Below are positions 1 through 64,000 of a DNA stretch of 64,000 nucleotides, in pieces. A program made the translations under genes and the position numbers. The notes under the pieces were generated by a model that ran no database searches, was not told the DNA's origin, and worked only from the letters and a program-made list of their open reading frames with translations. Positions within the stretch are counted from its first letter, which is position 1, and each line of letters starts with the position of its first letter. This stretch comes from Candidatus Solibacter sp. (GTDB lineage: Bacteria > Chloroflexota > Dormibacteria > DASZGP01). Location: positions 355,262-419,261 of the forward strand of contig DATMMS010000005.1 in NCBI GenBank assembly GCA_035569605.1, in the 5' to 3' direction.

Positions 1-605
1 TCACCAGCGGCAACCACATATGGGATCAGAAGGAGATCCTCAGTGCGTTGGACGACCTCCCGATCCTGCGCCCGCTGAACTACCCGCCGGGAACTCCAGG
101 CCGGGGCCACCTCGTCCACGATCTCGGCGAGCGCGGCCAGGTGGCGGTTGCCAACGTCCAGGGACTGGTCTTTATGCCGCCGATCGACTCGCCCTTTCGC
201 GCCATCGATTCCTTCCTCAGCGCGACCCAGGATGTCACTGTCCGGATGGTGGACATTCACGCCGAGGCCACCAGTGAGAAGCAGGCAATGGCCCAATATC
301 TCGACGGCAAGGTGAGCCTTTTGTGGGGCACCCACACGCACACGCCGACCGCGGACCAGCGCGTGATGCCCCAGGGTATGGCTTACGTCAGCGACCTCGG
401 GATGGTGGGCCCGCGGGATTCGGTCATAGGCATGGAGGCCGAAGGCTCGCTGAGACGCTTCCTGACCGGCATCCCGCAGCGCTTCAAAGTGGGCTCCGGC
501 ATGGTGACTTTCAATTCGGTTGTGGTTAGGATAAGCGTCACCACTGGCCGGGCTGAGTCTATCGAGAGGGTGGACCACACTGTCGATGTCTCATCCGCCG
601 ACTGA
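1..605 (+). CDS. ymdB: YmdB-family metallophosphoesterase (2',3'-cyclic-nucleotide 2'-phosphodiesterase-like), 5' end outside window
   Basis: Frame is open from base 3 (TSGNHIWDQKEILSALDDLPILRPLNYPPGTPG...), no start codon in window; GNHxWD block and downstream conserved segments resemble YmdB; located directly upstream of spoVS as in Bacillus rny-ymdB-spoVS. Confidence 0.75.
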   Translation, partial: TSGNHIWDQKEILSALDDLPILRPLNYPPGTPGRGHLVHDLGERGQVAVANVQGLVFMPPIDSPFRAIDSFLSATQDVTVRMVDIHAEATSEKQAMAQYLDGKVSLLWGTHTHTPTADQRVMPQGMAYVSDLGMVGPRDSVIGMEAEGSLRRFLTGIPQRFKVGSGMVTFNSVVVRISVTTGRAESIERVDHTVDVSSAD

Positions 606-608
606 ACG

Positions 609-878
609 ATGCAGACATTGGAAATCCTCAAAGTCTCAGCAACATCCAAACCCGTCGCGGTCGCAGGAGCAATCGCCGGTGTGGTGAGGACGCAATCGCG
701 CGTGGAGGTGCAGGCGATCGGCGCCGGCGCCATCAACCAGGCGGTGAAGGCGATCGCCATCTCGCGCGGCTACGTCGCGCCCGGCGGCATCGACCTGGTG
801 TGCATCCCCTCGTTCATCGACATCTCGATCGACGGCGAGGAGCGCACCGGCATCCGGCTCCTGATCGAAGCTCGCTAA
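609..878 (+). CDS. spoVS: SpoVS-family protein (stage V sporulation protein S homolog)
   Basis: 89 aa; MQTLEILKVSATSKP...VQAIGAGAINQAVKAIAISRGYVAPGGIDLVCIPSFIDISIDGEERTGIRLLIE matches SpoVS along its whole length. Confidence 0.9.
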   Translation: MQTLEILKVSATSKPVAVAGAIAGVVRTQSRVEVQAIGAGAINQAVKAIAISRGYVAPGGIDLVCIPSFIDISIDGEERTGIRLLIEAR

Positions 879-912
879 CCAGGGCATCCGGCTCCTGATC
901 GAAGCTCGATAA
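849..912. repeat. Near-perfect 30-bp tandem direct repeat spanning spoVS 3' end and stop codon
   Basis: GGCATCCGGCTCCTGATCGAAGCTCGCTAA (849-878) repeated as GGCATCCGGCTCCTGATCGAAGCTCGATAA (883-912), one mismatch, 4-bp spacer. Confidence 0.8.
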
Positions 913-949
913 GCCGAGGCATCGGGCGGCGCCGGATAAGCTTGCCCGG

Positions 950-3661
950 ATGGGTCAGGGTCTGGTTCGGGAGCCGGTGTCGACTACCGCCGATGGCGGC
1001 GACCCGGTGGCCCAATCGACCGAGGCGGAGGCTGGAACCGGCGTCTCATCGCCATCTGCGGCCAAGGCCCAGAGCCCGGTCCTGGAGCAGTACCTGGCCG
1101 CCAAGCGCGAGCATCCGGATGCGGTCCTGCTCTTCCGGCTGGGCGACTTTTTCGAGACCTTCCAGGAGGACGCCGAGGTGGCCCACCAGGTCCTCGGAAT
1201 CACGCTCACCTCGCGGGACTTCGGGCGCGCCGGTCGGCACCCGATGGCCGGGTTTCCTCAGCACGCCGCCGAGGGGTACATAGGCCGCCTGCTGGCAGGC
1301 GGGCACAAGGTAGCGGTCTGCGACCAGGTGGAGGAGGCATCGGCGGCCAAAGGCCTGGTGCGGCGCGAGGTGGTCAGGGTGCTGACGCCGGGGACCATCG
1401 TCGAAGGCGCGCTGCTCGACCCGGCCAGGGAGAATCCGTTGGTCTCGCTGACCTGGGACGACAACCAGATCGGCCTGGCGTTGTTGGAGGTGTCGACCGG
1501 GAGGGTCGAGCTGACCGAATTTCCGGTCAGCCGCCTGGCAGTCCTCGGCGAGGTGCTGGCACGGATCTCGCCATCGGAGTTGCTTGTCGCTGAGGACGCC
1601 GAGACCGCGGTCGCCGCCTTCCGCTCGGGCGCCGGCGAGGCCTGGAACCTGAGCCCGCTGGAGGGTTGGCGATTCGAGGCCACCCGGGGCCGGCAGCGAA
1701 CGCTCGAGGCCCTAGGCGTCGCCAGCCTGGCCGGGTTCGATTGCGACGACCTGGGCCCAGCCCTCGGCGCGCTCGGTGCCGCCTTCGACTACCTGGCTCG
1801 TAACCACCTGCAGCTGCCCAGGGACGTCATCCGCCTGCGCCGCACCAGGGTCGGGGCAACCATGCACCTGGACGCCGCCACCATCGCCAACCTGGAGCTG
1901 GTCGACAGTCTTGGGGGCGGAGGGCGCGGGCTGCTCGATCAACTCGACCGCACCCGATCGCCGATGGGTGCTCGCCGGCTCCGTCAGTGGCTGCTTTCGC
2001 CGCTGATCGATGTGGCCGCCATCGACGACAGGCTGGCGGCCGTCTCGGTGCTGGTGCAGGACGACGGCCTCCGCCAAAGCATCTCGGCGGCACTGAAGCG
2101 CGTGCGCGACCTGGAGCGGCTGACGACCCGCACAGCGCAAGGCCGGGCCGCGCCCCGGGATCTCGGGGCCATACGCGACTCGCTGCCGGCCCTGGCCGAT
2201 TTGTCTCAGACCCTCCTGGCCCAGAGTGGCGACGCGCTGGCGGGACCCCGGGAGGCGATCCGGCCGGAGCCGGATCTGGCGCGGCTGCTGACGTCGGCGC
2301 TCGAGGACTCTCTGCCACCGACGAGCGGTGAGGGCGGGATCATCCGCCCGGGTTACGACGCCCGGCTGGATGAGCTTCGGTCGTCGATCCGGGACGCCCA
2401 GGCGTGGATCGCGGCGCTGGAGCAGCGGGAGCGGGACGCCAGCGGCATCAAGGGCATCAAGGTGGGGTTCAACCGAGTCTTCGGCTACTACCTCGAGATC
2501 AGCAACGCCAACCGTCTGCCTGTGCCCGACAGCTACCAGCGAAAGCAGACCCTGGCCGGCGCCGAGCGCTATATCACGCCCGAGCTGAAAGAAAAAGAGA
2601 GCGTCGTGCTCAACGGCGAGCAGGCGATCTACGCCCGCGAGCGTGAGGTTTTCATCGAGCTCTGCGCCGTGGTGACGCGTTCGGCACCTGGGCTGCTCCG
2701 CTCGGCCGAGGCGATTGGCGACCTCGACGCCCTCCACAGCCTCGCGGCCGCCGCGATGGAGAACGGCTGGAGTCGCCCCGAGGTCTTCGACGGATATGAG
2801 ATCGAGATCCAGGGAGGCCGCCACCCGCTGGTCGAAGCGGCGCTCGGGCCCGGCAACTTCGTGGCCAACGACCTGAGCCTCGACGAGGACCGGAGGGTGA
2901 TGCTCTTGACCGGCCCCAACATGGCCGGGAAAAGCACTTACCTGAGGCAGTGCGGAATCCTGGTGGTCCTGGCCCAGGTGGGCAGTTTCGTGCCCGCAAC
3001 CAGGGCTCAGGTCGGTGTCGTCGATCGCGTGTTCACCCGCGTCGGCGCCCACGACGCCATCGCTAGCGGACTGTCGACCTTCATGGTGGAGATGGTGGAG
3101 ACCGCCAACATCCTGAATCACGCAACCAGCCGGAGCCTGCTCGTCATCGACGAGATCGGTCGTGGCACCAGCACCTACGACGGCATCAGCATCGCCCAGG
3201 CCGTGGTCGAGCACATCCACGACGCTCCCCGGCTCGGCTGCAAGACGCTCTTCGCCACTCATTTCCACGAGCTGACGGCGCTCGCGGAGCGGCTGCCGGC
3301 GCTCCGCAATCACCGCGTCGAGGTCAGCGAGGAAGGGGGCAGGGTCACCTTCCTGCACCGCATCGTTCCGGGCGGCGCCGACCGCAGCTATGGCATCCAC
3401 GTCGCCGAGATCGCCGGGCTTCCCGCCGTGGTGACGGCGAGGGCCAGAGAGCTGCTGACCGGGTTGGAGGCATCCAAGCCCCTGGCCGGCGCCACCGGCG
3501 CCAAGGACCAGCTCAGCCTGCCGATCGAGGTGACTCACCCCTTGGTCACCGAGCTTGCCGGGATCGAGATCGAGAGTCTGAGCCCGCTTGAGGCGCTGAA
3601 CCAGTTGGCACGCCTCAAGTCCCTTGGCCGGGATGCGGACGAGGCTTCCCGCCCATCGTGA
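950..3661 (+). CDS. mutS: DNA mismatch repair protein MutS
   Basis: 903 aa; N-terminal mismatch-binding block (LEQYLAAKREHPDAVLLFRLGDFFETF), Walker A TGPNMAGKSTYLRQ, ABC-type ATPase blocks (DEIGRGTSTYDG). Confidence 0.93.
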   Translation: MGQGLVREPVSTTADGGDPVAQSTEAEAGTGVSSPSAAKAQSPVLEQYLAAKREHPDAVLLFRLGDFFETFQEDAEVAHQVLGITLTSRDFGRAGRHPMAGFPQHAAEGYIGRLLAGGHKVAVCDQVEEASAAKGLVRREVVRVLTPGTIVEGALLDPARENPLVSLTWDDNQIGLALLEVSTGRVELTEFPVSRLAVLGEVLARISPSELLVAEDAETAVAAFRSGAGEAWNLSPLEGWRFEATRGRQRTLEALGVASLAGFDCDDLGPALGALGAAFDYLARNHLQLPRDVIRLRRTRVGATMHLDAATIANLELVDSLGGGGRGLLDQLDRTRSPMGARRLRQWLLSPLIDVAAIDDRLAAVSVLVQDDGLRQSISAALKRVRDLERLTTRTAQGRAAPRDLGAIRDSLPALADLSQTLLAQSGDALAGPREAIRPEPDLARLLTSALEDSLPPTSGEGGIIRPGYDARLDELRSSIRDAQAWIAALEQRERDASGIKGIKVGFNRVFGYYLEISNANRLPVPDSYQRKQTLAGAERYITPELKEKESVVLNGEQAIYAREREVFIELCAVVTRSAPGLLRSAEAIGDLDALHSLAAAAMENGWSRPEVFDGYEIEIQGGRHPLVEAALGPGNFVANDLSLDEDRRVMLLTGPNMAGKSTYLRQCGILVVLAQVGSFVPATRAQVGVVDRVFTRVGAHDAIASGLSTFMVEMVETANILNHATSRSLLVIDEIGRGTSTYDGISIAQAVVEHIHDAPRLGCKTLFATHFHELTALAERLPALRNHRVEVSEEGGRVTFLHRIVPGGADRSYGIHVAEIAGLPAVVTARARELLTGLEASKPLAGATGAKDQLSLPIEVTHPLVTELAGIEIESLSPLEALNQLARLKSLGRDADEASRPS

Positions 3662-3671
3662 TCGCCGCCAG

Positions 3672-5480
3672 TTGAGCATCCAGCGGCTCGACCAGACGGT
3701 CGCAGATGCGATCGCCGCCGGCGAGGTGGTGGAGCGTCCAGCGTCAGTGGTCAAGGAGCTGGTCGAGAACAGCCTCGACGCCGGATCGAAGCGCGTAACC
3801 GTAGAGATCGACGGCGCCGGGGTGGACCGGATCCTTGTCGTCGACGACGGCGCGGGGATCGGCGCCGACGAGCTGGCGCTGGCGCTCACCCGGCACGCGA
3901 CGTCGAAGCTGTCCAGCATCGCGGAGCTGTCGAGGATCGAGTCGCTGGGGTTTCGAGGCGAGGCGCTGGCCAGCATCGCCGCGGTCTCCCGGATCGAGCT
4001 CCGAAGTACGGCGGCGGGAGCCACCGATGGTGCCGCGATCAGAGCAGAGTACGGAGTGACCGGGGAGCCGACGACCGCGCCGCCCGTTCCCGGCACCCGG
4101 GTCGAGGTCAGCGGCCTGTTCGAGAACACGCCGGCCCGGCGGGCGTTCCTGAAGCGGCCGGCGACAGAGGCAGCAGCGGTGGCGAAGGTGCTGCAGGGAC
4201 TCGCGCTCTGCCATCCACACGTCGCTTTCAGTCTTCGCGTCGAGGGACGTCGCAGCCTGGACACCGCGGGCGACGGTGACAGGGAGCGGGTGCTTCGCTC
4301 GGTGCTGAAGGGAACGCCTGACGTGCTCGAGGTGCGTGGCGCCCGCGACGGCGTCTCGGTAAGCGGGATGATTGGTGAGCCGTCGGGAATGCGGCGGAGC
4401 CGGGAGCACCTTTACCTCTCCGTCAACGGTCGCCCCGTGGTCAGCCGGAACCTGGCCTTCGCGGTGGAGCAGGCCTACCGAGGGCTGGCGGGGCCCGGGC
4501 TCTTCCCGGTGGGCGTGCTGGCGCTGACGATGCCTCCGGAGTCCGTGGACGTGAACGTCCATCCAACCAAGCGCGAGGTACTTTTCCGCGCCGCACGCAC
4601 GGTTTTCGCGACGATCCAGGAGAGCTGCTTGCTGGCCCTGAGTCGCAGCGCCGCCTATGCCGGCGGCGGCTTGCTCTCCAGAGGGCCCGAGCTACGGGAG
4701 GACTCTGGCGGGTACGGGTCCGCGGTCGAGGCTCCTGGCGTCGCGATATCTTCCGGCACGCGCTCCGCGCTCGAGATGGTCGCAGTGGCAGCCGAGGTCG
4801 TGGCGGAATCGGATGTCGCCGCGCACCCGGCGCCGGCGTCAGGGCACCACGAGCCGCTGCTCCTGGAGCTGGCGCCGGCGGATCCTGCTACCCGGATCTT
4901 GCGAGGGCCATTCCGCCTTGTGGGCCAGGTCCTCGACAGCTACATCGTCGCCGAGGGACCCAACGGCCTGGTGCTCGTCGACCAGCACGCGGCACACGAG
5001 CGGGTTCTATTCAACCGCCTGGTAGCGGCCCGGGGCTCTGAAGGAACCACCCGTCAACCGATGCTGGTGCCCGCTTTGCTGCACCTGTCGCCGGTCCAGG
5101 CCGCCTGCCTGGAGGACTGCCGCCTCGACCTCGCCGCTGCCGGGCTCGACATCGAGGAATTCGGTGGCGGCGCTGCCCGGCTGGTCGGTCATGACCCGGC
5201 CCTCCCGTCGCGACAGCTCGACCGGATCGCGCTCGATGTCATCGACAGTCTCTTGACTGAGGGTCCCGAGGTGGACCAGGCACGACGGCTTGAGCGGGCC
5301 ACGTACACCGTCGCCTGTCACTCGGCGATCAAGTTCGGCCAGCATCTCAGCCGCGAGGAGATGGAGGCCCTGCTCAGGGCCCTGGAGGTCGCCGACCCCG
5401 GGATCACGTGCCCGCACGGAAGGCCCACCCTCCTGGAGATCACTGACAGCCAGCTCCGCCGCGAGTTCCGCCGCAGCTAG
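3672..5480 (+). CDS. mutL: DNA mismatch repair protein MutL
   Basis: GHKL ATPase N-terminus IAAGEVVERPASVVKELVENSLDAGS; start placed at in-frame TTG 3672 (about 11 aa before IAAGEVV, as in characterised MutL); upstream in-frame ATG at 3624 would overlap mutS; start uncertain. Confidence 0.88.
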   Translation: MSIQRLDQTVADAIAAGEVVERPASVVKELVENSLDAGSKRVTVEIDGAGVDRILVVDDGAGIGADELALALTRHATSKLSSIAELSRIESLGFRGEALASIAAVSRIELRSTAAGATDGAAIRAEYGVTGEPTTAPPVPGTRVEVSGLFENTPARRAFLKRPATEAAAVAKVLQGLALCHPHVAFSLRVEGRRSLDTAGDGDRERVLRSVLKGTPDVLEVRGARDGVSVSGMIGEPSGMRRSREHLYLSVNGRPVVSRNLAFAVEQAYRGLAGPGLFPVGVLALTMPPESVDVNVHPTKREVLFRAARTVFATIQESCLLALSRSAAYAGGGLLSRGPELREDSGGYGSAVEAPGVAISSGTRSALEMVAVAAEVVAESDVAAHPAPASGHHEPLLLELAPADPATRILRGPFRLVGQVLDSYIVAEGPNGLVLVDQHAAHERVLFNRLVAARGSEGTTRQPMLVPALLHLSPVQAACLEDCRLDLAAAGLDIEEFGGGAARLVGHDPALPSRQLDRIALDVIDSLLTEGPEVDQARRLERATYTVACHSAIKFGQHLSREEMEALLRALEVADPGITCPHGRPTLLEITDSQLRREFRRS

Positions 5481-5487
5481 CCGGCCC

Positions 5488-6402
5488 ATGGCGTCCGTCC
5501 CGGTGGCCATCGTCGGACCAACCGCGGTCGGCAAGACCAGGGTTGCGGTGGACCTCTGCCGCAGGATCGGCGGCGAGATCGTCTCGATCGACTCGAGGCA
5601 GGTGTATCGGGGACTCGAGATCTGCAGCAACGCCCCCAGCGCCAAGGACCTGCGCGGGGTTCGGTGCCACCTCGTGGGCGTCATAGAACCGGGCCAGAAG
5701 GTCGACGCCGCTGGGTACGTGGCCATGGCGCGCCCGGTCGTCGAGTCGCTGGCGGTGGAGTCAAAGACCGCGGTGCTGACAGCGGGAACCGGGCTCTACC
5801 TCAAGGCCCTGTTGGGGGGTCTGGACCTCGGCGGCCACCCGGCGGACGGGGTTCTGCGACGAAGCCTCGAGACCCGAGCGCGAAGCGACCTGGGGGCGCT
5901 GGTCGACGAGCTGGCCGAGATGGAGCCTGATACGGCTTCCCGTATCGATCGGGCAAACCCGGTACGCGTCGTCCGCGCCTTGGAGCTCGCGACCATCCGG
6001 CGCGGACAGGCTCTACCGACGACATTGGTCGGGCGCCCGATCGTCGCCGTCAAGATCGGCCTGACCGCACCGCGGGCGCTCCTCTACGAATGGATCGACG
6101 CGCGAGTCGATCACATGCTTACCTCCGGGTGGCTGGCGGAGGTCCGGAGCCTGGCTGACAGTGGGACCACGCTCAGCCGCGCCGCGTTGAGCAGCATCGG
6201 GGTTCGCGAGCTGGTCGAGGTCGCGGCTGGGAGGATGGCGCCGGACGTGGCCCGTGCCGCCATCGCGCAGCGGACGCGGAACTATGCCAAGCGCCAGCTG
6301 ACGTGGTTTCGCGCCGATCCCGAGGTGCGCTGGCTCGATATGACGCGGTTCAGCGGGTCGGATATCGTTGAGGCCATAGTCGAATTGATCGAGAAGAGAT
6401 GA
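5488..6402 (+). CDS. miaA: tRNA dimethylallyltransferase MiaA
   Basis: P-loop N-terminus VAIVGPTAVGKTRVAVDLCRRIGGEIVSIDSRQVYRGLEI; ATG at 5488 is 8 bp after mutL stop; the longer ORF from 5290 is an in-frame extension inside mutL. Confidence 0.9.
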   Translation: MASVPVAIVGPTAVGKTRVAVDLCRRIGGEIVSIDSRQVYRGLEICSNAPSAKDLRGVRCHLVGVIEPGQKVDAAGYVAMARPVVESLAVESKTAVLTAGTGLYLKALLGGLDLGGHPADGVLRRSLETRARSDLGALVDELAEMEPDTASRIDRANPVRVVRALELATIRRGQALPTTLVGRPIVAVKIGLTAPRALLYEWIDARVDHMLTSGWLAEVRSLADSGTTLSRAALSSIGVRELVEVAAGRMAPDVARAAIAQRTRNYAKRQLTWFRADPEVRWLDMTRFSGSDIVEAIVELIEKR

Positions 6403-7229
6403 ATTTTCACAAGATGCAGGGCGCGGCGAACGACTTCGTCGTAGTCGACGGCCGCGCCGAGAGGGCTGTCGACTGGGCGGCCCTGGCCATCAAGGCCTGT
6501 GACCGCCGGCGCGGCGTCGGCGCCGACGGCCTGCTGGCGCTCGAGGACAGCGACGACGCCGATTTCCGGATGCGCTACCACAACGCCGACGGCAGCATCG
6601 GAGAGATGTGCGGCAACGGCATCCGATGCATGGCCAAGTTCGCCCTCGACATCGGCGCCACTAAGGCCGGCAGCCTGGTTTGGGAGACCGGCGCGGGTCG
6701 GATCGCGACCGAGGTCCTGGAGTACAGCGGCGGGGTGGCCATGGTTCGCGCCGACATGGGACCGCCGCGGTTTGCGCCGTCTGAGATCCCCGTGGACGCT
6801 TCCGGGCCGGAGGTGCTGGAAACGCCATTTGCGGTCAACGGCTCGCAGCTGAGGCTCACCTGCGTCAGCATGGGCAATCCCCACGCGGTGACCTTCGTCG
6901 ACAGTGTCACCGAGTTCCCCCTTGAACGGCTCGGTCCCGAGGTGGAGCATCACCCGGCGTTCCCAAACCGCACCAACTTCGAGATCGTCGAGGTGATCGA
7001 CGCCGGCCATCTGAGGATGAGGGTGTGGGAGCGCGGGGTGGGAGAGACGATGGCATGCGGGACCGGGGCCTGCGCTGTTGCCGTCGCCAGCCAGATGGTC
7101 CGACAGACCGCCTCGGACGTGGACATCGAGGTGCCCGGGGGCCGGCTCCGGGTCTCCTGGCGGCCAGGCGAGAACGTTCTCCTCACCGGGCCCGCGGAGA
7201 CAAGCTTCACCGGCGAGCTTCCCTGGTGA
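6399..7229 (+). CDS. dapF: Diaminopimelate epimerase DapF
   Basis: MQGAANDFVVVDGR...MRYHNADGSIGEMCGNGIRC and C-terminal GETMACGTGACA motifs; ATGA overlap with miaA stop. Confidence 0.9.
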   Translation: MNFHKMQGAANDFVVVDGRAERAVDWAALAIKACDRRRGVGADGLLALEDSDDADFRMRYHNADGSIGEMCGNGIRCMAKFALDIGATKAGSLVWETGAGRIATEVLEYSGGVAMVRADMGPPRFAPSEIPVDASGPEVLETPFAVNGSQLRLTCVSMGNPHAVTFVDSVTEFPLERLGPEVEHHPAFPNRTNFEIVEVIDAGHLRMRVWERGVGETMACGTGACAVAVASQMVRQTASDVDIEVPGGRLRVSWRPGENVLLTGPAETSFTGELPW

Positions 7230-8401
7230 CGCAACTCCGCGACGGGCTCGCGGCCCGGCGGATGTCGCGCATCCCCCCTTACCTGTTCGCCGAGATCGAC
7301 AAGAAGGTCGCGGCCAAGCGCGCTGCCGGCGTGGACGTCATCGCCCTCGACATCGGCGATCCCGATACCCCGACGCCCGGGCATATCGTCGACGCTGCCC
7401 GCGACGCCCTGCCTCACGTCGAGAACCAGCGCTACGCCTCTTACTTCGGGATGCCGGCGCTGCGCCAGGCCGTCGCCGGCTGGTACAAGGGCCGCTTCGA
7501 CGTCGACGTCGATCCCGACAGCGAGATCCTGCCGACACTGGGATCGAAAGACGGCATCTCCCACCTGCCGTTCGCGCTGGTTGATCCTGGTGATGTGGTG
7601 CTGGTGCCGAGCCCCGGGTATCCGGTCTACTTCACTGGCACCGTGATGGCGGACGGTGAGCCGCACATTCTGCCTCTGCGGGCCGAAAACGGATGGCTCC
7701 CCGACCTCGAGGCGGTGCCCGCGGCGGTCGTCGAGCGCGCGCGGATCCTGTGGCTGAACTATCCCAACAACCCCACCGCCGCGACCGCCCCCAGGGATTT
7801 CTACGAGAAGGCGCTCACCTTCTGCCGCCGCAACGGCATCGTGCTCTGTCACGACTTCCCGTATTCGGAGGTCACCTTCCGCGGCTATCGGGCGCCCAGC
7901 GTCCTCGAGATCCCGGGCGCCAAGGAGGTCGCGATCGAGTTCCACTCGCTCTCCAAGACCTTCAACATGACCGGGTGGCGAATCGGGATGGCGGTGGGGA
8001 ACGAGGCGGTGCTCCGGCTGCTGGGCCAGGTCAAGACCAACATCGACTCGGGCATCTTTCCGGTGGTGCAGCGCGCCGGCATCGCCGCGCTGGAGGGCCC
8101 TGACAACGACGCCCTCAACGGCATCTACGAGGCCAGGCAGAGCCGAACGCTGGAAGTGCTGCGAGACCTGGGCTGGCGGGACGCGGTGGCTCCTGATGCC
8201 ACCTTTTATCTATGGCTGCCCGTCCCCGATGGCTACACCTCGGTTTCCTTCGCCTCCCACGTGCTCGACCAGGCGGGCGTCAACGTGACCCCCGGCAACG
8301 GTTTCGGGGAGTACGGCGAGGGCTACTTCCGTTTGTCGCTGACGGTGCCCGACCAACGGCTCGATGAGGCCCTCGAACGGCTGCGCAAACTGACCTTCTG
8401 A
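7226..8401 (+). CDS. dapL: Class I PLP aminotransferase, probably LL-diaminopimelate aminotransferase (DapL)
   Basis: RIPPYLFAEIDKK...IALDIGDPDTPTP N-terminal blocks; immediately follows dapF; start either GTG 7226 (GTGA overlap with dapF stop) or ATG 7262; the ORF-track start at 7025 is an extension inside dapF. Confidence 0.7.
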   Translation: MTQLRDGLAARRMSRIPPYLFAEIDKKVAAKRAAGVDVIALDIGDPDTPTPGHIVDAARDALPHVENQRYASYFGMPALRQAVAGWYKGRFDVDVDPDSEILPTLGSKDGISHLPFALVDPGDVVLVPSPGYPVYFTGTVMADGEPHILPLRAENGWLPDLEAVPAAVVERARILWLNYPNNPTAATAPRDFYEKALTFCRRNGIVLCHDFPYSEVTFRGYRAPSVLEIPGAKEVAIEFHSLSKTFNMTGWRIGMAVGNEAVLRLLGQVKTNIDSGIFPVVQRAGIAALEGPDNDALNGIYEARQSRTLEVLRDLGWRDAVAPDATFYLWLPVPDGYTSVSFASHVLDQAGVNVTPGNGFGEYGEGYFRLSLTVPDQRLDEALERLRKLTF

Positions 8402-8440
8402 CCCCGAGGGTAAGCCGGGAGATCCGGCCCAAGAGCTGAC

Positions 8441-9745
8441 ATGCCCGGCCTCGACGAGTTTGTATTCGCGCCCGACCAGGAGCCCGAGCGGGTCTATCTG
8501 ATGGGACTGGGCCTTCCCGGCGTGTCGGGCACCAAGCTCGAGGAGCAGATGGCAGAGCTGGCGGAGCTCGCGGTGACCGCCGGCGCCGAAGTGGTGGGCT
8601 CCGACGTTCAGCACCTTGAGCGAGCCAACCCGACCACGATCTTCGGCAAGGGCAAGGTCGACGAGCTCAAGAGTCTCAAAGGCGACCTCGACTTCACCAC
8701 CGTTATAACCAACGACGAGCTGGCGCCGCGGCAGCAGCGCAACCTCGAGGACGCGATGAATATGAAGGTCCTGGATCGCACCGAGCTGATCCTCGACATC
8801 TTCGCCCGCCACGCCCGATCCCACGAGGGTCGGCTCCAGGTCGAGGCGGCGCAACTGCGCCACCTGCTGCCGCGACTGGCGGGCGGCCGAAACCTCTCCA
8901 GGCTCGGCGGCGGCATCGGTACCCGCGGTCCCGGCGAGCAGAAGCTTGAGGTCGATCGCCGCCGGATCCGCCATCGCATCAGCCAGCTCAAGGCGGAGAT
9001 CGCCAAGCTGGAGAAATCCCGCGGCCTGCACCGCCAGGCGAGACGGCGCGCCGAGGTGCCGGTGGTGGCCGTTGTGGGGTACACCAACTCCGGGAAGAGC
9101 ACGCTGATGAACGCCCTCACCGGGGCCGGCGTGCTGGAGGCCGACCAGCTATTTGCCACCCTCGACCCGACCACGCGCGCGGTTGAGCTGCCGGACGGGC
9201 GTCGAGTGCTGCTGACCGACACCGTCGGGTTCATCCAGAAACTCCCCACCGACCTGGTCGCGGCTTTTCGCGCCACCCTCGAGGAGGTCACCGAGGCCGA
9301 CCTGATCCTGCACGTGCTGGACGCCAGCCACCCCGCGATGCGAGATCACTTCGACGCCACCAACGATGTGCTCGATGACCTCGAAGCGATGGACAAGCCG
9401 CTCGTCCTGGCCTTCAACAAGTGCGACCTGCTGGACGCGGGGACAGTTGCCATGATCCGGCGCCGGGGAGACTGGTCGCCCTATGAGGAGGTGGTGCCGA
9501 TCTCCGCTCGTACCGGCCTCGGGCTTCCCGGGCTGCTGGAGGCCATCGAGCGCCAGACGCGATTGAACCTGGTCGAGCTCGATCTGCTGGTGCCCTATGA
9601 CCACGCGGGCGTGGAGTCAGAGCTGCGCCAGCATGGACGCGTGCTGAAGCTGGACTACGTGGAGGACGGGATCCGGATCGCGGCGGAGGTGCCGGGCAAC
9701 CTGGCGCCGCGGTTCGCCGAATTCGCTAAAACCCCCGCGGGTTGA
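8441..9745 (+). CDS. hflX: GTPase HflX
   Basis: HflX N-domain (LQVEAAQLRHLLPRLAGG...GPGEQKLEVDRRRI) followed by G-domain GYTNSGKSTLMNALTG / DTVGF. Confidence 0.9.
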   Translation: MPGLDEFVFAPDQEPERVYLMGLGLPGVSGTKLEEQMAELAELAVTAGAEVVGSDVQHLERANPTTIFGKGKVDELKSLKGDLDFTTVITNDELAPRQQRNLEDAMNMKVLDRTELILDIFARHARSHEGRLQVEAAQLRHLLPRLAGGRNLSRLGGGIGTRGPGEQKLEVDRRRIRHRISQLKAEIAKLEKSRGLHRQARRRAEVPVVAVVGYTNSGKSTLMNALTGAGVLEADQLFATLDPTTRAVELPDGRRVLLTDTVGFIQKLPTDLVAAFRATLEEVTEADLILHVLDASHPAMRDHFDATNDVLDDLEAMDKPLVLAFNKCDLLDAGTVAMIRRRGDWSPYEEVVPISARTGLGLPGLLEAIERQTRLNLVELDLLVPYDHAGVESELRQHGRVLKLDYVEDGIRIAAEVPGNLAPRFAEFAKTPAG

Positions 9746-10370
9746 CGCGAAGGACCCCGACCACAACGCCTTCGACCGTGAGGTCGGGCACCCGGATCGA
9801 CTGGTAGGCGGGGTTGGCCGGCTCCAGGCGATAGCCGGAGGGCTCGCGGTAGAGGCGCTTGACTGTGGCTTCCGACTCGCCCGTCTCGGGATGCTCCAGC
9901 CGGGCAACCACGACGGCGCCGTTCTTGGCCTCGTGCCCGGGCCGGACGGCCACCAGGTCGCCGTCCATGATGCCTTCGTCGATCATGCTGTCGCCACGCA
10001 CCCGGAGCAGGAAGGAGTCCTCGCCGAACAGCCCACTGGCGACTTCGACGCGATCCTCTACGTTGCTCTCGGCCAGGATCGGCGTACCGGCCGCCACCTG
10101 GCCGATGATCGGCAGGCTGACGATGTTGTTGGCCTGGGTGGTCGCCAGAGGGTCCTTCTCGACCAGCTCGATGGCTCGCGACTTGGACGGGTCACGGTGG
10201 ATGTAGCCCTTGCGCTCGAGGGTGTTGAGGTGGTTCTGGACCGTGGAGCTCGAACTCAGGCCGATAGCCAGCCCGATCTCTCGCACGGTCGGCGGATAAG
10301 CCTTCTCCCGGAGCATCTTCCTGAGGTAGTCCAGGATCTCGCGCTGTCGGTGGGTAAGGACCTCTGGCAT
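9726..10370 (-). CDS. lexA: SOS repressor LexA
   Basis: N-terminal wHTH (LTHRQREILDYLRK...PTVREIGLAIGL) plus S24 peptidase domain (VRGDSMIDEGIMDGDLVAV...KRLY); ATG at 10370; the ORF-track start at 10631 is an unsupported extension; 3' end overlaps hflX convergently by 20 bp. Confidence 0.9.
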   Translation of the reverse strand: MPEVLTHRQREILDYLRKMLREKAYPPTVREIGLAIGLSSSSTVQNHLNTLERKGYIHRDPSKSRAIELVEKDPLATTQANNIVSLPIIGQVAAGTPILAESNVEDRVEVASGLFGEDSFLLRVRGDSMIDEGIMDGDLVAVRPGHEAKNGAVVVARLEHPETGESEATVKRLYREPSGYRLEPANPAYQSIRVPDLTVEGVVVGVLRVNPRGF

Positions 10371-10437
10371 GACGTTCCTCCGCGTTGGCGCAGCGCCGGA
10401 GTGGACGCAGGATGCGCTGGTGGCGGTGCCAACAGTA

Positions 10438-10471
10438 GCACAAATGTTTGCCCAGCGCAAACGCATGTTCG
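10438..10471. promoter_or_regulatory. Candidate LexA operator(s) upstream of lexA, between lexA and divergent ferredoxin gene
   Basis: CAAACGCATGTTCG at 10458-10471 (CGAACATGCGTTTG on lexA sense strand; 13/14 match to CGAAC-N4-GTTCG); weaker palindrome-like GCACAAATGTTTGC at 10438-10451. Confidence 0.45.
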
Positions 10472-10606
10472 TGGTGCCTGAGAGGCCCCTTTTGGGGCGC
10501 TTTTGGGCGCCTGACGGGGCCGTCACGTTGGCGGCGCGGCGTTGATAGAATTGCAACTGCTTTTGACTAGGCCCCCGGCGGGGCAACTTTTGGGAGACCG
10601 TCGCCG

Positions 10607-10864
10607 ATGACCTACGTAATCGCCGAGCCATGCATCGGCACCAAGGACAAGTCCTGCGTCGATGTCTGCCCGGTGGACTGCATCCACGGCGCCGACGAGG
10701 ACCCCCAGCTCTACATCAACCCCGAGGAGTGCATCGACTGCGGAGCGTGCGAGCCCGCCTGCCCGGTGACCGCCATCTTCGTGGACTACGACGTTCCCGA
10801 GCAGTGGAAGGCCTACACCGAGCTGAACGCCGACTACTTCAAGACCGGCCGGACCGCACTCTAA
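10607..10864 (+). CDS. 7Fe ferredoxin (3Fe-4S/4Fe-4S)
   Basis: 85 aa; MTYVIAEPC...CVDVCPVDCI...CIDCGACEPACPV cysteine clusters typical of FdxA/FdxC-type ferredoxins. Confidence 0.9.
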   Translation: MTYVIAEPCIGTKDKSCVDVCPVDCIHGADEDPQLYINPEECIDCGACEPACPVTAIFVDYDVPEQWKAYTELNADYFKTGRTAL

Positions 10865-10945
10865 GTTCGCATTTGAGCTTGCGGGGCGGCAGGCGTCGAT
10901 CATGCTGCCTGGCGCCCGGCGCCCCGTGATCACACAGCCAACGTC

Positions 10946-12361
10946 GTGAGCGACCAGCCCACGAGAATGGAACGGGACTCGATGGGCGAGCTCCCGGTCC
11001 CGGCGGACGCGTACTACGGCGCCCAGACACAGCGTGCGGTCCTCAATTTCCCCATCGGCGGTCTCACCATGCCCCCAGGAATGATCAGGGCTCACGCCCG
11101 GATCAAGGCTGCCGCCGCGAAAGTCAACCACGACCTTGGGCTGCTCGACGGCAAGATCGCGGATGCGATAGTCGCGGCCGCCACGGAGGTCGCCGAGGGC
11201 AAGTTCGACGACCAGTTCCCGATCAACGTCTATCAGACGGGGTCGGGTACTTCGACCAACATGAACCTGAACGAGGTCATCGGCAACCGGGCGACTGAGA
11301 TCCTGGGCGGCGATCGGGGCAGCAAGCTGGTGCACCCCAACGACCACGTCAACATGGGGCAATCCAGCAACGACATCATCCCCACGGCGATCCATATCGC
11401 CGCGCTGATGGCGATCGAGACCGAGCTGATCCCGGCGCTGGAGCACCTCCAGGTCGAGCTGGAGAAGAAGTCGAAGCAGTTCTGGGGCACCATCAAGACC
11501 GGCCGCACCCACCTGCAGGACGCCACCCCGATCCGGCTGGGGCAGGAGTTCCTGGGCTGGGCCGGCCAGATGGAACGCGGCGTCGCCCGGATGCGCCGGG
11601 CGCAGGACGAGCTGCGCGAGGTGGCCCTGGGCGGCACCGCGGTGGGCACCGGGGTGAACACTCACCCGGAGTTCGCGCGGCGGGTCTGCGAGCTGCTCTC
11701 CAGGGACCTGGGGGTGACCATCAGCGAGACCACCAACCATTTCCAGGCCCAGTCCAGCCTCGATAACGTGGTCGCCGCCAGCGGCGCTCTGAGAACCGTC
11801 GCCGTGAGCCTCTACAAGATCGCCAACGACATCCGCTGGCTCGGCTCGGGACCGCGGGCGGGGATCGGCGAGCTGGCGCTGCCGGCGGTCCAGCCTGGCA
11901 GTTCGATCATGCCCGGCAAGGTCAACCCGGTGATCGCGGAGTCGGTGACCATGGTAGTCGCCCAGGTTGTCGGCAACGACGCGACGGTCGCCTTCGCCGG
12001 CGCCGCGGGATCGATCTTCGAGCTCAACCTGATGATGCCGGTGGCGGGACACAACCTGCTCAGCTCGATTCACCTGCTGGCGGCGGCGGCGCGGAACTTC
12101 GCCGACCAGTGTGTCACCGGCATCGAGGACACCGGGCATGGGCCCGAGATGGTGGAGCGAGGCCTGATGCTGGCAACCGCGCTGGCGCCGGCGATCGGCT
12201 ACGACACAGCGGCGGACCTGGCCAAGACCGCCTTCAAGGAAGGCAAGACGATCAGGGAGGTCGCCCGCGAGAAGACGGACCTGACTGAGGCACAGCTGGA
12301 CCATCTGCTCGACCCGGCGGCGATGACCGAGCCCGGGGCCAGCGCCGGAGGCGGCGGCTAG
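10946..12361 (+). CDS. fumC: Class II fumarate hydratase-like lyase (fumarase/aspartase family)
   Basis: 471 aa; GAQTQRAVLNF, GSGTSTNMN, TGRTHLQDATPIRLGQEF, GSSIMPGKVNPV signature blocks; FumC versus aspartate ammonia-lyase not fully resolvable without alignment. Confidence 0.65.
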   Translation: MSDQPTRMERDSMGELPVPADAYYGAQTQRAVLNFPIGGLTMPPGMIRAHARIKAAAAKVNHDLGLLDGKIADAIVAAATEVAEGKFDDQFPINVYQTGSGTSTNMNLNEVIGNRATEILGGDRGSKLVHPNDHVNMGQSSNDIIPTAIHIAALMAIETELIPALEHLQVELEKKSKQFWGTIKTGRTHLQDATPIRLGQEFLGWAGQMERGVARMRRAQDELREVALGGTAVGTGVNTHPEFARRVCELLSRDLGVTISETTNHFQAQSSLDNVVAASGALRTVAVSLYKIANDIRWLGSGPRAGIGELALPAVQPGSSIMPGKVNPVIAESVTMVVAQVVGNDATVAFAGAAGSIFELNLMMPVAGHNLLSSIHLLAAAARNFADQCVTGIEDTGHGPEMVERGLMLATALAPAIGYDTAADLAKTAFKEGKTIREVAREKTDLTEAQLDHLLDPAAMTEPGASAGGGG

Positions 12362-12370
12362 AGCGTACTC

Positions 12371-12414
12371 TTGACACGAACGGCTGTTCGTGCATAATAG
12401 CGAACATGAGTTCG
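12371..12414 (+). promoter_or_regulatory. Sigma70-like promoter with two Cheo-type LexA boxes
   Basis: TTGACA 12371-12376, 16-bp spacer, CATAAT 12393-12398; CGAACGGCTGTTCG 12377-12390 fills the spacer; CGAACATGAGTTCG 12401-12414 overlaps the ATG at 12406. Confidence 0.55.
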
Positions 12415-12738
12415 TATGCCGATGTTCACTCTGGCGTCCGCCGTTCGCGCTACTACGCGCCGCCGGTGCCTCGTCGCAAGGCAGCCCGCATCAAGATCGG
12501 CCGGATCCTGGTGGTCCTCGGCATACTCATGATCGTCTTCATGAAGGCAGCCTATGGGGGAGGGCGGACGGGGACGGAATCCATCACCGTGCAGCCCGGC
12601 GAAACGGTTTGGAGCATCGCCGCCATCCGCTACCCGGACGACGACACCCGCAGCAGGGTGGCGGAAATCGTCGAGCTCAACCATCTCGGCAGCGCGCCAA
12701 TCTACTCCGGCGAGCGGCTGAGCATCCCGGCTCAGTAG
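12406..12738 (+). CDS. Small single-pass membrane protein with C-terminal LysM domain (YneA/ChiZ-like architecture)
   Basis: 110 aa; basic N-terminus, TM helix RILVVLGILMIVFM, LysM block ITVQPGETVWSIAA...SGERLSIP. Confidence 0.8.
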   Translation: MSSYADVHSGVRRSRYYAPPVPRRKAARIKIGRILVVLGILMIVFMKAAYGGGRTGTESITVQPGETVWSIAAIRYPDDDTRSRVAEIVELNHLGSAPIYSGERLSIPAQ

Positions 12739-13059
12739 GCACCGTACCCGGCCGGCCCGAAGGGCCGCTCGCGTAGCGTGGACCGGTCTTTGCCGGGCCC
12801 ACGACCGGTACCGTGACCCTCAAATTTGGTGCAAGAAACGCTTTCTGAGAGCGTCGTGTACGACAGAGCTCTTTGTGTGTATGAGTACCTCAGATTTGTC
12901 TGAGGGGGGCCAGTAGTGTTACAACAGTGTTGCAACTGTCACAGGAAGTACTAGGAACAGGGCAAACGCTCGGTGGGATGGCGAGCTTGCGGGAGGATTG
13001 ACGGGGTGAATCGGCGTACTTGTGGGCGTGCAGGCGCACGCCTTGGAAGGGACAGCTAG

Positions 13060-14421
13060 ATGTTCGGCGAACGAATCGCGATTGTTTTCATCACCGCGTC
13101 GTTGCTCCTTGGCGGAGGCCTGGGATACGCGGTCGTGGCCGACTACAACGCGACCAAGAACCTGAAGAACACCGCCACCGCCGGTTCCACCGTAACCACC
13201 GATCTGGGCCCCTCGGCGGAGCCTTCGGCCGCCGCCAGCGCGGCGACTGGGGGAGCGACCGCGACCGTGAATGCCGCCAAGCCGGGGCAGGTGGCGCTCG
13301 CGACCAGCCAGGCGGCCTCCGGCGTCAGCCACGATCAGATCGTCGTCGGCGGCATCTTCGACATGACCGGCCCGGTGGACTCCTCGGTGGAGCGAGACAC
13401 CGTTCGTGCGTACTTCAACAAGGTCAACGCCGCTGGTGGCATCAACGGCAGAAAGCTCGTCCTTACCTACTGCGACTCCCAGTACGACAACGTCCAGACC
13501 CACCAGTGCTCCAACGAGATGGTCAGTGCGCATGTCCTCAGCGTGGTTGGATGGACGGCCCCCAAGGGGGAGAACGACGAGGTCAAGTTCCTTGCTCAGC
13601 AGGAGCAGATTCCGATCATCGGCGGCCTGGGAACGCCGGAAGAGTTCAACTACCCGCTTTCCTACCCGGTCTCAACTTCGTTCACGCGAGCCGGACCGGG
13701 ACTCGCGGACGAGCTCAGCATGAACGGGTTCAAGCACCCGTCGATCATCTACATCAACGACGTGCCCTGGATTCAGCCCGTGCTGCAGGCGATCCTCGAT
13801 TCCCTGCATGCCCGGGGCATCCATGAGGCCAGCGTGGAGCCGGCCGCATCGACGGACCAGGACTACACCGGTCACGTCAACAACCTGCAGCAGGGCGGCC
13901 CTGACTCCCTGATCGCGGCGCTCGACCCGTTCAGCTACGCCCGTCTGTTCTCCGCGATGAACCGCGTCGGCTGGCACCCGCCAGTGATCGGCGCCGGGCT
14001 GGACAAGGGCAACCAGCAGCACGCGTACAGCACCCAGCTGGAACACGCGCAGTCACTGGTGCCCTTCCTGTCTCCGTACGATCACCAGAACAACGCCACC
14101 GTGGTCGACTACCTGAACACCGTCCAGCGCTACTACCCGCAACAGGTGCCGGCGCTGGACATCTACACGCAGATAGCCTGGTCGGCGGCCCAGGTCTTTG
14201 TCGAGGCCGTCAAACGCGCGGGGGCCAACCTCACGCGGGCTTCGCTGGTCCAGGCGCTGAACTCGATCCAGAACTTCGACACCGGGTGGTCGAGACCTCT
14301 GTCCTACAGCGCCAACACCCCTCACGACCCCAACCGTTGCTACACGTACGTGAAGCACGACCCGACGACATACGACCAAGGCGGGACCTGGCACACGTAC
14401 ACCGACTGGAAATGCTTCTAG
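13060..14421 (+). CDS. ABC transporter substrate-binding protein, type I periplasmic binding fold (branched-chain amino acid LivK-like)
   Basis: 453 aa; N-terminal membrane anchor/signal, IVVGGIFDMTGPVDSS...VNAAGGINGRKLVLTYCDSQYD blocks typical of Leu/Ile/Val-binding protein family; first gene of operon. Confidence 0.85.
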   Translation: MFGERIAIVFITASLLLGGGLGYAVVADYNATKNLKNTATAGSTVTTDLGPSAEPSAAASAATGGATATVNAAKPGQVALATSQAASGVSHDQIVVGGIFDMTGPVDSSVERDTVRAYFNKVNAAGGINGRKLVLTYCDSQYDNVQTHQCSNEMVSAHVLSVVGWTAPKGENDEVKFLAQQEQIPIIGGLGTPEEFNYPLSYPVSTSFTRAGPGLADELSMNGFKHPSIIYINDVPWIQPVLQAILDSLHARGIHEASVEPAASTDQDYTGHVNNLQQGGPDSLIAALDPFSYARLFSAMNRVGWHPPVIGAGLDKGNQQHAYSTQLEHAQSLVPFLSPYDHQNNATVVDYLNTVQRYYPQQVPALDIYTQIAWSAAQVFVEAVKRAGANLTRASLVQALNSIQNFDTGWSRPLSYSANTPHDPNRCYTYVKHDPTTYDQGGTWHTYTDWKCF

Positions 14422-15377
14422 CCGGGTTCCTCGGTCACTTCGCGGCGATAACCGTCGCCGGGATCGTGCTGGGCGGAATCTTTGCGCTCACCGCCGTGGG
14501 CATCGTGCTGGTGTATCGCGTCACCGGCGTTCTCAACCTGGCCCAGGGCGCGATGGGGATGTTCTCGACCTTCATGGCCTGGGCGGTGCTCCATTACTGG
14601 CATCCCTTTGCCAAGACCTCGAACCTGGCTTTCAGCACCCCGAGCTCGATCGCGGTGGCCGTCGTCGTGGCGCTGCTTTTCTCGCTGCTGTTGGGCCTGG
14701 CGCTGGAAAACCTGGTCTTCCGCTGGATCCGCGGACGGCCGCCGGTGGTCAAGACGGTCGTGACGGTCGGCATCCTGCTGACCCTGCAATCGTCAGCGGC
14801 GCTGCTCTTCGGCAGCACCCAGTACCACGAGGCGATCCAGTTCTTCGACAGCTCACGCTGTCCTGACACCAACCTTCTCTGCTTCACCATCGTCCTTGGG
14901 CCGGTTCGCTTCGGCTACGACCAGCTGCTGGTTGTCGGAGCGACCCTGCTGCTCGCCACCGGGCTGGCGCTCTTCCTCCGCTACGCCCGAGTTGGGGTGG
15001 CGATGAGGGCGGTATCAGACGACGCCGTCGCCGCCAGCCTGTATGGCATCCCCGTGAACATGATCGGTTCGGTTTCGTGGATGCTCGGGAGCCTGGTGGC
15101 CGCGGTCGCCGGGATCCTGCTGATCTCCATCGGGGTCACCTTCGACACCGTCAGCCTCACGGTTCTGATCGTGGATGGGCTGGCGGCCGCCCTGATCGGA
15201 GGCCTGGTCTCACTGCCGCTTGCGGTCGTTGGCGGCTTTGCGCTTGGCCTTCTGGAGACCTATCCAAAGCTGTGGATCTCGCAGTCGACCGGCCTGCCCA
15301 AGGTCATCGCCATCCTGGTGATCCTGGCGGTTCTGATGCTTCGCAGTGAGCGCTCGCTGCTGAGGGCAAAGACGTGA
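14412..15377 (+). CDS. livH: Branched-chain amino acid ABC transporter permease (LivH-like)
   Basis: Polytopic membrane protein; ATG 14412 overlaps SBP stop; ORF-track start 14286 is an upstream extension. Confidence 0.85.
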   Translation: MLLAGFLGHFAAITVAGIVLGGIFALTAVGIVLVYRVTGVLNLAQGAMGMFSTFMAWAVLHYWHPFAKTSNLAFSTPSSIAVAVVVALLFSLLLGLALENLVFRWIRGRPPVVKTVVTVGILLTLQSSAALLFGSTQYHEAIQFFDSSRCPDTNLLCFTIVLGPVRFGYDQLLVVGATLLLATGLALFLRYARVGVAMRAVSDDAVAASLYGIPVNMIGSVSWMLGSLVAAVAGILLISIGVTFDTVSLTVLIVDGLAAALIGGLVSLPLAVVGGFALGLLETYPKLWISQSTGLPKVIAILVILAVLMLRSERSLLRAKT

Positions 15378-16420
15378 TCGTGGGACGGCGGGGCCGCATT
15401 GTAGCCGGGTTGCTGTCGCTGCTGGTCGCGGCGCTGGTGCCCCTGCTGCTCCCGGTCGGGATGCAGAACCTGGCCATCGGAGGCGCCCTGGCGGTGTCGG
15501 TCCTGTACGCCTTCGGCGTGCTCTCGGTGGTCGTCCTCACTGGCTATGTCGGCCAGGTCTCGTTCTGCCAGGCGACCTTCATGGGGATCTCGGCGCTGGC
15601 AACCGCCGCACTGGTGAACCACGGCCTCAACTACTTCGCCAGCGCCGCCGTCGGGGTCGCGCTCTCGTTCGCGCTCGGCATCATCGTCGGGATCCCGGCG
15701 CTCCGTCTCCGCGGCATCCTGCTCGCTGTGGTCACCGTCGGCGTGGCTCTCAGCTTCGACTATTTCTTCTTCCAGGACGCTTCCTTCGGCTGGTTCAACG
15801 GCGGCCTTTCGGGCTGGAAGGTGGAAGAGGCGACCTTCTTCGGGTTGAGCCTGAACAACCTCGACTTCGATCACCTGATCAAGGTCTACTGGCTGCTGTT
15901 GGCGCTGTTCGCGGTGATCGCGGTCGCGATCGTCAACCTCCATGACTCCGGCAGCGGCCGCCGGTTCCGCGCCATTCGGGACTCTGAGGTGGCGGCGGCC
16001 ACCATGGGCGTCGACCTCACTCGCTACAAGCTGCTCGCCTTCGGCATCTCGGCGGCGATCGCCGGGGTAGGGGGGGCGTTCTTCCCGCTGGTCGAAGGCG
16101 CTGTTACGCACGATCCCTTCTCCTTCTTCCACTCCTTGACCCTGGCGGCGGTGGCGGTCCTGGTCGGGATCAGGTTCATTCCAGCGGCGATCCTGGGTGG
16201 CGTGTTCCTGCAGCTGTTCCCTTACGCGATCGCCAAGCTGGAGCAGGGGTTGAACCACCAGGACATCGGACTGACCTGGTTCAACGCCGTGCTCGGCGCC
16301 CTGCTGGTGTTCCAGCTGATCGTCTATCCCGACGGGGTGTGGGGCTCGCAAGCAAAGCAGACTTCGCACGCCCTGTCGAAGTTGCCGGTTGCCAGGCGCC
16401 CGGTGAGGGCGGTCCAATGA
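15374..16420 (+). CDS. livM: Branched-chain amino acid ABC transporter permease (LivM-like)
   Basis: Polytopic membrane protein; GTGA overlap with livH stop. Confidence 0.85.
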
Positions 16421-18138
16421 GCCTGCTCTCGGTGAAAGACGTCAGCCTCTCCTTCGGTGGGGTGCGCGCGCTCGACTCGGTGTCGTTGGAGCTGAACCAG
16501 GGAGAGATCCTGGGCCTGATCGGCCCCAACGGTGCCGGCAAGACCACGCTCTTCAACTGCATCTCCGGTGTGCTGCGCCCGGATCACGGCCAGATTCGAT
16601 TCGAGGATCAGCCGATCCTGCGGCTCAAGCCCCACGAGCGTGCCCAGCGGGGGATAGCCCGGACCTTCCAGGACCTCCAGGTCTGGCACTCCATGACAGT
16701 CCTCGAGAACTGCCAGCTTCCCTTCGACGCGCTCTCCGGGCGGAGCACGATCGCCGACGCTCTGCGGCTGCCGTGGGCCAACCAGGTCGAGCGGGAATCG
16801 ATCGAGCGAGCCCGCGCGGTGCTCCACTCCCTCGATCTGCTCGAGCACAGCGAGCGCCTCGCCGGCGACCTGCCCGTCGGTCTCCAACGCCGAGTCGAGA
16901 TCGCGCGGGCCCTGGCGATGAAACCCAAGCTGATCCTGCTCGACGAGCCGGCTTCGGGCCTCGACGCGGACGAGACCAACGCGCTGGCCGCAGCGCTGAA
17001 CCGGATCCGCGACAAGTTCAACGTCTCGATGCTGCTGGTCGATCACGACATGAGCCTGGTGATGCGCGCCTGCGACTACCTCTACGTCTTGGACTTCGGG
17101 GAGCTGATCTCGACCGGCCGGCCGGAGCGCGTCCGCGAGGATCCCCGCGTCATCGAGGCCTACCTGGGAGCGGCCGCCGAAGCCACGACCGAGGCCGAGA
17201 CGGTGAAAGCCAGGCCGAAGAAGAAGCTCGAGGTGCTGCCGCCGGTGTCGCCTCAGCCATTGCTCGAGGTCAAGGACATGTCGGCGGGGTACGGCGGCAT
17301 CGAGGTGATCCGCGGCATCAGCCTGACCGTCGGGCGCGGCGAAATCGTGGCCTGCATCGGCGCCAACGGCGCGGGCAAGACCACCACGCTGCGGGCCATC
17401 TCCGGGATCCTTCGCACCAACCGCGGCAAGGTGACGTTTGACGGCAAAGACATCACCAGGAAGGCCCCCGAGGCGATCGTCCGGCTGGGCATGGTTCATA
17501 TCCCGCAGGGGAGGGGGTTGTTCCCTCAACTGACGGTTGCCGAGACCCTTCGGCTGGCCTCGTACAGCGGCGCCGCCAGCGTCGACCTGACGCCGGCCCT
17601 GGACGCATTCCCGATGCTGAAGACCCGGCTCAACCAGGCCGTCGGCACGCTCTCGGGTGGGCAGCAGCAGATGGTGGCTCTGGCGCGAGCGCTGCTGGTT
17701 CAGCCCAAGCTGCTGTTCCTCGACGAGATGTCCCAGGGGCTGGCGCCGGCCGTCGTGCAACAGCTGTTCGAGCGGATCGAGCTCTTCCGCAAGAGCGGCA
17801 CCTCGGTCTTCCTGGTCGAACAATTCGTGGACTCGGCGCTGGCGATAGCGGACCGCGCCTACGTCTTCGAACAGGGTTCGGTGGCCGTGGAAGGCCCGGC
17901 GTCCGTGATGCGTCGCGACCGTGATGTGATCGCAGGCGCTTACCTGGGGACGGCGGTCGCGATGGCCGAGGTGAGCAGCAACGGCAACGGACACCACGCC
18001 TCGGCGTTGCTGGCCGACCTGTCGATCAAGCTGCCGGCCGAGTTGAAGCGTGCGGTCCAGGAGCGGGCCGCGAGCGAAGGCAAAGATCCCGGAGAGATGA
18101 TTGCGGAGTTGCTAGCCGCAGGAGGGCGAGCGAAATGA
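16417..18138 (+). CDS. Fused tandem ABC ATPase (LivG-like + LivF-like domains) with about 50-aa C-terminal extension
   Basis: Two Walker A motifs ([12 protein letters not shown]; [14 protein letters not shown]), two signature/Walker B sets; ATG 16417 gives ATGA overlap with livM; tail after the usual ...AYLG end. Confidence 0.85.
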
Positions 18139-19544
18139 CCAGGCCTCGGTTGCGCACGTCGAAGACAGTCGCGTTCGGTATTTTTGTCGCGTTCACAGGC
18201 CTGCTGCTGCTGGCCGCCACTGTAATGGCCGAGGTGCCCGCAACCGTCGACTCCTACGGCGGCAACGCCTTTGCCTCGGGTGTCCACGTCATCGTCGGCA
18301 GCAACAACGACCCCAACTTCTCCAACGGCGCGATCGGAAACCGGTATCCGCTGGCCCAGGCGGGGCAGGACATCTCGCCGGCATCGTCAGCGACAGCGAG
18401 CGTCGACGACTACGGGCCGTTGGTGTCGACCGTCCTCGGCAATGACTGCAACGCGCCGCCGCCGAGCCCTCTGCCGGCACCGTCGCCGCAGCCCAGTCCG
18501 AACTACTGCCTGGAACAGATCCGCAGGGACGTCCCGTACGCCCGGGCCCAGTTCCCCAACCCGCCCGGTGTGGCGGATCAGACGGTCAACGGTCCGAGCG
18601 ACCCCAGCCTGCCCCCGCTGCCAAGCACGGGCACGGCAAGCGCTCACGCCCGGGAGCTCCGGGCCTTCGCCGATGGCGTCTACACGGGATCGCCGGACGG
18701 AGCCACGTTCACCAACGCCACGGCCCACAGCGAGACCGGCGTCGCCAGTGATGGAACCATCACCGTCCGGACCCATTCCCACATCGGCTCCGCGTGTTTC
18801 GGCAGCTGCGGAGTGTCCAACTGGCTCCAGGTCACCAACACCGACGTGCAGACCATCGTCACCGCCGTCAACGGCAAGCCCGTGCCGCAGGCCGTGGTGG
18901 CGCCAGGACAGGTGCAGTTCTGTTCCGCGCCGGGGAACTGCCAGTCGGTGCAACTCTCAAACAACGGCGTCACCGTCGGAGGAATCGCCCCCCCGACGCC
19001 GCCTCCACCGGTCCCCGGTATTCCCACGTCGGTGCCGGTCCCAGGTACGGGAGCCAGCGGCGAGACCCCATTCTTCAAGGTCCGCACCATCAACCCGATC
19101 AAGTCCGTCAACGGCTCCACCGGGTCCATCGATGCTCTGGGCCTCGACGTCGAGGTCATGCAGCCGGGCAACTCGGGCTCCGGTATTCCCGACTCCCAGG
19201 TCGAGTTCATCCTCGGTGAGGGCCACGCCGACGGCTTCTCGCTGGCCTCGCTCGGTCTTGAGTCCGGCGGCGTCACCGACCTAACCGGCGGTGGCGACAC
19301 CGGCTCGCTGCTGGGGAGCATCGTGGGGGATAACCCAGGCGGCAGCGCCGCCGGCGTCACGCTGCCCGCGATCAAGCACACCGTCATCCGCCCCGGCGGA
19401 TTGGCTCTGGCGGGAGCTCTGCGGCCTCCGTTCATACCCTGGTTCTACGCCTGGGAAGCCTCCGCCTTCGCGGCCGCCGCTTCGATGGTCTGGGCCCGAA
19501 GGAGCCGTCTGAGAGACATTGCCGAGGAGGCGCTGGGCCAATGA
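18135..19544 (+). CDS. Hypothetical secreted/membrane-anchored protein, Pro-rich, Cys-containing
   Basis: 469 aa; N-terminal signal/anchor (VAFGIFVAFTGLLLLAA), C-terminal hydrophobic segment; ATGA overlap with ATPase stop; no family recognised. Confidence 0.6.
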   Translation: MTRPRLRTSKTVAFGIFVAFTGLLLLAATVMAEVPATVDSYGGNAFASGVHVIVGSNNDPNFSNGAIGNRYPLAQAGQDISPASSATASVDDYGPLVSTVLGNDCNAPPPSPLPAPSPQPSPNYCLEQIRRDVPYARAQFPNPPGVADQTVNGPSDPSLPPLPSTGTASAHARELRAFADGVYTGSPDGATFTNATAHSETGVASDGTITVRTHSHIGSACFGSCGVSNWLQVTNTDVQTIVTAVNGKPVPQAVVAPGQVQFCSAPGNCQSVQLSNNGVTVGGIAPPTPPPPVPGIPTSVPVPGTGASGETPFFKVRTINPIKSVNGSTGSIDALGLDVEVMQPGNSGSGIPDSQVEFILGEGHADGFSLASLGLESGGVTDLTGGGDTGSLLGSIVGDNPGGSAAGVTLPAIKHTVIRPGGLALAGALRPPFIPWFYAWEASAFAAAASMVWARRSRLRDIAEEALGQ

Positions 19545-19804
19545 GCGTGATGGCGGCCCGAACCGGCAAGACCACCCTGCACTGCCCCAACGACGACTGG
19601 GATTTCGATCCCCGATACACGGAGGGGGTATGCCCGATCTGCGGCTGGGGTCCGGGAAAGCGGCCCACCGCGGCCTGGCTGGCGCGGGTTGAGGCCCTGC
19701 CCTGGGACTACATCACGCTGGCGATCTTTGCTGTCGTGCTGCTCGTCGTGGGTGTGCTCGTCGGCATGGCCGCCAACGTGAACATCCTTCCCCAGGGCGC
19801 CTGA
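19541..19804 (+). CDS. Small zinc-ribbon membrane protein (hypothetical)
   Basis: 87 aa; CPNDDW...CPICGW Cys pairs then TM helix ITLAIFAVVLLVVGVLVGM; ATGA overlap with upstream gene. Confidence 0.5.
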   Translation: MSVMAARTGKTTLHCPNDDWDFDPRYTEGVCPICGWGPGKRPTAAWLARVEALPWDYITLAIFAVVLLVVGVLVGMAANVNILPQGA

Positions 19805-19866
19805 GGCTGCACCAGCTGTGATCGCCGCCGGCAACCTGCCGGCGGCTCAGTCGGAGGATCTTGGGG

Positions 19867-20427
19867 CTATCGGCGGGCTGTTCGCCAGGCCGAGTACGCT
19901 GTCGCGACGCCGGCCAGGCTGATCGCCGCCAGCAGGGATTCCACCGGCACCCCCGTGGTGAAGGGTGCCATGCCGATCGTCCAGGGGGCGCGATTGTGAG
20001 CCAGGACGGCGATATTGCTGGCGGTCACGAAGCCGACCAGCGAGGCGCCGCCCGCGGCCAGGATCGCAAGCCGCCGGACCCGGCCGGCGCCGGCGAGCGC
20101 CAGCGCTGCAGCCCCGATCAGCGTCAGGCCGAGTCCCAGCTCGGTCAGCTCGACAAGCCGGGGCAATATCGTCGGGAACCGGGAGGCCAGGTTCGCCATC
20201 ACGGCACCGTAGGGTCCTGGAGCGTGGGAGACGAAGCCCACAAAGCCGTTCACAAACGCGGCGTTCTGCAGCTTGGTCAAGCCTGAGAAGAGCCACTCCC
20301 AAGCCTGTACGGCGCTCAGAGTGGCGATGCCTACGTAAGGTCCCGCGGTCGCGAGCCCGGTACGGGCGGCTGTATGGACCCTGGCCGGAGCCGAGGTCCT
20401 GGTAGGGGAGACTGATGTAGCAGCCAT
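19867..20427 (-). CDS. Hypothetical polytopic membrane protein (possibly DoxX-like)
   Basis: 186 aa, several hydrophobic helices; family assignment weak. Confidence 0.45.
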   Translation of the reverse strand: MAATSVSPTRTSAPARVHTAARTGLATAGPYVGIATLSAVQAWEWLFSGLTKLQNAAFVNGFVGFVSHAPGPYGAVMANLASRFPTILPRLVELTELGLGLTLIGAAALALAGAGRVRRLAILAAGGASLVGFVTASNIAVLAHNRAPWTIGMAPFTTGVPVESLLAAISLAGVATAYSAWRTARR

Positions 20428-20654
20428 CTGGTCTGCCTCCTGTGCGGTTGTCCCGTACGAATCATCCGTACGGCGACTCCACTGGTGATAACTCCACGTT
20501 GATATACGGCATTCCGATGCGGCACCGGGCGCGCGATTGATCCGCGGCGCGCTTGGGGGACAGAGGGTTCAGAGGCCACTCTTCGCCTCAGACGTAGCGT
20601 CGTAAATTGTATCTTTTGCGACGTTTACCGAGAGGAAGAGAGTGGCGTCGGGGC

Positions 20655-21579
20655 CTATTTCGCCCGGCTGAAGTTCGCCGTGACCTTCGCGTCCAGCTGC
20701 GTTCCGAGGTCCTGGTACTGCTTTTGCAACGTGGCGTAGTCGAACTTCTCCAATGCGTCGATATCAATCTTGAGGGCCGCCTGGGCAGTCTCGATCGCGG
20801 ACAGATTCCGGTTCTGGACGCCGTCCACGACGCCCTTGATATGGGTCAGCTCCGACCTGAAAACGGCCAGGAACTCCTTCAGCTTGGACGGCGTGTCGGG
20901 CGCGGCCGTGGCTCCGGTGATCAGCTTGTCAAGGCTGGCGCTGGGAGCCGCATAGTCAGCCTCAGCGGTACTCACCTTTTGCGCGGTCAGGTCGGCGCTC
21001 AGAGTCTTGAGCTCGACCAGGGTGGTCATGAGATCGCTGATCAGGCCGATCTGCTGTTTGACCGATCCGATTACGCTTATCTCAGCGACAAGGCCATCGT
21101 GATAGGCGCCCAGCCGGCCATGCTCGCGATCCAGCATGCTCGCCGAGATGGCTGTGAACATTGATCGATCCTGTACCTTCCGGTCGGCCGTTGCGACGTC
21201 CCTGATCTCGGTTTCATCCGTGGACTTGAGCGAGTCGAGCTCCACGTTTGCCTGGTCCAGCGCCGTCTTCGCTCGGGCAGGGTCAAAGTTGGTCCCGCTA
21301 AGGTCACCCACGCCGCTGAAGACCGTGCGCAGCTTGGCTTCGAAGTCGACATGGCGCTGGTCGACGGTCGAGCGCACGGCGTTTGAGGCATCGATCCTGT
21401 CTTTGGCCGCGGCCCTGGAGGCGACGACATAACCCACCGCCACCCCGATCAAGACCACCACCGCCGCGACGACGATCAGGAGATTGCGCACGAGGTGGCC
21501 CGCTGCCGCTACGGGTGGCGGTGGCAGTGATTCCCATAATGCTGGCGTGGGCGTGGCCTGGACTGCTGGCTCGTCGATC
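20655..21579 (-). CDS. Hypothetical membrane-anchored protein with long helical ectodomain
   Basis: Start placed at ATG 21579 preceded by GAGAGGGGGA RBS-like purine run; N-terminal TM (LLIVVAAVVVLIGVAVGYVV); the ORF-track start 22112 is an Arg-rich extension overlapping the divergent gene. Confidence 0.6.
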
Positions 21580-21665
21580 ATTTCGTTGCGTTCCCCCTCT
21601 CGGTTACCCCGCAGTGGGGACCATGGTAGGCCACTTGTGCGCTGGCGTGCGCCTAACCTAGACGC

Positions 21666-22139
21666 ATGCGGGCGGTGAGTCTGCGGACGGCTGAGGTCCT
21701 GACCTGGATCGCGATCTGCCTGACCAGCTTCCTGGCGTTCCGGATCTTCGCGATCTACCTCACGCTGCTCAACCCGGCGACGTGCAACGACAGCTGTGAC
21801 CTGGGCCGCGACGCCATCCGCGTGTTCCTGGCGGTCTTCGTCGTCGGCTGGTTTCCCTGGCTGCTGATGCTCTGCATCTCCTACGCGCGGCGCCACGCCG
21901 AGCTGTGGTGGCTGCCGCACTGCGTGGTGATCGTCGGCGCCTATATCTTCGCCATGGCGTATGTGGCGGTCCTGTTCATGGGCTTCAGCGACGCCAATGG
22001 CCGCACGCCGTTCCTGGCGCTCTCGGCCGCCGCTAGCCTCGGGTTGGCCGGCCTGGTGCTGATCGCCGGCGTCGTGCTCGATCGCCATGTCCCCCCGGAC
22101 ACCACCGTCCACTTCTTCCAGGAGGACTCCGGAGAGTAG
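21666..22139 (+). CDS. Hypothetical membrane protein
   Basis: 157 aa, 4 predicted TM helices; divergent from previous gene. Confidence 0.5.
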   Translation: MRAVSLRTAEVLTWIAICLTSFLAFRIFAIYLTLLNPATCNDSCDLGRDAIRVFLAVFVVGWFPWLLMLCISYARRHAELWWLPHCVVIVGAYIFAMAYVAVLFMGFSDANGRTPFLALSAAASLGLAGLVLIAGVVLDRHVPPDTTVHFFQEDSGE

Positions 22140-22154
22140 CCGAAACGTCGCAAT

Positions 22155-23162
22155 ATGCGGCGTCGCGGTTTACACTGCCGTTCGGTGGTCTCTTCCTCTA
22201 CGCGTCTCCAAGACCAGGTGTCGGCGTTCCTCGAGCACTGCGAGATCGATCGCAACCTCTCGCCGCTGACTGTGCGCATGTACGCGCAGTACCTCGGCGC
22301 GTTCGGCGCATGGGCCGCCGCCGAAGGCGTCACCAGCGCCGAGCAGATCACCCCAGAGGTGGCCCGGCGCTACCGCGTCCACCTCAACCGATACGTGTCG
22401 CCGGTCACCCGTCGCAACCTCTCGCGCGGGACCCAGACCTCGTACCTGGTGGCGCTGAGGTCGCTGCTCCGCTTCCTGAGCCGCTCCGGAGAGGACACCA
22501 TGGCCGCCGATCGTGTCGAGCTTGGCAAGAGCGGCGGTCGCAGCCTCAAGTTTCTCGACTCACACCAGGTGGCGCGCCTGCTGGCGTCGGTCGACGCCAC
22601 CGACGAGCCTGGGATGCGCGATCGGGCCATCCTCGAGCTGCTGTTCTCGACGGGGCTGCGGGTCTCCGAGCTGGTCGGACTGGATCGCGAGCAGGTCAAC
22701 CTGGAGAGCCGCGAGTTCTCGGTCATGGGCAAAGGTCGCAAGGTCCGCGTCGTCTTCGTCAGCGACGAGGCGGCCGACGGGATCCGCTCCTACCTGTCGA
22801 TGCGAAAGGATCGGTTCAAGCCGCTCTTCATCCGCTACCGCGGCCACGCCGCCGAGCAGGAGACCCCCGGCGGGCGCGCCGCCATGGACGGCGAGGCCTG
22901 GCGTCTGAGCGCCCGGTCGGTGGAGCGCATGGTTGCCAAGTACGTGCGGCTGGCGGGGCTGGGCGTCAAGGCCACGCCGCACACGCTGCGCCACAGCTTC
23001 GCCACCGACCTGCTCTTCAACGGCGCCGACCTGCGTTCGGTCCAGGAGATGCTTGGGCACGCCAACCTCGCGACCACCCAGGTGTACACGCACGTCACCA
23101 ACCCGCAGCTGCGGGCCGTGCATCGCGACTTTCACAGCGGCAACCGCCGCCGTGGCGACTAG
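22155..23162 (+). CDS. Tyrosine site-specific recombinase, XerC/XerD type
   Basis: C-terminal catalytic block LRHSFATDLLFNGADLRSVQEMLGHANLATTQVYTHV; N-terminal SAM-like domain; true start may be in-frame GTG at 22185. Confidence 0.85.
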   Translation: MRRRGLHCRSVVSSSTRLQDQVSAFLEHCEIDRNLSPLTVRMYAQYLGAFGAWAAAEGVTSAEQITPEVARRYRVHLNRYVSPVTRRNLSRGTQTSYLVALRSLLRFLSRSGEDTMAADRVELGKSGGRSLKFLDSHQVARLLASVDATDEPGMRDRAILELLFSTGLRVSELVGLDREQVNLESREFSVMGKGRKVRVVFVSDEAADGIRSYLSMRKDRFKPLFIRYRGHAAEQETPGGRAAMDGEAWRLSARSVERMVAKYVRLAGLGVKATPHTLRHSFATDLLFNGADLRSVQEMLGHANLATTQVYTHVTNPQLRAVHRDFHSGNRRRGD

Positions 23163-23199
23163 ACCGAGTCCCTCGCCAGGGAGACCCCCTCCCCCGCTG

Positions 23200-23511
23200 T
23201 CAGCCTCTTATCTGGACCGCCGGCTGGACCTGTAGGCGCACCTTGCTGAAGCAGTCGTTGCAGTAGACAGGCCGCGATTCCCGCGGCTCAAACGGGACCT
23301 GTGTCGTGGTCCCGCACTCGGCGCAGATCACGTCATACATCCGTCGTGATCCCTGACGCTGAAGGCGTTTGGCGGATCGGCACTGCGGGCATCGCTGGGG
23401 CTGGTTCAGCAGGCCCTTTTCCTGGAAGAAACTCTGCTCACCCGCCGTCCATACGAAGTCGGCAGAGCAATCACGACACCTCAGCGTCACGTCCTCGAAT
23501 CCCATCGGCAC
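23200..23511 (-). CDS. Zinc-ribbon protein with four CxxC pairs (hypothetical)
   Basis: 103 aa; CRDC...CPQC...CAEC...CNDC. Confidence 0.6.
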   Translation of the reverse strand: MPMGFEDVTLRCRDCSADFVWTAGEQSFFQEKGLLNQPQRCPQCRSAKRLQRQGSRRMYDVICAECGTTTQVPFEPRESRPVYCNDCFSKVRLQVQPAVQIRG

Positions 23512-23604
23512 CTCCCAGTTCCATGGGTCTGCGGTCGAACCGCCCTACCATAACTCCGGCGTCATACCGGCTGCAAACAGCGGGCAAACGACGGGCAAAC
23601 CGCC

Positions 23605-23985
23605 TCAGCCGCTTTTACGAATGCCGTTATAGATAGTCTTGCCGCCCACCAGCAGCAGGTAAACCGCGAACACCTGGCGCAGCCGCTGCTGGTCGATGTG
23701 CACCGCCAGATAGGCGCCGGCCGCGGCGGTGACTGCCCCCAGCAGACCCATCCAGATCGTGGGCTGGATGTCGATATTGCCGCGGCGATAGTGCGACTGC
23801 GCTCCACTCAGCGCGGTGGGCAGGATAACCAGCAGGGACGTGCCCTGGGCGACCGATTGCTGCACTCCCAGGACCAGCACCATCGCCGGAACCATGATCA
23901 CGCCGCCGCCGATCCCAAGCGCTCCGGAAAGCATTCCTGAGACCAAACCGATGACCAGGGTCAGCGCCCCCTCACCGACGTTCAT
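23605..23985 (-). CDS. TSUP (TauE/SafE, DUF81) family membrane protein, C-terminal-half-like unit
   Basis: 126 aa, 4 TM; GxGGG motif SGALGIGGGVIMVP; start ATG overlaps stop of upstream half (ATGA). Confidence 0.7.
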   Translation of the reverse strand: MNVGEGALTLVIGLVSGMLSGALGIGGGVIMVPAMVLVLGVQQSVAQGTSLLVILPTALSGAQSHYRRGNIDIQPTIWMGLLGAVTAAAGAYLAVHIDQQRLRQVFAVYLLLVGGKTIYNGIRKSG

Positions 23986-24389
23986 GGCAGCAGCAGCCTG
24001 GTCGCCACGACGACGAGCAGCACGCCGAAGGCCAGCGTCAGCTGGCGGTCCGAGACGCGGTGGGCGATGACGGCGCCAAGCCGTGCGCCGACAACCCCTC
24101 CGATCGCCAGCAGCAAAGCGAGCTCAAACCGCACATTGTGGCCGCCCGCCAAGTAGTACGTGGCCACACCCACGATCGAGATCGGGATGATGGCGAGCAG
24201 CGAATTGGCGACCGCCCGCCTCTGGTTGAGGCCCAGCGCCCAGGTCAAACCTGGCACCAGCACCACTCCCCCACCGACGCCCAACAGGCCGCTCACGAAG
24301 CCGGCCACAGTGCCGACGCCAAGGGCCCGAGCTAAGGGCTTACCAGTAGCGCCAGGCACGGTTTCCGGGAGAGGTTCCAAACATCTCAC
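23982..24389 (-). CDS. TSUP (TauE/SafE, DUF81) family membrane protein, N-terminal-half-like unit
   Basis: 135 aa ORF; SGLLGVGGGVVLVPGL motif; start probably downstream of 24389 because the ORF overlaps the spoIID-like 3' end by 50 bp. Confidence 0.65.
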   Translation of the reverse strand: MRCLEPLPETVPGATGKPLARALGVGTVAGFVSGLLGVGGGVVLVPGLTWALGLNQRRAVANSLLAIIPISIVGVATYYLAGGHNVRFELALLLAIGGVVGARLGAVIAHRVSDRQLTLAFGVLLVVVATRLLLP

Positions 24390-26226
24390 CGTAGACCACG
24401 AAGTCAGCCGGTGAGCCGGCGTTGATTGCCCGGATGAACGCGCCCGGGGTCACCGTGCAGACGCGGGACGAACCGACCATGCGCACGCTGTTGAGGCGAT
24501 CTGAGGCGTCGCGGTCGGAGAGGTCGAAGGATCTCAGGGTGCCACACTGCGCCGCGCTGTAGGTCCCGCCCAGGTAGCCCTGGATCTCGCTGAGCGTGTG
24601 CGCCGGCGTGTACCAGGTGTGGAGTGGGCTGACGTCGTAGTTGTCGACCACCCCGGCCAGGTAGGGTGTGTTGCTGCCGCCCCACTCGTCCACGGCGGAC
24701 TGGGTGTGGCCGCCGTCGCTGGACGAGAACACTGCATCGATGATCTGGCCGCCGTAGAAGACCCCCTGCAAATGCGTCGTGGCGATGGCGGCGTTCTGCG
24801 ACTGGGTCTCGCGGCCGACTCCGCCGTAGACCTGGGAGGCGGTGGTGTCGTCGACGTCATACAGCCCTCCGCCGAGGTGGTACAGGGCGTAGGTGCGAGC
24901 GGCCACCATCTGGGCGGCGAGCGCGTTGAGGGGCCAGCTGGAAGGCACCTCGGCGATGCCTTGGAGGTAGCTCTCGAGCTCGACGTGGTTGATCACCTTG
25001 AAGCCGCTGCTGCCGTCGACCCAGGCCTCGCCGCGGTACTCCCGTCCACTGCCGCTGACCTGGAAGTACAGGCCGGGCACCAGCCGCAGCGTCGAGCTGT
25101 GGGCGCTGCCGCCTGCCCAGCTGGCGCTGATGCTGCCGTCGCCGTTGCGCGAGAACGTGGCCGTCTGGTCCTGCGCCAGGTGGCCCAGGACGTTGCCGGA
25201 GACGTCCTGCACCGTCGCCGGAGCGGACCTCGGGGTGATGGCGCCGCCGGCGCCCGTCAGGTAGACGCGGACGGTTTGGTCTGGGACCGAGCCGATGCTC
25301 ACCCCGCTGTAGAAGCTGTGAATGATCTGCTGCCACCCGATACCCGCCTGGGCCATGCCCAGCGCGCCGTACTGGGCCAGGCCCACGCCGTGCCCCCAGC
25401 CGTGCCCGCAGAAGCTGATCTTGCCCGCCGGCGCGGCAGGGCACACCGAGCCGTAGGCCAGCCCCGATCCCTTCTGACCGGCGGCTGCCGCTGCCGCCGC
25501 GGCGGCGGCGAGCGCCTGCTCCAACTGCGTCTCGGCTCGCTGGGTGCCACGAAGCGCGGCCAGCTGAGCGCGCTGCTGGGCCTCGATTTGGGATTCGATC
25601 GCGGCCTGGTTCTGGACCTGTCCCGATGCTGCAGCGGCTCTTGCCGCGAGCTCGGCCAGGAGCGGGTCGAGCTCGGCCTTGAGCCGCGCGGTCTCGTCAC
25701 GGTCGCGACTCAGCGCGTCGCGCTCCTCACGTAACCGGACCGCCTGGTCGTAGTTGTCGCGGGTCACGTGGGCGATGTAGATGAGGCGGTCAAGGAAGTC
25801 CGAGAAGCTGTTGGCCTCGAACAGGAAGACGATGGCGTCCGCCGGACCGGTCTTGTAGAGGCTGCGGCTCTGGGTCCGGAAAAGGTTGATATGAGCGTCG
25901 TGCTGCCTCTGGATCTGCTGGCCCCGGGCGTCGAGAGCCGCGATCTGGCGGCTGAGCTGATCTGCTCGGGCGAGCTGACTCTGATAGTCCGCCTGCTTGG
26001 CATTGAAGTCGGCGCGGAGCTGGTCCAGCATCGCCTGAGCCGACTGCTGCTGGCCGGCCAGCTGGTTGAGCGCCGCCCTCTGGCTCTGCTCCTGCGCCTT
26101 GAGCGCAGCCAGCTGATCTGGGGTCGGGTCAGCCAGGGCCGAGGTCGCCGGCATCGCGCCCACCATCAGGCAGACGGACAAAAACGTAGGCAGAAATGTG
26201 CGAAGACGCATGGAGGCTGAACTCAT
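24340..26226 (-). CDS. SpoIID/LytB-domain protein with N-terminal signal peptide and coiled-coil region
   Basis: 628 aa; signal peptide, Gln/Ala-rich coiled coil, poly-Ala run, C-terminal SpoIID-like blocks (MVAARTYALY...VYGG...SSSDGGHTQS). Confidence 0.8.
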   Translation of the reverse strand: MSSASMRLRTFLPTFLSVCLMVGAMPATSALADPTPDQLAALKAQEQSQRAALNQLAGQQQSAQAMLDQLRADFNAKQADYQSQLARADQLSRQIAALDARGQQIQRQHDAHINLFRTQSRSLYKTGPADAIVFLFEANSFSDFLDRLIYIAHVTRDNYDQAVRLREERDALSRDRDETARLKAELDPLLAELAARAAAASGQVQNQAAIESQIEAQQRAQLAALRGTQRAETQLEQALAAAAAAAAAAGQKGSGLAYGSVCPAAPAGKISFCGHGWGHGVGLAQYGALGMAQAGIGWQQIIHSFYSGVSIGSVPDQTVRVYLTGAGGAITPRSAPATVQDVSGNVLGHLAQDQTATFSRNGDGSISASWAGGSAHSSTLRLVPGLYFQVSGSGREYRGEAWVDGSSGFKVINHVELESYLQGIAEVPSSWPLNALAAQMVAARTYALYHLGGGLYDVDDTTASQVYGGVGRETQSQNAAIATTHLQGVFYGGQIIDAVFSSSDGGHTQSAVDEWGGSNTPYLAGVVDNYDVSPLHTWYTPAHTLSEIQGYLGGTYSAAQCGTLRSFDLSDRDASDRLNSVRMVGSSRVCTVTPGAFIRAINAGSPADFVVYGEMFGTSPGNRAWRYW

Positions 26227-26269
26227 TCTTTAGGCCGCCACCGGCCCTGTCAACCTCGTTGGCGGAGAT

Positions 26270-27232
26270 TTAGCCTGCCTGCGAGAGCTCCTTAATCACG
26301 TTCACAACGCTCTCGGACAGTCCGTGGAGGTCATATCCCCCCTCCAGGCACCAGGCGCTCCGGCCGTCGCAGAGATCAGCGGCCCAGGCGGTGATGCGAG
26401 CCGCCAGGATGCCGTAATCAACGGATTCCAGCTCCATCTGGGCCAGCGGATCGCTTCGGTGGGCATCGAAGCCCGCGCTCACGAGAAGCAGTTGGGGAGC
26501 GTATTCGCGGAGCGCGGGCGCGAAGACCTGATCGAACACCTCGACGTATTCAGATCGCCCCCCGCCCGCAGTCATTGGCGCGTTGAGGGTGAACCCTTCG
26601 CCTTCACCCTGGCCGCGCTCTGACGCGGCACCGGTGCCGGGATAGAGCGGGTACTCGTGGCAGGACATGTAGAGCACGTCGGACCGCTCGTAGAAGATGT
26701 CCTGGGTGCCGTTGCCGTGATGGACGTCGAAGTCCACGATCGCCACCCGTTCCAGTCCAAAGTCAAGCGCCGCCTGGGCTGCGATCGCGATGTTGTTGAA
26801 AAGGCAGAAGCCCATCGCCTTCGACCTGGTGGCGTGGTGGCCCGGGGGCCTGGTGAGGCTGAAGGCGGAGCCTTGCTCGCCCGCCAGGACCGACTGGACC
26901 GCCGCCACCGCCCCGCCCGCGGACGCCACCGCGGCGGCGACAGAGTTCGGCCCCAGCCAGGTGTCAGGGTCTAGCCACTCGCCCGTGCCCCGGGCATCGG
27001 CCGAAGCGCCGGCGTCGAAGATGGCGGCCACGTGGTGCGGGTCGTGCACGGATTCGAGCATCTCCCGCGTCGCCGGCTCGGGCCGCCGCCTCGGCAGCTC
27101 GCGGAGATCGGGGTCAGCCGCCAGCGCCTCATCGATGGCAGCCAGTCGCTCGGGCCGCTCGGGATGACCGGGCGCCTGGTGGAGGTCGCAGTCCGGGTGG
27201 CTGAAGAGAAGCGGCGCCCGCCCCGGAGTCAT
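26270..27232 (-). CDS. Histone deacetylase-superfamily hydrolase (AcuC/acetylpolyamine amidohydrolase-like)
   Basis: FDVHHGNGTQ...MSCHEYPLYPGTG blocks; ATG 27232 overlaps stop of upstream gene (ATGA); ORF-track start 27355 is an extension. Confidence 0.8.
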   Translation of the reverse strand: MTPGRAPLLFSHPDCDLHQAPGHPERPERLAAIDEALAADPDLRELPRRRPEPATREMLESVHDPHHVAAIFDAGASADARGTGEWLDPDTWLGPNSVAAAVASAGGAVAAVQSVLAGEQGSAFSLTRPPGHHATRSKAMGFCLFNNIAIAAQAALDFGLERVAIVDFDVHHGNGTQDIFYERSDVLYMSCHEYPLYPGTGAASERGQGEGEGFTLNAPMTAGGGRSEYVEVFDQVFAPALREYAPQLLLVSAGFDAHRSDPLAQMELESVDYGILAARITAWAADLCDGRSAWCLEGGYDLHGLSESVVNVIKELSQAG

Positions 27233-28446
27233 GTCACGTCGAGGTCGAGGGCCAGCTCCCGCAGGAATGACTCCACATCGGTAACGATGCCTACGGTCTG
27301 GAAGGAACCGCGGTCCGACAGCTTGGTCACCACCGATGGCTCCATGTCGACACATACCGTACGGACCGTTGCCGGCAGCAGGTTGCCGGTGGCGATGCTA
27401 TGCAGCATCGTGCCGACCATCAGGGCCAGCCTGATGTCCCGCTGGCGGATGGCCTGGCGCATCCTCTTCTGAGCCACGATCACATCGGTGATGACGTCGG
27501 GCAGAGGCCCGTCGTCCCGGATCGAGCCGGCCAGGACGATCTCGATCCCCGCCTTGGTCGCCTCGAACATGACGCCGCTTTTGACGACACCGCTCTCCAC
27601 GGCGGCCGCGATCGACCCCGCTCGGCGGATCTCGTTGATGGCTCGGATGTGGTGCTCATGGCCGTGCTCCAGGCCCAGGCCCGAATCGAGGCTGATGCCC
27701 AGCGAGGTTCCGAACAGCGACGACTCGATGTCGTGGGCGGCCAGCGCGTTGCCGGCGAACAGCACCTGCACGTACCCAGCGCGGATCAGAGCTGACAGAT
27801 AGCGTCCGGCGCCGGTGTGGATGACTGCGGGTCCCCCGACAAAGAGGATGGAGCCGCCGTCGGCGCGGATCTGGCGCATGTCGGCGGCGATCTCCCTGAT
27901 CACCAGCTTCTTGGGCTTCTCGGCCGACACCTGCGACTGCATGAACCCGAAGATCTCGCGGTCTCGGGATCGCTCCAGCGGCTGCACCCTAATTCCGAGA
28001 TACCCGGTCACCACCATCTGGCCAACCCGGGCCTCGTCGACGGGGAGGCAGAACGCTCGCTCGCCGTCGACCGCGATGCCGCAGTCCATCTCGATGTTCT
28101 CGACCTCCAGCCAGCGTTCGCCGACGCGCACCGAGGTCGGCTGGTTGCTGGTCGAGTAAAACTCGCCTGGGAAGACCCCATCCTGCGTCACCGCCTGCAG
28201 CTGGGCGCCGACGTGGTCCAGGGGCGCGGCGCCGTACTGCTGGATGGCGGTGAGGATCTCGCCCAGCAGGGTCTCGTCGCTCGCTTCCACCGACAGCCTC
28301 ACGTAGGACTTCTCGTCCTTGTGCTTGCCGACCCGGAACTCCTCGACGTCGAAGTTTCCGCCCATGTCCATGATCGTGTCCCAGACCTTGGGCAGAGCCA
28401 GGCTGTCGATGATGTGGCCCTCGAGGGCCACCAATGCCCGTTCCAT
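27229..28446 (-). CDS. Conserved hypothetical protein, possibly LOR/SDH-like domain family (TIGR00300-like); assignment tentative
   Basis: 405 aa from ATG 28446; Rossmann-like Gly-rich segment LFVGGPAVIHTGAGRYLSALIRAG; family call from recalled pattern only. Confidence 0.5.
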   Translation of the reverse strand: MERALVALEGHIIDSLALPKVWDTIMDMGGNFDVEEFRVGKHKDEKSYVRLSVEASDETLLGEILTAIQQYGAAPLDHVGAQLQAVTQDGVFPGEFYSTSNQPTSVRVGERWLEVENIEMDCGIAVDGERAFCLPVDEARVGQMVVTGYLGIRVQPLERSRDREIFGFMQSQVSAEKPKKLVIREIAADMRQIRADGGSILFVGGPAVIHTGAGRYLSALIRAGYVQVLFAGNALAAHDIESSLFGTSLGISLDSGLGLEHGHEHHIRAINEIRRAGSIAAAVESGVVKSGVMFEATKAGIEIVLAGSIRDDGPLPDVITDVIVAQKRMRQAIRQRDIRLALMVGTMLHSIATGNLLPATVRTVCVDMEPSVVTKLSDRGSFQTVGIVTDVESFLRELALDLDVT

Positions 28447-28456
28447 CTCGCCGATT

Positions 28457-29266
28457 CTAGAGCGCGGCTTGGATCTGATCGCGCAGCCGGCGCGCCGCAT
28501 CAGCAGCCGCGTGCTGGTGGTCCGGGCCACGGCTGGCGTGCATGATCGACCGCGAGGAGCTGATCAAGAAGGCACCCTCTCTCCCCTCCCCCGCGGCCGC
28601 CCCGACGGCGCCGACCAGGTCGCCCTGCTGGGCGCCGACCCCAGGGACCAGGATCGGCAGGCTCGGGCAAACGGCCCTGATCCGCTCGATGTCCGGCGGG
28701 AAGGTGGCGCCGGCGACCAACCCGACGTTGTCGTTGGTGTTCCACTGGTTGGCGAGCTCCGCCACCCGGAGGAAGAGCGGTGTGCCGTCCACCGGCAGCT
28801 CCTGCAGCTCGCTCGACCCGGCATTCGACGTGCGGCAGAGGACAAAGACGCCGCGCTCGGGGCGGCGCAGGAAGGGCTCCAGGCTGTCGCGCCCCATGTA
28901 CGGGCTGACCGTCGCCGCCCCGGCTCCGTAGGTCTCGTATGCCGCCTCCGCGTATCGCTCGGCGGTGTTGCCGATGTCACCTCGTTTGACGTCGAGGATC
29001 ACCGGGATCTCCTCTGGGACCGAGGCGATAACCGCCTGCAGCACCTCCATCCCGTGCGGGCCCATGATCTCGTAGAAGGCGGAGTTGGGTTTGTACGCGG
29101 CTGCAAACTCGGAGGTCGCCTCCACCACCCCGGTGACGAAGCGAAGCACCTCGTCGGGGTCGACTTCGAACTCCGCCGGGAGCGCCTCCAGGTCAGGGTC
29201 GAGCCCGACGCACACATTCGAGCCGCGATCGCGGATGGATGCGCGGAGAGATTCGTTGAAGGTCAA
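28457..29266 (-). CDS. pyrF: Orotidine 5'-phosphate decarboxylase, type 2
   Basis: 269 aa; VCVGLDPD and ILDVKRGDIGNT active-site blocks. Confidence 0.85.
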   Translation of the reverse strand: MTFNESLRASIRDRGSNVCVGLDPDLEALPAEFEVDPDEVLRFVTGVVEATSEFAAAYKPNSAFYEIMGPHGMEVLQAVIASVPEEIPVILDVKRGDIGNTAERYAEAAYETYGAGAATVSPYMGRDSLEPFLRRPERGVFVLCRTSNAGSSELQELPVDGTPLFLRVAELANQWNTNDNVGLVAGATFPPDIERIRAVCPSLPILVPGVGAQQGDLVGAVGAAAGEGREGAFLISSSRSIMHASRGPDHQHAAADAARRLRDQIQAAL

Positions 29267-29301
29267 ATCTTCAGCCGTGCACCGTCATCGCGGTGCACGC
29301 C

Positions 29302-29529
29302 TCAAACCTCGTGGGTCTCGAGGACTTTGTAGCCGGTCGACTCCAGCTGCGCCACCCGCTTCTCCGGATAGCCGCGCATGCCTGGAAGCGGGAATGCGCC
29401 GGATTCGTCCAGCGGCGCCTCGAAGAGGATCTTCACCTCCTCGAGGAAATCGACGTCGGGGCCGCTGATCCAGCCGGTATCGGTGACCTCCACCGTGGGC
29501 CCGCCCTTGGTCAGTGTCCAGACTTTCAT
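29302..29529 (-). CDS. Hypothetical small protein
   Basis: 75 aa acidic ORF between repeat-protein gene and pyrF; no family recognised. Confidence 0.45.
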   Translation of the reverse strand: MKVWTLTKGGPTVEVTDTGWISGPDVDFLEEVKILFEAPLDESGAFPLPGMRGYPEKRVAQLESTGYKVLETHEV

Positions 29530-29541
29530 CCCGGCGCAAGT

Positions 29542-29955
29542 TTACCGGGGCGTCGTATCTCCTGTCTGGCGCAGCATCCGGCTGCTGGCTCGATCGGCGG
29601 CGTCGAGCTCCAACTCGACCCTCGCCCGGAGCCGCTCGATGATCGTCAGCTCCACCAACTCGCCATCTCGTCGAACCTGGTTGGGCGCGTTCAGCCGGTC
29701 CAACAGCTGGTGGCCTTCGAGCTCTTCTTCTGGCGTCATGCTTCTGGGTGTCGCCCGCGGAGTCGAAACCGCGCCCGGAGGCGCTGTTGAAGCCTGCTCG
29801 CGGTCGCTGGCCGCGGTGGCTCGATGATCGGCGGCCAGCCTGCGAGCAGTGCTTGCCTGAGCACGGTCGTCGGCGGCGATCTCACGATTAGAGCTCGCCT
29901 CGGCGCGGTCATCCGCGGCCTGACCTCGCCCAGTGGCAGACCGCGCCAGGTCCAT
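29542..29955 (-). CDS. Hypothetical low-complexity repeat / coiled-coil protein (possibly 5'-extended to about 30146 through a frameshift)
   Basis: 137 aa; degenerate repeats AADDRAEAS/AADDRAQAS/AADHRATAAS then helical C-terminus; upstream overlapping ORF 29736-30146 carries similar repeats in another frame. Confidence 0.45.
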   Translation of the reverse strand: MDLARSATGRGQAADDRAEASSNREIAADDRAQASTARRLAADHRATAASDREQASTAPPGAVSTPRATPRSMTPEEELEGHQLLDRLNAPNQVRRDGELVELTIIERLRARVELELDAADRASSRMLRQTGDTTPR

Positions 29956-30215
29956 GGCCTCGCGACGGTCCCTGACGAGTCGACCTCGTCCGCCAGGTCG
30001 TCGTGCGCGTCAGCCTGCTTGTCGCGAATGTCCGCAGCCGTGTCGCGCGCCGCCGCCGCCCGGTCGCGCTGTTGCGCAACCAGGTTGTGTAGCCGTGTCC
30101 GCGCCTTGGGGCTGCCATTCTTGGCCCTCCCGCGCGGACTCACCACAAAAGTCTAGGTCGGACGGCGGTCCGCAACCATGACTTGAGAAGGGTTGCCCGA
30201 AACATGAGCAGAATT

Positions 30216-30293
30216 TGGTCGGCGAGACAGGATTTGAACCTGCGACCCCCAGTCCCCCAGACTGGTGCGCTACCGAGCTGCGCCACTCGCCGG
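30216..30293 (-). tRNA. tRNA-Pro (anticodon GGG)
   Basis: Cloverleaf folds by hand: acceptor CGGCGAG/CTCGCCG, anticodon stem CCAGT/ACTGG, loop CTGGGGG, T-loop TTCAAAT, encoded CCA. Confidence 0.9.
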
Positions 30294-30324
30294 CCGGAGG
30301 CGATTCTACCGTTCGCCGAGTTGG

Positions 30325-31358
30325 CTAGCTGAACCCCAGCCCCTCGCTCTCGCTGCGGCCGGTGCGCTGCATCAGGCGGATGGCAACGTGCATCGGATCG
30401 GCCGCCTGGAAGAGGATCTCCGCCACCGCTTCGGTGATCGGCAGCTCCACGTTCAGCTGTTCTCCCAGCCGCAGGGCCTCACGGGTGGTGTTGACCCCCT
30501 CGGCCACCATCGTCATGCCCGACTCGATCTCCTCGAGCGTCTTCCCGGTGCCGATGCCGATGCCCAGGGCGCGGTTGCGGCTGTGCGGCGAGGAGCAGGT
30601 AACGACCAGGTCGCCGAGGCCGGTGAGGCCGGCGAAGGTGCGTGACCGCGCGCCCATGGCACACCCCAGCCGGGTCATCTCCACCAGACCCCGGGTCATT
30701 ATCGCGGCCTTGGCGTTGTCGCCGGCCTCCAGCCCGTCACAGATGCCGGTGCCGATGGCGATGACGTTTTTCATCGCTCCGCCCACCTCCACCCCGACGA
30801 CGTCGTCGTTGGTGTAGGCCCGCAGCCGCGGTCCGGAGATGCGGCCCTGGGCCGCCTCGGCGCGCTGCTGGTCGGCGCAGGCGATGACGGTCGTGGCGGG
30901 CATTCCCTGGGCGATTTCGCGGGCAATGTTCGGCCCCGAGATGGCGCCGACGACTGCGCGGTCTCCCAGTGTTTCCGTCAGGACCTGGGACATCAGCCGA
31001 CCACTCTCCGGGTCCAGCCCCTTGGCGGCGCTCAGCACCAGCGGCGGCTCGCCGCCTTTCTTGGTCTGCGTCCGGAGGATGCCCGACAGCGCCCTGGCGG
31101 TGGTCAGCATCGCCTTGCAGGGCACCGCCATGATCACGATCGGCACCTTGTAGACGGCGTCTGCCAGGTCGGCGGTGAAGTAGACCCCCTTGGGGATCTC
31201 GATCTCGGTGAGGTAGCGGGGGTTGTGGCGCTTCGCCTCCATGGCTGCCGCCTGGCCGCCGTCGCGGGACCAGACGTAGGTCTCGCCACCGCTGCTGAGC
31301 GCGCACGCCAGCGCCGTGCCCCAACTGCCGGCGCCGATGATGGCGACGCGATCAGCCG

Positions 31359-31362
<4 letters not shown>
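30325..31362 (-). CDS. gpsA: NAD(P)H-dependent glycerol-3-phosphate dehydrogenase
   Basis: N-terminal Rossmann IIGAGSWGTALA and GpsA C-terminal blocks. Confidence 0.9.
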
Positions 31363-32705
<1,343 letters not shown>

Positions 32706-32731
32706 CCTCGAAGGCTAAGGGATGATGTACC

Positions 32732-33457
32732 GTGACGGCGATGCAAAACGTCGGCAACAGCTTCAGCCTTCCATTTCGCAGTCCCGGCTACTTCGGAACC
32801 CTGGTGTTGATGGGGCTGATCGGCCTGATCCCCATCGTCGGCTGGATCAACTCGCTGGGATGGATGCTCTCCATCGTCGACAACTACCGCTCCGGACGTA
32901 CGGACCTGCCTCCGGCTGGCTTTCAGTACATCGGCCGGGGAGCGACGCTGTTCCTGGTGGTGCTGGTCTACGGCCTCATCCTCAGCGCCATCTTCGCGGT
33001 GCCGTTCTTCCTCATTCTTGCGGGCTCGATCGCCAGCGCCAGCACCTCCAGCGCGACACCGGGCTCGACGGCCTTCTTCGGAGGCGGCTTCGCCACCTAC
33101 GTCGGGCTGATCCAGCTGCTCTCGCTGGCGATCAGTCTCTTCTACCCCGCCGTCATCGTGGCCACCGAGCGCGGCGGAGCCGGTGGCGGCCTCAACCCGG
33201 TCAACGTCTTCGGCATCGCCGCCGCGAACTGGAAGAACACGTTCATCGCCGGGCTGTTGTTCTTCGCCGCCAGCTTCATCGGCGGGCTTGGCATCTACGC
33301 CTGCTGCATCGGCATCCTCTTCACGGCGCCCTACAGCACCGCCGTCATGGCTGGAGTGGTTCGGTACTACGAGGCCGAGTTCGAGATACCGCCGGTGGCG
33401 CCACCGGCGAGCGTGCCCCCGCCGCCTCCGCCGCCCGCGCCCTACCCGCCTAGCTGA
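32732..33457 (+). CDS. Hypothetical polytopic membrane protein with Pro-rich C-terminus (DUF4013-like?)
   Basis: 241 aa, multiple TM helices, C-terminal PPPPPPPAPYPP. Confidence 0.55.
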   Translation: MTAMQNVGNSFSLPFRSPGYFGTLVLMGLIGLIPIVGWINSLGWMLSIVDNYRSGRTDLPPAGFQYIGRGATLFLVVLVYGLILSAIFAVPFFLILAGSIASASTSSATPGSTAFFGGGFATYVGLIQLLSLAISLFYPAVIVATERGGAGGGLNPVNVFGIAAANWKNTFIAGLLFFAASFIGGLGIYACCIGILFTAPYSTAVMAGVVRYYEAEFEIPPVAPPASVPPPPPPPAPYPPS

Positions 33458-33905
33458 TCGGCTCGGGACCGAACTCGGGCGGCTCCTCCTGCCGCAGGAC
33501 GAAGGCGTTGACGTCGACCTGCTTGCCGGCGTCGATCGCCATGATCAGGTAGACGTATTCCGGCCAGGCGTGCTCGGCGTCGTACTGGGAGGGCCGGGCG
33601 GGGTGGTCGGGATGGGTGTGCCAGAACCCCACCACCTCGATCCCGCGCTCGCGCGCGTCCCTCTCGGCGCGCAGGATGTCCTTCGGATCCATGATGTAGC
33701 GGTCCCGCGCGCTGTGCTCCCGATCGTCCTTCTCCGCGGGAACATTGGCGTTCTCGCCAGTCTCACGGAGGTTGGTGGCCGCTCGCACCTCGACCACCTC
33801 GACCTCATCGCCGAAGCTTCCAAGGAAGATGCCGCAGCCCTCGTAGGGATAGGCGCTCTCCCCCATCTCGGTCATCTGCCGGCGGAGCTCGACCGAGATC
33901 CTCAT
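33450..33905 (-). CDS. JAMM/MPN+ metalloprotease (Mov34 family; Mec-like)
   Basis: 151 aa; E...HTHPDHPARPSQYD JAMM zinc motif; immediately downstream of cysteine synthase gene. Confidence 0.75.
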   Translation of the reverse strand: MRISVELRRQMTEMGESAYPYEGCGIFLGSFGDEVEVVEVRAATNLRETGENANVPAEKDDREHSARDRYIMDPKDILRAERDARERGIEVVGFWHTHPDHPARPSQYDAEHAWPEYVYLIMAIDAGKQVDVNAFVLRQEEPPEFGPEPIS

Positions 33906-33915
33906 TGCGCGGTGG

Positions 33916-34869
33916 TCAAGTTCGGTTGACGTAGAGACCGCTGGACAGGTAGCGGTCGCCGCCGTCGGGGAAGATCATCACCACCACCCCACTCTCCAGG
34001 CGCGCAGCCACCTGGGCCGCGCCCCAGAGCGCGGCGCCGCAGCTGTGCCCCACCAGGATGCCCTCGCTGCGGGCCAGCCTCCGGGCCAGGTCGTAGGCGT
34101 CCTCGGTCTCGACGTCGATGAGCTGGTCGTGCACCGTCTCGTCGTAGATCCCCGGCCGGATCGCAGTGGGGATGTGCTTGAGCCCCTCCAGGCCGTGCCA
34201 TCCGCTCGACGGCTGTACCGCCACCACCTGGATCTCGGGGTTGTACTCGTGCAGCCGCCGCCCGGTGCCGACCAGGGTGCCGCTGGTGCCGAGACCGGCC
34301 ACGAAATGAGTGATTCTGCCGCCGGTCTGCTCGATGATCTCGGGCGCTGTGGTGTGGTAGTGGGCCAGCGGGTTGTTGGGATTGTTGTACTGGTCGGGCA
34401 TGTAGTACCGCTCGGGGTCGGCGGCGAGCATCTCGTGGGCTCGAACGATGGCCCCGTCCGATCCCTCGGCGGGGTCGGAGTACACGATCTCCGCGCCGAA
34501 TGCGAGAACCGTCTCGCTGCGCTCCTTGCTCACGTTCCCCGGCATCACAAGGACCAACCTGTAGCCCTTGGCGGCGGCCACCAGCGCATAGCCGATGCCT
34601 GTGTTCCCCGATGTCGAGTCCAGGATCACCTTGTCGCGGGTCAGCTCACCGCTGCGCTCCGCCTCCTCGATCATCCGCTTGGCGGGTCTGTCCTTCACCG
34701 AGCCACCGGGGTTGAACCACTCCGCCTTGGCCCAGAACTCGACTCCGGGGTGGCTCTTCTCGAACATGTGGACCTGGATCAGCGGGGTGTTGCCGACCCG
34801 GTCGAGAATCGTCCTCGCCACGCCGTCGTCGCCCGAAGGGGTGATGGGTCCGGGCGCCGGCTGACTCAT
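33916..34869 (-). CDS. Cysteine synthase (PLP-dependent; CysM/CysK family)
   Basis: GNTPLIQ and SGNTGIGYALVAAAKGYRLVLVMP PLP-binding blocks. Confidence 0.85.
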   Translation of the reverse strand: MSQPAPGPITPSGDDGVARTILDRVGNTPLIQVHMFEKSHPGVEFWAKAEWFNPGGSVKDRPAKRMIEEAERSGELTRDKVILDSTSGNTGIGYALVAAAKGYRLVLVMPGNVSKERSETVLAFGAEIVYSDPAEGSDGAIVRAHEMLAADPERYYMPDQYNNPNNPLAHYHTTAPEIIEQTGGRITHFVAGLGTSGTLVGTGRRLHEYNPEIQVVAVQPSSGWHGLEGLKHIPTAIRPGIYDETVHDQLIDVETEDAYDLARRLARSEGILVGHSCGAALWGAAQVAARLESGVVVMIFPDGGDRYLSSGLYVNRT

Positions 34870-34911
34870 TTCGAGGCCAAGTTTATCCGTGGCCCTGTCG
34901 CTCGCCCGCCG

Positions 34912-35160
34912 TCAGTGGACGACGTACCGAACCAGGATGATTGTCACGCCGCCGATCAGACCGAGTCCGATGCCATACCCCACAAAACTGCGAGCCAGCA
35001 CGCTGTACCGCCGGGGCAGGATGTTCATGATCGCCTTGCCCGCCAGGAAGCCAATCCCCACCGCGGCTACCGAAGGGTGGTGGTTGAGCAGGCCGTAGAT
35101 GGCCACCAGCGTGAATGCGGCCGTCTCGAAGAGCTGCAGCGCCGTGTACGGGCCGATCAC
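34912..35160 (-). CDS. Hypothetical small membrane protein
   Basis: 82 aa, 2-3 TM segments. Confidence 0.4.
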   Translation of the reverse strand: MIGPYTALQLFETAAFTLVAIYGLLNHHPSVAAVGIGFLAGKAIMNILPRRYSVLARSFVGYGIGLGLIGGVTIILVRYVVH

Positions 35161-35172
35161 CGCTACGGCCGC

Positions 35173-36252
35173 CTAGCTTTCGCGGCGGAAACCGTAATCC
35201 AGCAGGCTTGCCGCGTCGGTGAAGATCAGCGGGTCGTCCATCTCCACCGTGACCAGGGTATGGCTGCCCCGATGGGCGCCGCCGACGAAGACCTGGCCGG
35301 CCTTGTCGGTGAGCCCGGTCTTGAAGCCGATGGCGCCAGGGTAGGTCCAGAGCAGCTTGTCGAGATTGGTCGGGAAGAAGGCCTTGTGGTCGGAGCTGTA
35401 AGCGAGCGTCTCCTCCTTGGTGGTGACCACGCCGGCAAGCACCGGATAGTGCTCATAGAGGTAGGCGGCAGTCAGCGCCAGGTCGTGGGCGCTGCTGTAC
35501 TGACCGGCGTCGTCCAGCCCCGAGGGATTGACGAATTGGGTGTCGGTCAGGCCCAGCGCGACGGCCTTGCTGTTCATGGCGCGGACAAAATCGGCCCGAC
35601 CGTGCCCGACCGTGGTGGCAGCAAGCGTCTCGGCCGCGTCGTTGCCCGAGTCCAGTAGCAGCCCGTAGAGGAGCTCGCGCACCGTCAGTGTTTCGCCGGC
35701 GCTGAGCCCCATGACATTGGGCTCCACGTTCACCGCTGTATCGGGCACCACCAGCCGGTCATCGGGGCTGGCGTGGTCAAGGGCTACCATCGCGGTCGTC
35801 AGCTTGGTGGTGCTGGCGATCGCCATCCGCTGGTGCGGGTTGCGGCTGAAGAGGACGTGGCGATTGTCGATATCGACCAGGATGGCGGCCTTGGCGCGGA
35901 CAGCCGGCGCGCCCGCCGCCGGGTTGGCCTGTGCCCAGCGGTAGTCCCAGGAGTACGGCGGCGAGAGCAGCGCCTGGGCCGCCTCGTGGCGGTCGCTGAC
36001 GGCATAGACCGGGACCGCCGGCTCGACCACGTGGGCGGCGGCGACGCTGGTGGCAGCGGTGGCAGCAGCTCGTCCGCCGATCGTGACGTGAGTTGCCATC
36101 CAGATCGCGCCAGCCAGGAGCGCCAGGGAGGCGAACAGCACCAGGACGTCCCGGCGCCGAGCGCCTTTCCGGCGCCGGGGACCGTAGGAGCGACTTGCTG
36201 GCGTGAATGTGACGCGTGCCGCGGATCTGCGCTGGTACAAGTCGGCCCCCAT
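35173..36252 (-). CDS. D-alanyl-D-alanine carboxypeptidase (serine-type, peptidase S11)
   Basis: Active-site SxxK in ASTTKLTTAMVALDH; N-terminal membrane anchor; ATG 36252. Confidence 0.8.
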   Translation of the reverse strand: MGADLYQRRSAARVTFTPASRSYGPRRRKGARRRDVLVLFASLALLAGAIWMATHVTIGGRAAATAATSVAAAHVVEPAVPVYAVSDRHEAAQALLSPPYSWDYRWAQANPAAGAPAVRAKAAILVDIDNRHVLFSRNPHQRMAIASTTKLTTAMVALDHASPDDRLVVPDTAVNVEPNVMGLSAGETLTVRELLYGLLLDSGNDAAETLAATTVGHGRADFVRAMNSKAVALGLTDTQFVNPSGLDDAGQYSSAHDLALTAAYLYEHYPVLAGVVTTKEETLAYSSDHKAFFPTNLDKLLWTYPGAIGFKTGLTDKAGQVFVGGAHRGSHTLVTVEMDDPLIFTDAASLLDYGFRRES

Positions 36253-36354
36253 GAAACCAGAGCCCCGTCGGGCTGTCAATCGCGCCCTCGGGCGCGCCGA
36301 CATTAGAGTAGCGGATGGGGTTTACTATGCTTCGACCATCGCTAGGAGGGAATC

Positions 36355-36780
36355 ATGGCTCAAGGAGATCTGATCGCCAAGCTTGGCGCCTGCAAGCTGT
36401 TTGAGGACCTCTCCAAATCGGACCTCAAGAAGGTCGCGGAGCGCATGGCCGAAGATCATTTCCCCGCCAAGACGACGATCCTCAAGGAAGGCGAGGAGGG
36501 CATGGGATTCTTCTTTGTCGTCCTCGATGGCAGCGCCACGGTGGTCCAGCACGGCAAAGAGGTGGCGGTGCTCAAGCAGGGCGACTTCTTCGGCGAAGTC
36601 ACCTCCCTCAACGGCGGGCCGCGCACGGCCTCGGTCAGGACCAACAGCGCGCTCTGGGTGATGCGACTGACCGACAGCAACTTCCGCCCCTTCCTCGAGG
36701 AGTTCCCCAAGGTAACCTTCCGCATCCTCGAGCGCGTCCTGATGCGTTTCCAGGCGCTGGCTACAAACGCGGGATCGTAA
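36355..36780 (+). CDS. Stand-alone cyclic nucleotide-binding domain protein
   Basis: 141 aa; cNMP-binding core FFFVVLDGSATV...QGDFFGEVTSLNGGPRTASVRT; no DNA-binding or enzymatic domain attached. Confidence 0.75.
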   Translation: MAQGDLIAKLGACKLFEDLSKSDLKKVAERMAEDHFPAKTTILKEGEEGMGFFFVVLDGSATVVQHGKEVAVLKQGDFFGEVTSLNGGPRTASVRTNSALWVMRLTDSNFRPFLEEFPKVTFRILERVLMRFQALATNAGS

Positions 36781-36805
36781 GCCCGATCGACCGGACCCGC
36801 CGCGG

Positions 36806-37000
36806 TTGGCGATGAACGAGCAGGACGAAATCGAGCTGGAGGCGTTGATGCGGCAGCGCCGCACCAGCGATTCGCGGCTCAACCGGGCACTGGGTGAGCT
36901 GCTGGGTAGCCACCACGGCGCCGACGAGACGCTGGCGGCGATCGACGAGGTGGAGGGCATTCTGCGCCAGCTCGCGTCCCTGGTCGGAAGGCTTTCCTGA
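36806..37000 (+). CDS. Hypothetical small protein
   Basis: 64-aa ORF, helical; weak support. Confidence 0.3.
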   Translation: MAMNEQDEIELEALMRQRRTSDSRLNRALGELLGSHHGADETLAAIDEVEGILRQLASLVGRLS

Positions 37001-37034
37001 GCCAGCTCACGCGGCTCGCTGTCGGGCTCGCCTC

Positions 37035-37268
37035 CTAGAGGACGCCCATCTTCACAAAGGCGATCGTGGTGATGATCCCCGCCACCAGCAGCACCGCCCC
37101 GACCAGCCTGTGGGAGGCCGGCTCGTCGCCATTGAGGATCGGGAACCAGTCTCCCCTCCCCTCGTAGAAGTCGGTCATGTCATTGGTGGCGCCGAAGATG
37201 TTGAACAGCAGCATCGCGCCGACCAGGCCGAGGAGCAAGGGCCCCAGCAGGAAGAACCACGCTTGCAT
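37035..37268 (-). CDS. Hypothetical small membrane protein
   Basis: 77 aa, two TM helices. Confidence 0.4.
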   Translation of the reverse strand: MQAWFFLLGPLLLGLVGAMLLFNIFGATNDMTDFYEGRGDWFPILNGDEPASHRLVGAVLLVAGIITTIAFVKMGVL

Positions 37269-37329
37269 GCTCTCAGCCTAGGCCGGATGGGCGGCTATGG
37301 CCAGCAGGCCACCGGATATCCTCGGACAG

Positions 37330-37965
37330 ATGGCCCAGATTCTCGATCCCAGCCTGCTCGCCTTCGCCGGCCTGGCCCTGTTGCTGGCGGTCACGCCCGG
37401 TCCCGACATGGCGACGGTGACGCGCAACGGCCTCGCCTACGGCCGTCGCGGCGTGGTCCTGACCGCGCTTGGCATCGGCACCGCGCTGCTGGGTTGGACC
37501 GCCGCCGGCGCCGTCGGCGTGGCGGCCGTCCTGGAGGCGTCCGCGGTGGCGTTCACCGCCGTCAAGCTGGCGGGGGCCTGCTACCTCGCCTACCTTGGCG
37601 CCAGAAGCCTGCTCGACAGCCGGCACGCTCGAAGGCCTGATCTCAGAAGCGCCCCGCTGGCGCCCGCCGGCCGGATCTACCGGACCGGTTTTCTCAGCGC
37701 CGCGCTCAACCCCAAGCTGGGCGTCTTCTTCGTGACCCTGCTGCCCCAGTTCGTCCGCCCAGGTCAGCCGGCGCTGGCCCGGCTGCTCCTGCTGGGGGCG
37801 ATCTTCAGCGTCATCGGCATCTTATGGCTGGCGATCTATGGGGTCGCGGTCACCAAGGCGCGAGACGCCATCGACACACCCCGGGTCCGTGCCTGGATGG
37901 AGCGCGTCAGTGGCGTCGTCCTGGTCGGGTTCGCCGCCCGCCTGGCGCTGGAGCGGGCGCGGTAG
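37330..37965 (+). CDS. LysE/RhtB-family amino acid exporter
   Basis: LLAVTPGPDMATV motif and 6-TM profile; start at ATG 37330 (ORF-track 37297 also possible). Confidence 0.75.
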   Translation: MAQILDPSLLAFAGLALLLAVTPGPDMATVTRNGLAYGRRGVVLTALGIGTALLGWTAAGAVGVAAVLEASAVAFTAVKLAGACYLAYLGARSLLDSRHARRPDLRSAPLAPAGRIYRTGFLSAALNPKLGVFFVTLLPQFVRPGQPALARLLLLGAIFSVIGILWLAIYGVAVTKARDAIDTPRVRAWMERVSGVVLVGFAARLALERAR

Positions 37966-37984
37966 AACGTTCCGGGTAGAGCCC

Positions 37985-39820
37985 CTAGGCCGGGGCGCCC
38001 GAGGCCGCGCGAGACCGCCGACGAGCCCGCTCTCCCGCGCTCAGCCACCGCTTGCGGAGCCTGATCGCCTTCGGAGTCACCTCCAGGAGCTCGTCGTCAC
38101 CGAGGAAGTCGAGGCACTGCTCCAGCGACATCTTCAGGGCCGGGGTCAGGCGCACGGCGATATCCGACGTCGAGGAGCGCACGTTGGTCTTCTGCTTCTC
38201 CTTGCAGACGTTGACTGCGATGTCCTCGCCGCGCTTGTTGAGCCCGACGATCATGCCCTCGTAGACCGGCTCGCCGGCCTCGATGAAGGTGATCCCCCGC
38301 TCTTGGGCGTTGGCCAGGCCGTAGGCCACCGCGATCCCCGGCTGCGACGCCGTGAGCACGCCGTTGCGCTGGGCGTTGAGGTCGCCCGCCCAGGGCCGGT
38401 AGCCCAGCAGCAGCGATCCCATCATCCCGTTGCCGGCGGTCAAGGTCAGGAAAACGTTGCGGAAGCCGATCAGGCCGCGGGTCGGAATGGCGTATTCCAG
38501 CCGCACCCGCGAATTCGGCTCGTACGAGATCTCGATGTTCTCGCCGCGCCTTCGCCCCAGCGCCTCGCTGATGGCTCCCACGTACTCCTCAGGGACGTCG
38601 ACCGTCAGGTGCTCCACCGGCTCCATGCGCTTGCCGTTGACCTCCTTGACGATCACCTCGGGTCGCGAGACCGCGAACTCGTAGCCCTCGCGGCGCATCG
38701 TCTCGATCAGCACGGCAAGGTGCAGCTCGCCACGGCCGCTGACAACGAATTCGTCGGCCGAGTCGGTCTCCTCGAATCGGAGCCCCAGATTCAGGTCGAG
38801 CTCCCGGAGCAGCCGGGCGCGCAGCTGGCGCGAGGTGCTGTACTGGCTCTCGCGGCCGGCGAACGGTGAGTTGTTGACACTGAAGGTCATCCGCACCGTT
38901 GGCTCCTCGATGTTGATCCGCGGTAGCGGGTCGGGATACTCCGGGTCGGCCAGGGTATCGCCGATGGCCACCTCGTCAATCCCGGTCAGGACCACGATAT
39001 CGCCGGCACGAGCCAGCTCTACAGGCTCCGTCCCCAGCCCTCGATGCAGCATCACCTTGGCGACCTTGCCCCTCACCGTGTCCTTCTCGCGGAGCACCGC
39101 CACGGTGTCGCCGGGCCGGATCTGACCGCGCGTTATGCGCCCGACCGCCAACCTCCCGGTGTAGTCGTCCCAGCCCAGGTTTGCGACCAACGCCTGGAAG
39201 CCGCCCTCCTCCTCGATGGGCGCGGGAACGTGGTGGATGATGGCCTCGAGCAGCGGCTCCAGGCTGCCGGTCATCGTCCCCGGCTCGAGGCCGGCGCGCC
39301 CCTCGCTGGCGATCGCGTAGATCACCGGGATGTCGAGCTGGTCGGCGTTCTCGGCCAGCTCCAGGAACAGGTCGTGGGCCGCCTCCAGGGCCTTGGCCGG
39401 GTCGGCGAGGGGGCGGTCGAGCTTGTTGATCACCAGGATCGGCCGGAGCCCGACCTCAAACGCCTTGCGGAGCACGAAGCGGGTCTGCGGCATCGGGCCT
39501 TCGGCGGCGTCGATCAGCAGCAGGCAGCCGTCGGCCATGTTGAGCACCCGCTCCACCTCGCCGCCGAAGTCGGCGTGGCCGGGGGTGTCGATGATGTTGA
39601 TCCAGACGTCGCCGTAGCGGATGGCGGTGTTTTTGGCCAGGATGGTGATGCCCTTTTCACGCTCGAGATCGCCTCGATCCATGATCAGCCGTCCCACCTC
39701 CTGGTTGTCCCTGAAGGTGTGGCTCTGCTTGAGGAGGGCGTCGACCAGGGTCGTCTTGCCATGGTCGACGTGGGCGATGATGGCCACGTTCCGGAGATCG
39801 TGGCGGATGCGTGAAGTCAC
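37985..39820 (-). CDS. typA: Translational GTPase TypA/BipA
   Basis: [41 protein letters not shown]-motifs; start at GTG 39820 ([14 protein letters not shown]); ORF-track start 40165 is an Arg-rich extension. Confidence 0.92.
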
Positions 39821-39865
39821 CCCCAAGCATATGGCCTCGCGTAACGCCGGCCGGTATCTCCCGTC

Positions 39866-40438
39866 GTGGTCCAATTCCTGCTGCGAACAAGATGGGCCAG
39901 CCGGCTGGTCACCGCCGGGCTGATTGTCGGCGCCGTGGCCGGCTGCGGCCAGGTGTCGACTGCGGCCCGCCTCACCGCCGGAGTGCTGTCGAGCTCGCTG
40001 TCCCCGTCGCCGACCGGAGATCTGTCGCCATCCCCTTCGCCGGTCCCCTCGCCGTCTGTCACCGCTGTACCGTCTCCCCCCGCGCCGCCTCCACCTCCGC
40101 CCGCACCCACCCCGGCCACGCTCCGCTTCCCCCTGGTGGCGGTGGCGGAGCCGGTCATGGGGCAAGTCGTCATCATTCCTGGCGCCGGCTCGTACCAGCT
40201 CACCATCAGCGCCCGTGGCCTGCCGCCTGGATCAGCCCACTCGGTTCATCTTCACTTTGGCTCCTGTCCCAGCACCGGCGTGCACCTGGCGGTGCTGGGC
40301 ACCTTGGTCGCGGACAGCGGGGGCTCGGGCAGCATGACCGTGACGATATCCAGGCCGTACAGCGGCAGCGGCCGCTTTGTCATCGTGTACGTTGGCCCCT
40401 CGGCGGGGGCCCTAGCGGCCTGCGCTCAGCTCGGCTGA
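39866..40438 (+). CDS. Putative lipoprotein with Pro/Ser-rich linker and C-terminal beta-rich domain
   Basis: Lipobox-like VAGCG after hydrophobic N-terminus; PSPSPVPSPS...PPAPPPPPPAP linker; domain family not assigned. Confidence 0.55.
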   Translation: MVQFLLRTRWASRLVTAGLIVGAVAGCGQVSTAARLTAGVLSSSLSPSPTGDLSPSPSPVPSPSVTAVPSPPAPPPPPPAPTPATLRFPLVAVAEPVMGQVVIIPGAGSYQLTISARGLPPGSAHSVHLHFGSCPSTGVHLAVLGTLVADSGGSGSMTVTISRPYSGSGRFVIVYVGPSAGALAACAQLG

Positions 40439-40450
40439 CCGGGCGGTTGA

Positions 40451-41359
40451 TCAGGTGAGCTTGGGTGCCTCCACCGGCGCCCGGGCGATGACGCCCACCG
40501 CGAGCAGCACCAGGACGCCGCCGAGGAGCTGGGTCGGTCCCAACAGCTCGGCGAAAAAGACTGCCGCCAGCGCCGCGGTTGAGACCGGCTCGAGAGTGCT
40601 GATCAAGGAGGCTCGGCCAGGATCGGTGAGGCGCAGGCCGGCGAGGAAGGCACCAGCGCCTACCACCGTCGAAATCAGCGCCAGCCCCAGCACCGCAAGC
40701 CAGGCCGCCGGGTCGCCCGGCGCCGCGTAGCTGCCACTCCCCAGGCCGAATCCCAGGAAGGCCAGCCCCGCCGAGATCGAGATCACCGCCGTCGCCAGCC
40801 ATGGGTCCACGCTCTCGAGCACGCGCTTGCCAGTAAGGATGTAGGCGCTGTAGAAGACCGCCGAGAGCAGTCCCAGCGCCACACCCTCGACACGCAGCCC
40901 GCCGTGCGGGCTGGCGACCAGGACGGTCCCGCCGATGGCGGCCGCCAGCGCGATCAGGCGCGACCGCGTCAGCGGGATGCCATAGATCGGGCGGCTGAGG
41001 ACGGTGACGATCACCGGGTAGGTGTAAAGCAGGATGCTGGTGACCGCTGCCGGAACGAACCTGATGCTGTTGAAGTAGGCGGTCGACTGGGCCGCGTACC
41101 CCACAGCCCCCAGCAGCACCAGCATCCCCAGCGTCGACCGGCCGGGCATTGAAACACCGCGCAACAGAGAGATCGAGGCCAGGATCAGGCCGGCTACCAG
41201 GAACCGGGTCGCCAGCAGGCTCTGCACGTTCATCCCGTGGGCGTAGGCAAACCGCCCGAAGATGGGCAGCGCGCCAAACGACACCGCTGACGTGACCAGC
41301 AGCAGGTCGGCGCGGGCGTCGCGGCGACGAGGTGTGGTGGCGATCGCCGGGTTGCCCAT
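40451..41359 (-). CDS. EamA-family (DMT superfamily) transporter
   Basis: 10-TM profile with duplicated EamA-like halves; start approximate (ATG 41359 or 41374). Confidence 0.75.
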   Translation of the reverse strand: MGNPAIATTPRRRDARADLLLVTSAVSFGALPIFGRFAYAHGMNVQSLLATRFLVAGLILASISLLRGVSMPGRSTLGMLVLLGAVGYAAQSTAYFNSIRFVPAAVTSILLYTYPVIVTVLSRPIYGIPLTRSRLIALAAAIGGTVLVASPHGGLRVEGVALGLLSAVFYSAYILTGKRVLESVDPWLATAVISISAGLAFLGFGLGSGSYAAPGDPAAWLAVLGLALISTVVGAGAFLAGLRLTDPGRASLISTLEPVSTAALAAVFFAELLGPTQLLGGVLVLLAVGVIARAPVEAPKLT

Positions 41360-41449
41360 ACTTCTCTGGAGCATATGAGTCGAGGGATTGTCGAGATCGA
41401 AAGGGCGGCTGTCGACGCCGTCAGCGGCAGGCCGCCGTCGCCTGCCGCC

Positions 41450-42871
41450 ATGATCCGCTCCCGGGTGTCCGGCGTAAGCGCGTATCAGCGTGGCCTGGTC
41501 GCGATAACCGCGCTGGCCCTGCTCGCGAGGACGGTGCTACTGGGGACGGTCCCTCGGTTCTGGGGCGACGAGGCCTTCAACGCTGTCCAGGTCCGCAAGC
41601 CGCTGCTGTCGATGCTCGACGTTGTCCGCCACGACAGCCACCCGCCGTTGATCTACCTCCTGCAAGCGCTTATCGCCACGGTTTCCACTTCGCCCGCCGC
41701 GCTGCGCCTGGTCTCCGCGCTGGCGGGCACCGCCGCGGTCCTGCTGTCGGCGGCCGTCGGCCGGCGCCTTGCCGGCGACCGCGCCGGCCTACTGGCCGCC
41801 GCGGTCCTGGCGGCCTTCCCCGGCTACCTGCTGTCTTCGCGTGACGCGCGCGGCTACGCGCTGGCGATGGCGCTGGTGCTGGCGGCGTCGCTGACCCTGT
41901 GGCGGGCGATCGAGCGTCCCACCCGAGGCCGGCTGGCGGTGTACGGCGTTTGCGTCGCGGGCGCCGTGTACACCCACTACTTCGCGGTCCCGGCGGTGGG
42001 TGTCCAGCTGGTGGTGGCGCTGTGGGCGTTTCGGCCTGGAAAGCGGGTCGCCGCCAGGCTGGTGATCGCGGCCGGACTGGGCGGCCTGACCCTGGTGCCC
42101 TGGCTGGCGGTGGCGACGGCCCAGTTCCAGCACGCCGGCTCCTCCTTCTGGGTCGCGCCGATACACTTCGGCTCGCTACTCGCCGACCTGTGGACCCGGG
42201 TCGGGCAGACCCCCGGCGAGGAGCTGACGACGCTGGGGACCTTGCTTGGCGAGGCCGCCCTGGTCCCGTTGGTGGTGGTGCTCTATCGCCGCGCCGATCC
42301 TGCCCGCCGCCCAGCCGTCCTCTATCTGTTGGGGTGCGCCCTGGTGCCGACGGCGGCGCTGCTGGCGGCCAGCCTGGTAAAGCCGGTATACGACACCCGG
42401 TTTGTGCTCATCTTCTGGGGACCCGGAGAAGCCGTCGTCGGCGCCAGCCTGGCCGTGATCCCCTGGCGCTGGGTGGCGCCCGCCGTGTGCATCGGGTTGG
42501 TGATGGCGTCGGTCCTGAGCCTGTCCCAGATCCAGCGACCCGACTTTGAGGCGGTGGCGGCTCCGCTGAAGGGGCATGTACAGCCCGGCGACGTGGTCGC
42601 GCTGAACGGCGCAGACCACTACTTCTCGATCGCATATGCGGTCGATGACGCCACGGCCCGCCGGATGGTGGTCGTCGCCGATGACATCCCGTGGTATTTC
42701 GGCACCGCCGGCTATCCGCCCGGCACCCAGGTGCACGCAATCCCCAACGTGCCCGGAAGGATCTACCTGGTGACCGACGAGGGACGCCGGCTGCCACGGA
42801 TCCCTTCCGGCTTCAAACTGGCCAGCAGCTCCTGCCATGGGGGAGTCTGCGTGGACGCGTACGCCCGCTGA
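41450..42871 (+). CDS. GT-C fold glycosyltransferase, family 39-like (PMT_2/ArnT-like)
   Basis: N-terminal TM cluster with conserved Asp-containing loop (FWGDEAFNAV...HDSHPPLIYLL); start approximate (ATG 41375 would abut the divergent EamA start). Confidence 0.7.
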   Translation: MIRSRVSGVSAYQRGLVAITALALLARTVLLGTVPRFWGDEAFNAVQVRKPLLSMLDVVRHDSHPPLIYLLQALIATVSTSPAALRLVSALAGTAAVLLSAAVGRRLAGDRAGLLAAAVLAAFPGYLLSSRDARGYALAMALVLAASLTLWRAIERPTRGRLAVYGVCVAGAVYTHYFAVPAVGVQLVVALWAFRPGKRVAARLVIAAGLGGLTLVPWLAVATAQFQHAGSSFWVAPIHFGSLLADLWTRVGQTPGEELTTLGTLLGEAALVPLVVVLYRRADPARRPAVLYLLGCALVPTAALLAASLVKPVYDTRFVLIFWGPGEAVVGASLAVIPWRWVAPAVCIGLVMASVLSLSQIQRPDFEAVAAPLKGHVQPGDVVALNGADHYFSIAYAVDDATARRMVVVADDIPWYFGTAGYPPGTQVHAIPNVPGRIYLVTDEGRRLPRIPSGFKLASSSCHGGVCVDAYAR

Positions 42872-42903
42872 CCGTCGCCGGTAGAGCCCTGCCCCGCTGG
42901 GTC

Positions 42904-44358
42904 GTGCCCGCCATCGCGGTGGCCTTGGTGGCGGCGGCGCTGGCGGTGCGGCTCGTCGATCTGCAGTCCCAGCCCGGAGGGCTGTACCCAGACGAAGGCG
43001 CCGAGGCCCTGGACGCCTACCGGCTGCTCCACGTGCCTGGATTCCACCCCGTTTTCTTCCACGACGACGGCGGCCGCGAGGCCCTCTACGCGTACGTGGT
43101 CGCGGTTGCTTTCAGGATCGCCGGCGCCTCTGTCCTGGTGCTGAGAAGCGTCTCCGTGGCGATCGGTGTGCTCGCGGTGGCGGCCCTATACCCGGCGCTG
43201 CGGCGGTTCGGGCCGGCTGTGACCCTCGCCGGCATGGCCTGGGCGGCAGGAGCCCTGTGGTTGATCTGTATCTCACGCGACGGCATGCGCAACGTCCTGG
43301 TACCGCTGTTTGGCGCCTTGCTGCTGTGGGCCCTGGTGCGCTGGGCCGACCGGCCGGCGCGGGGCGCCGCGCTGCTCGCGGGCGCGATAGCCGGCGCCGG
43401 GTTGTGGACCTACCAACCCCTCAAGCTGGCCCCCATCCTGGTCGTGCTCTGGCTGCTCTGGCTTCGACACGCCAACCACGAGCGCTACCTGCGGATGCGG
43501 TCAGGCCTCGGATGGTTCGCGCTCGCCTACGCCATCGCCGGCGCGCCGATGCTGCTGACCGCGGTAATGGACCCCGTCAACTACTTCGGTCGCGCCGCTG
43601 GGGTCTCGCCGCTCAACCCGGCCAACTCCGGGATCGGATTCGTCGACCACACCCTCCGGACGCTGGGGATGTTTGTGTTCGCCGGTGACCCCAACCCACG
43701 ACACGACGTCGGGTCCCTTCCCCTGTTGGGGTGGCCATTGTTCGGGCTGGCATGCCTGGGCGCCTGGAGCGCCTGGACGCGGCGGCACGACCCCGGTTAC
43801 GCGCTGGTCCTGTTGGGAGTGCCGGTCTTCCTGCTGCCCCCCCTACTGGGCATCGACGGCGGGGTGCCCCACTTCCTTCGCAGCCTGGGGCTGGCGCCGT
43901 TCCTCGCCGCCCTGGTCGGCATGGGAGCTGCTCTCCTGATCGACTTGTCCCGGCGGCGACCCGGACCCTGGCCCCGGGTCCTTGCCGTCGCCTCCCTGGC
44001 GGTACTCCTTGCCGTCGTTGGCGCAGGTAGCTGGATCGCCTACTTCTCCCGCCCCCAGAGCGCCCGGTACCAGGCTTTTGCATACGACGTGGTTGCCCTG
44101 GCGAACGCCGCCGGTCCCCGGGACGCCGTGGTCGTCGACGACTACAACCGGATCGATGTCGAGTTCCTCGACGCAGGCCGGCCGACCCGGATTTTCCAGC
44201 ACGGCGTCCCTCTGACCGACCCCGGCCGGTACGCCCAGGTCCTTGCTCTCAGCAGGCAGGACTTGGAGGTGGCGCTGGGTCCGGCGGTGGCGGCCAGAGC
44301 CCGAGTTGTCTCGACGACCCCGGCCGGCAGACCGGCGGTTTGGTCGGTGGCCCCGTAG
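42904..44358 (+). CDS. GT-C fold glycosyltransferase, family 39-like, second paralog
   Basis: GGLYPDEGAEALDAYRLL...VFFHDDGGREALY loop motif and polytopic profile; frame is open upstream into previous gene; start set at first GTG after its stop, uncertain. Confidence 0.65.
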   Translation: MPAIAVALVAAALAVRLVDLQSQPGGLYPDEGAEALDAYRLLHVPGFHPVFFHDDGGREALYAYVVAVAFRIAGASVLVLRSVSVAIGVLAVAALYPALRRFGPAVTLAGMAWAAGALWLICISRDGMRNVLVPLFGALLLWALVRWADRPARGAALLAGAIAGAGLWTYQPLKLAPILVVLWLLWLRHANHERYLRMRSGLGWFALAYAIAGAPMLLTAVMDPVNYFGRAAGVSPLNPANSGIGFVDHTLRTLGMFVFAGDPNPRHDVGSLPLLGWPLFGLACLGAWSAWTRRHDPGYALVLLGVPVFLLPPLLGIDGGVPHFLRSLGLAPFLAALVGMGAALLIDLSRRRPGPWPRVLAVASLAVLLAVVGAGSWIAYFSRPQSARYQAFAYDVVALANAAGPRDAVVVDDYNRIDVEFLDAGRPTRIFQHGVPLTDPGRYAQVLALSRQDLEVALGPAVAARARVVSTTPAGRPAVWSVAP

Positions 44359-44535
44359 ATTCCACCGACGGCACCCGGTCCGACGTTAAGGGGAGGTTAA
44401 CTCGTAAAGGAGGCCATTAATTAGGGGTCTCCCCAGGCGCCGGGATGATGGCAGAATGGGGCGCGAGGGGACAGGAAACACCAATGCATACAGCCTCAAG
44501 CCCCCCACACCGGCGGGCCAACAGCAAGGTAGCCC

Positions 44536-47500
44536 GTGCCTGACGGCGTCGACCGCGTCGCTGGGGCTGACCACACGAACGCGGAATCGACCGACGAGGA
44601 TGAATTCTCTGTCCCGACGGGCGATCCCGAGCAACTGCTGAGCGTCCTCTTCACCGACCTCGTCGGCTCGACCGAGCTGTCGGGCCGGATTGGCGATGCC
44701 GAGTCGGCGGAGTTGATGGAGGAACTCAACGGGCTGCTGGCGCGTCAGTTCGAGCGATTTGCTGGTCGTGTCGTGAAGAGCACCGGCGATGGTTTCCTGG
44801 TGACGTTCACCTCGGTTCGGAAGTCGATCGCCTGCGCGCTGGCGATCCAGCAGGCGATGGCGGAGCGGAACCGCCGCCGGGCAGGCCAGCCACTCACGAT
44901 CCGCATCGGCATCAACGCCGGTGAGGTGTCGATCGGACGCCACGACGTGCACGGATCAGCCGTCAACGCCGCCGCCCGGATCGTGGACAAAGCCGAGCCG
45001 GGAGAGGTGCTGGTATCGGAGACGGTCAAGCAGCTTGGCGGCAGTACATCGGGAATCGAGTTTTCCGACCGCGGCCGGGTGCGACTCAAGGGCTTCGAAG
45101 ACCGCTGGCGCGTTTACCGCGTCTGCCTCACAGAGGACGCCGCATCCACGGCGCCCGTGGTGCCGGCGCGAACAGCGTTCGTGGGCCGTGAGCAGGAGAC
45201 GGCGGCTCTTACGCGCAGGCTCGAGCTGGCGCTGGGCGGCCAGGGCGGGCTGGTGATGATCGGCGGCGAGCCCGGTGTGGGCAAGACCCGGCTCAGCAAG
45301 GAGCTCGCGGCGATCGCCGCCAAGCGGGGCATGCGCGTCCTCACCGGCCACTGCTACGAGACCGCAGGCACCCCTCCATACGTTCCCTTTGTCGAAATCC
45401 TGGAGACCAGCCTGGTCGAAGCCGGCGCCCAGGGGTTCCGAGTGGCACTCGGTGAGGGCGCGGCCGAGGTGGCCCGCATCATGCCCGAGCTGCGACGAGT
45501 CTTCCCGGATCTTCCCCCACCGCTGCAACTCCCTCCCGAGCACGAGCGTCACTACCTGCTCAACAGCCTCACCGGCATCGTCACCCGTGCGGCTTCGCGC
45601 GGTCCGCTGCTGATGATCGTCGAGGATCTACATTGGGCCGACGAGCCCACCCTGCTGCTGGTGCAGAACCTCGCCGAACGGCTGGTCGACGCCCCCGTCC
45701 TGATCGTGGGCACTCATCGGGACAGCCACGTCGACATCGGCGAGCCGCTGACCCGAACCCTGGAAGCACTCCACCGGCGGCGGCTGGTCCACAGGATGGC
45801 TCTCAAGGGACTCGACCGTGAGGGCGTCCGGGCCATGCTTGTGGCCCTCGCCGGGCAGCAGTTTCCCGAAGGCCTGGTGGAGTCGATATTCGACGAGACG
45901 GAGGGCAACGCCTTCTTCGTCGAGGAGGTGTTTCGGTTCCTGGTCGAAAACGACCGGCTGTACGACCAGTCGGGCCGGTTCTTCGACGCAATCGCGCTGG
46001 GCGAGCTGGACGTGCCCGAAGGCGTGCGGCTGGTGATCGGCCGCCGCCTGGAGAACCTGAACGCCGAGGATCGTGAATCCCTGGCCGCGGCTGCGCTGAT
46101 TGGCCGGTGGTTCAGTTTCAAGCTGCTCCAGGAAGTGGCCGACAGTGACGCCGACACGCTCCTTGACGGGATCGACAAAGCCGAGGCGGCCGGACTGTTG
46201 GTGCCGTCGACCGAGGCCGGCCAGGCGCGTTTCAGCTTCGCCCACGAGCTGATAAGGCAGACATTGGTGACGGGGCTGTCGCCGGCTCGACGGCAGCGAA
46301 TCCATCTCCGCATCGCTGACGCGCTGGAGCGTATGCATTCGGACAACATCGACAACCGGGTCGCTGAGATCGCCCACCACCTCGCCAGCGCGGGCGAAGC
46401 CGCCGAGGCCGAGCGGACCGCGGGGTACCTGGTGCGCGCCGGCGATCGGGCGCTCGGCGCGGCAGCCTTCGAGGACGCCCTGCGGCTGTACGAGCAGGCA
46501 GTCGCGATTCTGCCCCCAGACAGTCCCGCGGGGGCCGACGCGCGGAGGCAGCTGGGTATGGCCCAGCGCTGCCTCGGGCGATGGGACGAGGCGATGGCGT
46601 CCTGGGAGCTGTGCCTGGCGACCTATGAGCGTCTCGGCGACGCCGACGCCATCGGGCTGCTCTGCCGGATCGCCGCCATTCAGCTGTCCTGGCAGGCCCG
46701 ATTCCGAGACGCCCTCCACCTGGCTGCCAAGGGACTGGCGGCGCTGGGCGAGCGGTCGACTCCCGACCGTGCCCGCTTGATGTGCTTCACCGGTGGCACC
46801 ATGTCGCTTGCCGGCGACGCCGCCCAGGGCGAGATGATGACCACCGAGGGAACCCGGATCGCGACCGAGCTGAACGAGCCCGGAGCGATCGCGTACGCGA
46901 TGTACATCCGCACCGTGCATCTCTTCGCATCGATGCGCTACCCCGAGGCGGTCGCGGTCGGCACCGCCGCCGAGCCGCTTCAACTGGCGATCGGCAACGC
47001 CTGGGACCTGGCCAGCCTCAAGGCGCACATCGCCCAGTCGCAGCTGGGCATGGCGGCCTTCGAGGACTGCGAAGCAACCGCTGACGCACTGGCCGAGCTG
47101 GCGGGGCGGATCAGCCACCTGGGGGCTTCGATGTACGCGCCGCGCCTGCGCGCTTCGATCGCCTTCATGCGCAGCGGCGACATATCGGCCTGGCGCCGGT
47201 TCGCCGAGGCGGACCTCGACTTCATGGACAGGCACGACCTTCCCCTGATCGCGGACTGCAGCACCTATCTCGGCCTCGCCGATTTCTGGGCCGGCAGCTG
47301 GGACAGCGCCCTGGAGCTGATGAGCACCGGCGTGGCCGGCGAACGGCCGGGGGCGATCGGGGGCAACGGGGCGATCCTGGCCGTCTATCAGGCCTACGCG
47401 GGCGACCTCCACGAGGCGCTGGCCCTGGTGGACACCCACGCCGGCCGGCGGCCGGTTCATGGGGCGCTCAGCGGACGCGGCGCCTGGACCGAGCTGTTCT

Positions 47501-47880
47501 GCGACGTGGAGACGCTGGCCGTCGCCGGTGAGCACGCCAGGGCAGCCGAGCTCTACCCGTTATTGGCCGAGGCCCTCGCGTCCAGGGTCGTGATCAGGCC
47601 TCTTGACTCGCGCCTGATCGAAACCCTGGCCGGCATAGCCGCGGCCTCGGGCGAGGACTGGCCGGCGGCAGCTACCCATTTTGAGACGGCCATCAGGCTG
47701 GCAGCCGAACTTCCGGCAAGACTGGAGGCCGCCGACGCCCGCCGCTTCTACGCCTTGATGCTCGAGACCCAGGGAGCGCAGAGCTCACTGGAGAAGGCGC
47801 GGCAGCTCCGGGCTGAGGCGCGCGACATCTACCTGTCGATGGAGATGCCCCGCCACGCTGAGATGGTGGCGGGGCCCTAG
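44536..47880 (+). CDS. Multidomain protein: class III nucleotidyl cyclase domain + P-loop NTPase (AAA_16/STAND-like) + TPR-like helical repeats
   Basis: 1114 aa; cyclase blocks FTDLVGSTE / KSTGDGFLVTF / HGSAVNAAARI; Walker A GGEPGVGKT, Walker B-like LLMIVEDLHWAD; long helical C-terminus; GTG start with AAGGTAG RBS. Confidence 0.85.
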   Translation: MPDGVDRVAGADHTNAESTDEDEFSVPTGDPEQLLSVLFTDLVGSTELSGRIGDAESAELMEELNGLLARQFERFAGRVVKSTGDGFLVTFTSVRKSIACALAIQQAMAERNRRRAGQPLTIRIGINAGEVSIGRHDVHGSAVNAAARIVDKAEPGEVLVSETVKQLGGSTSGIEFSDRGRVRLKGFEDRWRVYRVCLTEDAASTAPVVPARTAFVGREQETAALTRRLELALGGQGGLVMIGGEPGVGKTRLSKELAAIAAKRGMRVLTGHCYETAGTPPYVPFVEILETSLVEAGAQGFRVALGEGAAEVARIMPELRRVFPDLPPPLQLPPEHERHYLLNSLTGIVTRAASRGPLLMIVEDLHWADEPTLLLVQNLAERLVDAPVLIVGTHRDSHVDIGEPLTRTLEALHRRRLVHRMALKGLDREGVRAMLVALAGQQFPEGLVESIFDETEGNAFFVEEVFRFLVENDRLYDQSGRFFDAIALGELDVPEGVRLVIGRRLENLNAEDRESLAAAALIGRWFSFKLLQEVADSDADTLLDGIDKAEAAGLLVPSTEAGQARFSFAHELIRQTLVTGLSPARRQRIHLRIADALERMHSDNIDNRVAEIAHHLASAGEAAEAERTAGYLVRAGDRALGAAAFEDALRLYEQAVAILPPDSPAGADARRQLGMAQRCLGRWDEAMASWELCLATYERLGDADAIGLLCRIAAIQLSWQARFRDALHLAAKGLAALGERSTPDRARLMCFTGGTMSLAGDAAQGEMMTTEGTRIATELNEPGAIAYAMYIRTVHLFASMRYPEAVAVGTAAEPLQLAIGNAWDLASLKAHIAQSQLGMAAFEDCEATADALAELAGRISHLGASMYAPRLRASIAFMRSGDISAWRRFAEADLDFMDRHDLPLIADCSTYLGLADFWAGSWDSALELMSTGVAGERPGAIGGNGAILAVYQAYAGDLHEALALVDTHAGRRPVHGALSGRGAWTELFCDVETLAVAGEHARAAELYPLLAEALASRVVIRPLDSRLIETLAGIAAASGEDWPAAATHFETAIRLAAELPARLEAADARRFYALMLETQGAQSSLEKARQLRAEARDIYLSMEMPRHAEMVAGP

Positions 47881-47889
47881 GATCCGGCT

Positions 47890-48168
47890 TTAGCCTTCTC
47901 TTGAGAGCCGCGCGGCGACCAGCGCCCGCAGCGTCTCGATTTCGCGTCCGACGGTGTCCAGCTCACCCTTCAGGCGGTTGGCCTGGCGCGCCGCCTTCTC
48001 GGCGGCGACCTTGGCCTCCTCCCCGGCCGAAGCCAGGGGCGCCTCTTTGATGGTTCGCTTCAGCTGCTGAGCCAAGCGGTCGTAGGTCGGGGTGAGAAGC
48101 TCGATTCGCCTGCGCAATGCCGACACCTGTCCCGGCATCAGGACCTCATCCACTCCCCGGCTATTCAC
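47890..48168 (-). CDS. Hypothetical small coiled-coil protein
   Basis: 92 aa; start overlaps csp stop by 4 bp. Confidence 0.4.
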   Translation of the reverse strand: MNSRGVDEVLMPGQVSALRRRIELLTPTYDRLAQQLKRTIKEAPLASAGEEAKVAAEKAARQANRLKGELDTVGREIETLRALVAARLSREG

Positions 48169-48515
48169 TGAACGTCGCTGTGCTCGGCTTCTGCCTCTTC
48201 GGCGGCGGGCTCCTCTTGGGAGGCCTCTGCCTCGGCTGCGGGGGCTGCATCGGCGGCGGTGGTCTCGGCAGCAGGAGCTTCGGCCACGGGAGCCGGGGCC
48301 GGCGCGGCGGCGGGAGCACCCTGGCTGACTCGAACCTGGGCGGCCCGGGGTCCCTTGGGGCTGTCCTCGACATCGAACTCGACGCGCTCGTTGCCTCGTA
48401 GTGAGTCGAAGTTTTCGATGGCGCTGCGGTGGAAGAAGTACTCCTTCCCGTCTTCAGCCGTGATGAATCCGAATCCGCGGTCGGACACGAGTTTCTTGAT
48501 GGTTCCGGTGGTCAT
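48165..48515 (-). CDS. Cold-shock domain protein (CspA family) with acidic Ala/Glu/Pro-rich C-terminal tail
   Basis: KKLVSDRGFGFITAEDGKEYFFHRSAI RNP motifs; ATG 48515 (MTTGTIKK); about 50-aa low-complexity tail. Confidence 0.85.
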   Translation of the reverse strand: MTTGTIKKLVSDRGFGFITAEDGKEYFFHRSAIENFDSLRGNERVEFDVEDSPKGPRAAQVRVSQGAPAAAPAPAPVAEAPAAETTAADAAPAAEAEASQEEPAAEEAEAEHSDVQ

Positions 48516-48681
48516 TTCTTGCTCCTCTTTCTCGAACTGGTCTGCGGGCCGGCGACGAAATGTCCGAGAAAGGCGATGAGCACCGCAGGAGTCGCCACGA
48601 CGGCGACACATCTAACCATATACCCTCGGTATCGCGGTTGCCGGTCCCAGCAGGGAACCGTTCGCTTGGGGTAGGATCGCG

Positions 48682-49740
48682 TTGGCGCCTGTGAGTCGCC
48701 TTTGGCGGCCGGGCTGCGGGATCGCCCTGGGCGCCGCTCCTTCCACTTCAGGAGGACAAATTCTGCGCTTTCGCATAGGGCTACTGGCTGTCGTGGCTGC
48801 GTTCTCCGTGCTGTCCACTACGACCGGCCTGGGAGCCACGGCTGACTCCCTCGCCGCCCTGGCGGCGCAGCGGCAGGCCCTGCAGGCCCAGGCGAACAGC
48901 GTCCTGGGGCAGCGTCAGACCACTTTGTCGCGGCTGCTGCAGACCAAGGACCTGCTGGCCACGCTTCGAGGGCAGCTCGATCAGAACGCCTCGAAACTGG
49001 CCGAGCTGCAGTCTCAGCAGGAGGACTTGAGAGCGGGAATCGAGGCCACCAGCGCCCACATGCAGACCGACCGCGACCTGCTCGCCGGAATCGTCCGCCA
49101 GCAGTACAAGACCCGAGGCGACAGCAAGCTGTCCCAGATCCTTTTCGATTCCTCGAACCTGAGCCAGATTGTCGATCGCATCGTCGCCACAGAGGCCATC
49201 AGCAGCCGTGCCCACGACCTGATTGTCGAGCTCCGGGTGGAGCAGTCGACCCTCAACAGCCAGTCCGCCGCGCTGGCCGCAAAGCAGGCCGAGGCCAACC
49301 GGCTCAGGGATCGCCTGACGGCGCAGAAAAAGCAGGTCCAGGCGGTCGCCGCCGACTACCAAACGCAGGTCGATTCGATGGACGCCAACGCCCAGGCGCT
49401 ACTGGCGCGAATCAAGGCAATCGACGCGGCAATCGCGGCCCTGACCTCGCCCCCTTCGGGGGGCCGCCAGTACACCCAGCAGCAGATCATCGCCATCATC
49501 AGGGGAGCGGCGGCCCAGTACGGCGCCAACGGCGACCAGATGGTGCGGGTCGCCCGCTGCGAGTCGAGCCTGAACCCGTACGCCTACAACCGGAGCTCTG
49601 GCGCTTCGGGTCTGTTCCAGTTCATGCCCGGCACCTTCTACGGCAACGGCGGGCACAACATCTGGGACCCCACCGACCAGTCGGATGTCGCCGCCAAGAT
49701 GTTCGCGCGGGGCGACTCCGGGGCCTGGAGCTGCAAGTAG
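48682..49740 (+). CDS. Secreted coiled-coil protein with C-terminal transglycosylase-like domain
   Basis: N-terminal anchor, long Gln/Ala-rich helical region, C-terminal GASGLFQFMPGTF block. Confidence 0.65.
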   Translation: MAPVSRLWRPGCGIALGAAPSTSGGQILRFRIGLLAVVAAFSVLSTTTGLGATADSLAALAAQRQALQAQANSVLGQRQTTLSRLLQTKDLLATLRGQLDQNASKLAELQSQQEDLRAGIEATSAHMQTDRDLLAGIVRQQYKTRGDSKLSQILFDSSNLSQIVDRIVATEAISSRAHDLIVELRVEQSTLNSQSAALAAKQAEANRLRDRLTAQKKQVQAVAADYQTQVDSMDANAQALLARIKAIDAAIAALTSPPSGGRQYTQQQIIAIIRGAAAQYGANGDQMVRVARCESSLNPYAYNRSSGASGLFQFMPGTFYGNGGHNIWDPTDQSDVAAKMFARGDSGAWSCK

Positions 49741-49792
49741 GTCGCCGCCTGAGCGCATCATTGGGGAATGCGCCTGAGGGAGGACTGACCAC

Positions 49793-51553
49793 ATGACAGA
49801 AGTCACCACCAAACCCGCCGCGATCGCCAGCCCGCAGTGGCGGCAGCAGGTCGACCAGGACATCGCCAAACTGGGGGCGCACGCCACCGAGTGGGCGCGG
49901 CTTGGCATTCGCCGCAAGATCGAGCTTCTCCATGGTCTGCGCGACCGGACAGCCGCCCAGGCGGACCGTTGGGTGGAGCTGGCGACCGAGGCCAAGGGGA
50001 TCCCGGCTGGTTCGCCGCTCGCCGGCGAAGAGTGGACATCCGGTCCATGGGCTCTGCTCTACGGCGTCAACAGGCTGGCTGAGACGCTGTCGGGGATCGA
50101 GAAGACGGGCATGGTTCCGCTTTCTCAGAGCGCCGTGCGAACCCGGCCCGACGGCCAGGTGGTGGTAGATGTCTTTCCCCAGAGTGCCTACGACTCCCTT
50201 CTCCTGAGCGGCATTCGCGCCGAAGTCTGGATGCAGCCGGGGGTGACCGCGGGAAACCTGCGGGAGACGATGGGCGCTTTCTACCGCCAGAAGGAGCCGG
50301 CGGGCGCGGTATCCCTTGTCCTGGGGGCCGGCAACATCGCCTCCATTGCGCCCCTGGACGTGGTCTACAAGCTCTACGCCGAGGGCAGCGTCTGCCTGCT
50401 CAAGATGAACCCCGTCAACGACTACCTGGGGCCGGTCCTGGAGGCCGCTTTCGCGGAATTCATCGAAGCGGGCTACCTGGCCACGGTCTACGGCGGCGCT
50501 GACGTGGGGGCATACGTGGCCGACCACCCCGGCGTCGACGAGATCCACATCACCGGGAGCGCGCGCACGCACGACGCGATCTACTTCGGCGGCGGGCCTG
50601 AGGGAGAACGGCGCAAGCGCGAAAACCAGCCTCTCACCACCAAGCGGATGACCAGCGAGCTCGGCAACGTCAGCCCGACCATCGTCGTGCCCGGCCCGTG
50701 GAGCGAGGCCGACATCCGTTTCCAGGCGGCGCACATCGCGACCCAGAAGATGCACAACGGCGGCTTCAACTGCATCGCCGCCCAGGTGCTGATCCTGCCT
50801 TCAAGCTGGGACCGCGGGGCAGCGCTGGTGCATGCGGTCGAGGACATCCTCAAGGCCACTCCGGCGCGCCTCCCCTACTACCCGGGAGCCGGGGATCGTG
50901 AGCGGACGCTGCTCGCCGCCCACCCCGACGCCGACCTCATCGACGCCGGCGGTCCAGACGCCATCCCGCGTGCCGTGATCACGGGCATCGACAGCTCAGC
51001 CGGCGACGAGGTCTGCTTCCGGACCGAGGCCTTCTCGGCGGTGCTGGCGGTGACATCGCTGCCAGGCGACGACCCCGGCGACTACCTGGAGAGCGCCGTG
51101 GAGTTCGCCAACACGCGGCTTTGGGGAACGCTGGGCGCCAACATCCTGATCCACCCGGCCACCATCAAGGCGCTGGGCGATAGATTCGAAGACGCCCTCG
51201 CCGCCCTCCACTACGGATGCATCGCTGTCAACTCGTGGACCGGCGTCGGCTTCCTGCTGGCACAGGCCACCTGGGGCGCCTTCCCGGGACACACCCCGGA
51301 CGACATTCAGAGCGGGATCGGCGTGGTGCACAACTCCCTGCTCTTCGACAAGGCTCAGAAGAGCGTCGTCTACCAGCCGTTCTATCCATTCCCGCGCGGC
51401 CTGCGCCACGGCCAGACGGCGATGCTGCCGAATCCGCCGTGGTTCATCACCAACAAGCGCGCGGACAAGATAGCCAAGAACCTGGTCGCTTTCGAGGCGC
51501 AGCCAAGTCCCCTGCGCCTGGCGCCAATTTTTTCGGAGGCGCTGAGGGGCTAG
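49793..51553 (+). CDS. Aldehyde dehydrogenase-superfamily protein (uncharacterised subfamily)
   Basis: 586 aa; ALDH-like catalytic blocks TSELGNVSP and GGFNCIAAQ; good RBS GGGAGG upstream. Confidence 0.6.
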   Translation: MTEVTTKPAAIASPQWRQQVDQDIAKLGAHATEWARLGIRRKIELLHGLRDRTAAQADRWVELATEAKGIPAGSPLAGEEWTSGPWALLYGVNRLAETLSGIEKTGMVPLSQSAVRTRPDGQVVVDVFPQSAYDSLLLSGIRAEVWMQPGVTAGNLRETMGAFYRQKEPAGAVSLVLGAGNIASIAPLDVVYKLYAEGSVCLLKMNPVNDYLGPVLEAAFAEFIEAGYLATVYGGADVGAYVADHPGVDEIHITGSARTHDAIYFGGGPEGERRKRENQPLTTKRMTSELGNVSPTIVVPGPWSEADIRFQAAHIATQKMHNGGFNCIAAQVLILPSSWDRGAALVHAVEDILKATPARLPYYPGAGDRERTLLAAHPDADLIDAGGPDAIPRAVITGIDSSAGDEVCFRTEAFSAVLAVTSLPGDDPGDYLESAVEFANTRLWGTLGANILIHPATIKALGDRFEDALAALHYGCIAVNSWTGVGFLLAQATWGAFPGHTPDDIQSGIGVVHNSLLFDKAQKSVVYQPFYPFPRGLRHGQTAMLPNPPWFITNKRADKIAKNLVAFEAQPSPLRLAPIFSEALRG

Positions 51554-51566
51554 CCCGCGGCCTCGC

Positions 51567-52550
51567 CTAAGTGGAGGTGGCGGCGCTGACCGTGAAGCCG
51601 TAGACGCCGAGGTAGCGAATCGGATCTGCCTGCGCCGCCGGGACCCTCACCGCGATCTCGTACAGCGTCCGGTAGGTGACCGAACGGTAGGAGCCGGGAG
51701 GGACCAGGGTGCCGAGGTTGGCGCGGTCTCCGTCCTGCTGGTAGATCTTCCCGCCCGCTGCCGTCTCCTTGAGCGTCTCTGAGACCACACAGAACTGCAC
51801 CCCGCCCCCACCGGCGACGGCGTAGGCGGCCCTGATCGAGTCGTCGACGCTGAACTGATCGCTGCTCGCGGACCCGCCGGAAGCGATGCTGGCAGTGTGG
51901 GCTTTGAGCTGGCTCAGCCACGACGCCATGTTGGTCCCCGGCTCGAAAGGCTTCAGGTTGGGGTCGTTGAGGTAGTCTCCCCCGGAGCTCGCCAGCGTCA
52001 TCAGGCCCGCGGTCCGGGTGCAGATCTCCGATGGTCGAACACGGAGCTTGGTGGAGTCGGTGAGCACCGCCGCCTGCTGCCGGGCGTCGGTGCCGATGGT
52101 CGGCAGGGCGACCCCCGCGTCGATGGGAAAGAGCGCATGCAGCTTCCAGCCGTCACCAGGCCCGCGCTGAACGAAGAGGGCGACCTCGAGGCCGTTTGTC
52201 AGCTTCAGCGTCACCGACGAGAGCCCGAAAGTCGCGACGAACTTGGCCGGGTAGGTCAGCTGCGGCGCGACGAACACGTTGACGTCGCTGACCTTCAGGT
52301 CGGCCACGTCAGGGACCTGCAGAACCGAATTTGTCAGGATCTGCGCCTTCTGGAAGGTTGCGTCGGGATCCTCGGCGAGCTGGTCGATAGTCGCGTTGTC
52401 GCCCACGTTGAGGATCTTGGGCAGCTGGACCTGGGCGATCTTCAGGGCCACCGCGGGAGTCACCAGAGAGGTGGTGCGGATGGCCTGCGTGGTGGACGAC
52501 CCGCAGCCCGCGATCACCAACGCGCAGGTGATGAGAAGCGCTTTCCTCAA
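51567..52550 (-). CDS. Hypothetical lipoprotein
   Basis: Start proposed at TTG 52550 giving MRKALLITCALVIAGCGSS lipoprotein signal; the longer ORF to 53105 overlaps the crp-like gene and is rejected. Confidence 0.5.
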   Translation of the reverse strand: MRKALLITCALVIAGCGSSTTQAIRTTSLVTPAVALKIAQVQLPKILNVGDNATIDQLAEDPDATFQKAQILTNSVLQVPDVADLKVSDVNVFVAPQLTYPAKFVATFGLSSVTLKLTNGLEVALFVQRGPGDGWKLHALFPIDAGVALPTIGTDARQQAAVLTDSTKLRVRPSEICTRTAGLMTLASSGGDYLNDPNLKPFEPGTNMASWLSQLKAHTASIASGGSASSDQFSVDDSIRAAYAVAGGGGVQFCVVSETLKETAAGGKIYQQDGDRANLGTLVPPGSYRSVTYRTLYEIAVRVPAAQADPIRYLGVYGFTVSAATST

Positions 52551-52667
52551 AGCGGAGAGCTGCGCGCGACGTGGTCCCTCATTGCGCCTTAAATGATGGA
52601 CGGTTTTTAGTGAGCTCTCAGCCGACCGATCGGCCCACCGCGGTAGCACCCAACGACGTACGATCGT

Positions 52668-53360
52668 GTGGCGATGGCTGTGTCGCTTCCGTTGCTGGAG
52701 TATGTCGGCCGTCCGTTCCTGCAGAGGTTGTCCGAAGCCAGCCGCCACAGGCTCCTCCGCAAGAGTGTCGTTGTCCGCTATCAGCCGGGAGAGATCGTCT
52801 ACCAGCCTGGAGACCCCGACCGGGTCGAGGTACTGGAGAGCGGCTTTGCCCGCCTCTATCTCTCCTCGCCGGACGGACGGGAGACAACGGTCAGGTACAT
52901 GCGCGCCGGCGACCTGGTTGGCAGCCTGCTGGTGATGGGCCTGGGCTTTGAAGGATCCATGCAGATCATCGTGCGCAGCAGCGGAATTCGATTGGACCTC
53001 GCCAGTCTCCGGGATCAGCTCGAGGTCGACCCTGAGCTCGCGGATGCCCTGGCCGCAGACCTGGCCTGCCGGTACTCGCACACCGTTCGCGCCATGGCGG
53101 TGCAATCGTTTGGGTCAATCATCCAGCGCATCGCCTTCGACCTTCTCGACCGGTCCTGCCGGGAGCAGCTCGCCTCGAAGGACCTGCGGGCGCGCATCTC
53201 GCACGAAGAGCTGGCCAACAGCATCGGATCGGTTCGACAGGTGGTCAGTCGCGGTCTCGCCGAGCTACGACGTGAGGGTCTCATCGACACCGGGCATCGG
53301 CGCATACAAGTCCTGGACCCAATCGGGCTGGAGGCGCTGGCGCAGTCCGTCCTCAGCTGA
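52668..53360 (+). CDS. Crp/Fnr-family transcriptional regulator
   Basis: N-terminal cNMP-binding-like beta-roll, C-terminal HTH (ISHEELANSIGSVRQVVSRGLAELRREGLI). Confidence 0.8.
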   Translation: MAMAVSLPLLEYVGRPFLQRLSEASRHRLLRKSVVVRYQPGEIVYQPGDPDRVEVLESGFARLYLSSPDGRETTVRYMRAGDLVGSLLVMGLGFEGSMQIIVRSSGIRLDLASLRDQLEVDPELADALAADLACRYSHTVRAMAVQSFGSIIQRIAFDLLDRSCREQLASKDLRARISHEELANSIGSVRQVVSRGLAELRREGLIDTGHRRIQVLDPIGLEALAQSVLS

Positions 53361-53376
53361 CCTCGACCCGGCTGGG

Positions 53377-53982
53377 TCAGGTTACGAACTTATCGAATCC
53401 CAGGGCTGACACGTCTGGATGGGCCTTCATCGCTTCCAAGAGGGAAGCGCCATCGAACTCCCGGACGTCGTACTGGCACACGGCCACGGCGGGGAAGCTC
53501 TTGATGACTGCGCCGACCAGGCGCTCGAAGACCAGCATCTGCTGCACCGTCGCGAAGCTTGACTTGACGCAGGCCATGTCACCGACGATCCGAACCACCG
53601 GCGGATGGGTGCCGTGGGAGAGAGCGTCCCAGATCGACTGGTTCCAGAATGCCAGGGCCTCCTCCACAGTCCGGCCGGGCGCGGGGGCAGTGACGAACAG
53701 GCCGCGACGCCTGGCTTCGGCCAGCTCGGCCGTGAGGCCTTCCTCAAGCGCCTCGACGTACCGGTCGAGAACCTCCCCTGATGCGATCAGGAAGCACGGC
53801 TGGCCGGAGGACAGCCCCTCGCGGAGGAACGGCGCCGCGATGCGAAGTCGGCCTTCCTCGGTCGAGTAGTACGTCGCCAGGTGCATGCCCCCTTGCACCA
53901 GGACCCCCGATAGGTCTACCAGCGCCGCAGCCGACCCTTGTCCGATAACGTCATCGTCCAAACTGCCTACCCCAAACGCCAC
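53377..53982 (-). CDS. MEDS-domain protein (putative sensory domain)
   Basis: 201 aa; HLATYYSTEEGRL...FLREGLSSGQPCFLI...RIVGDMACV...VCQYD pattern consistent with MEDS. Confidence 0.6.
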   Translation of the reverse strand: MAFGVGSLDDDVIGQGSAAALVDLSGVLVQGGMHLATYYSTEEGRLRIAAPFLREGLSSGQPCFLIASGEVLDRYVEALEEGLTAELAEARRRGLFVTAPAPGRTVEEALAFWNQSIWDALSHGTHPPVVRIVGDMACVKSSFATVQQMLVFERLVGAVIKSFPAVAVCQYDVREFDGASLLEAMKAHPDVSALGFDKFVT

Positions 53983-54094
53983 GATACACCAGCGTCCCGG
54001 CGTTGGATGAAGCAGTCGACTTAGCGCATCTGCTCGTCTGGCTTCGGGATCCTAGCGCCTATCAGCGGAAGGCCGGCCGACCCATCCGCGACGC

Positions 54095-55114
54095 TTACCG
54101 CCAGCCAAGCTCCGGCGCGATTTGGCTGATGACCGCATCGAGGACGTGGGCGCAGTAATCCACACCGAGCTGATTGGGTATGGTCAGCAGCAGGGTGTCA
54201 GCCGCGGCGATCGCCTCATCCTCTGCCAGTTGCTTGACCAGCTGATCCGGCTCAGCGGCGTAGGTCTTGCCGAAGCGCGCCGTGCCACCGTCGAGGTACC
54301 CAACCTGGTCCTGCGAATTGGCTTCGCGACCGAAGTAGCTGCGGTCCAGCTCGTTGACGATCGGGAAAATGCTGCGGCTCACCGAAACGCGGGGCTCGCG
54401 GGTGTGGCCGGCATCAGCCCAGGCCTTGCGGAATCGTCCGATCTGCTCCGCCTGCAGCTGGTGGAACGGCACACCGGTGTCCTCGGTCAGAAGGGTCGAG
54501 CTCATGAGGTTCATCCCCTGTTCGCCGGCCCACTCGGCGGTCTTTCGGGTGCCGGCGCCCCACCAGATCCGTTCGCGCAGACCCTCCGAGTACGGCTCGA
54601 CGCGGAGCAGCCCGGGCGGGTTGGGGAACATCGGTCGCGGGTTCGGTCGGGCAAAACCCTCACCGCTCAGGACTTCCAGGAAGACCCTGGTGTGCTCCCG
54701 CGCCATGTCAGCGTGGTCGGAGCCGTCGGCGGGGACGTAACCGAAGTATCGGTAGCCGTCGATGACCTGCTCAGGGGACCCCCGGCTGATGCCCAGCTGC
54801 AGTCGCCCGCCGGCGATGAGATCAGCGGCGCCCGCGTCCTCCGCCATGTATAGAGGGTTCTCGTAGCGCATATCGATCACGCCGGTCCCGATCTCGATCT
54901 TGCTGGTCTTGGCGCCGATGGCTGCGAGCAGCGGGAACGGCGAGGCGAGCTGGTTGGCGAAGTGGTGCACCCGAAAGAACGCCCCGTCCGCCCCAACCTC
55001 TTCCGCCGCGACCGCGAGGTCGATCGACTGCAGCAGAGCATCCGAGGCCGAGCGCGTCTGCGAGTGCGGCGAGGGCGTCCAGTGGCCGAATGACAGGAAC
55101 CCGATGCGCTTCAT
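54095..55114 (-). CDS. LLM-class flavin-dependent oxidoreductase (luciferase-like monooxygenase family)
   Basis: 339 aa; TIM-barrel LLM blocks (GADGAFFRVHHF...IEIGTGVIDM...LQLGISRG). Confidence 0.8.
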   Translation of the reverse strand: MKRIGFLSFGHWTPSPHSQTRSASDALLQSIDLAVAAEEVGADGAFFRVHHFANQLASPFPLLAAIGAKTSKIEIGTGVIDMRYENPLYMAEDAGAADLIAGGRLQLGISRGSPEQVIDGYRYFGYVPADGSDHADMAREHTRVFLEVLSGEGFARPNPRPMFPNPPGLLRVEPYSEGLRERIWWGAGTRKTAEWAGEQGMNLMSSTLLTEDTGVPFHQLQAEQIGRFRKAWADAGHTREPRVSVSRSIFPIVNELDRSYFGREANSQDQVGYLDGGTARFGKTYAAEPDQLVKQLAEDEAIAAADTLLLTIPNQLGVDYCAHVLDAVISQIAPELGWR

Positions 55115-55193
55115 GATCGGACCTAACCTATCGCAGGCTCGGCTTCTTCCACCTCATGCCGGAGCGATTCGAACCGTCGACAGCTCGCTCGGA

Positions 55194-55460
55194 TCAGCGA
55201 ACTGCGACCCCGAGCAGCATCAGTCCTCCACCTGCGATGAGAAGGAGGCAACCGATTGCCCAGAGCGGCAGTAGGTTGGCGATTGCCGTTATCGCCCCCG
55301 CAATCACGAGGCCGCCAACCGAGTCCGCACCGCCGATGCCCCAACCGCCCAGGCGTTCACGGCGACCTCCCTTGTGTTCGCGATCGTAGAGGAGTGCGAT
55401 TACGCCCAACACAAACAGGCCGAAGCCACTGAACGCGAGCACATATTCCGGGTATGTCAC
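55194..55460 (-). CDS. Hypothetical small membrane protein
   Basis: 88 aa, 3 hydrophobic segments; upstream of LLM gene on same strand. Confidence 0.35.
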   Translation of the reverse strand: MTYPEYVLAFSGFGLFVLGVIALLYDREHKGGRRERLGGWGIGGADSVGGLVIAGAITAIANLLPLWAIGCLLLIAGGGLMLLGVAVR

Positions 55461-55798
55461 CTGTCTATCGGCAGCTGCGGCTTCATTTGGGGCTTGCGGC
55501 GCCTGCGCTCAAGGACGCTTCAGGAACCTCAGGCCGAACGCCCCGAAAACCACGACAATTCCGACGTTTGCTATTAGCCGCTCTACTAACTGGTGCCTGA
55601 AGAACAGGACGTCCACGCCGACGACGGCGGCTACCAGCGCCAGCACGTACAACAAGAGAACCGCCTGCCTTCCCATCGTTCCTTCCTACTCTATGCGTTC
55701 TCCCGAGATGCGCCACGGCTGTTTGTATACGGCGGCGCGAGAGGATGCCAGCCCTGGCTGACAGCGGGTGAGCTCGAGGCGGCTCCGGTCGGCCTGAC

Positions 55799-55892
55799 TG
55801 GCGGAGCGGGAGGGATTCGAACCCTCGAACGAGGTTGCCCCCGTTACGGCATTTCCAGTGCCGCGCCCTCGACCGGACTAGGCGACCGCTCC
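55799..55892 (-). tRNA. tRNA-Ser (anticodon GGA)
   Basis: Class II tRNA with long variable arm; anticodon stem CGGCA/TGCCG, loop CTGGAAA; T-loop TTCGAAT; encoded CCA. Confidence 0.9.
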
Positions 55893-56045
55893 GTGCGGTC
55901 CGAATTCTAGCCGCCGAGCTCGTTCTGACGGCCCTCGATCAAGGCCTCGCGGGTAGCCCGGACGGATTTGCGTGGCGATCCTTGTGAGCAGGGCACAAGC
56001 GCGCCATCCGGGCCCGCCGGTATCATTTCCCTCGGAAGGGATTTG

Positions 56046-57812
56046 ATGAGATCGGGAGCCCAGCGGGGCCTTTTCTTGGTGACTATCGGCGTGGCCGCTT
56101 TCGTCTTGGCGGGCCAGGCCACTCCGTCGCGCGCCGCGACTTCGGCGCCGGCGCTCTTACGCGACGTCGAGGCGGGTCGCTTCCTGGTGCAGCCGGCAGC
56201 GACAGCCATGACGACCGCCGACGTCATTCAGCCGGACACCCAGATCGAACCGTCGATCGCCGCCAACCCCAACAATCCTCTCAACGCCGTCGTCGGATTC
56301 CAGGAGGGCCGGCGGGACAGCGGCGGCGACTACACCAACGGCTACGCCACCACATTCGACGGCGGCAAGACGTGGACCTATGGCGAGCTCCCCAAGCTCA
56401 CGAAATGGCAGGGCTCGATCTATGACCGAGCCTCCGACGCAGCGCTCGCGTTCGGCGCCGACGGCACCGTCTACTACAACTCTCTGATCTTCGACATCGA
56501 GTCCGGCAACGGGCTCCTCAGCGGCATGGCCGTCAACATCTCGCACGACGGCGGAAAGACCTGGAGCGACCCGGTCGTGATCCAGTCAGACATGCTCGGC
56601 GGCCTTAACGACAAGAACTGGATCGTGGTCGATCGGGGCAATGGCCCGGGGCACCACCAGGGCAGGGTCTACGCGGTCTGGGATCGCGTTGCCGAAGAGG
56701 TCTACAACTACTGCGACAACAGCTGCGAGAACCCCGCCAACTGGTTCGCCCAATCGCTGCCCTTCGGCGCTGGCCAGGGCATCGGCTCGTTCCCCGTGGT
56801 CCTCAACGATGGCAGCCTTGGCATCATCTATAACGCCCTGCCAGGTGGGACGCCCCCGCTTCCCGGGGAGCAGCCCGACCTAAACACCACCGGCGCCGAG
56901 AACCTGTCGATCGTGCTGGCGCCGGCGGCGGGAAGCATCCCCACCGGGGCTCCCCTGGTATTCACCCCGCCGATCGGGATCGCCGTCAACAGGACCAACG
57001 GCGTCAGTTTCCAGCGCGCCGGCGGGCTGCCCGCGGCCGACGTCGACCCCCTCACCGGCGCCATCTACGCGGTCTGGGAGGATGGCCGCTTCCGTACCGA
57101 GTCCACCAGCACCATCAACGACGCCGTCTTTTCCAAGTCAACTGACGGAGGCATGACCTGGGGGCCGGTGACCAAGATCAACCCCGGGCCCGAGAACGAC
57201 TTCGTCAACCACTACAACGTGGCCGTCTCGGCAGGCAGCGATGGCTCGATCAGGGTGATGTACCGGCAGCGGGTCGAGGGGCTCACCGAGGCCAAGTACA
57301 GCCGGACGATCGACACGTTCTACCAGGAGTCTCGGGACGGCGGCGCGACCTGGACCTCGCCGCTCAAGGTCGACCAGCAGCAGGCGACCACCTTCAGCTA
57401 TGGCGCGCTCTCCCGCGGCGGGCTCTTCGAGGGCGACTACAACCAGCTGGCAGCCGCAGGCCCCTACACATACGTCGCTCGCGACGAGGCCTACGCCCTC
57501 ACCTCGGGGGAGACGCCTGGGGTGATCCTCAAGAGTGACGGGACGGCATATGTCCTCAACACCGCCGCATGCGGTGACACCGTGACGTCGGCCTGCTTGA
57601 CACATCAGCACCAGCGGACCTGGGTCGGCGTGATCGGACCGGCTCCGGCAGCCGTGCCGCAGGCCACCCCTACCCTGTCGGTCCTTGCCGTCAGTTTGCC
57701 GGGCACCTCTGCCGCCCTCCCCGCGTGGCTCGGGCTGGCGCTTGTCGTACTTTCGGCCCTGCTTCTGGCGACGATCGCCTGGCTTCGCCGCCGGCGTCCA
57801 GCCGCGACCTGA
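56046..57812 (+). CDS. BNR/Asp-box repeat protein (sialidase-like beta-propeller), secreted, with C-terminal hydrophobic anchor
   Basis: Four SxDxGxTW Asp-boxes (FDGGKTWT, SHDGGKTWS, STDGGMTWG, SRDGGATWT); N-terminal signal peptide; C-terminal LPGTS + TM + RRRR. Confidence 0.75.
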   Translation: MRSGAQRGLFLVTIGVAAFVLAGQATPSRAATSAPALLRDVEAGRFLVQPAATAMTTADVIQPDTQIEPSIAANPNNPLNAVVGFQEGRRDSGGDYTNGYATTFDGGKTWTYGELPKLTKWQGSIYDRASDAALAFGADGTVYYNSLIFDIESGNGLLSGMAVNISHDGGKTWSDPVVIQSDMLGGLNDKNWIVVDRGNGPGHHQGRVYAVWDRVAEEVYNYCDNSCENPANWFAQSLPFGAGQGIGSFPVVLNDGSLGIIYNALPGGTPPLPGEQPDLNTTGAENLSIVLAPAAGSIPTGAPLVFTPPIGIAVNRTNGVSFQRAGGLPAADVDPLTGAIYAVWEDGRFRTESTSTINDAVFSKSTDGGMTWGPVTKINPGPENDFVNHYNVAVSAGSDGSIRVMYRQRVEGLTEAKYSRTIDTFYQESRDGGATWTSPLKVDQQQATTFSYGALSRGGLFEGDYNQLAAAGPYTYVARDEAYALTSGETPGVILKSDGTAYVLNTAACGDTVTSACLTHQHQRTWVGVIGPAPAAVPQATPTLSVLAVSLPGTSAALPAWLGLALVVLSALLLATIAWLRRRRPAAT

Positions 57813-57823
57813 GGGGGCTCTGG

Positions 57824-57912
<89 letters not shown>

Positions 57913-57939
57913 AGGCACCGGTTGACGGCTAGAAATCTA

Positions 57940-58392
57940 TCAGGCGCGTAATCCCTTGAAGAACCCCGAGAGCATGTCCGAGGCCTCCGCCGCCAGCACC
58001 CCTGAGGTCACCGCCACCCGATGGTTGTTGGCGGGGTGGTCGAGGACCCGGTAGGCGGACCCATCAGCACCCTTTTTGGGGTCGGTGGCGGCGTAGACCA
58101 GCCGCCCGAGCCGGCTCAACACCATCGCAGAGGCGCACATGGGGCAGGGCTCGAGCGTCACGTACAGTGTCACGGAGTTGAGGCGCCAGGTGCCCAGCCG
58201 GGCGGCGGCCCGCCGCAGGCAGAGCATCTCGGCGTGCGCGGTGGCGTCGTGGGCGGCCTCCATCCGGTTGCTCGCCGCGGCGATCCTCATGCCGTCGATC
58301 ACCGCTACCGCCCCCACCGGGACTTCGCCTCGCCCGCCCGCGCTGCGGGCCAGTCGCAGGGCTTCGCGCATCCAGGCCTCGGCCTCCGCCAT
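57940..58392 (-). CDS. tadA: tRNA-specific adenosine deaminase TadA
   Basis: CDA-fold zinc motifs HAEMLCLR and PCPMCASAM. Confidence 0.9.
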   Translation of the reverse strand: MAEAEAWMREALRLARSAGGRGEVPVGAVAVIDGMRIAAASNRMEAAHDATAHAEMLCLRRAAARLGTWRLNSVTLYVTLEPCPMCASAMVLSRLGRLVYAATDPKKGADGSAYRVLDHPANNHRVAVTSGVLAAEASDMLSGFFKGLRA

Positions 58393-58444
58393 GCTTCATC
58401 TTAGAATGGAGGCATACGCGCCAGCCTGGTGAAAGGGATGCTCG

Positions 58445-58810
58445 ATGCCGGTACACGTTGACCTAGCGCAATTCCCTCGCCTCGTGTGCCCGCGCTGCGG
58501 CCTGGTCGCGCTGGTCGACCCGACCCTGCCTCCGGACCTGCATCCCTCGCTCACCTGCCCCAATTGCTCCAAGGCGCTGGGCCGGCCCCCACGTGCGGTG
58601 CTCGACGGGCGCGCGCGACACGTTCGGGCGGTGCCTCTTCGTCAGGCGGCGCCGGTACGCCGCCCCAAGGTGACCGGCCCGGTGCCCAGCCAGGCCGCCG
58701 TGAGCCTGACGATCGCGGGCATCTTCATGCTGATGCTGATCGGGCTCTTCGTCTGGTTCCTTCTGAACCCGCACTCGGGCCCCGGGTTCGGCGCGCTGAC
58801 CAAGCCCTGA
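58445..58810 (+). CDS. Hypothetical zinc-ribbon membrane protein
   Basis: 121 aa; CPRCG...CPNC then TM helix LTIAGIFMLMLIGLFVWFLL. Confidence 0.5.
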   Translation: MPVHVDLAQFPRLVCPRCGLVALVDPTLPPDLHPSLTCPNCSKALGRPPRAVLDGRARHVRAVPLRQAAPVRRPKVTGPVPSQAAVSLTIAGIFMLMLIGLFVWFLLNPHSGPGFGALTKP

Positions 58811-58818
58811 ACTGACGG

Positions 58819-59199
58819 ATGTCGGGCCCACTCCCCTCCCCCAAGAGTCGCCTGCGCGCGGTTTACAGCGAATCCGCCGAACCGGCGCTTCGTACCGAGG
58901 GCGTGATCTACCAGCTCGAGGACACCGGGCAGCCGGTGCTGCGCCTGCGGCCCACGGTCCGCATGGTCGACGACAACGGGTCGCCGCGGTACCTCTACCG
59001 CGTCGACGCCTTCTCGCGGCTTACGGGCAAGCGGCTGGGGCGGGCCGAGGTGCTGGCCGAGCTGGACAGCCCGTCCGAGTTCGCGGCGAAATCGCGCCAA
59101 TTCCAATCCGACGCCTTCCGCACGGTCGTCGATGCCCTCAGCGGGGCGCTGGTCGAGCGCTTCGCGGACCGAGAGGCTACCGGGGCGATTCAGCGCTGA
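58819..59199 (+). CDS. Hypothetical protein
   Basis: 126-aa ORF 9 bp after previous gene; no family recognised. Confidence 0.45.
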   Translation: MSGPLPSPKSRLRAVYSESAEPALRTEGVIYQLEDTGQPVLRLRPTVRMVDDNGSPRYLYRVDAFSRLTGKRLGRAEVLAELDSPSEFAAKSRQFQSDAFRTVVDALSGALVERFADREATGAIQR

Positions 59200-59206
59200 G
59201 AGAAAG

Positions 59207-59280
59207 GGTGACCTGTGGGGCTTGAACCCACGACCTCCAGGGCCACAACCTGGCGCTCTACCAACTGAGCTAAGGCCACC
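59207..59280 (-). tRNA. tRNA-His (anticodon GTG)
   Basis: Anticodon stem CCAGG/CCTGG, loop TTGTGGC; encoded extra 5' G (G-1) opposite discriminator C; CCA not encoded. Confidence 0.9.
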
Positions 59281-59314
59281 ACGAGACGGCGTAAAGCCTA
59301 AGGGTTGGCGCCAG

Positions 59315-60571
59315 TCAGATGCGCCCGTCCAGGAAGAACGTCCGCATCGGCCCCTTTCCCTTGACGTCGATCACCCCCCGCTCCCGGAACCGGTGGGTGT
59401 CGCGGAGGATCGTCCAGCACCTCTCGGTGACCTGGATCTCGCCCGCCAGGCTGTTGGACTCCATCCGGCTGGCGGTGTTCACGGTGTCGCCCCAGAGGTC
59501 GTATATGAACTTGCGCTTGCCGATGACCCCCGCCACAGCGGGGCCGGAGTCGACCCCGATCCGGATGTCGAGCGGAGCGTTGATCTCATTTCGCACCGAC
59601 GCCAGCACGACCCGCATTTCCAGCGCCAGGTCGGCGATTGCCGCGGCGTGATCAGGACGGGGCGATGGGATCCCGGCGGCGACCATGTAGGCATCGCCGA
59701 TGGTCTTGATCTTCTCCAACCCGCGGCTGTCGACGATCTGGTCGAAAGCGCTGAAGAGGCTGTTCAACAATGTCACGACCTCCTGCGGCGCCAGCGAAGC
59801 GGACAGCGGCGTGAACCCGACGACGTCCGCAAACAGAACTGACACGCCGTCGAACCCGTCGGCGATGACGCCGTCCGATCGTTTCAATCTCTCCGCTACC
59901 GGGGCGGGGAGCACGTTCAACAAAAGGCCCTCGGATCGAGCATGTTCGGCGTCCAGCGCCGACTTCATCTTTTCTCGCTCGCCGACGAAGTAGAGCAACA
60001 CCAGAAAGACGACCAGGGCGACGCCGCTGACGTCGAGCAGGAAGAAAACCACCCTGACATCGGCGGGAATCGCGGGGCGGGGCAGCAGGTGAAACGCCTC
60101 CAGGAATCCCGACACCAGCACCAGGGCCAGGAATCCCAAGAACCATGGCCACGACTTCCGTAATCCGACGAACATCAGCGCTCCCAGCGGAGCCACCACG
60201 GCCCACAGAGCCACCGCGCTCGAAGCCGCGAAGCCGCCGAGACTCCACTGCAGAAGAAACGGCAGGATCAGCATCAAGGGGAGCTGCGTGGCGAGGAGAA
60301 AGCGGAACCTCTTGGTCGCGAAAAACACCGCCAGCGATATGACGACCACGACCTGGTACGCCAGCGGTATCAGCGCCGAGAGCCAGATCCCGAGATAGCC
60401 ATAGATGCCCACCCAGACAAACGCCAGTAGCGTGACGAGGCAGGCGGTGATGGTCAGCGTGCTCTTTCTCAGCAGCTCATCTCCGCTGTCGCCGGGCAGA
60501 GTGCCGGCCCGCGCCAGACGCGTCACCCACCGAGTGAGGGCTCCTTGGGAAGGGGTGATCTCTGGCGTCAT
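59315..60571 (-). CDS. Membrane-bound class III adenylate/guanylate cyclase
   Basis: About 6 N-terminal TM helices then cyclase domain (VLFADVVGFTPL, KTIGDAYMVAAG, GDTVNTASRMES). Confidence 0.85.
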   Translation of the reverse strand: MTPEITPSQGALTRWVTRLARAGTLPGDSGDELLRKSTLTITACLVTLLAFVWVGIYGYLGIWLSALIPLAYQVVVVISLAVFFATKRFRFLLATQLPLMLILPFLLQWSLGGFAASSAVALWAVVAPLGALMFVGLRKSWPWFLGFLALVLVSGFLEAFHLLPRPAIPADVRVVFFLLDVSGVALVVFLVLLYFVGEREKMKSALDAEHARSEGLLLNVLPAPVAERLKRSDGVIADGFDGVSVLFADVVGFTPLSASLAPQEVVTLLNSLFSAFDQIVDSRGLEKIKTIGDAYMVAAGIPSPRPDHAAAIADLALEMRVVLASVRNEINAPLDIRIGVDSGPAVAGVIGKRKFIYDLWGDTVNTASRMESNSLAGEIQVTERCWTILRDTHRFRERGVIDVKGKGPMRTFFLDGRI

Positions 60572-60676
60572 TGGTGCAGGCTAATTCATCTTCGCTGTCG
60601 GCCGACCCAAGCGCCGGTTGCCCTGGCCTCCTCCTGGGTGCCGCATTCGAGCACTGTCGCTATCCTCAACCACAAT

Positions 60677-60752
<76 letters not shown>

Positions 60753-60780
60753 CGCACACAAACCTCGCTACGATTTGGCG

Positions 60781-61428
60781 ATGAGCGAGACGTCGTCGCC
60801 GGTGGACCTCCTCGACCTGGTGGATTGGCGCCGGCGCGTGGGCGACCTGTACCGCATCTCGGGTCCCGACGGTCTGGCTGAGTTCCGTGCCGCTCGGGAC
60901 GAGCTGCTGCGGACCCATCCGCAGTCCCCCATCCAGGAAGGCGAGCGCGCCTCGTTCCCGGGCATCCGATATTTCACGGCGGACCCTGCGTACCGGGTTG
61001 CCAGCCGGCTCGAGCCGTCAGAGAGCGAAGAGGAGATCCTCATCGAGACGGGCGGCCCGGACGGCGATATCCGCTACGGCCGCGCCGGCACCCTGGCCTT
61101 CCGCATTGGTGACGCCGACTGCCGGCTCACGGTCTTTTCGCTGATCGGGTACGGCGGCGGGCTGTTCCTACCGTTCCGCGACTCCACCTCGGGTCACCAG
61201 ACCTATGGCGGCGGCCGCTACCTGATGGACACCATCAAGGGCAGCGACCGGCTCTGCCTGGAGAGCCGGCCGGGCAGCGACGAGGTGACCATCGACTTCA
61301 ACTACGCCTACAACCCGAGCTGCGCTTACGACCCGCACTGGGCCTGTCCGCTGGCGCCGCGAGAGAACTGGCTGCCGGTCCCGGTCGAGGCCGGCGAGAT
61401 GTCGTACGACCCATCGGAGGCGGCTTAG
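60781..61428 (+). CDS. DUF1684-like protein (hypothetical)
   Basis: 215 aa from ATG 60781, 29 bp after tRNA-Arg; ORF-track start 60718 would overlap the tRNA; family call from recalled motif pattern only. Confidence 0.55.
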   Translation: MSETSSPVDLLDLVDWRRRVGDLYRISGPDGLAEFRAARDELLRTHPQSPIQEGERASFPGIRYFTADPAYRVASRLEPSESEEEILIETGGPDGDIRYGRAGTLAFRIGDADCRLTVFSLIGYGGGLFLPFRDSTSGHQTYGGGRYLMDTIKGSDRLCLESRPGSDEVTIDFNYAYNPSCAYDPHWACPLAPRENWLPVPVEAGEMSYDPSEAA

Positions 61429-61437
61429 CCCGACCCA

Positions 61438-62844
61438 TCACAGCAGGTGGTAGACGTTGCCCAGGTTGAGGCTGGTCGCCGCTCCGGCGAGGACGATCAG
61501 GGCAAGGCTGAGCGCTGTACCCATCCTGGCGGCAGGCACCCAGAACTCGGAGTCGCGTCGCCACAGGAGCACGCCGGAGGGTAGGACCAGCAGCGCCACG
61601 ACCGCCGCCAGCAGAAAGGCGTCGGGTTGCCACGGGGTGTTCCCCACCGCCAGCTCGGTCGCCCCGGCGCCACCCAACACGATCACCAGGAGCAGGCCCG
61701 GCAGCGACGGACGGCGTAGCACCTCCCAGCAGACGTACCCCGCCGCCAGGTAGATCAGCGGGTACAGCACGATCCGGTACCAGCCATAGCGGGGCATCAC
61801 TGTGGCATCGCCCAGCACGGCGATCCCCGCCGCGTAGGCGACCAGGGGCCAGCCGAGCAGCAGGGCCCTGGGGCCCATCCGCTCCCGCAGCAGCAGCACC
61901 GCGGCGCCCAGCCAGCCGAGGTGCCACCATCCATCGGTCAGGCGCCCGCCCAGGCCCGCGTTGTCGGTGATGAAGCCGACTCCCGCCGTCACCCCGTGCC
62001 GATGGGTGCTCCATTCCTGCAGCACCGCGATGAAAAGCCTGAAGTCGAAAAGCGCCGCGTAGCCGAAGTAGAGGCCCAATCCCGCGAGCGCAGCCAGCGC
62101 CACCGCCGCAGCGAGGCGCCAGTGGCCAAGACTGAGCAGGATCGTCGCGACGGCCGCCCCCAGCACCAGTCCGGTGATCTTGGTCAAAGGCAGGAGAAGC
62201 GCGCAGCCGAGCAGCGTGGCGATCGCCGCCCTGCCGCCATCCTCGACGTGGAGACGGTGCACCATCAGCAGGCCGAGCAGGAGCAGCGGCGCAAGCAGCG
62301 CCTCGGTCTCGACCTCCCGGCCCATCAGCACGGCGCCGGGCGTCACCGCCAGCAACAGCACACCGAGGAGAGCGGCGCGGCGGTCAAGGATCCGGCGCCC
62401 GAGCAGGTAAGCCAGCGACAGCGATAGCAGGCCGAGAGTGATGCCGACGGGTCTGACCATCGCGTCGGTCACATCGGTCAGGTTCCGCGCCCCCAGCAGG
62501 TAAACCCAGGCGCCGGTAAGGAACGACAGCAGCGGCGGATGCGTGAGCCACGGATGCACGATCTTGTAGGTCGTCCCGTTGGCGAGCAGGACGTAGTCGA
62601 CGTGGTACGCGCGCAACACCTCCCACGAGTACGGGACGTGCTTGGTGATCAGGGTGAGGCCGCTCCAGGCGAACTGGAGTGGGTCCTGGTTGTCAGAGAG
62701 CTGCGGCGCGGCGGTGAAGTCGTGGTAGCGAAGGGCTGTGGTGACCAGGAGGATGATCGCGACCGCAGCGGTCTCCAACCGCGTCCAGTTAGGCGGTCGG
62801 GACCAGGTTTCGCCGTCCTCCGCGGCGCCGGCCGCCCGGGTCAC
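61438..62844 (-). CDS. Hypothetical polytopic membrane protein (possible GT-C-like)
   Basis: 468 aa, more than 10 hydrophobic helices; start overlaps stop of upstream ResB-like gene (ATGA). Confidence 0.55.
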   Translation of the reverse strand: MTRAAGAAEDGETWSRPPNWTRLETAAVAIILLVTTALRYHDFTAAPQLSDNQDPLQFAWSGLTLITKHVPYSWEVLRAYHVDYVLLANGTTYKIVHPWLTHPPLLSFLTGAWVYLLGARNLTDVTDAMVRPVGITLGLLSLSLAYLLGRRILDRRAALLGVLLLAVTPGAVLMGREVETEALLAPLLLLGLLMVHRLHVEDGGRAAIATLLGCALLLPLTKITGLVLGAAVATILLSLGHWRLAAAVALAALAGLGLYFGYAALFDFRLFIAVLQEWSTHRHGVTAGVGFITDNAGLGGRLTDGWWHLGWLGAAVLLLRERMGPRALLLGWPLVAYAAGIAVLGDATVMPRYGWYRIVLYPLIYLAAGYVCWEVLRRPSLPGLLLVIVLGGAGATELAVGNTPWQPDAFLLAAVVALLVLPSGVLLWRRDSEFWVPAARMGTALSLALIVLAGAATSLNLGNVYHLL

Positions 62845-64000
62845 CCCGAGGTCGACTGGGGCGCGGCGCCGGGGGCTCGGGGGCGCCTGCCGCCGTCGAC
62901 GGGCAGGGGGGTGTTGGCATCGGTCCGCCTACCGATGGCCGCCGCGACGCCCTCCCGAGGCTGCGCCACCCGGCGCCGCGCCCTGGCTTCGCGCGCCTGC
63001 AGCAGGGGGGCGAGGTAGAGCCTGACCATCAACCCACCGAGCATGAGCGCGAAGGAGAACCAGATCACCGGCACTCCGGGATCGTCGGTAGCCTGGAGCC
63101 CGGTATAGCGCAGAAGCTGCGGAAAGCTGACCCGGTAGCCGCCGGGGAGGCCGACGCTCTGGCCCAGCAGCACTCCGCCGGTCCAGATCTCGCTCATCCG
63201 CGTGGTGTCCAGCTCGTTCACGTTCTGAGCCCGGGCAGCCTGGAGGTCGCCCTTGAAGAAGCGGAACAGCACCGCGGGGTTGTTGGGATTGGCGCTGCCG
63301 GCCCGCGCGCCGTTTGGCCCCTGCTGTAGGTCGGGCACCATGAACATCAACGCCCCCAGCTGCTGGCCCGGGGGACCCGCGGCGGGCACCTTGAGGATCC
63401 CGTTCTGCAGCTGCGGGTCGCCGAAGAAGTTGATCGGGCCGTTGAAGACGGTCTTGCCGGTGGGGTCGGTCACCTGCAGGACCGGCGACCATCCGTAGCT
63501 GGCCTGGTAGAACTTGACGCCGCGATATTCCAGGTAGTCGTTGACCCGGATGTCCTTCTGCATCACCTTCCTGCCCCCGTCGAACACTTCGACGTGGGAG
63601 ACGAACTCCTGGGGCTTGCCGTTGGCGTAGTAGCTGGCGTTGAAGCTGTCGACGCGGACTTCGTAGCCCTTGTGCTGGCCGGCGCCGAACAGGACCCCCT
63701 CTTCGATCTGGTCGTATGACGGCCGCGCCTCGACCACCGACTGGCCTTCGATGACGTTGACGAAGGCGGAGAAGCCGGCCGCCTTGCCGTACAGGACGCC
63801 GAAAAGGAGAACGAAGAAGCTGAGATGGAAGACCAGGCTCCCGGCCTCGCCGATGAACTGGTGGTTGCGGGGCAACCCGCGTCGCCAGCGCCGGTACAGG
63901 GCTCGGCCGCGCGTGTAGACGCAGTTGGAGAGCGATGTATACATCAGCACCGCGGCGACCACCAGCGGCCAGGATTCGTAGACCGAGAACAAACCCAGCC
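62841..64000 (-). CDS. ResB/Ccs1-like cytochrome c biogenesis protein, N-terminus outside window
   Basis: Large extracytoplasmic region followed by C-terminal TM (GLQATDDPGVPVIWFSFALMLGGLMVRLY) resembling ResB; partial, tentative. Confidence 0.5.
   Translation of the reverse strand, partial: LGLFSVYESWPLVVAAVLMYTSLSNCVYTRGRALYRRWRRGLPRNHQFIGEAGSLVFHLSFFVLLFGVLYGKAAGFSAFVNVIEGQSVVEARPSYDQIEEGVLFGAGQHKGYEVRVDSFNASYYANGKPQEFVSHVEVFDGGRKVMQKDIRVNDYLEYRGVKFYQASYGWSPVLQVTDPTGKTVFNGPINFFGDPQLQNGILKVPAAGPPGQQLGALMFMVPDLQQGPNGARAGSANPNNPAVLFRFFKGDLQAARAQNVNELDTTRMSEIWTGGVLLGQSVGLPGGYRVSFPQLLRYTGLQATDDPGVPVIWFSFALMLGGLMVRLYLAPLLQAREARARRRVAQPREGVAAAIGRRTDANTPLPVDGGRRPRAPGAAPQSTSG

What the first reader, a model, noticed from the sequence alone, without database searches (positions are those of the whole stretch)
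12371..12738. Candidate SOS-induced cell-division inhibitor: TM+LysM gene behind two perfect Cheo-type LexA boxes
Two perfect GAAC-N4-GTTC palindromes (CGAACGGCTGTTCG 12377-12390 and CGAACATGAGTTCG 12401-12414) sit in the spacer of a TTGACA/CATAAT promoter and across the ATG of a 110-aa gene. The product has a basic N-terminus, one TM helix and a C-terminal LysM domain, the architecture of B. subtilis YneA, M. tuberculosis ChiZ and S. aureus SosA. Unlike those, it is not divergent from lexA but lies 2 kb downstream, separated by ferredoxin and fumarase-like genes. lexA itself carries a 13/14 box.
Basis: partly seen in the sequence, partly recalled or inferred. Interest (0 to 1): 0.62.

Follow-up and report, generated by a model that had tools for sequence, protein, structure and literature searches.

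The report
LexA-repressed YneA-like division inhibitor gene
A small membrane protein gene in an uncultured soil bacterium (phylum Dormibacterota) sits behind two perfect binding sites for the DNA-damage repressor LexA and is a distant relative of YneA of Bacillus, which stops cell division after DNA damage, so this is a well-supported but expected extension of a known system to a new phylum.

Summary
A near-consensus promoter (TTGACA-16-CATAAT) carries one exact CGAAC-N4-GTTCG box in its spacer. A second exact box covers the ATG of a 110-aa ORF, which has a basic N-terminus, one TM helix and a C-terminal LysM domain.

These are the only two GAAC-N4-GTTC sites in the 64 kb. The window comes from a Dormibacterota (AD3) genome. 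In 83 non-identical related loci, 83 keep at least two boxes upstream of the gene, and 75 keep an in-frame ATG inside the last box.

lexA carries related boxes of its own. In 57 related loci the LysM gene is directly divergent from lexA, so the ferredoxin/fumarase spacer in the window appears to be a derived insertion.

The YneA model of NCBIfam is the best hit for every family member, but below its cutoff. A profile of the family retrieves proteins that pass that cutoff. Firmicutes-like relatives show the same operator layout.

Best reading: a LexA-repressed, probably leaderless, YneA-type SOS division inhibitor. Regulation is strongly supported in silico. The division-blocking function is inferred by homology.

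Verdict: new member of a known kind, moderate interest.

The parts
12371..12376 (+). -35 hexamer TTGACA of the LysM-gene promoter
   Evidence: Promoter scan gives 11/12 with a 16-nt spacer. TTGAC is invariant and the sixth base is A in 12 of the 13 orthologous promoters.
12377..12390 (.). LexA box 1, CGAACGGCTGTTCG, exact palindromic arms, filling the -35/-10 spacer
   Evidence: In the orthologs the arms are conserved (one substitution, in L019) and the central N4 varies freely.
12393..12398 (+). -10 hexamer CATAAT
   Evidence: It ends 7 nt before the ATG, so transcription should start at or next to A12406, giving a leaderless mRNA. This start is inferred. No Shine-Dalgarno sequence is present, unlike lexA.
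12401..12414 (.). LexA box 2, CGAACATGAGTTCG, spanning the predicted transcription start and codons 1-3 (ATG AGT TCG = M S S)
   Evidence: It is identical in all 13 orthologs. Codon 2 is always AGT, which makes up only 5.4% of Ser codons in 20 window genes.
12406..12738 (+). CDS of the 110-aa bitopic membrane protein (YneA-like)
   Evidence: ORF list. GC by codon position is 0.61/0.50/0.82, against non-coding patterns for the overlapping ORFs. There are 83 full-length homologs of about 110 aa.
12496..12552 (+). Transmembrane helix (aa 31-49, IGRILVVLGILMIVFMKAA), preceded by an Arg/Lys-rich cytoplasmic N-terminus
   Evidence: Hydropathy and charge count. AlphaFold2 helix 23-51 with pLDDT up to 94.
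12583..12729 (+). Extracytoplasmic LysM peptidoglycan-binding domain (aa 60-108), with a family-specific insert RYPDxDxR
   Evidence: Pfam PF01476, E 3.7e-8. PDB profile and Foldseek matches are to LysM domains. The signature is invariant across the distant family members of alignment A2.
9726..10370 (-). lexA (214 aa), the repressor inferred to bind the boxes
   Evidence: LexA_DNA_bind plus Peptidase_S24. TIGR00498 scores 208 bits against a cutoff of 111. The Ala-Gly cleavage site (VAAGTP), Ser (GDSM) and Lys (TVKR) are present in the translation. A Shine-Dalgarno sequence GGAGG precedes the ATG.
10458..10471 (-). lexA operator A, CGAACATGCGTTTG (13/14)
   Evidence: A box at the same position is present upstream of lexA in the window and all 14 genome loci.
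10437..10450 (-). lexA operator B, degenerate CAAACATTTGTGCT, overlapping an extended -10 (TGcTACTGT)
   Evidence: The position and sequence are conserved in L001-L008. Binding is not tested.
10607..12361 (+). Ferredoxin and class II fumarase/aspartase-like genes that separate lexA from the LysM gene. They are context only, not part of the system.
   Evidence: They are absent from the lexA-LysM intergenic region in 57 related loci.

Best explanation
The gene at 12406-12738 is a LexA-repressed SOS gene of a Dormibacterota bacterium. It encodes a YneA-type cell-division inhibitor.

In undamaged cells, LexA dimers occupy two consensus operators. One fills the spacer between -35 and -10. The other covers the transcription start and the first three codons. 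Together they shut the promoter tightly.

After DNA damage, RecA-stimulated self-cleavage of LexA frees the promoter. The mRNA is made without a leader, so its first bases are the AUG, and it is translated.

The product inserts with its basic N-terminus in the cytoplasm and its LysM domain outside. By analogy with B. subtilis YneA, the TM helix docks onto the septal peptidoglycan synthase (FtsW) and the LysM domain binds peptidoglycan. Septal wall synthesis is blocked until repair is complete and LexA re-accumulates.

Shown here: the operators, their conservation, the promoter geometry, the protein architecture, the linkage to lexA and the sequence relationship to YneA.

Inferred: LexA binding, damage induction, the leaderless start, and the division block with its target.
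For: - **Rarity.** There are two exact boxes within 38 bp, the only two in 64 kb, against about 3e-6 such pairs expected.
- **Promoter overlap.** The promoter is an 11/12 sigma-70 match.
- **Phylogenetic footprint.** 83 of 83 non-identical related loci keep at least two boxes. 71 have at least one exact box. 75 have an in-frame ATG inside the last box. In all fetched loci there are 321 boxes in 420 kb against about 14 expected.
- **Conservation pattern.** The box arms are conserved while the spacer is free. The rare AGT codon is fixed inside box 2.
- **Same motif at lexA.** Similar boxes lie upstream of lexA in the window and in all 14 genome loci examined. LexA has an intact cleavage site and catalytic residues.
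- **A third target.** The motif also marks a third conserved gene in sister lineages.
- **Linkage to lexA.** The gene is directly divergent from lexA in 57 loci and within about 0.7-3.3 kb in 16 more.
- **Architecture.** TM plus LysM.
- **Relationship to YneA.** The YneA model NF010723 is the top NCBIfam hit for all 19 and all 98 members tested. The other LysM models listed score at most 17 bits for the window's LysM domain. The family profile, searched against 1.84 billion representatives, returns proteins that pass the YneA cutoff (63.9 and 68.4 bits).
- **Shared operator layout.** Low-GC YneA-like loci have the same layout of box, TTGACA, box, -10, box, and one is divergent from lexA.
- **Mechanism of YneA.** The TM binds FtsW TM7 and the LysM domain must bind peptidoglycan (PMC13396833).
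- **Peptidoglycan is made.** The window encodes dapF, dapL, a D-Ala-D-Ala carboxypeptidase, a SpoIID-domain protein and an SLT-domain protein.
Against: - No experiment exists for this phylum, which has no cultured member known to me.
- The window protein scores 38.4 bits on the YneA model, below the 60-bit cutoff. 33.5 of those bits come from the LysM half, and the TM half alone matches nothing. The part that gives YneA its target specificity is therefore not demonstrably conserved.
- LysM-TM proteins have other roles. A chimera of YneA carrying another protein's LysM or TM domain is inactive, so architecture alone does not guarantee activity.
- Only lexA, this gene and one unknown gene could be shown to carry the boxes. 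recA, uvrA and similar genes of these genomes could not be scanned.
- The transcription start is predicted, not measured.
Confidence: 0.65

Rival explanations
1. The gene is LexA-regulated, but the protein is not a division inhibitor. It would be an SOS-induced peptidoglycan-binding or wall-remodelling factor, for example one that recruits or regulates a hydrolase as first claimed for mycobacterial ChiZ, or one that stabilises the envelope during filamentation or dormancy.
For: Similarity to YneA is carried mostly by the LysM domain. ChiZ was reported as a cell wall hydrolase and its LysM domain was said to be dispensable (PMC3989709; PMC6851548). The TM half has no detectable family match.
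Against: The protein has no catalytic domain and ends two residues after the LysM domain. Every characterised lexA-linked small TM protein listed in the literature read here is a division inhibitor. The YneA model beats every other LysM model.
Confidence: 0.2
2. The boxes belong to LexA, but the tight double operator mainly serves another purpose, or the gene is constitutively transcribed from elsewhere. The palindromes would be relics of the ancestral lexA-divergent intergenic region, with little regulatory effect today.
For: The window's clade has been rearranged, with ferredoxin and fumarase genes inserted. The upstream fumarase-like gene ends only 44 nt before the ATG, so read-through transcription is conceivable.
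Against: Relics would decay. Instead both boxes are exact or nearly so in all 13 orthologs of the rearranged clade, which are 62-100% identical at protein level, while the flanking DNA is unconserved. The boxes overlap the only consensus promoter. A rare codon is held fixed inside box 2.
Confidence: 0.05
3. The palindromes are bound by a regulator other than LexA, or are chance or structural features.
For: No binding assay exists. Short GC-poor palindromes can be recognised by other helix-turn-helix proteins.
Against: The motif equals the LexA motif established for Firmicutes and Actinobacteria, with variations of it reported in Chloroflexi (PMC4951493). Similar boxes precede lexA in the window and all 14 genome loci examined. 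Boxes are about 20-fold enriched over shuffles and concentrated at lexA-linked promoters.
Confidence: 0.03

Closest known systems
YneA of Bacillus subtilis / Listeria (NCBIfam NF010723, 'cell division suppressor protein YneA')
   Same: It is a small bitopic protein with one TM helix and an extracellular LysM domain. Its gene is linked to lexA, divergently in most related loci. It is repressed through CGAAC-N4-GTTCG boxes. The operator layout of box, -35, box, -10, box is also seen in low-GC YneA-like loci. The YneA model is the best NCBIfam hit for the whole family, and the family profile retrieves proteins that pass the YneA cutoff.
   Different: The window protein is below the model's 60-bit cutoff (38.4 bits; best Dormibacterota member 50.1). 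The TM half shows no detectable similarity. The cytoplasmic N-terminus is longer and Arg-rich, at about 30 aa. The start codon lies inside the operator and the mRNA is probably leaderless. In this clade two metabolic genes lie between it and lexA. The host is an uncultured phylum.
ChiZ (Rv2719c) of Mycobacterium tuberculosis
   Same: It is a DNA-damage-induced protein encoded next to, and divergent from, lexA. It has an Arg-rich disordered cytoplasmic N-terminus, one TM helix and a C-terminal LysM domain. An actinobacterium-like contig (L097) with a lexA-divergent LysM gene is among the profile hits. From memory and not tested: the miaA-dapF-hflX...lexA neighbourhood also resembles the mycobacterial one.
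   Different: ChiZ is said to be longer, at 165 aa by recollection, and to have hydrolase activity and a dispensable LysM domain. No ChiZ sequence was available here for a direct comparison.
SosA (S. aureus), DivS (C. glutamicum), SidA/DidA (Caulobacter)
   Same: All are small, damage-induced, single-TM membrane proteins that block late division steps (SidA, SosA and DivS through the SOS response; DidA is SOS-independent). SosA and DivS are also encoded next to lexA. AlphaFold3 models suggest that several of these inhibitors target FtsW.
   Different: They have no LysM domain and no sequence similarity.
SulA of E. coli
   Same: It is an SOS-induced division inhibitor under a strong LexA operator.
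   Different: It is a cytoplasmic protein that binds FtsZ. Its fold and mechanism are unrelated.

Membership tests
YneA (NCBIfam NF010723 equivalog) | Score at or above the curated 60-bit cutoff of the family model | tested here: not met
   The window protein scores 38.4 bits (E 8.8e-10). The best Dormibacterota member scores 50.1 bits. The model is nevertheless the top hit for 19/19 and 98/98 members.
YneA (NCBIfam NF010723 equivalog) | Architecture: short cytoplasmic N-terminus, a single TM helix and one extracellular LysM domain, about 100 aa in total | tested here: met
   Pfam LysM at aa 60-108. TM at aa 31-49 with a positive-inside N-terminus. AlphaFold2 model. LysM fold matches in the PDB.
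YneA (NCBIfam NF010723 equivalog) | Promoter carries LexA (Cheo-type) operators | tested here: met
   Two exact boxes overlap the promoter and the ATG. They are conserved in 83/83 related loci. LexA binding itself is not testable here.
YneA (NCBIfam NF010723 equivalog) | Gene adjacent to and divergent from lexA | tested here: inconclusive
   In the window lexA is 2 kb away, with two genes in between, though still in divergent orientation. The gene is directly divergent from lexA in 57 related loci. The window's state therefore appears to be a derived version of the defining arrangement.
YneA (NCBIfam NF010723 equivalog) | Reciprocal sequence relationship: a profile of the query family finds bona fide YneA proteins | tested here: met
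   Among the best 150 of 1.84 billion representatives, P0248 (63.9 bits) and P0217 (68.4 bits) pass the YneA cutoff.
YneA (NCBIfam NF010723 equivalog) | Overexpression blocks septal peptidoglycan synthesis through a TM-FtsW contact and LysM-peptidoglycan binding | not testable with these tools
   The mechanism is known only for B. subtilis (PMC13396833).
LysM domain (Pfam PF01476) | Score above the gathering threshold, and the beta-alpha-alpha-beta fold | tested here: met
   33.6 bits against a 20.9-bit cutoff. The predicted secondary structure is E57-61, H68-75, H81-92, E104-108. Foldseek and HMM hits are to solved LysM domains.
LexA repressor (TIGR00498) and its Gram-positive-type operator CGAAC-N4-GTTCG | A LexA orthologue is present with an intact self-cleavage site, and is autoregulated by the same motif | tested here: met
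   208 bits against a 111-bit cutoff. The AAG, GDSM and VKR motifs are present. Boxes lie upstream of lexA in the window and in 14/14 genome loci. The motif is the one reported for Firmicutes and Actinobacteria, with variations of it in Chloroflexi (PMC4951493).
ChiZ (Rv2719c) | Sequence similarity to M. tuberculosis ChiZ, and damage induction | not tested
The resemblance rests only on architecture and lexA linkage as described in papers and on one actinobacterium-like locus.
SosA (S. aureus) | 77-aa TM protein without a LysM domain | tested here: not met
   The window protein has a LysM domain. SosA lacks one (PMC6851548).

The most novel reading that the evidence does not exclude
The whole lexA-yneA module would be ancestral to the Bacillati (Terrabacteria), shared by Firmicutes, Actinobacteria and Dormibacterota. 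The module includes a TM-LysM inhibitor gene divergent from lexA and a promoter with operators upstream of -35, inside the spacer and at the start site.

In Dormibacterota the module has been compacted so that a leaderless start codon lies inside the last operator. The operator half-site therefore dictates the first residues of the protein: MSS from ATG-AGT-TCG, and MY or MF from AT-GTAC or AT-GTTC. The same design recurs at another SOS gene of the phylum.
Probability: 0.45. Interest if true: 0.45.

Novelty: new member of a known kind. Interest (0 to 1): 0.35.

Why it matters
This gives the first, purely computational, view of an SOS response in Dormibacterota, a widespread soil phylum without cultured members. 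No paper in the searched library links the phylum to LexA or the SOS response.

It shows that the Gram-positive type LexA motif and the YneA-type membrane checkpoint extend beyond Firmicutes and Actinobacteria. That supports the view that small membrane inhibitors of septal wall synthesis, not SulA, are the common bacterial solution.

It also provides a clean natural example of a start codon embedded in a repressor operator on a leaderless mRNA.

It does not open a new kind of biology.

Tried and rejected
- **Terminator.** I looked for an intrinsic terminator after the gene. The scan found none and the fold of 12730-12860 is no better than shuffles (z -0.25). The 3' end of the transcript is therefore undefined.
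- **Overlapping ORFs.** The antisense ORF 12358-12684 and the alternative + ORF 12390-12776 were rejected as coding, because their GC3 is 0.59 and 0.53 against 0.82 for the real frame.
- **Upstream ATG.** The 'MANMSSY' N-terminus annotated in some databases comes from an ATG that overlaps the -10. That ATG is absent in the window (ATA), so the ATG inside the box is the conserved start.
- **Other near-boxes.** The other 1-mismatch boxes in the window (45675, 56246) lie inside long ORFs and are taken as chance.
- **Taxonomy of distant hits.** The listing of cluster members returned only unnamed metagenome entries.
- **Unavailable data.** DNA for the 24-kb contig of P0172 was not available, although its gene table shows lexA 0.7 kb away. 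The afdb50 fold library was not available.
- **Literature.** Searches for the mycobacterial gene numbers and for Dormibacter*/LexA/SOS found nothing.
- **Regulon scan.** A whole-genome regulon scan (recA, uvrA and others) could not be done, because only the window and about 10-kb loci are readable.

Full report
**1. What is in the sequence**

The region reads, from 12371: TTGACA | CGAACGGCTGTTCG | tg | CATAAT | ag | CGAAC ATG AGTTCG | TAT GCC ....

- The two CGAAC-N4-GTTCG palindromes are exact.
- They are the only GAAC-N4-GTTC sites in the 64-kb window.
- The next best sites have one mismatch. One is upstream of lexA and two are inside long ORFs.
- Under a mononucleotide model, 0.066 exact 14-mers are expected per window, and about 3e-6 pairs within 40 nt.
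- The promoter scan scores TTGACA-16-CATAAT at 11/12.
- Box 1 fills the spacer. Box 2 begins 2 nt after the -10 and contains the ATG of the ORF 12406-12738.

The -10 ends 7 nt before the ATG and there is no Shine-Dalgarno sequence. lexA, in contrast, has GGAGG. The transcript is therefore most likely leaderless and begins at the A of the start codon. This is an inference from geometry, not a measurement.

**2. The product**

- The frame has coding-type GC by codon position (0.61/0.50/0.82). The two overlapping ORFs do not.
- Pfam finds a LysM domain at aa 60-108.
- The strongest hydrophobic stretch is aa 31-49.
- The first 30 residues carry 8 positive and 1 negative charge. This predicts an N-in, C-out topology.
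- AlphaFold2 with a 19-sequence alignment gives mean pLDDT 80, a helix at 23-51 and a beta-alpha-alpha-beta domain at 57-108.
- The predicted domain matches solved LysM domains by sequence profile and by Foldseek.
- The LysM domain has a family-specific insert, RYPDxDxR, that is invariant across the distant family members compared in alignment A2.

**3. Whose genome**

The identical protein and 82 homologs of about 110 aa (54-100% identity) come from metagenome-assembled genomes. Most are labelled Candidatus Dormibacteraeota or Dormibacteria, and a few Chloroflexota. The GTDB species-representative collection gave 14 loci with the same labels. The phylum sits in kingdom Bacillati.

The window has 67% GC. 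It encodes mutS, mutL, miaA, dapF, dapL, hflX and lexA, then ferredoxin, a class II fumarase/aspartase-like lyase, the LysM gene and a branched-chain amino-acid ABC transporter.

**4. Conservation of the operators**

*The closest orthologs.* In 13 orthologs (62-100% protein identity, same gene order), the promoter alignment shows no conservation upstream of -35. It shows near-invariant TTGACA, conserved box arms (one substitution in L019), a freely varying N4 in box 1, a semi-conserved -10 and an invariant box 2. Codon 2 is always AGT, which makes up 5.4% of Ser codons in 20 window genes. Meanwhile 37 of 64 amino-acid-invariant codons in the rest of the gene vary synonymously. This points to selection on the DNA itself.

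*All related loci.* A metagenome scan added 80 more loci. Of 83 non-identical loci with at least 150 nt of upstream sequence:
- all 83 have two or more boxes with at most one mismatch;
- 71 have at least one exact box;
- 75 have an in-frame ATG inside the last box.

In all fetched loci together there are 321 such boxes in 420 kb, against about 14 in shuffles. They cluster at three places: the LysM promoter, the lexA promoter, and a third conserved gene described in section 10.

**5. lexA and the arrangement**

- The window's LexA is a clear orthologue (TIGR00498, 208 bits). It has the Ala-Gly cleavage site and the Ser and Lys catalytic residues.
- Its promoter has CGAACATGCGTTTG at 10458-10471.
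- A second, degenerate box, CAAACATTTGTGCT, lies at 10437-10450 and overlaps an extended -10.
- Both are conserved in position in the orthologs.

In 57 related loci the LysM gene is directly divergent from lexA (less than 400 nt between starts). These loci typically have three boxes in the shared region: one on the lexA side of -35, one in the spacer, and one over the ATG.

The window's arrangement is confined to one clade, whereas the directly divergent arrangement is the commonest and is also seen in Firmicutes- and actinobacterium-like loci, so the window's state appears to be the derived one. There the ferredoxin and fumarase-like genes sit between lexA and the LysM gene, and each side has kept its own operators.

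**6. Relationship to YneA**

- Against NCBIfam, the best hit of the window protein is NF010723, 'cell division suppressor protein YneA'. The match has E 8.8e-10 and 38.4 bits against a 60-bit cutoff, and aligns aa 35-109 to model positions 10-86 of 87.
- All 19 members of the first alignment hit this model, and essentially nothing else.
- A control shows that the LysM half alone gives 33.5 bits, while the other LysM models listed for it give 17 bits or less. The N-terminal and TM half alone gives nothing.
- A more distant Dormibacterota member reaches 50.1 bits.

A profile of the family was searched against 1.84 billion representative proteins. It finds 268 proteins at E <= 1e-10. Among the best 150 there are 97 small proteins with one matched stretch, in most cases spanning the TM and LysM regions. 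All of them hit the YneA model. Two low-GC-type sequences pass its cutoff at 63.9 and 68.4 bits.

Two further low-GC YneA-like loci (58.5 and 57.3 bits) have the same operator layout: box, TTGACA, box, -10, box. One of them is divergent from lexA. An actinobacterium-like contig also has a family member divergent from lexA.

The window gene is therefore best described as a distant homolog of YneA that does not meet the curated equivalog threshold.

**7. Mechanism**

*Known for B. subtilis YneA.* The TM helix binds TM7 of FtsW and localises the protein to the septum. The LysM domain must bind peptidoglycan. Septal wall synthesis, not Z-ring or divisome assembly, is blocked (PMC13396833).

*Known for the wider group.* Inhibitors encoded next to lexA in Gram-positive bacteria are small single-TM proteins, most with a LysM domain (PMC6851548; PMC3989709). 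The CGAAC-N4-GTTCG motif is the LexA site of Firmicutes and Actinobacteria, with variations of it reported in Chloroflexi (PMC4951493).

*Proposed here.* LexA occupies both operators and excludes RNA polymerase, at the spacer site and again at the start site. Two consensus sites on a strong promoter imply very tight repression, with release only when LexA is substantially depleted. This suits a toxic product.

lexA itself has weaker sites, so it would recover first. The induced protein would then halt septal wall synthesis until it is turned over.

Each step after 'the operators exist and are conserved' is inference.

**8. Rivals**

- **A non-division role for an SOS-induced peptidoglycan-binding protein.** This cannot be excluded, because the TM half, which gives YneA its target specificity, has no detectable similarity. 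Domain-swapped YneA is also inactive.
- **Relic or non-functional boxes.** This is contradicted by their exact conservation in the rearranged clade.
- **A regulator other than LexA.** This is unlikely, given that similar boxes lie upstream of lexA in every locus examined.

**9. Novelty and score**

No paper in the searched library mentions Dormibacter* together with LexA or the SOS response. The kind of system, a lexA-linked, LexA-repressed TM-LysM inhibitor, is well known. A specialist would expect it in a Bacillati phylum.

What is new is the phylum, the derived split arrangement, and the start codon embedded in the operator on a probable leaderless mRNA. That last design makes the operator half-site encode the first residues. 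These are MSS in the window's clade. In others they are MY or MF from AT-GTAC or AT-GTTC, and such N-termini are frequent among the profile hits.

I rate it a new member of a known kind, with interest 0.35.

**10. Seen in passing**

In 33 sister-clade loci a 121-aa helical ORF (MRTL...) lies on the opposite strand about 1-2 kb downstream of the LysM gene. It has the same design. Its ATG sits inside a box (CGAAC-ATGC-GTACG) with an exact box 28 nt upstream, or there is a single exact box just upstream. It has no Pfam match and no homolog in the window.

Noticed in passing
L087:3868-4230 (-), L064:4266-4628 (-), and 31 further loci. Not present in the window.: A third conserved LexA-box gene in sister Dormibacterota lineages. 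It is a 121-aa all-helical ORF (MRTLATQVRLRRLIR...). Its ATG lies inside a box (CGAAC-ATGC-GTACG) with an exact CGAAC-N4-GTTCG 28 nt upstream, or it has a single exact box just upstream. It has no Pfam family and no tblastn match in the window.
   Followed up: partly
window 950-10370: The gene order is mutS, mutL, miaA (5290-6402), dapF, dapL, hflX, then lexA on the opposite strand. From memory, the miaA-dapF-hflX...lexA-chiZ neighbourhood of M. tuberculosis (Rv2727c-Rv2719c) is similar, which would support old synteny of the lexA/LysM pair. A literature search for those gene numbers found nothing.
   Followed up: partly
window 12406-12738 (protein P0001): NCBI labels the identical protein 'Candidatus Solibacter sp.' (Acidobacteriota), and one related locus (L011) is labelled 'Candidatus Acidiferrales'. 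Nearly all other relatives, and the synteny, are Dormibacterota, so these MAGs are probably mis-binned or misclassified.
   Followed up: no
window 10946-12361: The 'fumarase-like' gene passes the NCBIfam aspartate ammonia-lyase subfamily cutoff (561 against 510 bits). It falls below the fumC equivalog cutoff (594 against 665 bits). Its substrate is therefore ambiguous.
   Followed up: no
L100:100-200 and L101:915-1000: Low-GC (31% and 46%) YneA-like loci from metagenomes show the same three-operator layout as Dormibacterota: box, TTGACA, box, -10, box. L101 is divergent from lexA.
   Followed up: partly
proteins P0123-P0266 (best hits of the family profile): About a third of the small TM-LysM relatives begin with MY or MF, and several with MSS. 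This is what an ATG placed inside a GTAC/GTTC or AGTTCG operator half-site would encode. It suggests that the start-codon-in-operator design is widespread in the family.
   Followed up: partly
L006:4606-6001: In one ortholog about 1.4 kb of extra sequence lies between the fumarase-like gene and the LysM promoter. This shows further rearrangement at this junction. Its content was not examined.
   Followed up: no
window 45675-45688 and 56246-56259: Two one-mismatch boxes (CGAACGGCTGGTCG and CGAACCGTCGATCG) lie inside long ORFs, an adenylate-cyclase/AAA ATPase protein and a BNR-repeat protein. They are taken as chance matches.
   Followed up: partly
window 22155-23162, 24340-26226 (-), 35173-36303 (-), 48682-49740: These ORFs encode a XerC/D-type tyrosine recombinase, a SpoIID-domain protein, a D-Ala-D-Ala carboxypeptidase and an SLT-domain transglycosylase. 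They show that the organism makes and remodels peptidoglycan. No boxes lie near them.
   Followed up: no

Follow-up and report, generated by a model that had tools for sequence, protein, structure and literature searches.

An ABC importer operon of the Liv/Urt type with two conserved, lineage-restricted candidate membrane components

Gene organization of the locus

Six plus-strand genes form a chain at positions 13060-19804 of the analysed window, a 64,000-nucleotide stretch of contig DATMMS010000005.1 from Candidatus Solibacter sp. (Table 1). Successive genes overlap by 10, 4, 4, 4, and 4 nt, and the chain of start/stop overlaps reported in the first-pass annotation was recovered in full, with all six open reading frames and all five junctions in place. 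The LivH-like gene begins with an ATG 10 nt inside the binding protein (SBP) gene, a start that is fixed by homologs showing the same 10-nt overlap. The LivM-like gene starts at the GTG of a GTGA overlap, and the ATPase gene and the two genes that follow it, termed X and Z, each start at the ATG of an ATGA overlap. Strong Shine-Dalgarno sequences lie 8-10 nt before the starts of X (AGGAGGG, 18120-18126) and Z (GAGGAGG, 19524-19530), and GC3 is 0.84-0.89 across all six frames.

Table 1. Features of the importer locus, in window coordinates
Feature	Position	Strand	Length	Basis or context
Conserved non-coding region 5' of the SBP gene, candidate promoter/operator	12885..13059	+		Identity to L022, L023
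SBP gene	13060..14421	+	453 aa	Pfam PF13458, 148.9 bits
LivH-like permease	14412..15377	+	321 aa	PF02653, 97.5 bits
LivM-like permease	15374..16420	+	348 aa	PF02653, 96.6 bits
Fused LivG-LivF ATPase	16417..18138	+	573 aa	Two ABC_tran domains and BCA_ABC_TP_C
RHH-like C-terminal tail of the ATPase	18001..18135	+		Pfam RHH_1 score near cut-off
Protein X	18135..19544	+	469 aa	Alignments A1 and A2, AF2 model, dN/dS
Protein Z	19541..19804	+	87 aa	Alignment A3, hydropathy, dN/dS
10-bp GC hairpin GCCGCCGGCA-ACC-TGCCGGCGGC	19824..19846	.		Between Z and convergent gene ending at 19867

Overlapping junctions are normal in operons and therefore, taken alone, are not beyond chance; what is beyond chance is their conservation across loci. 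Among 11 gene-called loci, X overlaps the ATPase gene by 4 nt in 9 and Z overlaps X in 9, and the overlaps are kept down to ~25% identity. A separate promoter or terminator between the ATPase and the downstream genes, which would have spoken against coupling, was not found: neither a sigma-70-like promoter nor a terminator-like site lies at or near the ATPase/X or X/Z junction. The sole plus-strand terminator-like match inside the X and Z genes is weak and falls within X (18900-18915), and the total of such matches in the region equals the shuffle expectation. The hairpin downstream of Z (fold -29.6 kcal/mol, z = -1.5) is missed by the terminator scan because it has no T-run; it is the likely end of the operon.

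The transporter core

The first four genes encode a predicted Liv/Urt-type (HAAT) ABC importer, and Pfam and NCBIfam assignments bear out the earlier description of a Liv-type system at that level. In the SBP, a hydrophobic anchor near the N-terminus (aa 8-26) is followed by ~65 aa of low-complexity linker and by a Cluster-B Peripla_BP_6-type domain scoring far above its cut-off of 31.7 bits. Both permeases belong to the BPD_transp_2 family. The ATPase joins a LivG-type nucleotide-binding domain (NBD; aa 2-252, 388 bits against a cut-off of 362) to a LivF-type NBD (aa 282-511, 348 bits on the UrtE/LivF model against a cut-off of 286) and carries the BCA_ABC_TP_C motif. The first-pass annotation mentioned neither the LivG-LivF fusion nor the RHH-like tail of this ATPase.

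At the equivalog level the SBP and permeases fall far short of Liv or Urt orthology. The SBP reaches 29.8 bits against a cut-off of 477, and the permeases reach 75 against 379 (LivH), 75 against 366 (LivM), 100 against 250 (UrtB), and 61 against 296 (UrtC). Uptake of branched-chain amino acids is thus not established, since these subunits lie far below every equivalog cut-off. Assignment of a substrate from solved SBP relatives was dropped; the closest, 4n0q, matches with E = 5e-8 only and is too distant.

Protein X

X begins with a signal peptide (aa 1-32, nt 18135-18230) ending in an AxA-type site, VMA|EVP. Its ectodomain is predicted to be all-beta with Pro-rich loops, followed by a Gly/Ser-rich linker (aa 372-430) and a conserved C-terminal transmembrane (TM) helix (aa 433-455, nt 19431-19499) bearing a W-E/Q motif and an RR after the helix. 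The signal-peptide site and the C-terminal helix together indicate an anchored type I protein. X had previously been described as Pro-rich, Cys-containing, and either secreted or anchored; the composition holds (10.4% Pro, with 6 Cys in three close pairs), as does anchoring, and the C-terminal helix removes the secreted alternative. A C-terminal sorting signal of the LPXTG or PEP-CTERM type was rejected, as the defining motifs and partner genes are absent. The motif-TM-Arg cluster occurs in the X family only, and none of the neighbourhoods listed contains a sortase-like gene.

X and Z were said to have no recognisable family, and searches of Pfam, NCBIfam, PADLOC, PHROGs, and PDB sequences returned no match for either. 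The X family comprises 130 clusters among 1.84 billion representatives. A Pfam scan of 63 members gave nothing credible (one chance match, E = 0.0086), 10 longer variants gave no Pfam match, and no MCE domain was found in either set. An AF2 model built from a 12-sequence alignment (pLDDT 57) was replaced by one from a 63-sequence alignment (pLDDT 80.9), a confident prediction that has no match among solved folds.

X is under purifying selection (dN/dS = 0.07-0.20). Few parts of X are as well conserved as its TM helix, in which W440 and R455 are present in ≥90% of 63 sequences; E441 is invariant in 12 close relatives and replaced by Q in Acidimicrobiia-type members. Such a pattern would be expected of a helix that packs against a partner. 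X is also the fastest-evolving member of the cassette, with 71% identity where LivH and LivM retain 95%, a divergence that fits a surface protein rather than a tightly packed subunit ectodomain. Conservation across the 63 sequences is mostly of Gly and Pro; conserved polar residues are few (N69, D79, D92, and Y135), and X therefore resembles a binding or structural protein more than an enzyme.

Protein Z

Z consists of a predicted cytoplasmic knuckle (C15-x2-D18...C31-P-I-C34-G-W, nt 19583-19648), a single TM helix with a GxxxG/A motif (aa 58-76, ~nt 19712-19768), and a short outside tail. Positions C15, D18, F22, T27, G29, C31, P32, and G35 are invariant in alignment A3. Z had been read as a CxxC...CxxC ribbon with one TM helix. 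The helix stands, but the protein has only three Cys. A four-Cys zinc ribbon was accordingly rejected for Z, as the first knuckle is C-x2-D with an invariant Asp. The second is C-x2-C here but C-x2-D in Acidimicrobiia members. No zinc-ribbon Pfam model matches Z, and a profile match to the MetRS knuckle is weak (E = 0.028). An anti-sigma (zf-HC2) reading was also rejected, the defining motifs and partner genes being absent. The family spans more than 620 clusters, all annotated "hypothetical", and is under purifying selection (dN/dS = 0.05-0.10).

Conservation of the cassette

X followed by Z lies directly 3' of the ABC cassette, in the same order and with no exception, in ~20 distinct metagenomic loci with 25-97% identity to X, counted where the contig extends far enough. 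An association with ABC operons in relatives, on which the coupling argument depended, is thus present in every related locus recovered. A metagenome scan with a narrow alignment recovered six loci, one of them the source contig. Searches from X and from Z both lead to the same cassette. The hosts are Dormibacterota, Acidimicrobiia, and unbinned soil contigs, covering at least two phyla, and the genes flanking the cassettes fall into four or more unrelated sets (FumC-LysM, MacB-type ABC, LemA/DUF2207, and a two-component system). Subunit fusions vary, with LivG and LivF fused or split and, in one locus (L016), LivH and LivM fused. The X and Z families and the RHH-like tail are locked to one importer subfamily of Dormibacterota and some Actinomycetota. 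Linkage without exception, together with junctions free of promoter-like and terminator-like sites, supports the earlier proposal that X and Z are coupled to transporter function.

The RHH-like tail and the upstream region

The ATPase tail scores 20.0 bits on RHH_1, just below the cut-off of 20.5, and orthologous tails score 21.4 (L008), 18.3, and 13.7 bits. A tail HMM finds an RHH-like tail at the ATPase C-terminus in every covering locus except L017, which retains X and Z; Z is thus not dependent on the tail. A homology search with the tail alone returned six short fragments only and was uninformative.

The 175 nt immediately 5' of the SBP gene are 96% identical to L022 and 89% identical to L023, gap-free in both comparisons. 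For the 146 nt before them, identity drops to 82% and 66%, respectively, with indels, and dS of the neighbouring genes is 0.25-0.65. A tandem 11-nt repeat, AGTGTTACAAC followed by AGTGTTGCAAC, occupies 12915-12936. A riboswitch or leader RNA was rejected here (no Rfam match; no stable fold, z = -0.6).

Proposed role of X and Z

The explanation favoured here is that the six genes form one operon encoding a HAAT-type, binding-protein-dependent importer in which X and Z are dedicated, lineage-restricted membrane components. Taken as a whole, the single operon included, this explanation is judged probable, with appreciable room for others. The order and overlap of the genes, their conservation, the purifying selection on X and Z, the predicted topologies, and the absence of a solved relative for the X fold are observed; from these we infer a physical assembly with the transporter and roles for X and Z on its outer and inner faces. 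X would be exported via its cleavable signal peptide and held by its C-terminal helix (W-E/Q...RR), with ~60 residues of flexible linker carrying the rigid all-beta ectodomain. Z would have the opposite orientation, with its knuckle in the cytoplasm, one helix in the membrane, and almost nothing outside. The single helices of both proteins might pack against the LivH/LivM permease core. On the outer face, X would sit beside the similarly tethered binding protein, both having long flexible tethers, and might act in substrate capture, retention, or hand-over, or in docking of the binding protein. On the inner face, Z would lie beside the NBDs and could modulate ATPase activity or coupling. The fast divergence of X, the lack of fusions between X or Z and a transporter subunit among the clusters surveyed, and the cassette with X and Z but no tail count against this explanation. 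Gene linkage alone cannot distinguish a subunit from a functionally related but separate protein, and several alternatives are weighed below.

The RHH-like tail invites a regulatory alternative, considered unlikely overall, in which the tail binds DNA and represses transcription of the operon in the idle or the loaded state of the transporter, with X outside and Z inside sensing or relaying a signal in a switch tethered to the membrane rather than serving as transport subunits. The tail scores at the RHH_1 threshold and occurs in nearly all cassettes, and a separate regulator gene is not adjacent in most loci. The constrained region upstream of the SBP gene is consistent with an operator, as 11-nt spacing like that of its tandem repeat is typical of RHH operators, and other loci have AT-rich palindromes of their own 5' of the cassette. 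Yet each transporter carries one RHH-like tail, on the LivF half only, and the RHH fold requires a dimer. No operator motif common to distant loci was found, the best 10-mers being no better than shuffles, and X and Z are kept in the one cassette that lacks the tail. A "trigger transporter" tethered in the membrane would extend this idea: X might be an outer sensor or receptor of novel fold and Z its Cys/Asp knuckle partner, with flux coupled to DNA binding by the RHH tail of the ATPase and the operon autoregulated without a separate transcription factor. This too is given a low probability.

It is similarly doubtful that X and Z make up a cell-envelope pair of their own, X being a structural or adhesive protein exposed at the surface and Z the small membrane protein that partners it, both riding the transporter transcript with no transport role. 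The rapid evolution of X would suit such a protein, as would its low-complexity linkers rich in Pro and in Gly/Ser, which are typical of surface proteins that span the wall. In this reading's favour, too, neither X (130 clusters) nor Z (more than 620 clusters) was found fused to a transporter subunit. Passengers should sometimes be lost or found elsewhere, however, and there are 0 exceptions in ~20 cassettes from at least two phyla with several flanks; the ATPase/X stop/start overlap is itself conserved.

That X is an extracytoplasmic enzyme freeing the transported substrate from a polymer for uptake by the adjacent ABC system is very improbable. A predicted extracellular, tethered protein within a nutrient-uptake operon would be well placed for this, and the conserved N-terminal motif of X contains Asp and Asn, but conserved Ser, His, Cys, or Glu of a catalytic type are absent among the 63 sequences, and fold and family searches gave X no hydrolase match. 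It is hardly credible that X forms a pore or a beta-barrel of the outer-membrane type, as no closed, amphipathic barrel backed by a significant fold match was found.

Significance and relation to known systems

In textbooks, binding-protein-dependent ABC importers are machines of four or five components. To our knowledge, obligatory extra single-pass subunits are essentially undescribed in the Liv/HAAT family, and no description of such accessory proteins turned up in the literature library searched. Should X and Z prove to be genuine subunits, a major transporter family would gain a new architecture, and two families of "hypothetical proteins" could be given names linked to a function. Should the RHH-like tail bind DNA, the importer would be a rare transporter acting as its own transcription factor. 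The Dormibacterota and Actinomycetota with this cassette are abundant in soils and uncultured.

The ATPase tail resembles the extra domains of MetN (C2), ModC, and MalK, and the transport- or membrane-linked RHH regulators MetJ, NikR, and PutA, in being a possibly regulatory post-NBD domain with an RHH-type pattern. However, the regulatory domains known from such ATPases have folds other than RHH and are present on each of the two ATPase copies, whereas the tail here is on the LivF half only. AcrZ (with AcrB), KdpF (with KdpABC), and MgtS/MgtR (with MgtA) are small membrane proteins that modulate transporters and have no sequence relation to Z, whose own association is putative; Z differs in adding a conserved cytoplasmic Cys/Asp knuckle domain of ~45 residues.

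Mce/Mla systems combine an ABC core with single-pass anchored subunits (MlaD/Mce) that have beta-rich outer domains and with small partners (Mam/Mas, MlaB), encoded in the same operon. The likeness is conceptual only, with no homology and no MCE domain in X. The cassette described here has a different permease family and a classical soluble-type SBP, as a binding-protein-dependent importer. The closest counterparts of the core are LivJ/K-HMGF and UrtABCDE (HAAT, TC 3.A.1.4), with which it shares a Peripla_BP_6 SBP, two BPD_transp_2 permeases, a LivG-type ATPase with BCA_ABC_TP_C, a LivF/UrtE-type ATPase, and the same gene order. In contrast to those systems, the two ATPases here form one fused protein with an RHH-like tail at its end, a TM helix and a long linker tether the SBP, and two extra obligatory genes, X and Z, follow downstream.

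Transporter core and gene layout

By domain content, the core of the six-gene cassette belongs to the HAAT family of Liv/Urt-type ABC importers. Pfam and NCBIfam assign the substrate-binding protein (SBP) to Peripla_BP_6 and both permeases to BPD_transp_2, while the single 573-aa ATPase matches LivG/UrtD in its N-terminal half and LivF/UrtE in its C-terminal half. Scores of the binding protein and permeases fall well short of all equivalog cut-offs, and among solved binding proteins the nearest is reached at only E = 5e-8; "Liv-type" thus describes the architecture rather than the substrate. Judged by sequence, the core is an ortholog of neither LivJHMGF nor Urt. The SBP opens with a hydrophobic anchor followed by a long low-complexity linker, an arrangement that suits a cell without an outer-membrane-bounded periplasm. 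The C-terminus of the cassette's binding proteins carries a conserved ...C...W.CF motif that is atypical for LivJ, both in the window (Cys427, Cys452) and in a related metagenomic locus (L016:5241-6338), and the Cys pair is probably a C-terminal disulfide.

Features of the cassette and its surroundings (window coordinates)
Feature	Coordinates	Strand	Remark
Near-consensus promoter	12371-12398		TTGACA, 16 nt, CATAAT
LysM gene	12406-12738		110-aa membrane-anchored protein
Constrained non-coding region	12885-13059		5' of SBP gene
Tandem 11-nt repeat	12915-12936		AGTGTTACAAC then AGTGTTGCAAC
Binding protein (SBP)	13060-14421	+	first gene of cassette
LivH-like permease	14412-15377	+	ATG 10 nt inside SBP gene
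LivM-like permease	15374-16420	+	GTGA overlap with LivH-like gene
ATPase	16417-18138	+	ATGA overlap with LivM-like gene
RHH-like tail of ATPase	18001-18135	+	codons ~529-573
X, 469-aa protein	18135-19544	+	ATGA overlap with ATPase gene
Terminator-like match	18900-18915		weak; within X
Z, 87-aa protein	19541-19804	+	overlaps X gene
GC hairpin	19824-19846		10 bp; 3' of last gene
XerC/D-type recombinase	22155-23162		

The first-pass annotation described six consecutive plus-strand genes joined by overlaps, and the ORF list and junction sequences confirm this. GC content at the third codon position is 0.84-0.89 in all six frames, and X and Z each have a good Shine-Dalgarno sequence (AGGAGGG and GAGGAGG, respectively) 8-10 nt upstream of the start. 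A consensus scan found no promoter-like or terminator-like sites at or near the ATPase/X and X/Z junctions. The scan returned a single weak terminator-like match inside X, and the total of such matches across the region equals the shuffle expectation. The GC hairpin after the last gene lies shortly ahead of a convergent gene.

Upstream DNA and the RHH-like tail

The final ~45 residues of the ATPase, overlooked in the first-pass annotation, resemble a ribbon-helix-helix (RHH) domain. The match to Pfam RHH_1 is at threshold (20.0 bits in the window against a cut-off of 20.5; 21.4 bits in an ortholog), and an HMM of the tail finds it at the C-terminal end of the LivF half in all related loci covering that region except L017.

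Identity to relatives is 96% and 89% in the non-coding DNA 5' of the SBP gene but 82% and 66% in the stretch immediately before it. The non-coding region is also conserved far above the synonymous sites of the adjacent genes. Because it has neither an Rfam match nor a stable RNA fold, this region is likely a promoter or operator. Its constraint and its tandem repeat would fit a less likely reading, a transporter that regulates its own expression, with the RHH tail binding upstream DNA. Against such self-regulation, distant loci share no upstream motif and each transporter carries only one RHH. AT-rich palindromes at the equivalent spot differ among other loci (AAGTTATAGG-TAG-CCTATAACTT in L020; GGTTGTT...AACAACC in L003).

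Further upstream, 7 nt separate the end of a near-consensus promoter from the start codon (ATG) of the LysM gene, which suggests that the LysM mRNA is leaderless. Several Dormibacterota loci (L001, L002, L008) keep the LysM gene and the preceding fumarase gene in synteny with the cassette; others do not. In L001 and L002 the order is HflX-LexA-ferredoxin-FumC-LysM-cassette-...-XerC, syntenic with the window for the part checked (FumC-LysM-cassette-XerC). From FumC through Z, the proteins checked, X included, are 100% identical to those of a JGI soil metagenome contig (Ga0210400_10000043; 207,628 bp), from which the window probably derives. The window also holds five tRNA genes, at 30.2 kb and 55.8-60.7 kb.

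Linkage of X and Z to the transporter

X and Z stay with the importer wherever the cassette has been found. Contigs encoding X homologs of 55%, 38% and 35% identity keep the order binding protein, permease, permease, ATPase, X, Z, as do those of very distant members of 430 and 809 aa, the latter matching the family profile weakly (E about 3e-11). Searches of all fetched loci with the six window proteins (tblastn) recover an unchanged order wherever the contig reaches, including in MAGs labelled Dormibacterota, "Chloroflexi" and Acidimicrobiia, and a search begun from Z homologs arrives at the same cassette. Subunit fusions and flanks vary by locus: Dormibacterota encode LivG-LivF as one fused protein and L015-L017 as two, L016 has a fused LivH-LivM, and the neighbouring genes may be FumC-LysM, those of a MacB-type ABC system, LemA/DUF2207 or two-component genes.

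The suggested co-occurrence of the two genes with Liv-type operons elsewhere is therefore borne out in all ~20 distinct cassettes, with no exceptions among them. A passenger envelope pair, merely carried beside the transporter, is disfavoured by this linkage. Instead, the unbroken association supports the earlier proposal that X and Z function with the transporter. That they physically associate with it is an inference, and neither protein was found fused to one of its subunits.

Linkage of two-component genes to the cassette varies between loci. In one lineage (L018:9539-11641, L019:3627-5729) the gene 158 nt after Z on the same strand encodes a PAS-HisKA histidine kinase, and HisKA_3/GerE two-component genes lie near the cassette in L003 and L016.

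Proteins X and Z

The last two genes were first described as having no recognisable family, which holds: searches of Pfam, NCBIfam, PADLOC, PHROGs and PDB sequences gave no match for either, and scanning the aligned family members against Pfam yielded nothing more. The X family is small: a set of 1.84 billion representatives contains 130 clusters of it at 50% identity, and the members found all come from metagenomes or MAGs. The Z family comprises more than 620 clusters at 90% identity, every one named "hypothetical".

In comparisons with close relatives (dS 0.2-0.96), X has a dN/dS of 0.07-0.20 and Z one of 0.05-0.10; the permeases lie at 0.006-0.05 and the binding protein at about 0.10. Even the upper value for X is far under 1; both X and Z are real genes under constraint. 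Within the cassette X evolves fastest, as expected of an exposed protein: when the window is compared with L024 and L023, its amino-acid identity is 71% where LivH/LivM keep 95% and the ATPase 89%. One X homolog (L007:3140-4520) is broken into ORFs of 304 and 152 aa; tblastn matches to X overlap between the frames, pointing to a frameshift, from either a pseudogene or an assembly error. The Z ORF downstream of it is lengthened to 192 aa.

Members of the X family share a signal peptide whose conserved small-x-small cleavage site precedes (E/A/D)-V-P (VMA/EVP in the window, the slash marking cleavage), a well conserved N-terminal block, a Gly/Ser-rich linker and variable Pro-rich loops that Cys pairs close off. 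They also share a C-terminal transmembrane helix in which a W-(E/Q) motif is conserved, with Arg residues after it. An AlphaFold2 model built on 63 sequences is confident (mean pLDDT 80.9, pTM 0.70; 240 residues at or above 90) and predicts long antiparallel beta-hairpins and a C-terminal helix. Conserved positions are mainly Gly/Pro, the only conserved polar ones being N69, D79, D92 and Y135, which argues for a structural or binding role; the absence of catalytic-type conservation speaks against an extracellular enzyme. An outer-membrane barrel is contradicted by weak fold scores, polar strands, the helical anchor and the host lineage's affiliation with Terrabacteria (PMC10608941).

Z carries an invariant C-x2-D ... 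C-P-x-(C/D)-G motif. The four cysteines (CxxC...CxxC) first reported are in fact three, the first knuckle being C-x2-D. A single hydrophobic helix follows, frequently with GxxxG/A, and then a tail that is short or, in some lineages, Pro/Ser-rich. Since positive charges precede the helix, the knuckle domain should be cytoplasmic.

A model for X and Z and comparison with known systems

The simplest reading, which we consider reasonably probable, makes X and Z dedicated components of this subfamily of importers; their specific roles we propose with less confidence. Each would contribute one transmembrane helix with conserved motifs. X, tethered and facing outside like the binding protein, may be an outer-face accessory subunit for substrate capture or binding-protein docking. 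Z would face inside, at the ATPase and its RHH-like tail, as a putative inner-face subunit modulating the ATPase.

The literature searched contains no paper describing such partner proteins of a Liv-type importer. The additions to this cassette resemble Mce/Mla accessory subunits, the small-protein modulators AcrZ and KdpF, the regulatory C-domains of MetN, ModC and MalK, and the RHH regulators PutA and NikR by analogy only, with no homology detected where testable. The transporter itself is ordinary; what is unusual is its strict, cross-phylum coupling to two unannotated families, together with an RHH-like tail.

Follow-up and report, generated by a model that had tools for sequence, protein, structure and literature searches.

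What does a ribbon-helix-helix (RHH) fold do at the end of the ATPase of an amino-acid-type ABC importer? Regulation of ABC importers is usually the task of separate repressors or of partner proteins touching the ATPase, with MalK and MalT as the classic pair. With a repressor-type DNA-binding fold on the ATPase itself, transport and transcription would be linked by the shortest possible route. The gene raising this question was found in a 64-kb stretch of DNA (the window, below), and all features described here lie on its plus strand.

A fused ATPase with a C-terminal extension

The gene (16417-18138; start codon ATG at 16417, stop codon TGA at 18136-18138) encodes 573 amino acids comprising two ATPase domains. 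The first (aa 1-255; 16417-17181) is of LivG type. It matches NCBIfam LivG NF008449 with E=1.2e-116 (388 bits, cut-off 362) and carries PF12399, the Pfam signature of LivG C-termini, at aa 229-254 (40 bits, cut-off 25.5). A variable inter-domain linker (aa 256-281; 17182-17259) leads to a second domain of LivF/UrtE type, which covers approximately aa 282-511 (17260-17949) and ends in ...AGAYLG. This domain exceeds the cut-off of UrtE TIGR03410 (348 against 286 bits, aa 283-500) and stays under that of the LivF equivalog NF008626 (289 against 441 bits, aa 282-511), so membership among HAAT ATPases is assigned at family level only. At that level, the family traits are all present: LivG-type and LivF-type domains, the LivG C-terminal motif, and an operon with a Peripla_BP_6 protein and two BPD_transp_2 permeases. 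In the related cassettes that were readable, LivG and LivF are separate genes. The fusion is thus a derived trait; the initial annotation had called it uncommon.

The second ATPase domain ends in ...DVIAGAYLG, and the reading frame goes on from there for another 62 codons (17950-18135), base 17950 being the first base of codon 512. The initial annotation had recognized this continuation and quoted the tail peptide correctly, except that it omitted TAV after YLG and gave the length as about 50 residues instead of 62. The tail begins with a flexible Asn/Gly/His-rich tether (aa 512-530; 17950-18006), variable in length and sequence and modelled with a pLDDT of 49-53. The RHH domain follows (aa 531-570; 18007-18126). 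It is translated within the ATPase chain and is attached to the LivF-type domain by this flexible, variable tether; the LivG-type half bears no such domain.

RHH identity of the extension

Judged by sequence type and predicted fold, the last ~40 residues of the fused ATPase are a genuine RHH domain of the Arc/CopG/MetJ superfamily. The window tail alone is a borderline case in Pfam, with RHH_1 matching tail residues 25-56 at E=7.7e-4 (19.8 bits against a cut-off of 20.5), but the family as a whole is not. Among 50 orthologous fused tails, 32 match FitA-like_RHH (best E 1.6e-6) and 30 match RHH_1 (best E 5.3e-6), with further matches to RHH_5 (7), CopG_antitoxin (4) and Arc (3). Searching PDB sequences with a profile of the tail alignment turned up no RHH protein, the domain being too short and too divergent for this, so that a fold search was needed instead.

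The AF2 model of a single tail chain contains an extended segment at tail residues 22-29 and helices at residues 30-43 and 47-59, with a pLDDT of 88-89. In the whole protein these correspond to the strand segment ADLSIKLP (aa 533-540; 18013-18036), helix A (aa 541-554; 18037-18078), the loop EGKD, and helix B (aa 558-570; 18088-18126). Foldseek neighbours of this model are nearly all RHH proteins, including Arc, CopG, VapB, AmrZ and the DNA-binding domain of PutA (2jxg). Probabilities reach 0.96 and target TM-scores 0.6-0.75; with so short a domain, the E-values are no better than 0.2-1. The strand remains unpaired in the monomer model, as expected for an obligate dimer.

The arrangement is that of the superfamily, i.e. 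strand-helix-helix in about 40-45 residues with an alternating strand: positions -5/-3/-1 are hydrophobic, positions -6/-4/-2 polar, and P, R and A are invariant. By hhalign, the tail is in register with Arc and CopG, and a conserved K/R falls on Arc R13 and CopG T8, both of them DNA-reading positions. In RHH proteins the loop before helix B is of the G-x-S/T/N type and the N-terminus of helix B contacts phosphate. In the tail, the Gly of this loop is at least 90% conserved and the residue two positions on is variable, being D in the window and S, N, P, T or V elsewhere.

Loci were searched for with a core alignment of nine tail sequences, whose narrow peptide pattern restricts this census to 11 loci from genomes and 36 from metagenomes. 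All 118 full-length homologues of the fused ATPase (57-89% identical) have kept the tail. Their mean pairwise identity amounts to 0.56 in the RHH core, compared with 0.30 and 0.19 in the segments flanking it (0.30 being that of the tether) and 0.12 in the inter-domain linker. Against close relatives, pN/pS of the core is 0.09-0.18. The RHH core of ~40 residues is under purifying selection. The RHH-like segment of the initial annotation has thus turned out to be a conserved module, upheld by orthologous profile matches, fold prediction and conservation alike, even if the window tail by itself falls just short in Pfam.

RHH tails on unfused LivF proteins

Homologous RHH tails were also detected on unfused LivF proteins of Acidimicrobiia/Actinomycetota and Dormibacterota. 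Fused and unfused tails align in hhalign with 98.1% probability (E=1e-13), and 23 of 27 unfused tails match RHH_1 in Pfam (best E 2.4e-7). The RHH tail is older than the LivG-LivF fusion. Its age and its occurrence on unfused LivF in a second phylum, always with two downstream membrane proteins, go beyond what the initial annotation had described.

As a hint of DNA binding, 70 of 111 distinct unfused proteins have, after the RHH, a C-terminal stretch with a net charge of at least +5, and one matches the histone-H1-like family HC2. The DNA-reading position -2, on the other hand, is mostly Ser, Thr or Ala in the unfused clade, not Lys or Arg, which counts against DNA binding. Both clades share a conserved Glu before the strand, a residue that is no obvious DNA contact.

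The cassette and its two membrane proteins

The cassette opens with a substrate-binding protein of 453 aa (13060-14421), which has an N-terminal membrane anchor and a Peripla_BP_6 domain (PF13458, E=3.8e-43); its sole NCBIfam match is far below the cut-off. A LivH/UrtB-like permease (14412-15377), whose start overlaps the end of the binding-protein gene, scores below the NCBIfam UrtB/LivH cut-offs, and BPD_transp_2 was found for it in orthologous loci. The LivM/UrtC-like permease (15374-16420), identified with the help of orthologous loci, likewise has NCBIfam matches below cut-off. As the binding protein and permeases miss the Liv/Urt cut-offs, the substrate is not assignable.

Behind the ATPase gene come two genes, here called X and Y. 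The ATG of X (18135-19544) overlaps the ATPase stop codon (ATGA). Its product of 469 aa consists of a signal peptide, a beta-rich ectodomain and a C-terminal membrane helix. It belongs to no known family in Pfam, NCBIfam or PDB sequences, and an AF2 model from 16 sequences (mean pLDDT 53) gave Foldseek hits at noise level only (TM-score < 0.2). Protein Y (19541-19804; 87 aa) has a cytoplasmic Cys-knuckle motif, C-x2-D-x-W-x-F-x-P-x-Y-T-x-G-x-CPxCGW, followed by one membrane helix, and matches no family in Pfam or NCBIfam.

The order is the same in every locus of sufficient length: binding protein, two permeases, ATPase(s) with RHH, X, Y. Protein Y is conserved behind X in fused and unfused cassettes, and the linkage of the RHH tail with X and Y is strict in these loci, in both phyla. 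The flanks of the cassette vary from locus to locus, and the cassette contains no other regulator gene. No second RHH or partner RHH was found in the 64-kb window.

Repeats upstream of the cassette

An 11-nt tandem direct repeat, AGTGTTACAAC/AGTGTTGCAAC (12915-12936), is located 124-145 nt upstream of the first cassette gene and is a candidate operator. It occurs in only two copies in the 64-kb window, a number reached in 9 of 100 shuffles, and is conserved in the close relatives L017 and L018. The repeat region yielded neither an Rfam family nor a sigma-70-like promoter.

Comparable signals were seen elsewhere. In a second clade (clade B), three G(G/C)GTA(C/T) sites follow one another at 10-bp intervals; this pattern, defined post hoc, occurs seven times in 522 kb, always at this upstream spot. 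In a third clade, 3-4 TGTAA sites lie upstream at 10-bp spacing. Cassette-specific repeats one DNA turn apart are thus present in three fused clades and absent from unfused ones; upstream footprinting of five unfused Dormibacterota loci gave no alignable shared repeat. Over 19 upstream regions, a periodicity test was not significant on average (mean z for periods 10-11 is no higher than for 6 or 12), and two high scores are due to low-complexity G/C runs. Cases with z of at least 3 are enriched at periods 10-11 over other periods (Fisher p about 0.0005-0.002), which, given mononucleotide shuffles and related sequences, is a hint only. The clade-B leader showed no conserved fold and no covariation. 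The repeats could alternatively be promoter elements of the host. All in all, the cis-element evidence for the regulatory coupling suggested in the initial annotation is suggestive, not general.

Discussion

The explanation we favour, with a probability of roughly 40%, is that the tail is a transporter-tethered DNA-binding domain that autoregulates its cassette. RHH domains are active in dimeric form, in which a two-stranded beta-ribbon enters the major groove of DNA. With one RHH per transporter, two ATPase subunits, from two transporters or from unassembled ATPase, would have to pair. Once paired, the tails would bind the helical-turn repeats ahead of the leading gene of the six-gene cassette and so set its transcription. 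How far the repeats are occupied would vary with the transporter's assembly or conformation, and perhaps also with the membrane proteins X and Y. We infer all of these steps, from dimerisation and DNA binding to the operator and the coupling to transport. Hints of DNA binding are the basic C-terminal stretches of unfused tails, the varying flanks of a cassette free of other regulators and the upstream repeats; moreover, every characterised RHH we know of binds nucleic acid. Against it stand the single RHH per transporter (fused chain or LivG+LivF heterodimer), where the fold needs two chains, and the fact that the RHH-bearing protein belongs to a membrane complex.

The strongest competing explanation, which we consider possible if rather doubtful, is that the RHH fold serves protein-protein contacts instead of DNA. 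It might join two transporters to each other, or find its partner in the cytoplasmic Cys-knuckle of Y or in X's cytoplasmic tail. It might also lie back against the ATPase domains and regulate or inhibit them, in a role analogous to the C-terminal domains of MalK, MetN, ModC and OpuAA. Such regulatory domains are common on ABC importer ATPases. The strict co-inheritance of the tail with X and Y in two phyla fits this well, as do the conserved acidic residue ahead of the strand, the lack of a general operator signal and the single RHH per transporter, awkward for a DNA-binding dimer. Yet no RHH is known to us that serves protein docking alone, the regulatory domains described so far have other folds and occur twice per transporter, and the basic, histone-like tails of the unfused clade are better suited to binding nucleic acid, acidic lipids being a further option.

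It is improbable that the RHH works as a free small repressor, released by an internal start or by proteolysis in the Asn/Gly/His linker, so that the fusion merely co-produces regulator and transporter. Release of membrane-tethered regulators is a known theme, the linker is long, variable and predicted to be disordered, and many orthologues have a Met just ahead of the strand (LMEIVSV...), some linker Met being present in 81 of 118. However, neither this Met nor that of the window (MAEV) is conserved. The window reads LLADL at the pre-strand site, and such a Leu/Met exchange looks like an ordinary hydrophobic substitution. The internal start at MAEV proposed in the initial annotation is unsupported for the same reason, since close orthologues (TAVAITAANG..., TAVSADAPAV...) lack the Met. 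The frame is continuous in 118 of 118 full-length homologues and in the unfused family, and no cleavage motif was identified. Stand-alone RHH 'mini-proteins' in databases (P0128, 53 aa, and similar) were rejected as contig-edge gene calls of truncated ATPase genes.

That the tail is a non-functional RHH, either a mere helical hairpin or the decaying remnant of a downstream regulator gene captured by stop-codon loss, is very hard to believe: the sub-threshold Pfam score of the window tail, the empty PDB sequence-profile search and the unformed beta-strand of the monomer model could be read in this way, but the core is conserved across two phyla at the low pN/pS given above, dozens of orthologous tails match RHH families, the structural neighbours are RHH proteins, the strand alternates buried and exposed residues as an RHH strand should, and an unpaired strand is what a monomer model of an obligate dimer would give.

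Returning to the proposed tethered DNA-binding domain, a close parallel is PutA (proline utilisation A) of E. coli and Salmonella, where an RHH is also covalently joined to a large protein working at the membrane. One PutA polypeptide performs biochemistry and represses its own operon, which makes it a model for autoregulation by the RHH tail. PutA has its RHH at the N-terminus, brings both RHH chains with it as a homodimer, and moves back and forth between DNA and membrane. The RHH of the present ABC ATPase is C-terminal, single per transporter, and proposed to bind DNA.

MalK and ModC (TOBE-type), MetN (NIL/C2) and OpuAA (CBS) resemble the present ATPase in having an extra domain behind the importer ATPase domain, and MalK couples transport to transcription by sequestering MalT. 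These domains differ from the tail in fold, and none of their folds is DNA-binding. Each transporter has two of them, their ligands are small molecules or partner proteins, and their effect is on the ATPase. The tail, an RHH on the LivF-type half only, is not one of them.

The RHH repressors and antitoxins Arc, CopG, FitA, VapB, AmrZ, NikR and MetJ include the best profile and fold matches to the tail. The DNA sites of RHH repressors are tandem or inverted repeats at one-turn spacing, and ABC importer operons are among the targets of two of them, NikR and MetJ. All are separate small proteins or combine RHH with a sensor domain, while here the RHH ends the motor protein of the transporter. Nor is the tail a type II antitoxin, for it is the C-terminus of a 573-aa ATPase with no adjacent toxin gene, X and Y matching no toxin family.

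A wider proposal, which we regard as somewhat unlikely, is that one conserved class of ABC importers, found in Dormibacterota and Actinomycetota, acts as its own transcription factor. RHH tails of neighbouring transporters would pair only in a particular transport or assembly state, possibly set by X and Y, and then bind DNA at the membrane, so that expression would directly read out transport without a separate regulator. Conservation across two phyla makes the RHH-bearing ATPase a testable system and not a one-off fusion. A tail that did not bind DNA would be a rare example of an RHH fold put to another use.

A full-text literature search found no published account of an RHH-ABC ATPase fusion or of this cassette. 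Ordinary HAAT importers (LivFGHMJ/UrtABCDE) share its gene set and order as well as PF12399. The present cassette differs from them in a LivF tail 60-110 aa longer and bearing an RHH, in LivG and LivF forming one chain in the fused clade, in X and Y following, and in a binding protein and permeases far below curated Liv/Urt cut-offs. This importer variant of seven components, two of them family-less membrane proteins, is common in soil Dormibacterota, a phylum with, to our knowledge, almost no experimental biology, and is currently annotated simply as 'branched-chain amino acid ABC transporter'.

Fused ATPase gene and its operon

The fused ATPase is encoded by an open reading frame on the + strand (16339..18138), in which ATG 16417, overlapping the stop codon of the permease gene before it, is the preferred start. 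The 573-aa product comprises a LivG-type domain (aa 1-255; NCBIfam LivG 388 bits, cut-off 362), in which the domain scan detects the LivG C-terminal motif PF12399 (aa 229-254), a linker of 26 aa, a LivF/UrtE-type domain (aa ~282-511) and a tail of 62 residues, encoded by 17950-18135. The initial annotation had placed the tail exactly, and the peptide quoted there is correct except that 'TAV' was left out. NCBI and JGI annotate the protein (HXA42657.1) merely as ATP-binding cassette or branched-chain amino acid transport protein.

Gene order across 13060..19804 is binding protein, LivH-like permease, LivM-like permease, fused ATPase and two further proteins, X (18135..19544, +, 469 aa) and Y (19541..19804, +, 87 aa). 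Neighbouring genes overlap by 4-10 nt and the six therefore form one translationally coupled operon. Its binding protein and permeases score far under the curated Liv and Urt cut-offs.

The tail as a predicted ribbon-helix-helix domain

By sequence and predicted fold, the tail belongs to the ribbon-helix-helix (RHH) superfamily. The window tail by itself matches Pfam RHH_1 with E=7.7e-4, 0.7 bits short of the gathering score, and it is several lines of evidence from its relatives that make the predicted assignment firm. Homology search retrieved full-length relatives of the fused ATPase in more than 110 clusters (57-89% identity, 560-627 aa), nearly all from Candidatus Dormibacterota MAGs, and every one of them keeps the tail, in which a conserved core comes after a variable tether rich in (NG)n-H. 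When 50 orthologous tails were scanned individually against families, they matched FitA-like_RHH (32 tails), RHH_1 (30), RHH_5 (7), CopG_antitoxin (4) and Arc (3); the sole non-RHH family matched was Metal_resist, by one tail. The tether consists of (Asn-Gly)n-His repeats, NGNGHH at 17980-17997 (aa 522-527) in the window and up to NGNGNGNGHH in relatives, and could be simply flexible or form a metal-binding His/Asn patch.

The AlphaFold2 model of the tail, built with the homologue alignment, contains an extended segment at aa 22-29 and helices at 30-43 and 47-59 (tail numbering), with pLDDT of 88-89 across the core and about 50 across the tether. Its top Foldseek neighbours in the PDB are almost exclusively RHH proteins (StnY, Arc, Rv0298 antitoxin, CdbA, CopG, VapB, AmrZ, MazE-mt10, PutA DNA-binding domain, AtaR and ParG), with probability up to 0.96 and target-normalised TM-score 0.6-0.75; E-values are no better than 0.2-1 because the domain is tiny. 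Alignment to Arc and CopG by hhalign gives the expected register. Relative to the invariant Pro, strand positions -5, -3 and -1 are buried and hydrophobic and positions -6, -4 and -2 exposed; of 85 distinct fused tails, 81 have K or R at position -2, which corresponds to the base-contacting residues Arc R13 and CopG T8. The strand stays unpaired in the monomer model, as expected of an obligate dimer. The proposal of the initial annotation, an RHH-like module fused to the ATPase, is borne out by the profile matches, the predicted fold and the conservation of the tail among orthologues.

Unfused relatives and the age of the tail

A profile search covering 1.84 billion representatives returned one representative of the fused family, together with fragments of a LivF family that also bears the tail and is more divergent. 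One fragment led to over 100 LivF-type proteins that are not fused; they are 300-345 aa long, compared with about 235-255 aa for ordinary LivF, and their hosts are Acidimicrobiia/Acidimicrobiales, other Actinomycetota and Dormibacterota MAGs. Their RHH core reads VsVsLPPALvRgLEERAaREGV..ELvr; RHH_1 is matched by 23 of 27 unfused tails, and for several of the proteins a precomputed RHH_1 match exists. Comparison by hhalign shows the unfused tails to be homologous to the fused ones (98.1%, E=1e-13). Since the RHH tail is common to both families, the LivG-LivF fusion is derived, belonging to one Dormibacterota clade, and the LivF-RHH architecture predates it.

A stretch of net charge of at least +5 (median 21 aa) lies beyond the RHH in 70 of the 111 distinct unfused proteins; the fused clade is devoid of Lys/Arg-rich tails at this position. 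Most of the unfused proteins P0202-P0320 end with such low-complexity tails (median net charge +6), one of which matches the histone-H1-like HC2 family.

Proteins X and Y

Homologues of X and Y come after the ATPase in every fused locus long enough to judge (the window and related loci L001-L051) and likewise in seven unfused loci of Dormibacterota, Acidimicrobiales and Actinomycetota; genes flanking the cassette vary between loci. In X (~420-500 aa), a signal peptide with an AxA site precedes a beta-rich ectodomain, and a membrane helix lies at the C-terminus; Y (~75-140 aa) crosses the membrane with a single helix and carries on the cytoplasmic side the motif C-x2-D-x-W-x-F-x-P-x-Y-T-x-G-x-CPxCG[WY]. 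Neither has a match in Pfam, NCBIfam or PDB families; the structure model of X is poor and its fold search gave no neighbour. X and Y come after every RHH-bearing LivF or LivGF observed, in two phyla, and are perhaps the system's more novel component.

Possible function of the RHH domain

Besides the RHH tail, no regulator is encoded inside the cassette. We propose, with a confidence of 0.4, that the transporter-tethered RHH would form a pair with that of a second ATPase subunit and that the paired domains would bind the 5' region of the cassette; operon autoregulation would follow from this binding, occupancy being set by transporter assembly or conformation. The main difficulty for autoregulation is stoichiometry, one RHH per transporter; no partner RHH is encoded within the 64-kb window.

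Arc, CopG, omega and other RHH repressors recognise repeats one helical turn apart. A tandem 11-nt repeat (AGTGTTACAAC/AGTGTTGCAAC) is located at 12915-12936, upstream of the binding-protein gene, in a region where neither an Rfam family nor a sigma-70-like promoter was found. Just two copies occur within 64 kb, and 9 of 100 shuffles likewise reach two. The ten loci of a second fused clade have in common the block GGGTACt-nnn-GcGTACc-nnn-GCGTATCC, 57-93 nt ahead of the start codon and with no conserved RNA structure; the pattern GTA[CT]-N5-7 x3, defined post hoc, has 7 occurrences in the 522 kb of DNA retrieved, always at this block. In L007 and L008, a third clade, three or four TGTAA elements are spaced at 10 bp. 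Periods 10-11 are not prominent in the average over 19 upstream regions; two of the high periodicity scores are G/C runs, and no repeat is common to the upstream regions of five unfused Dormibacterota loci. The helical-turn repeat signal is not general across cassettes, and the upstream blocks could also be promoter elements of the phylum. Tandem repeats of 8-12 nt (CCCGGTAGC/CCCGGTAC) at 2110-2190 of L005, from one Dormibacterota MAG, lie between a LysM gene and the cassette and are unrelated to the candidate operator.

The main rival to autoregulation, which we regard as somewhat unlikely, is a role in protein contact: the RHH would pair transporters, dock onto Y or X, or regulate the ATPase, and its strict co-inheritance with X and Y speaks in favour of this.

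Start-codon, conservation and fold evidence makes two further explanations less likely. That the RHH is released or separately initiated seems improbable. The initial annotation had offered either regulatory coupling, which is hypothetical, or an internal start (MAEV...) yielding a small RHH protein; its interpretation is partly borne out, in that the RHH is real and fused, and this start finds no support. The Met of MAEV is absent from close orthologues, and the Met commonly preceding the strand in relatives is Leu in the window. Database 'proteins' of 36-53 aa beginning at this pre-strand Met are gene calls on truncated contigs (the start of homologue P0128 is 35 nt from the contig end), and no separately encoded RHH was found among orthologues and database short proteins. 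That the tail is a non-functional remnant is very hard to believe, given the RHH family matches in relatives and a core kept with pN/pS of 0.09-0.18 against close relatives.

The frame is unbroken through the tail in all full-length homologues. Mean pairwise identity among 118 of these is 0.73 for the LivG-type domain, 0.70 for the LivF-type domain, 0.56 for the RHH core, 0.30 for the tether, 0.19 for the extreme C-terminus and 0.12 for the inter-domain linker. Confidence in the predicted fold, and in translation as part of the ATPase, is high. In two near-identical relatives, L017 (WNFI01025367.1) and L018 (WNFI01051625.1), the ATPase gene is frameshifted some 90 codons from its end; the products (P0006 and P0007) are 500 and 506 aa long, and the RHH is still encoded, in another frame. 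Assembly errors are a likelier explanation than pseudogenes.

Comparison with known systems

In PutA, a membrane-associated enzyme carries an RHH and acts as the repressor of its operon. PutA is nearest in concept to the RHH-ATPase, sharing an RHH on a membrane-associated protein and self-repression (for the ATPase proposed only), but the RHH of the ATPase is C-terminal, unlike that of PutA. MalK-MalT couples transport to transcription, as the RHH-ATPase is proposed to do. Importer ATPases with TOBE, NIL or CBS also bear a C-terminal domain, which differs in fold from the RHH tail. The RHH-ATPase, its domain present once per transporter, is a member of none of these, nor is it a toxin-antitoxin module, since an accompanying toxin gene is absent. 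The full-text literature searched, which covers few papers from subscription journals, described neither an RHH-ABC ATPase fusion nor the cassette; this does not prove novelty.

Neighbouring LysM gene and source label

A strong sigma-70-like promoter on the + strand (TTGACA-16-CATAAT, 12371-12398) encloses a GAAC-N4-GTTC element similar to the LexA/Cheo box. Directly after it, a gene at 12406-12738 (+) encodes a membrane-anchored LysM protein of 110 aa, resembling the SOS cell-division suppressor YneA (NCBIfam E=8.8e-10, under cut-off). LysM gene and box also stand ahead of the cassette in L001 and in L005-L008; lexA is near in L001. The LysM protein probably inhibits division under SOS control.

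In NCBI the MAG that encodes the ATPase (HXA42657.1, P0001) bears the label 'Candidatus Solibacter sp.', Acidobacteriota. Dormibacterota ('Chloroflexi') MAGs are the source of every named close homologue of the ATPase and of the only X homologue with a name, and this bin label is probably wrong.
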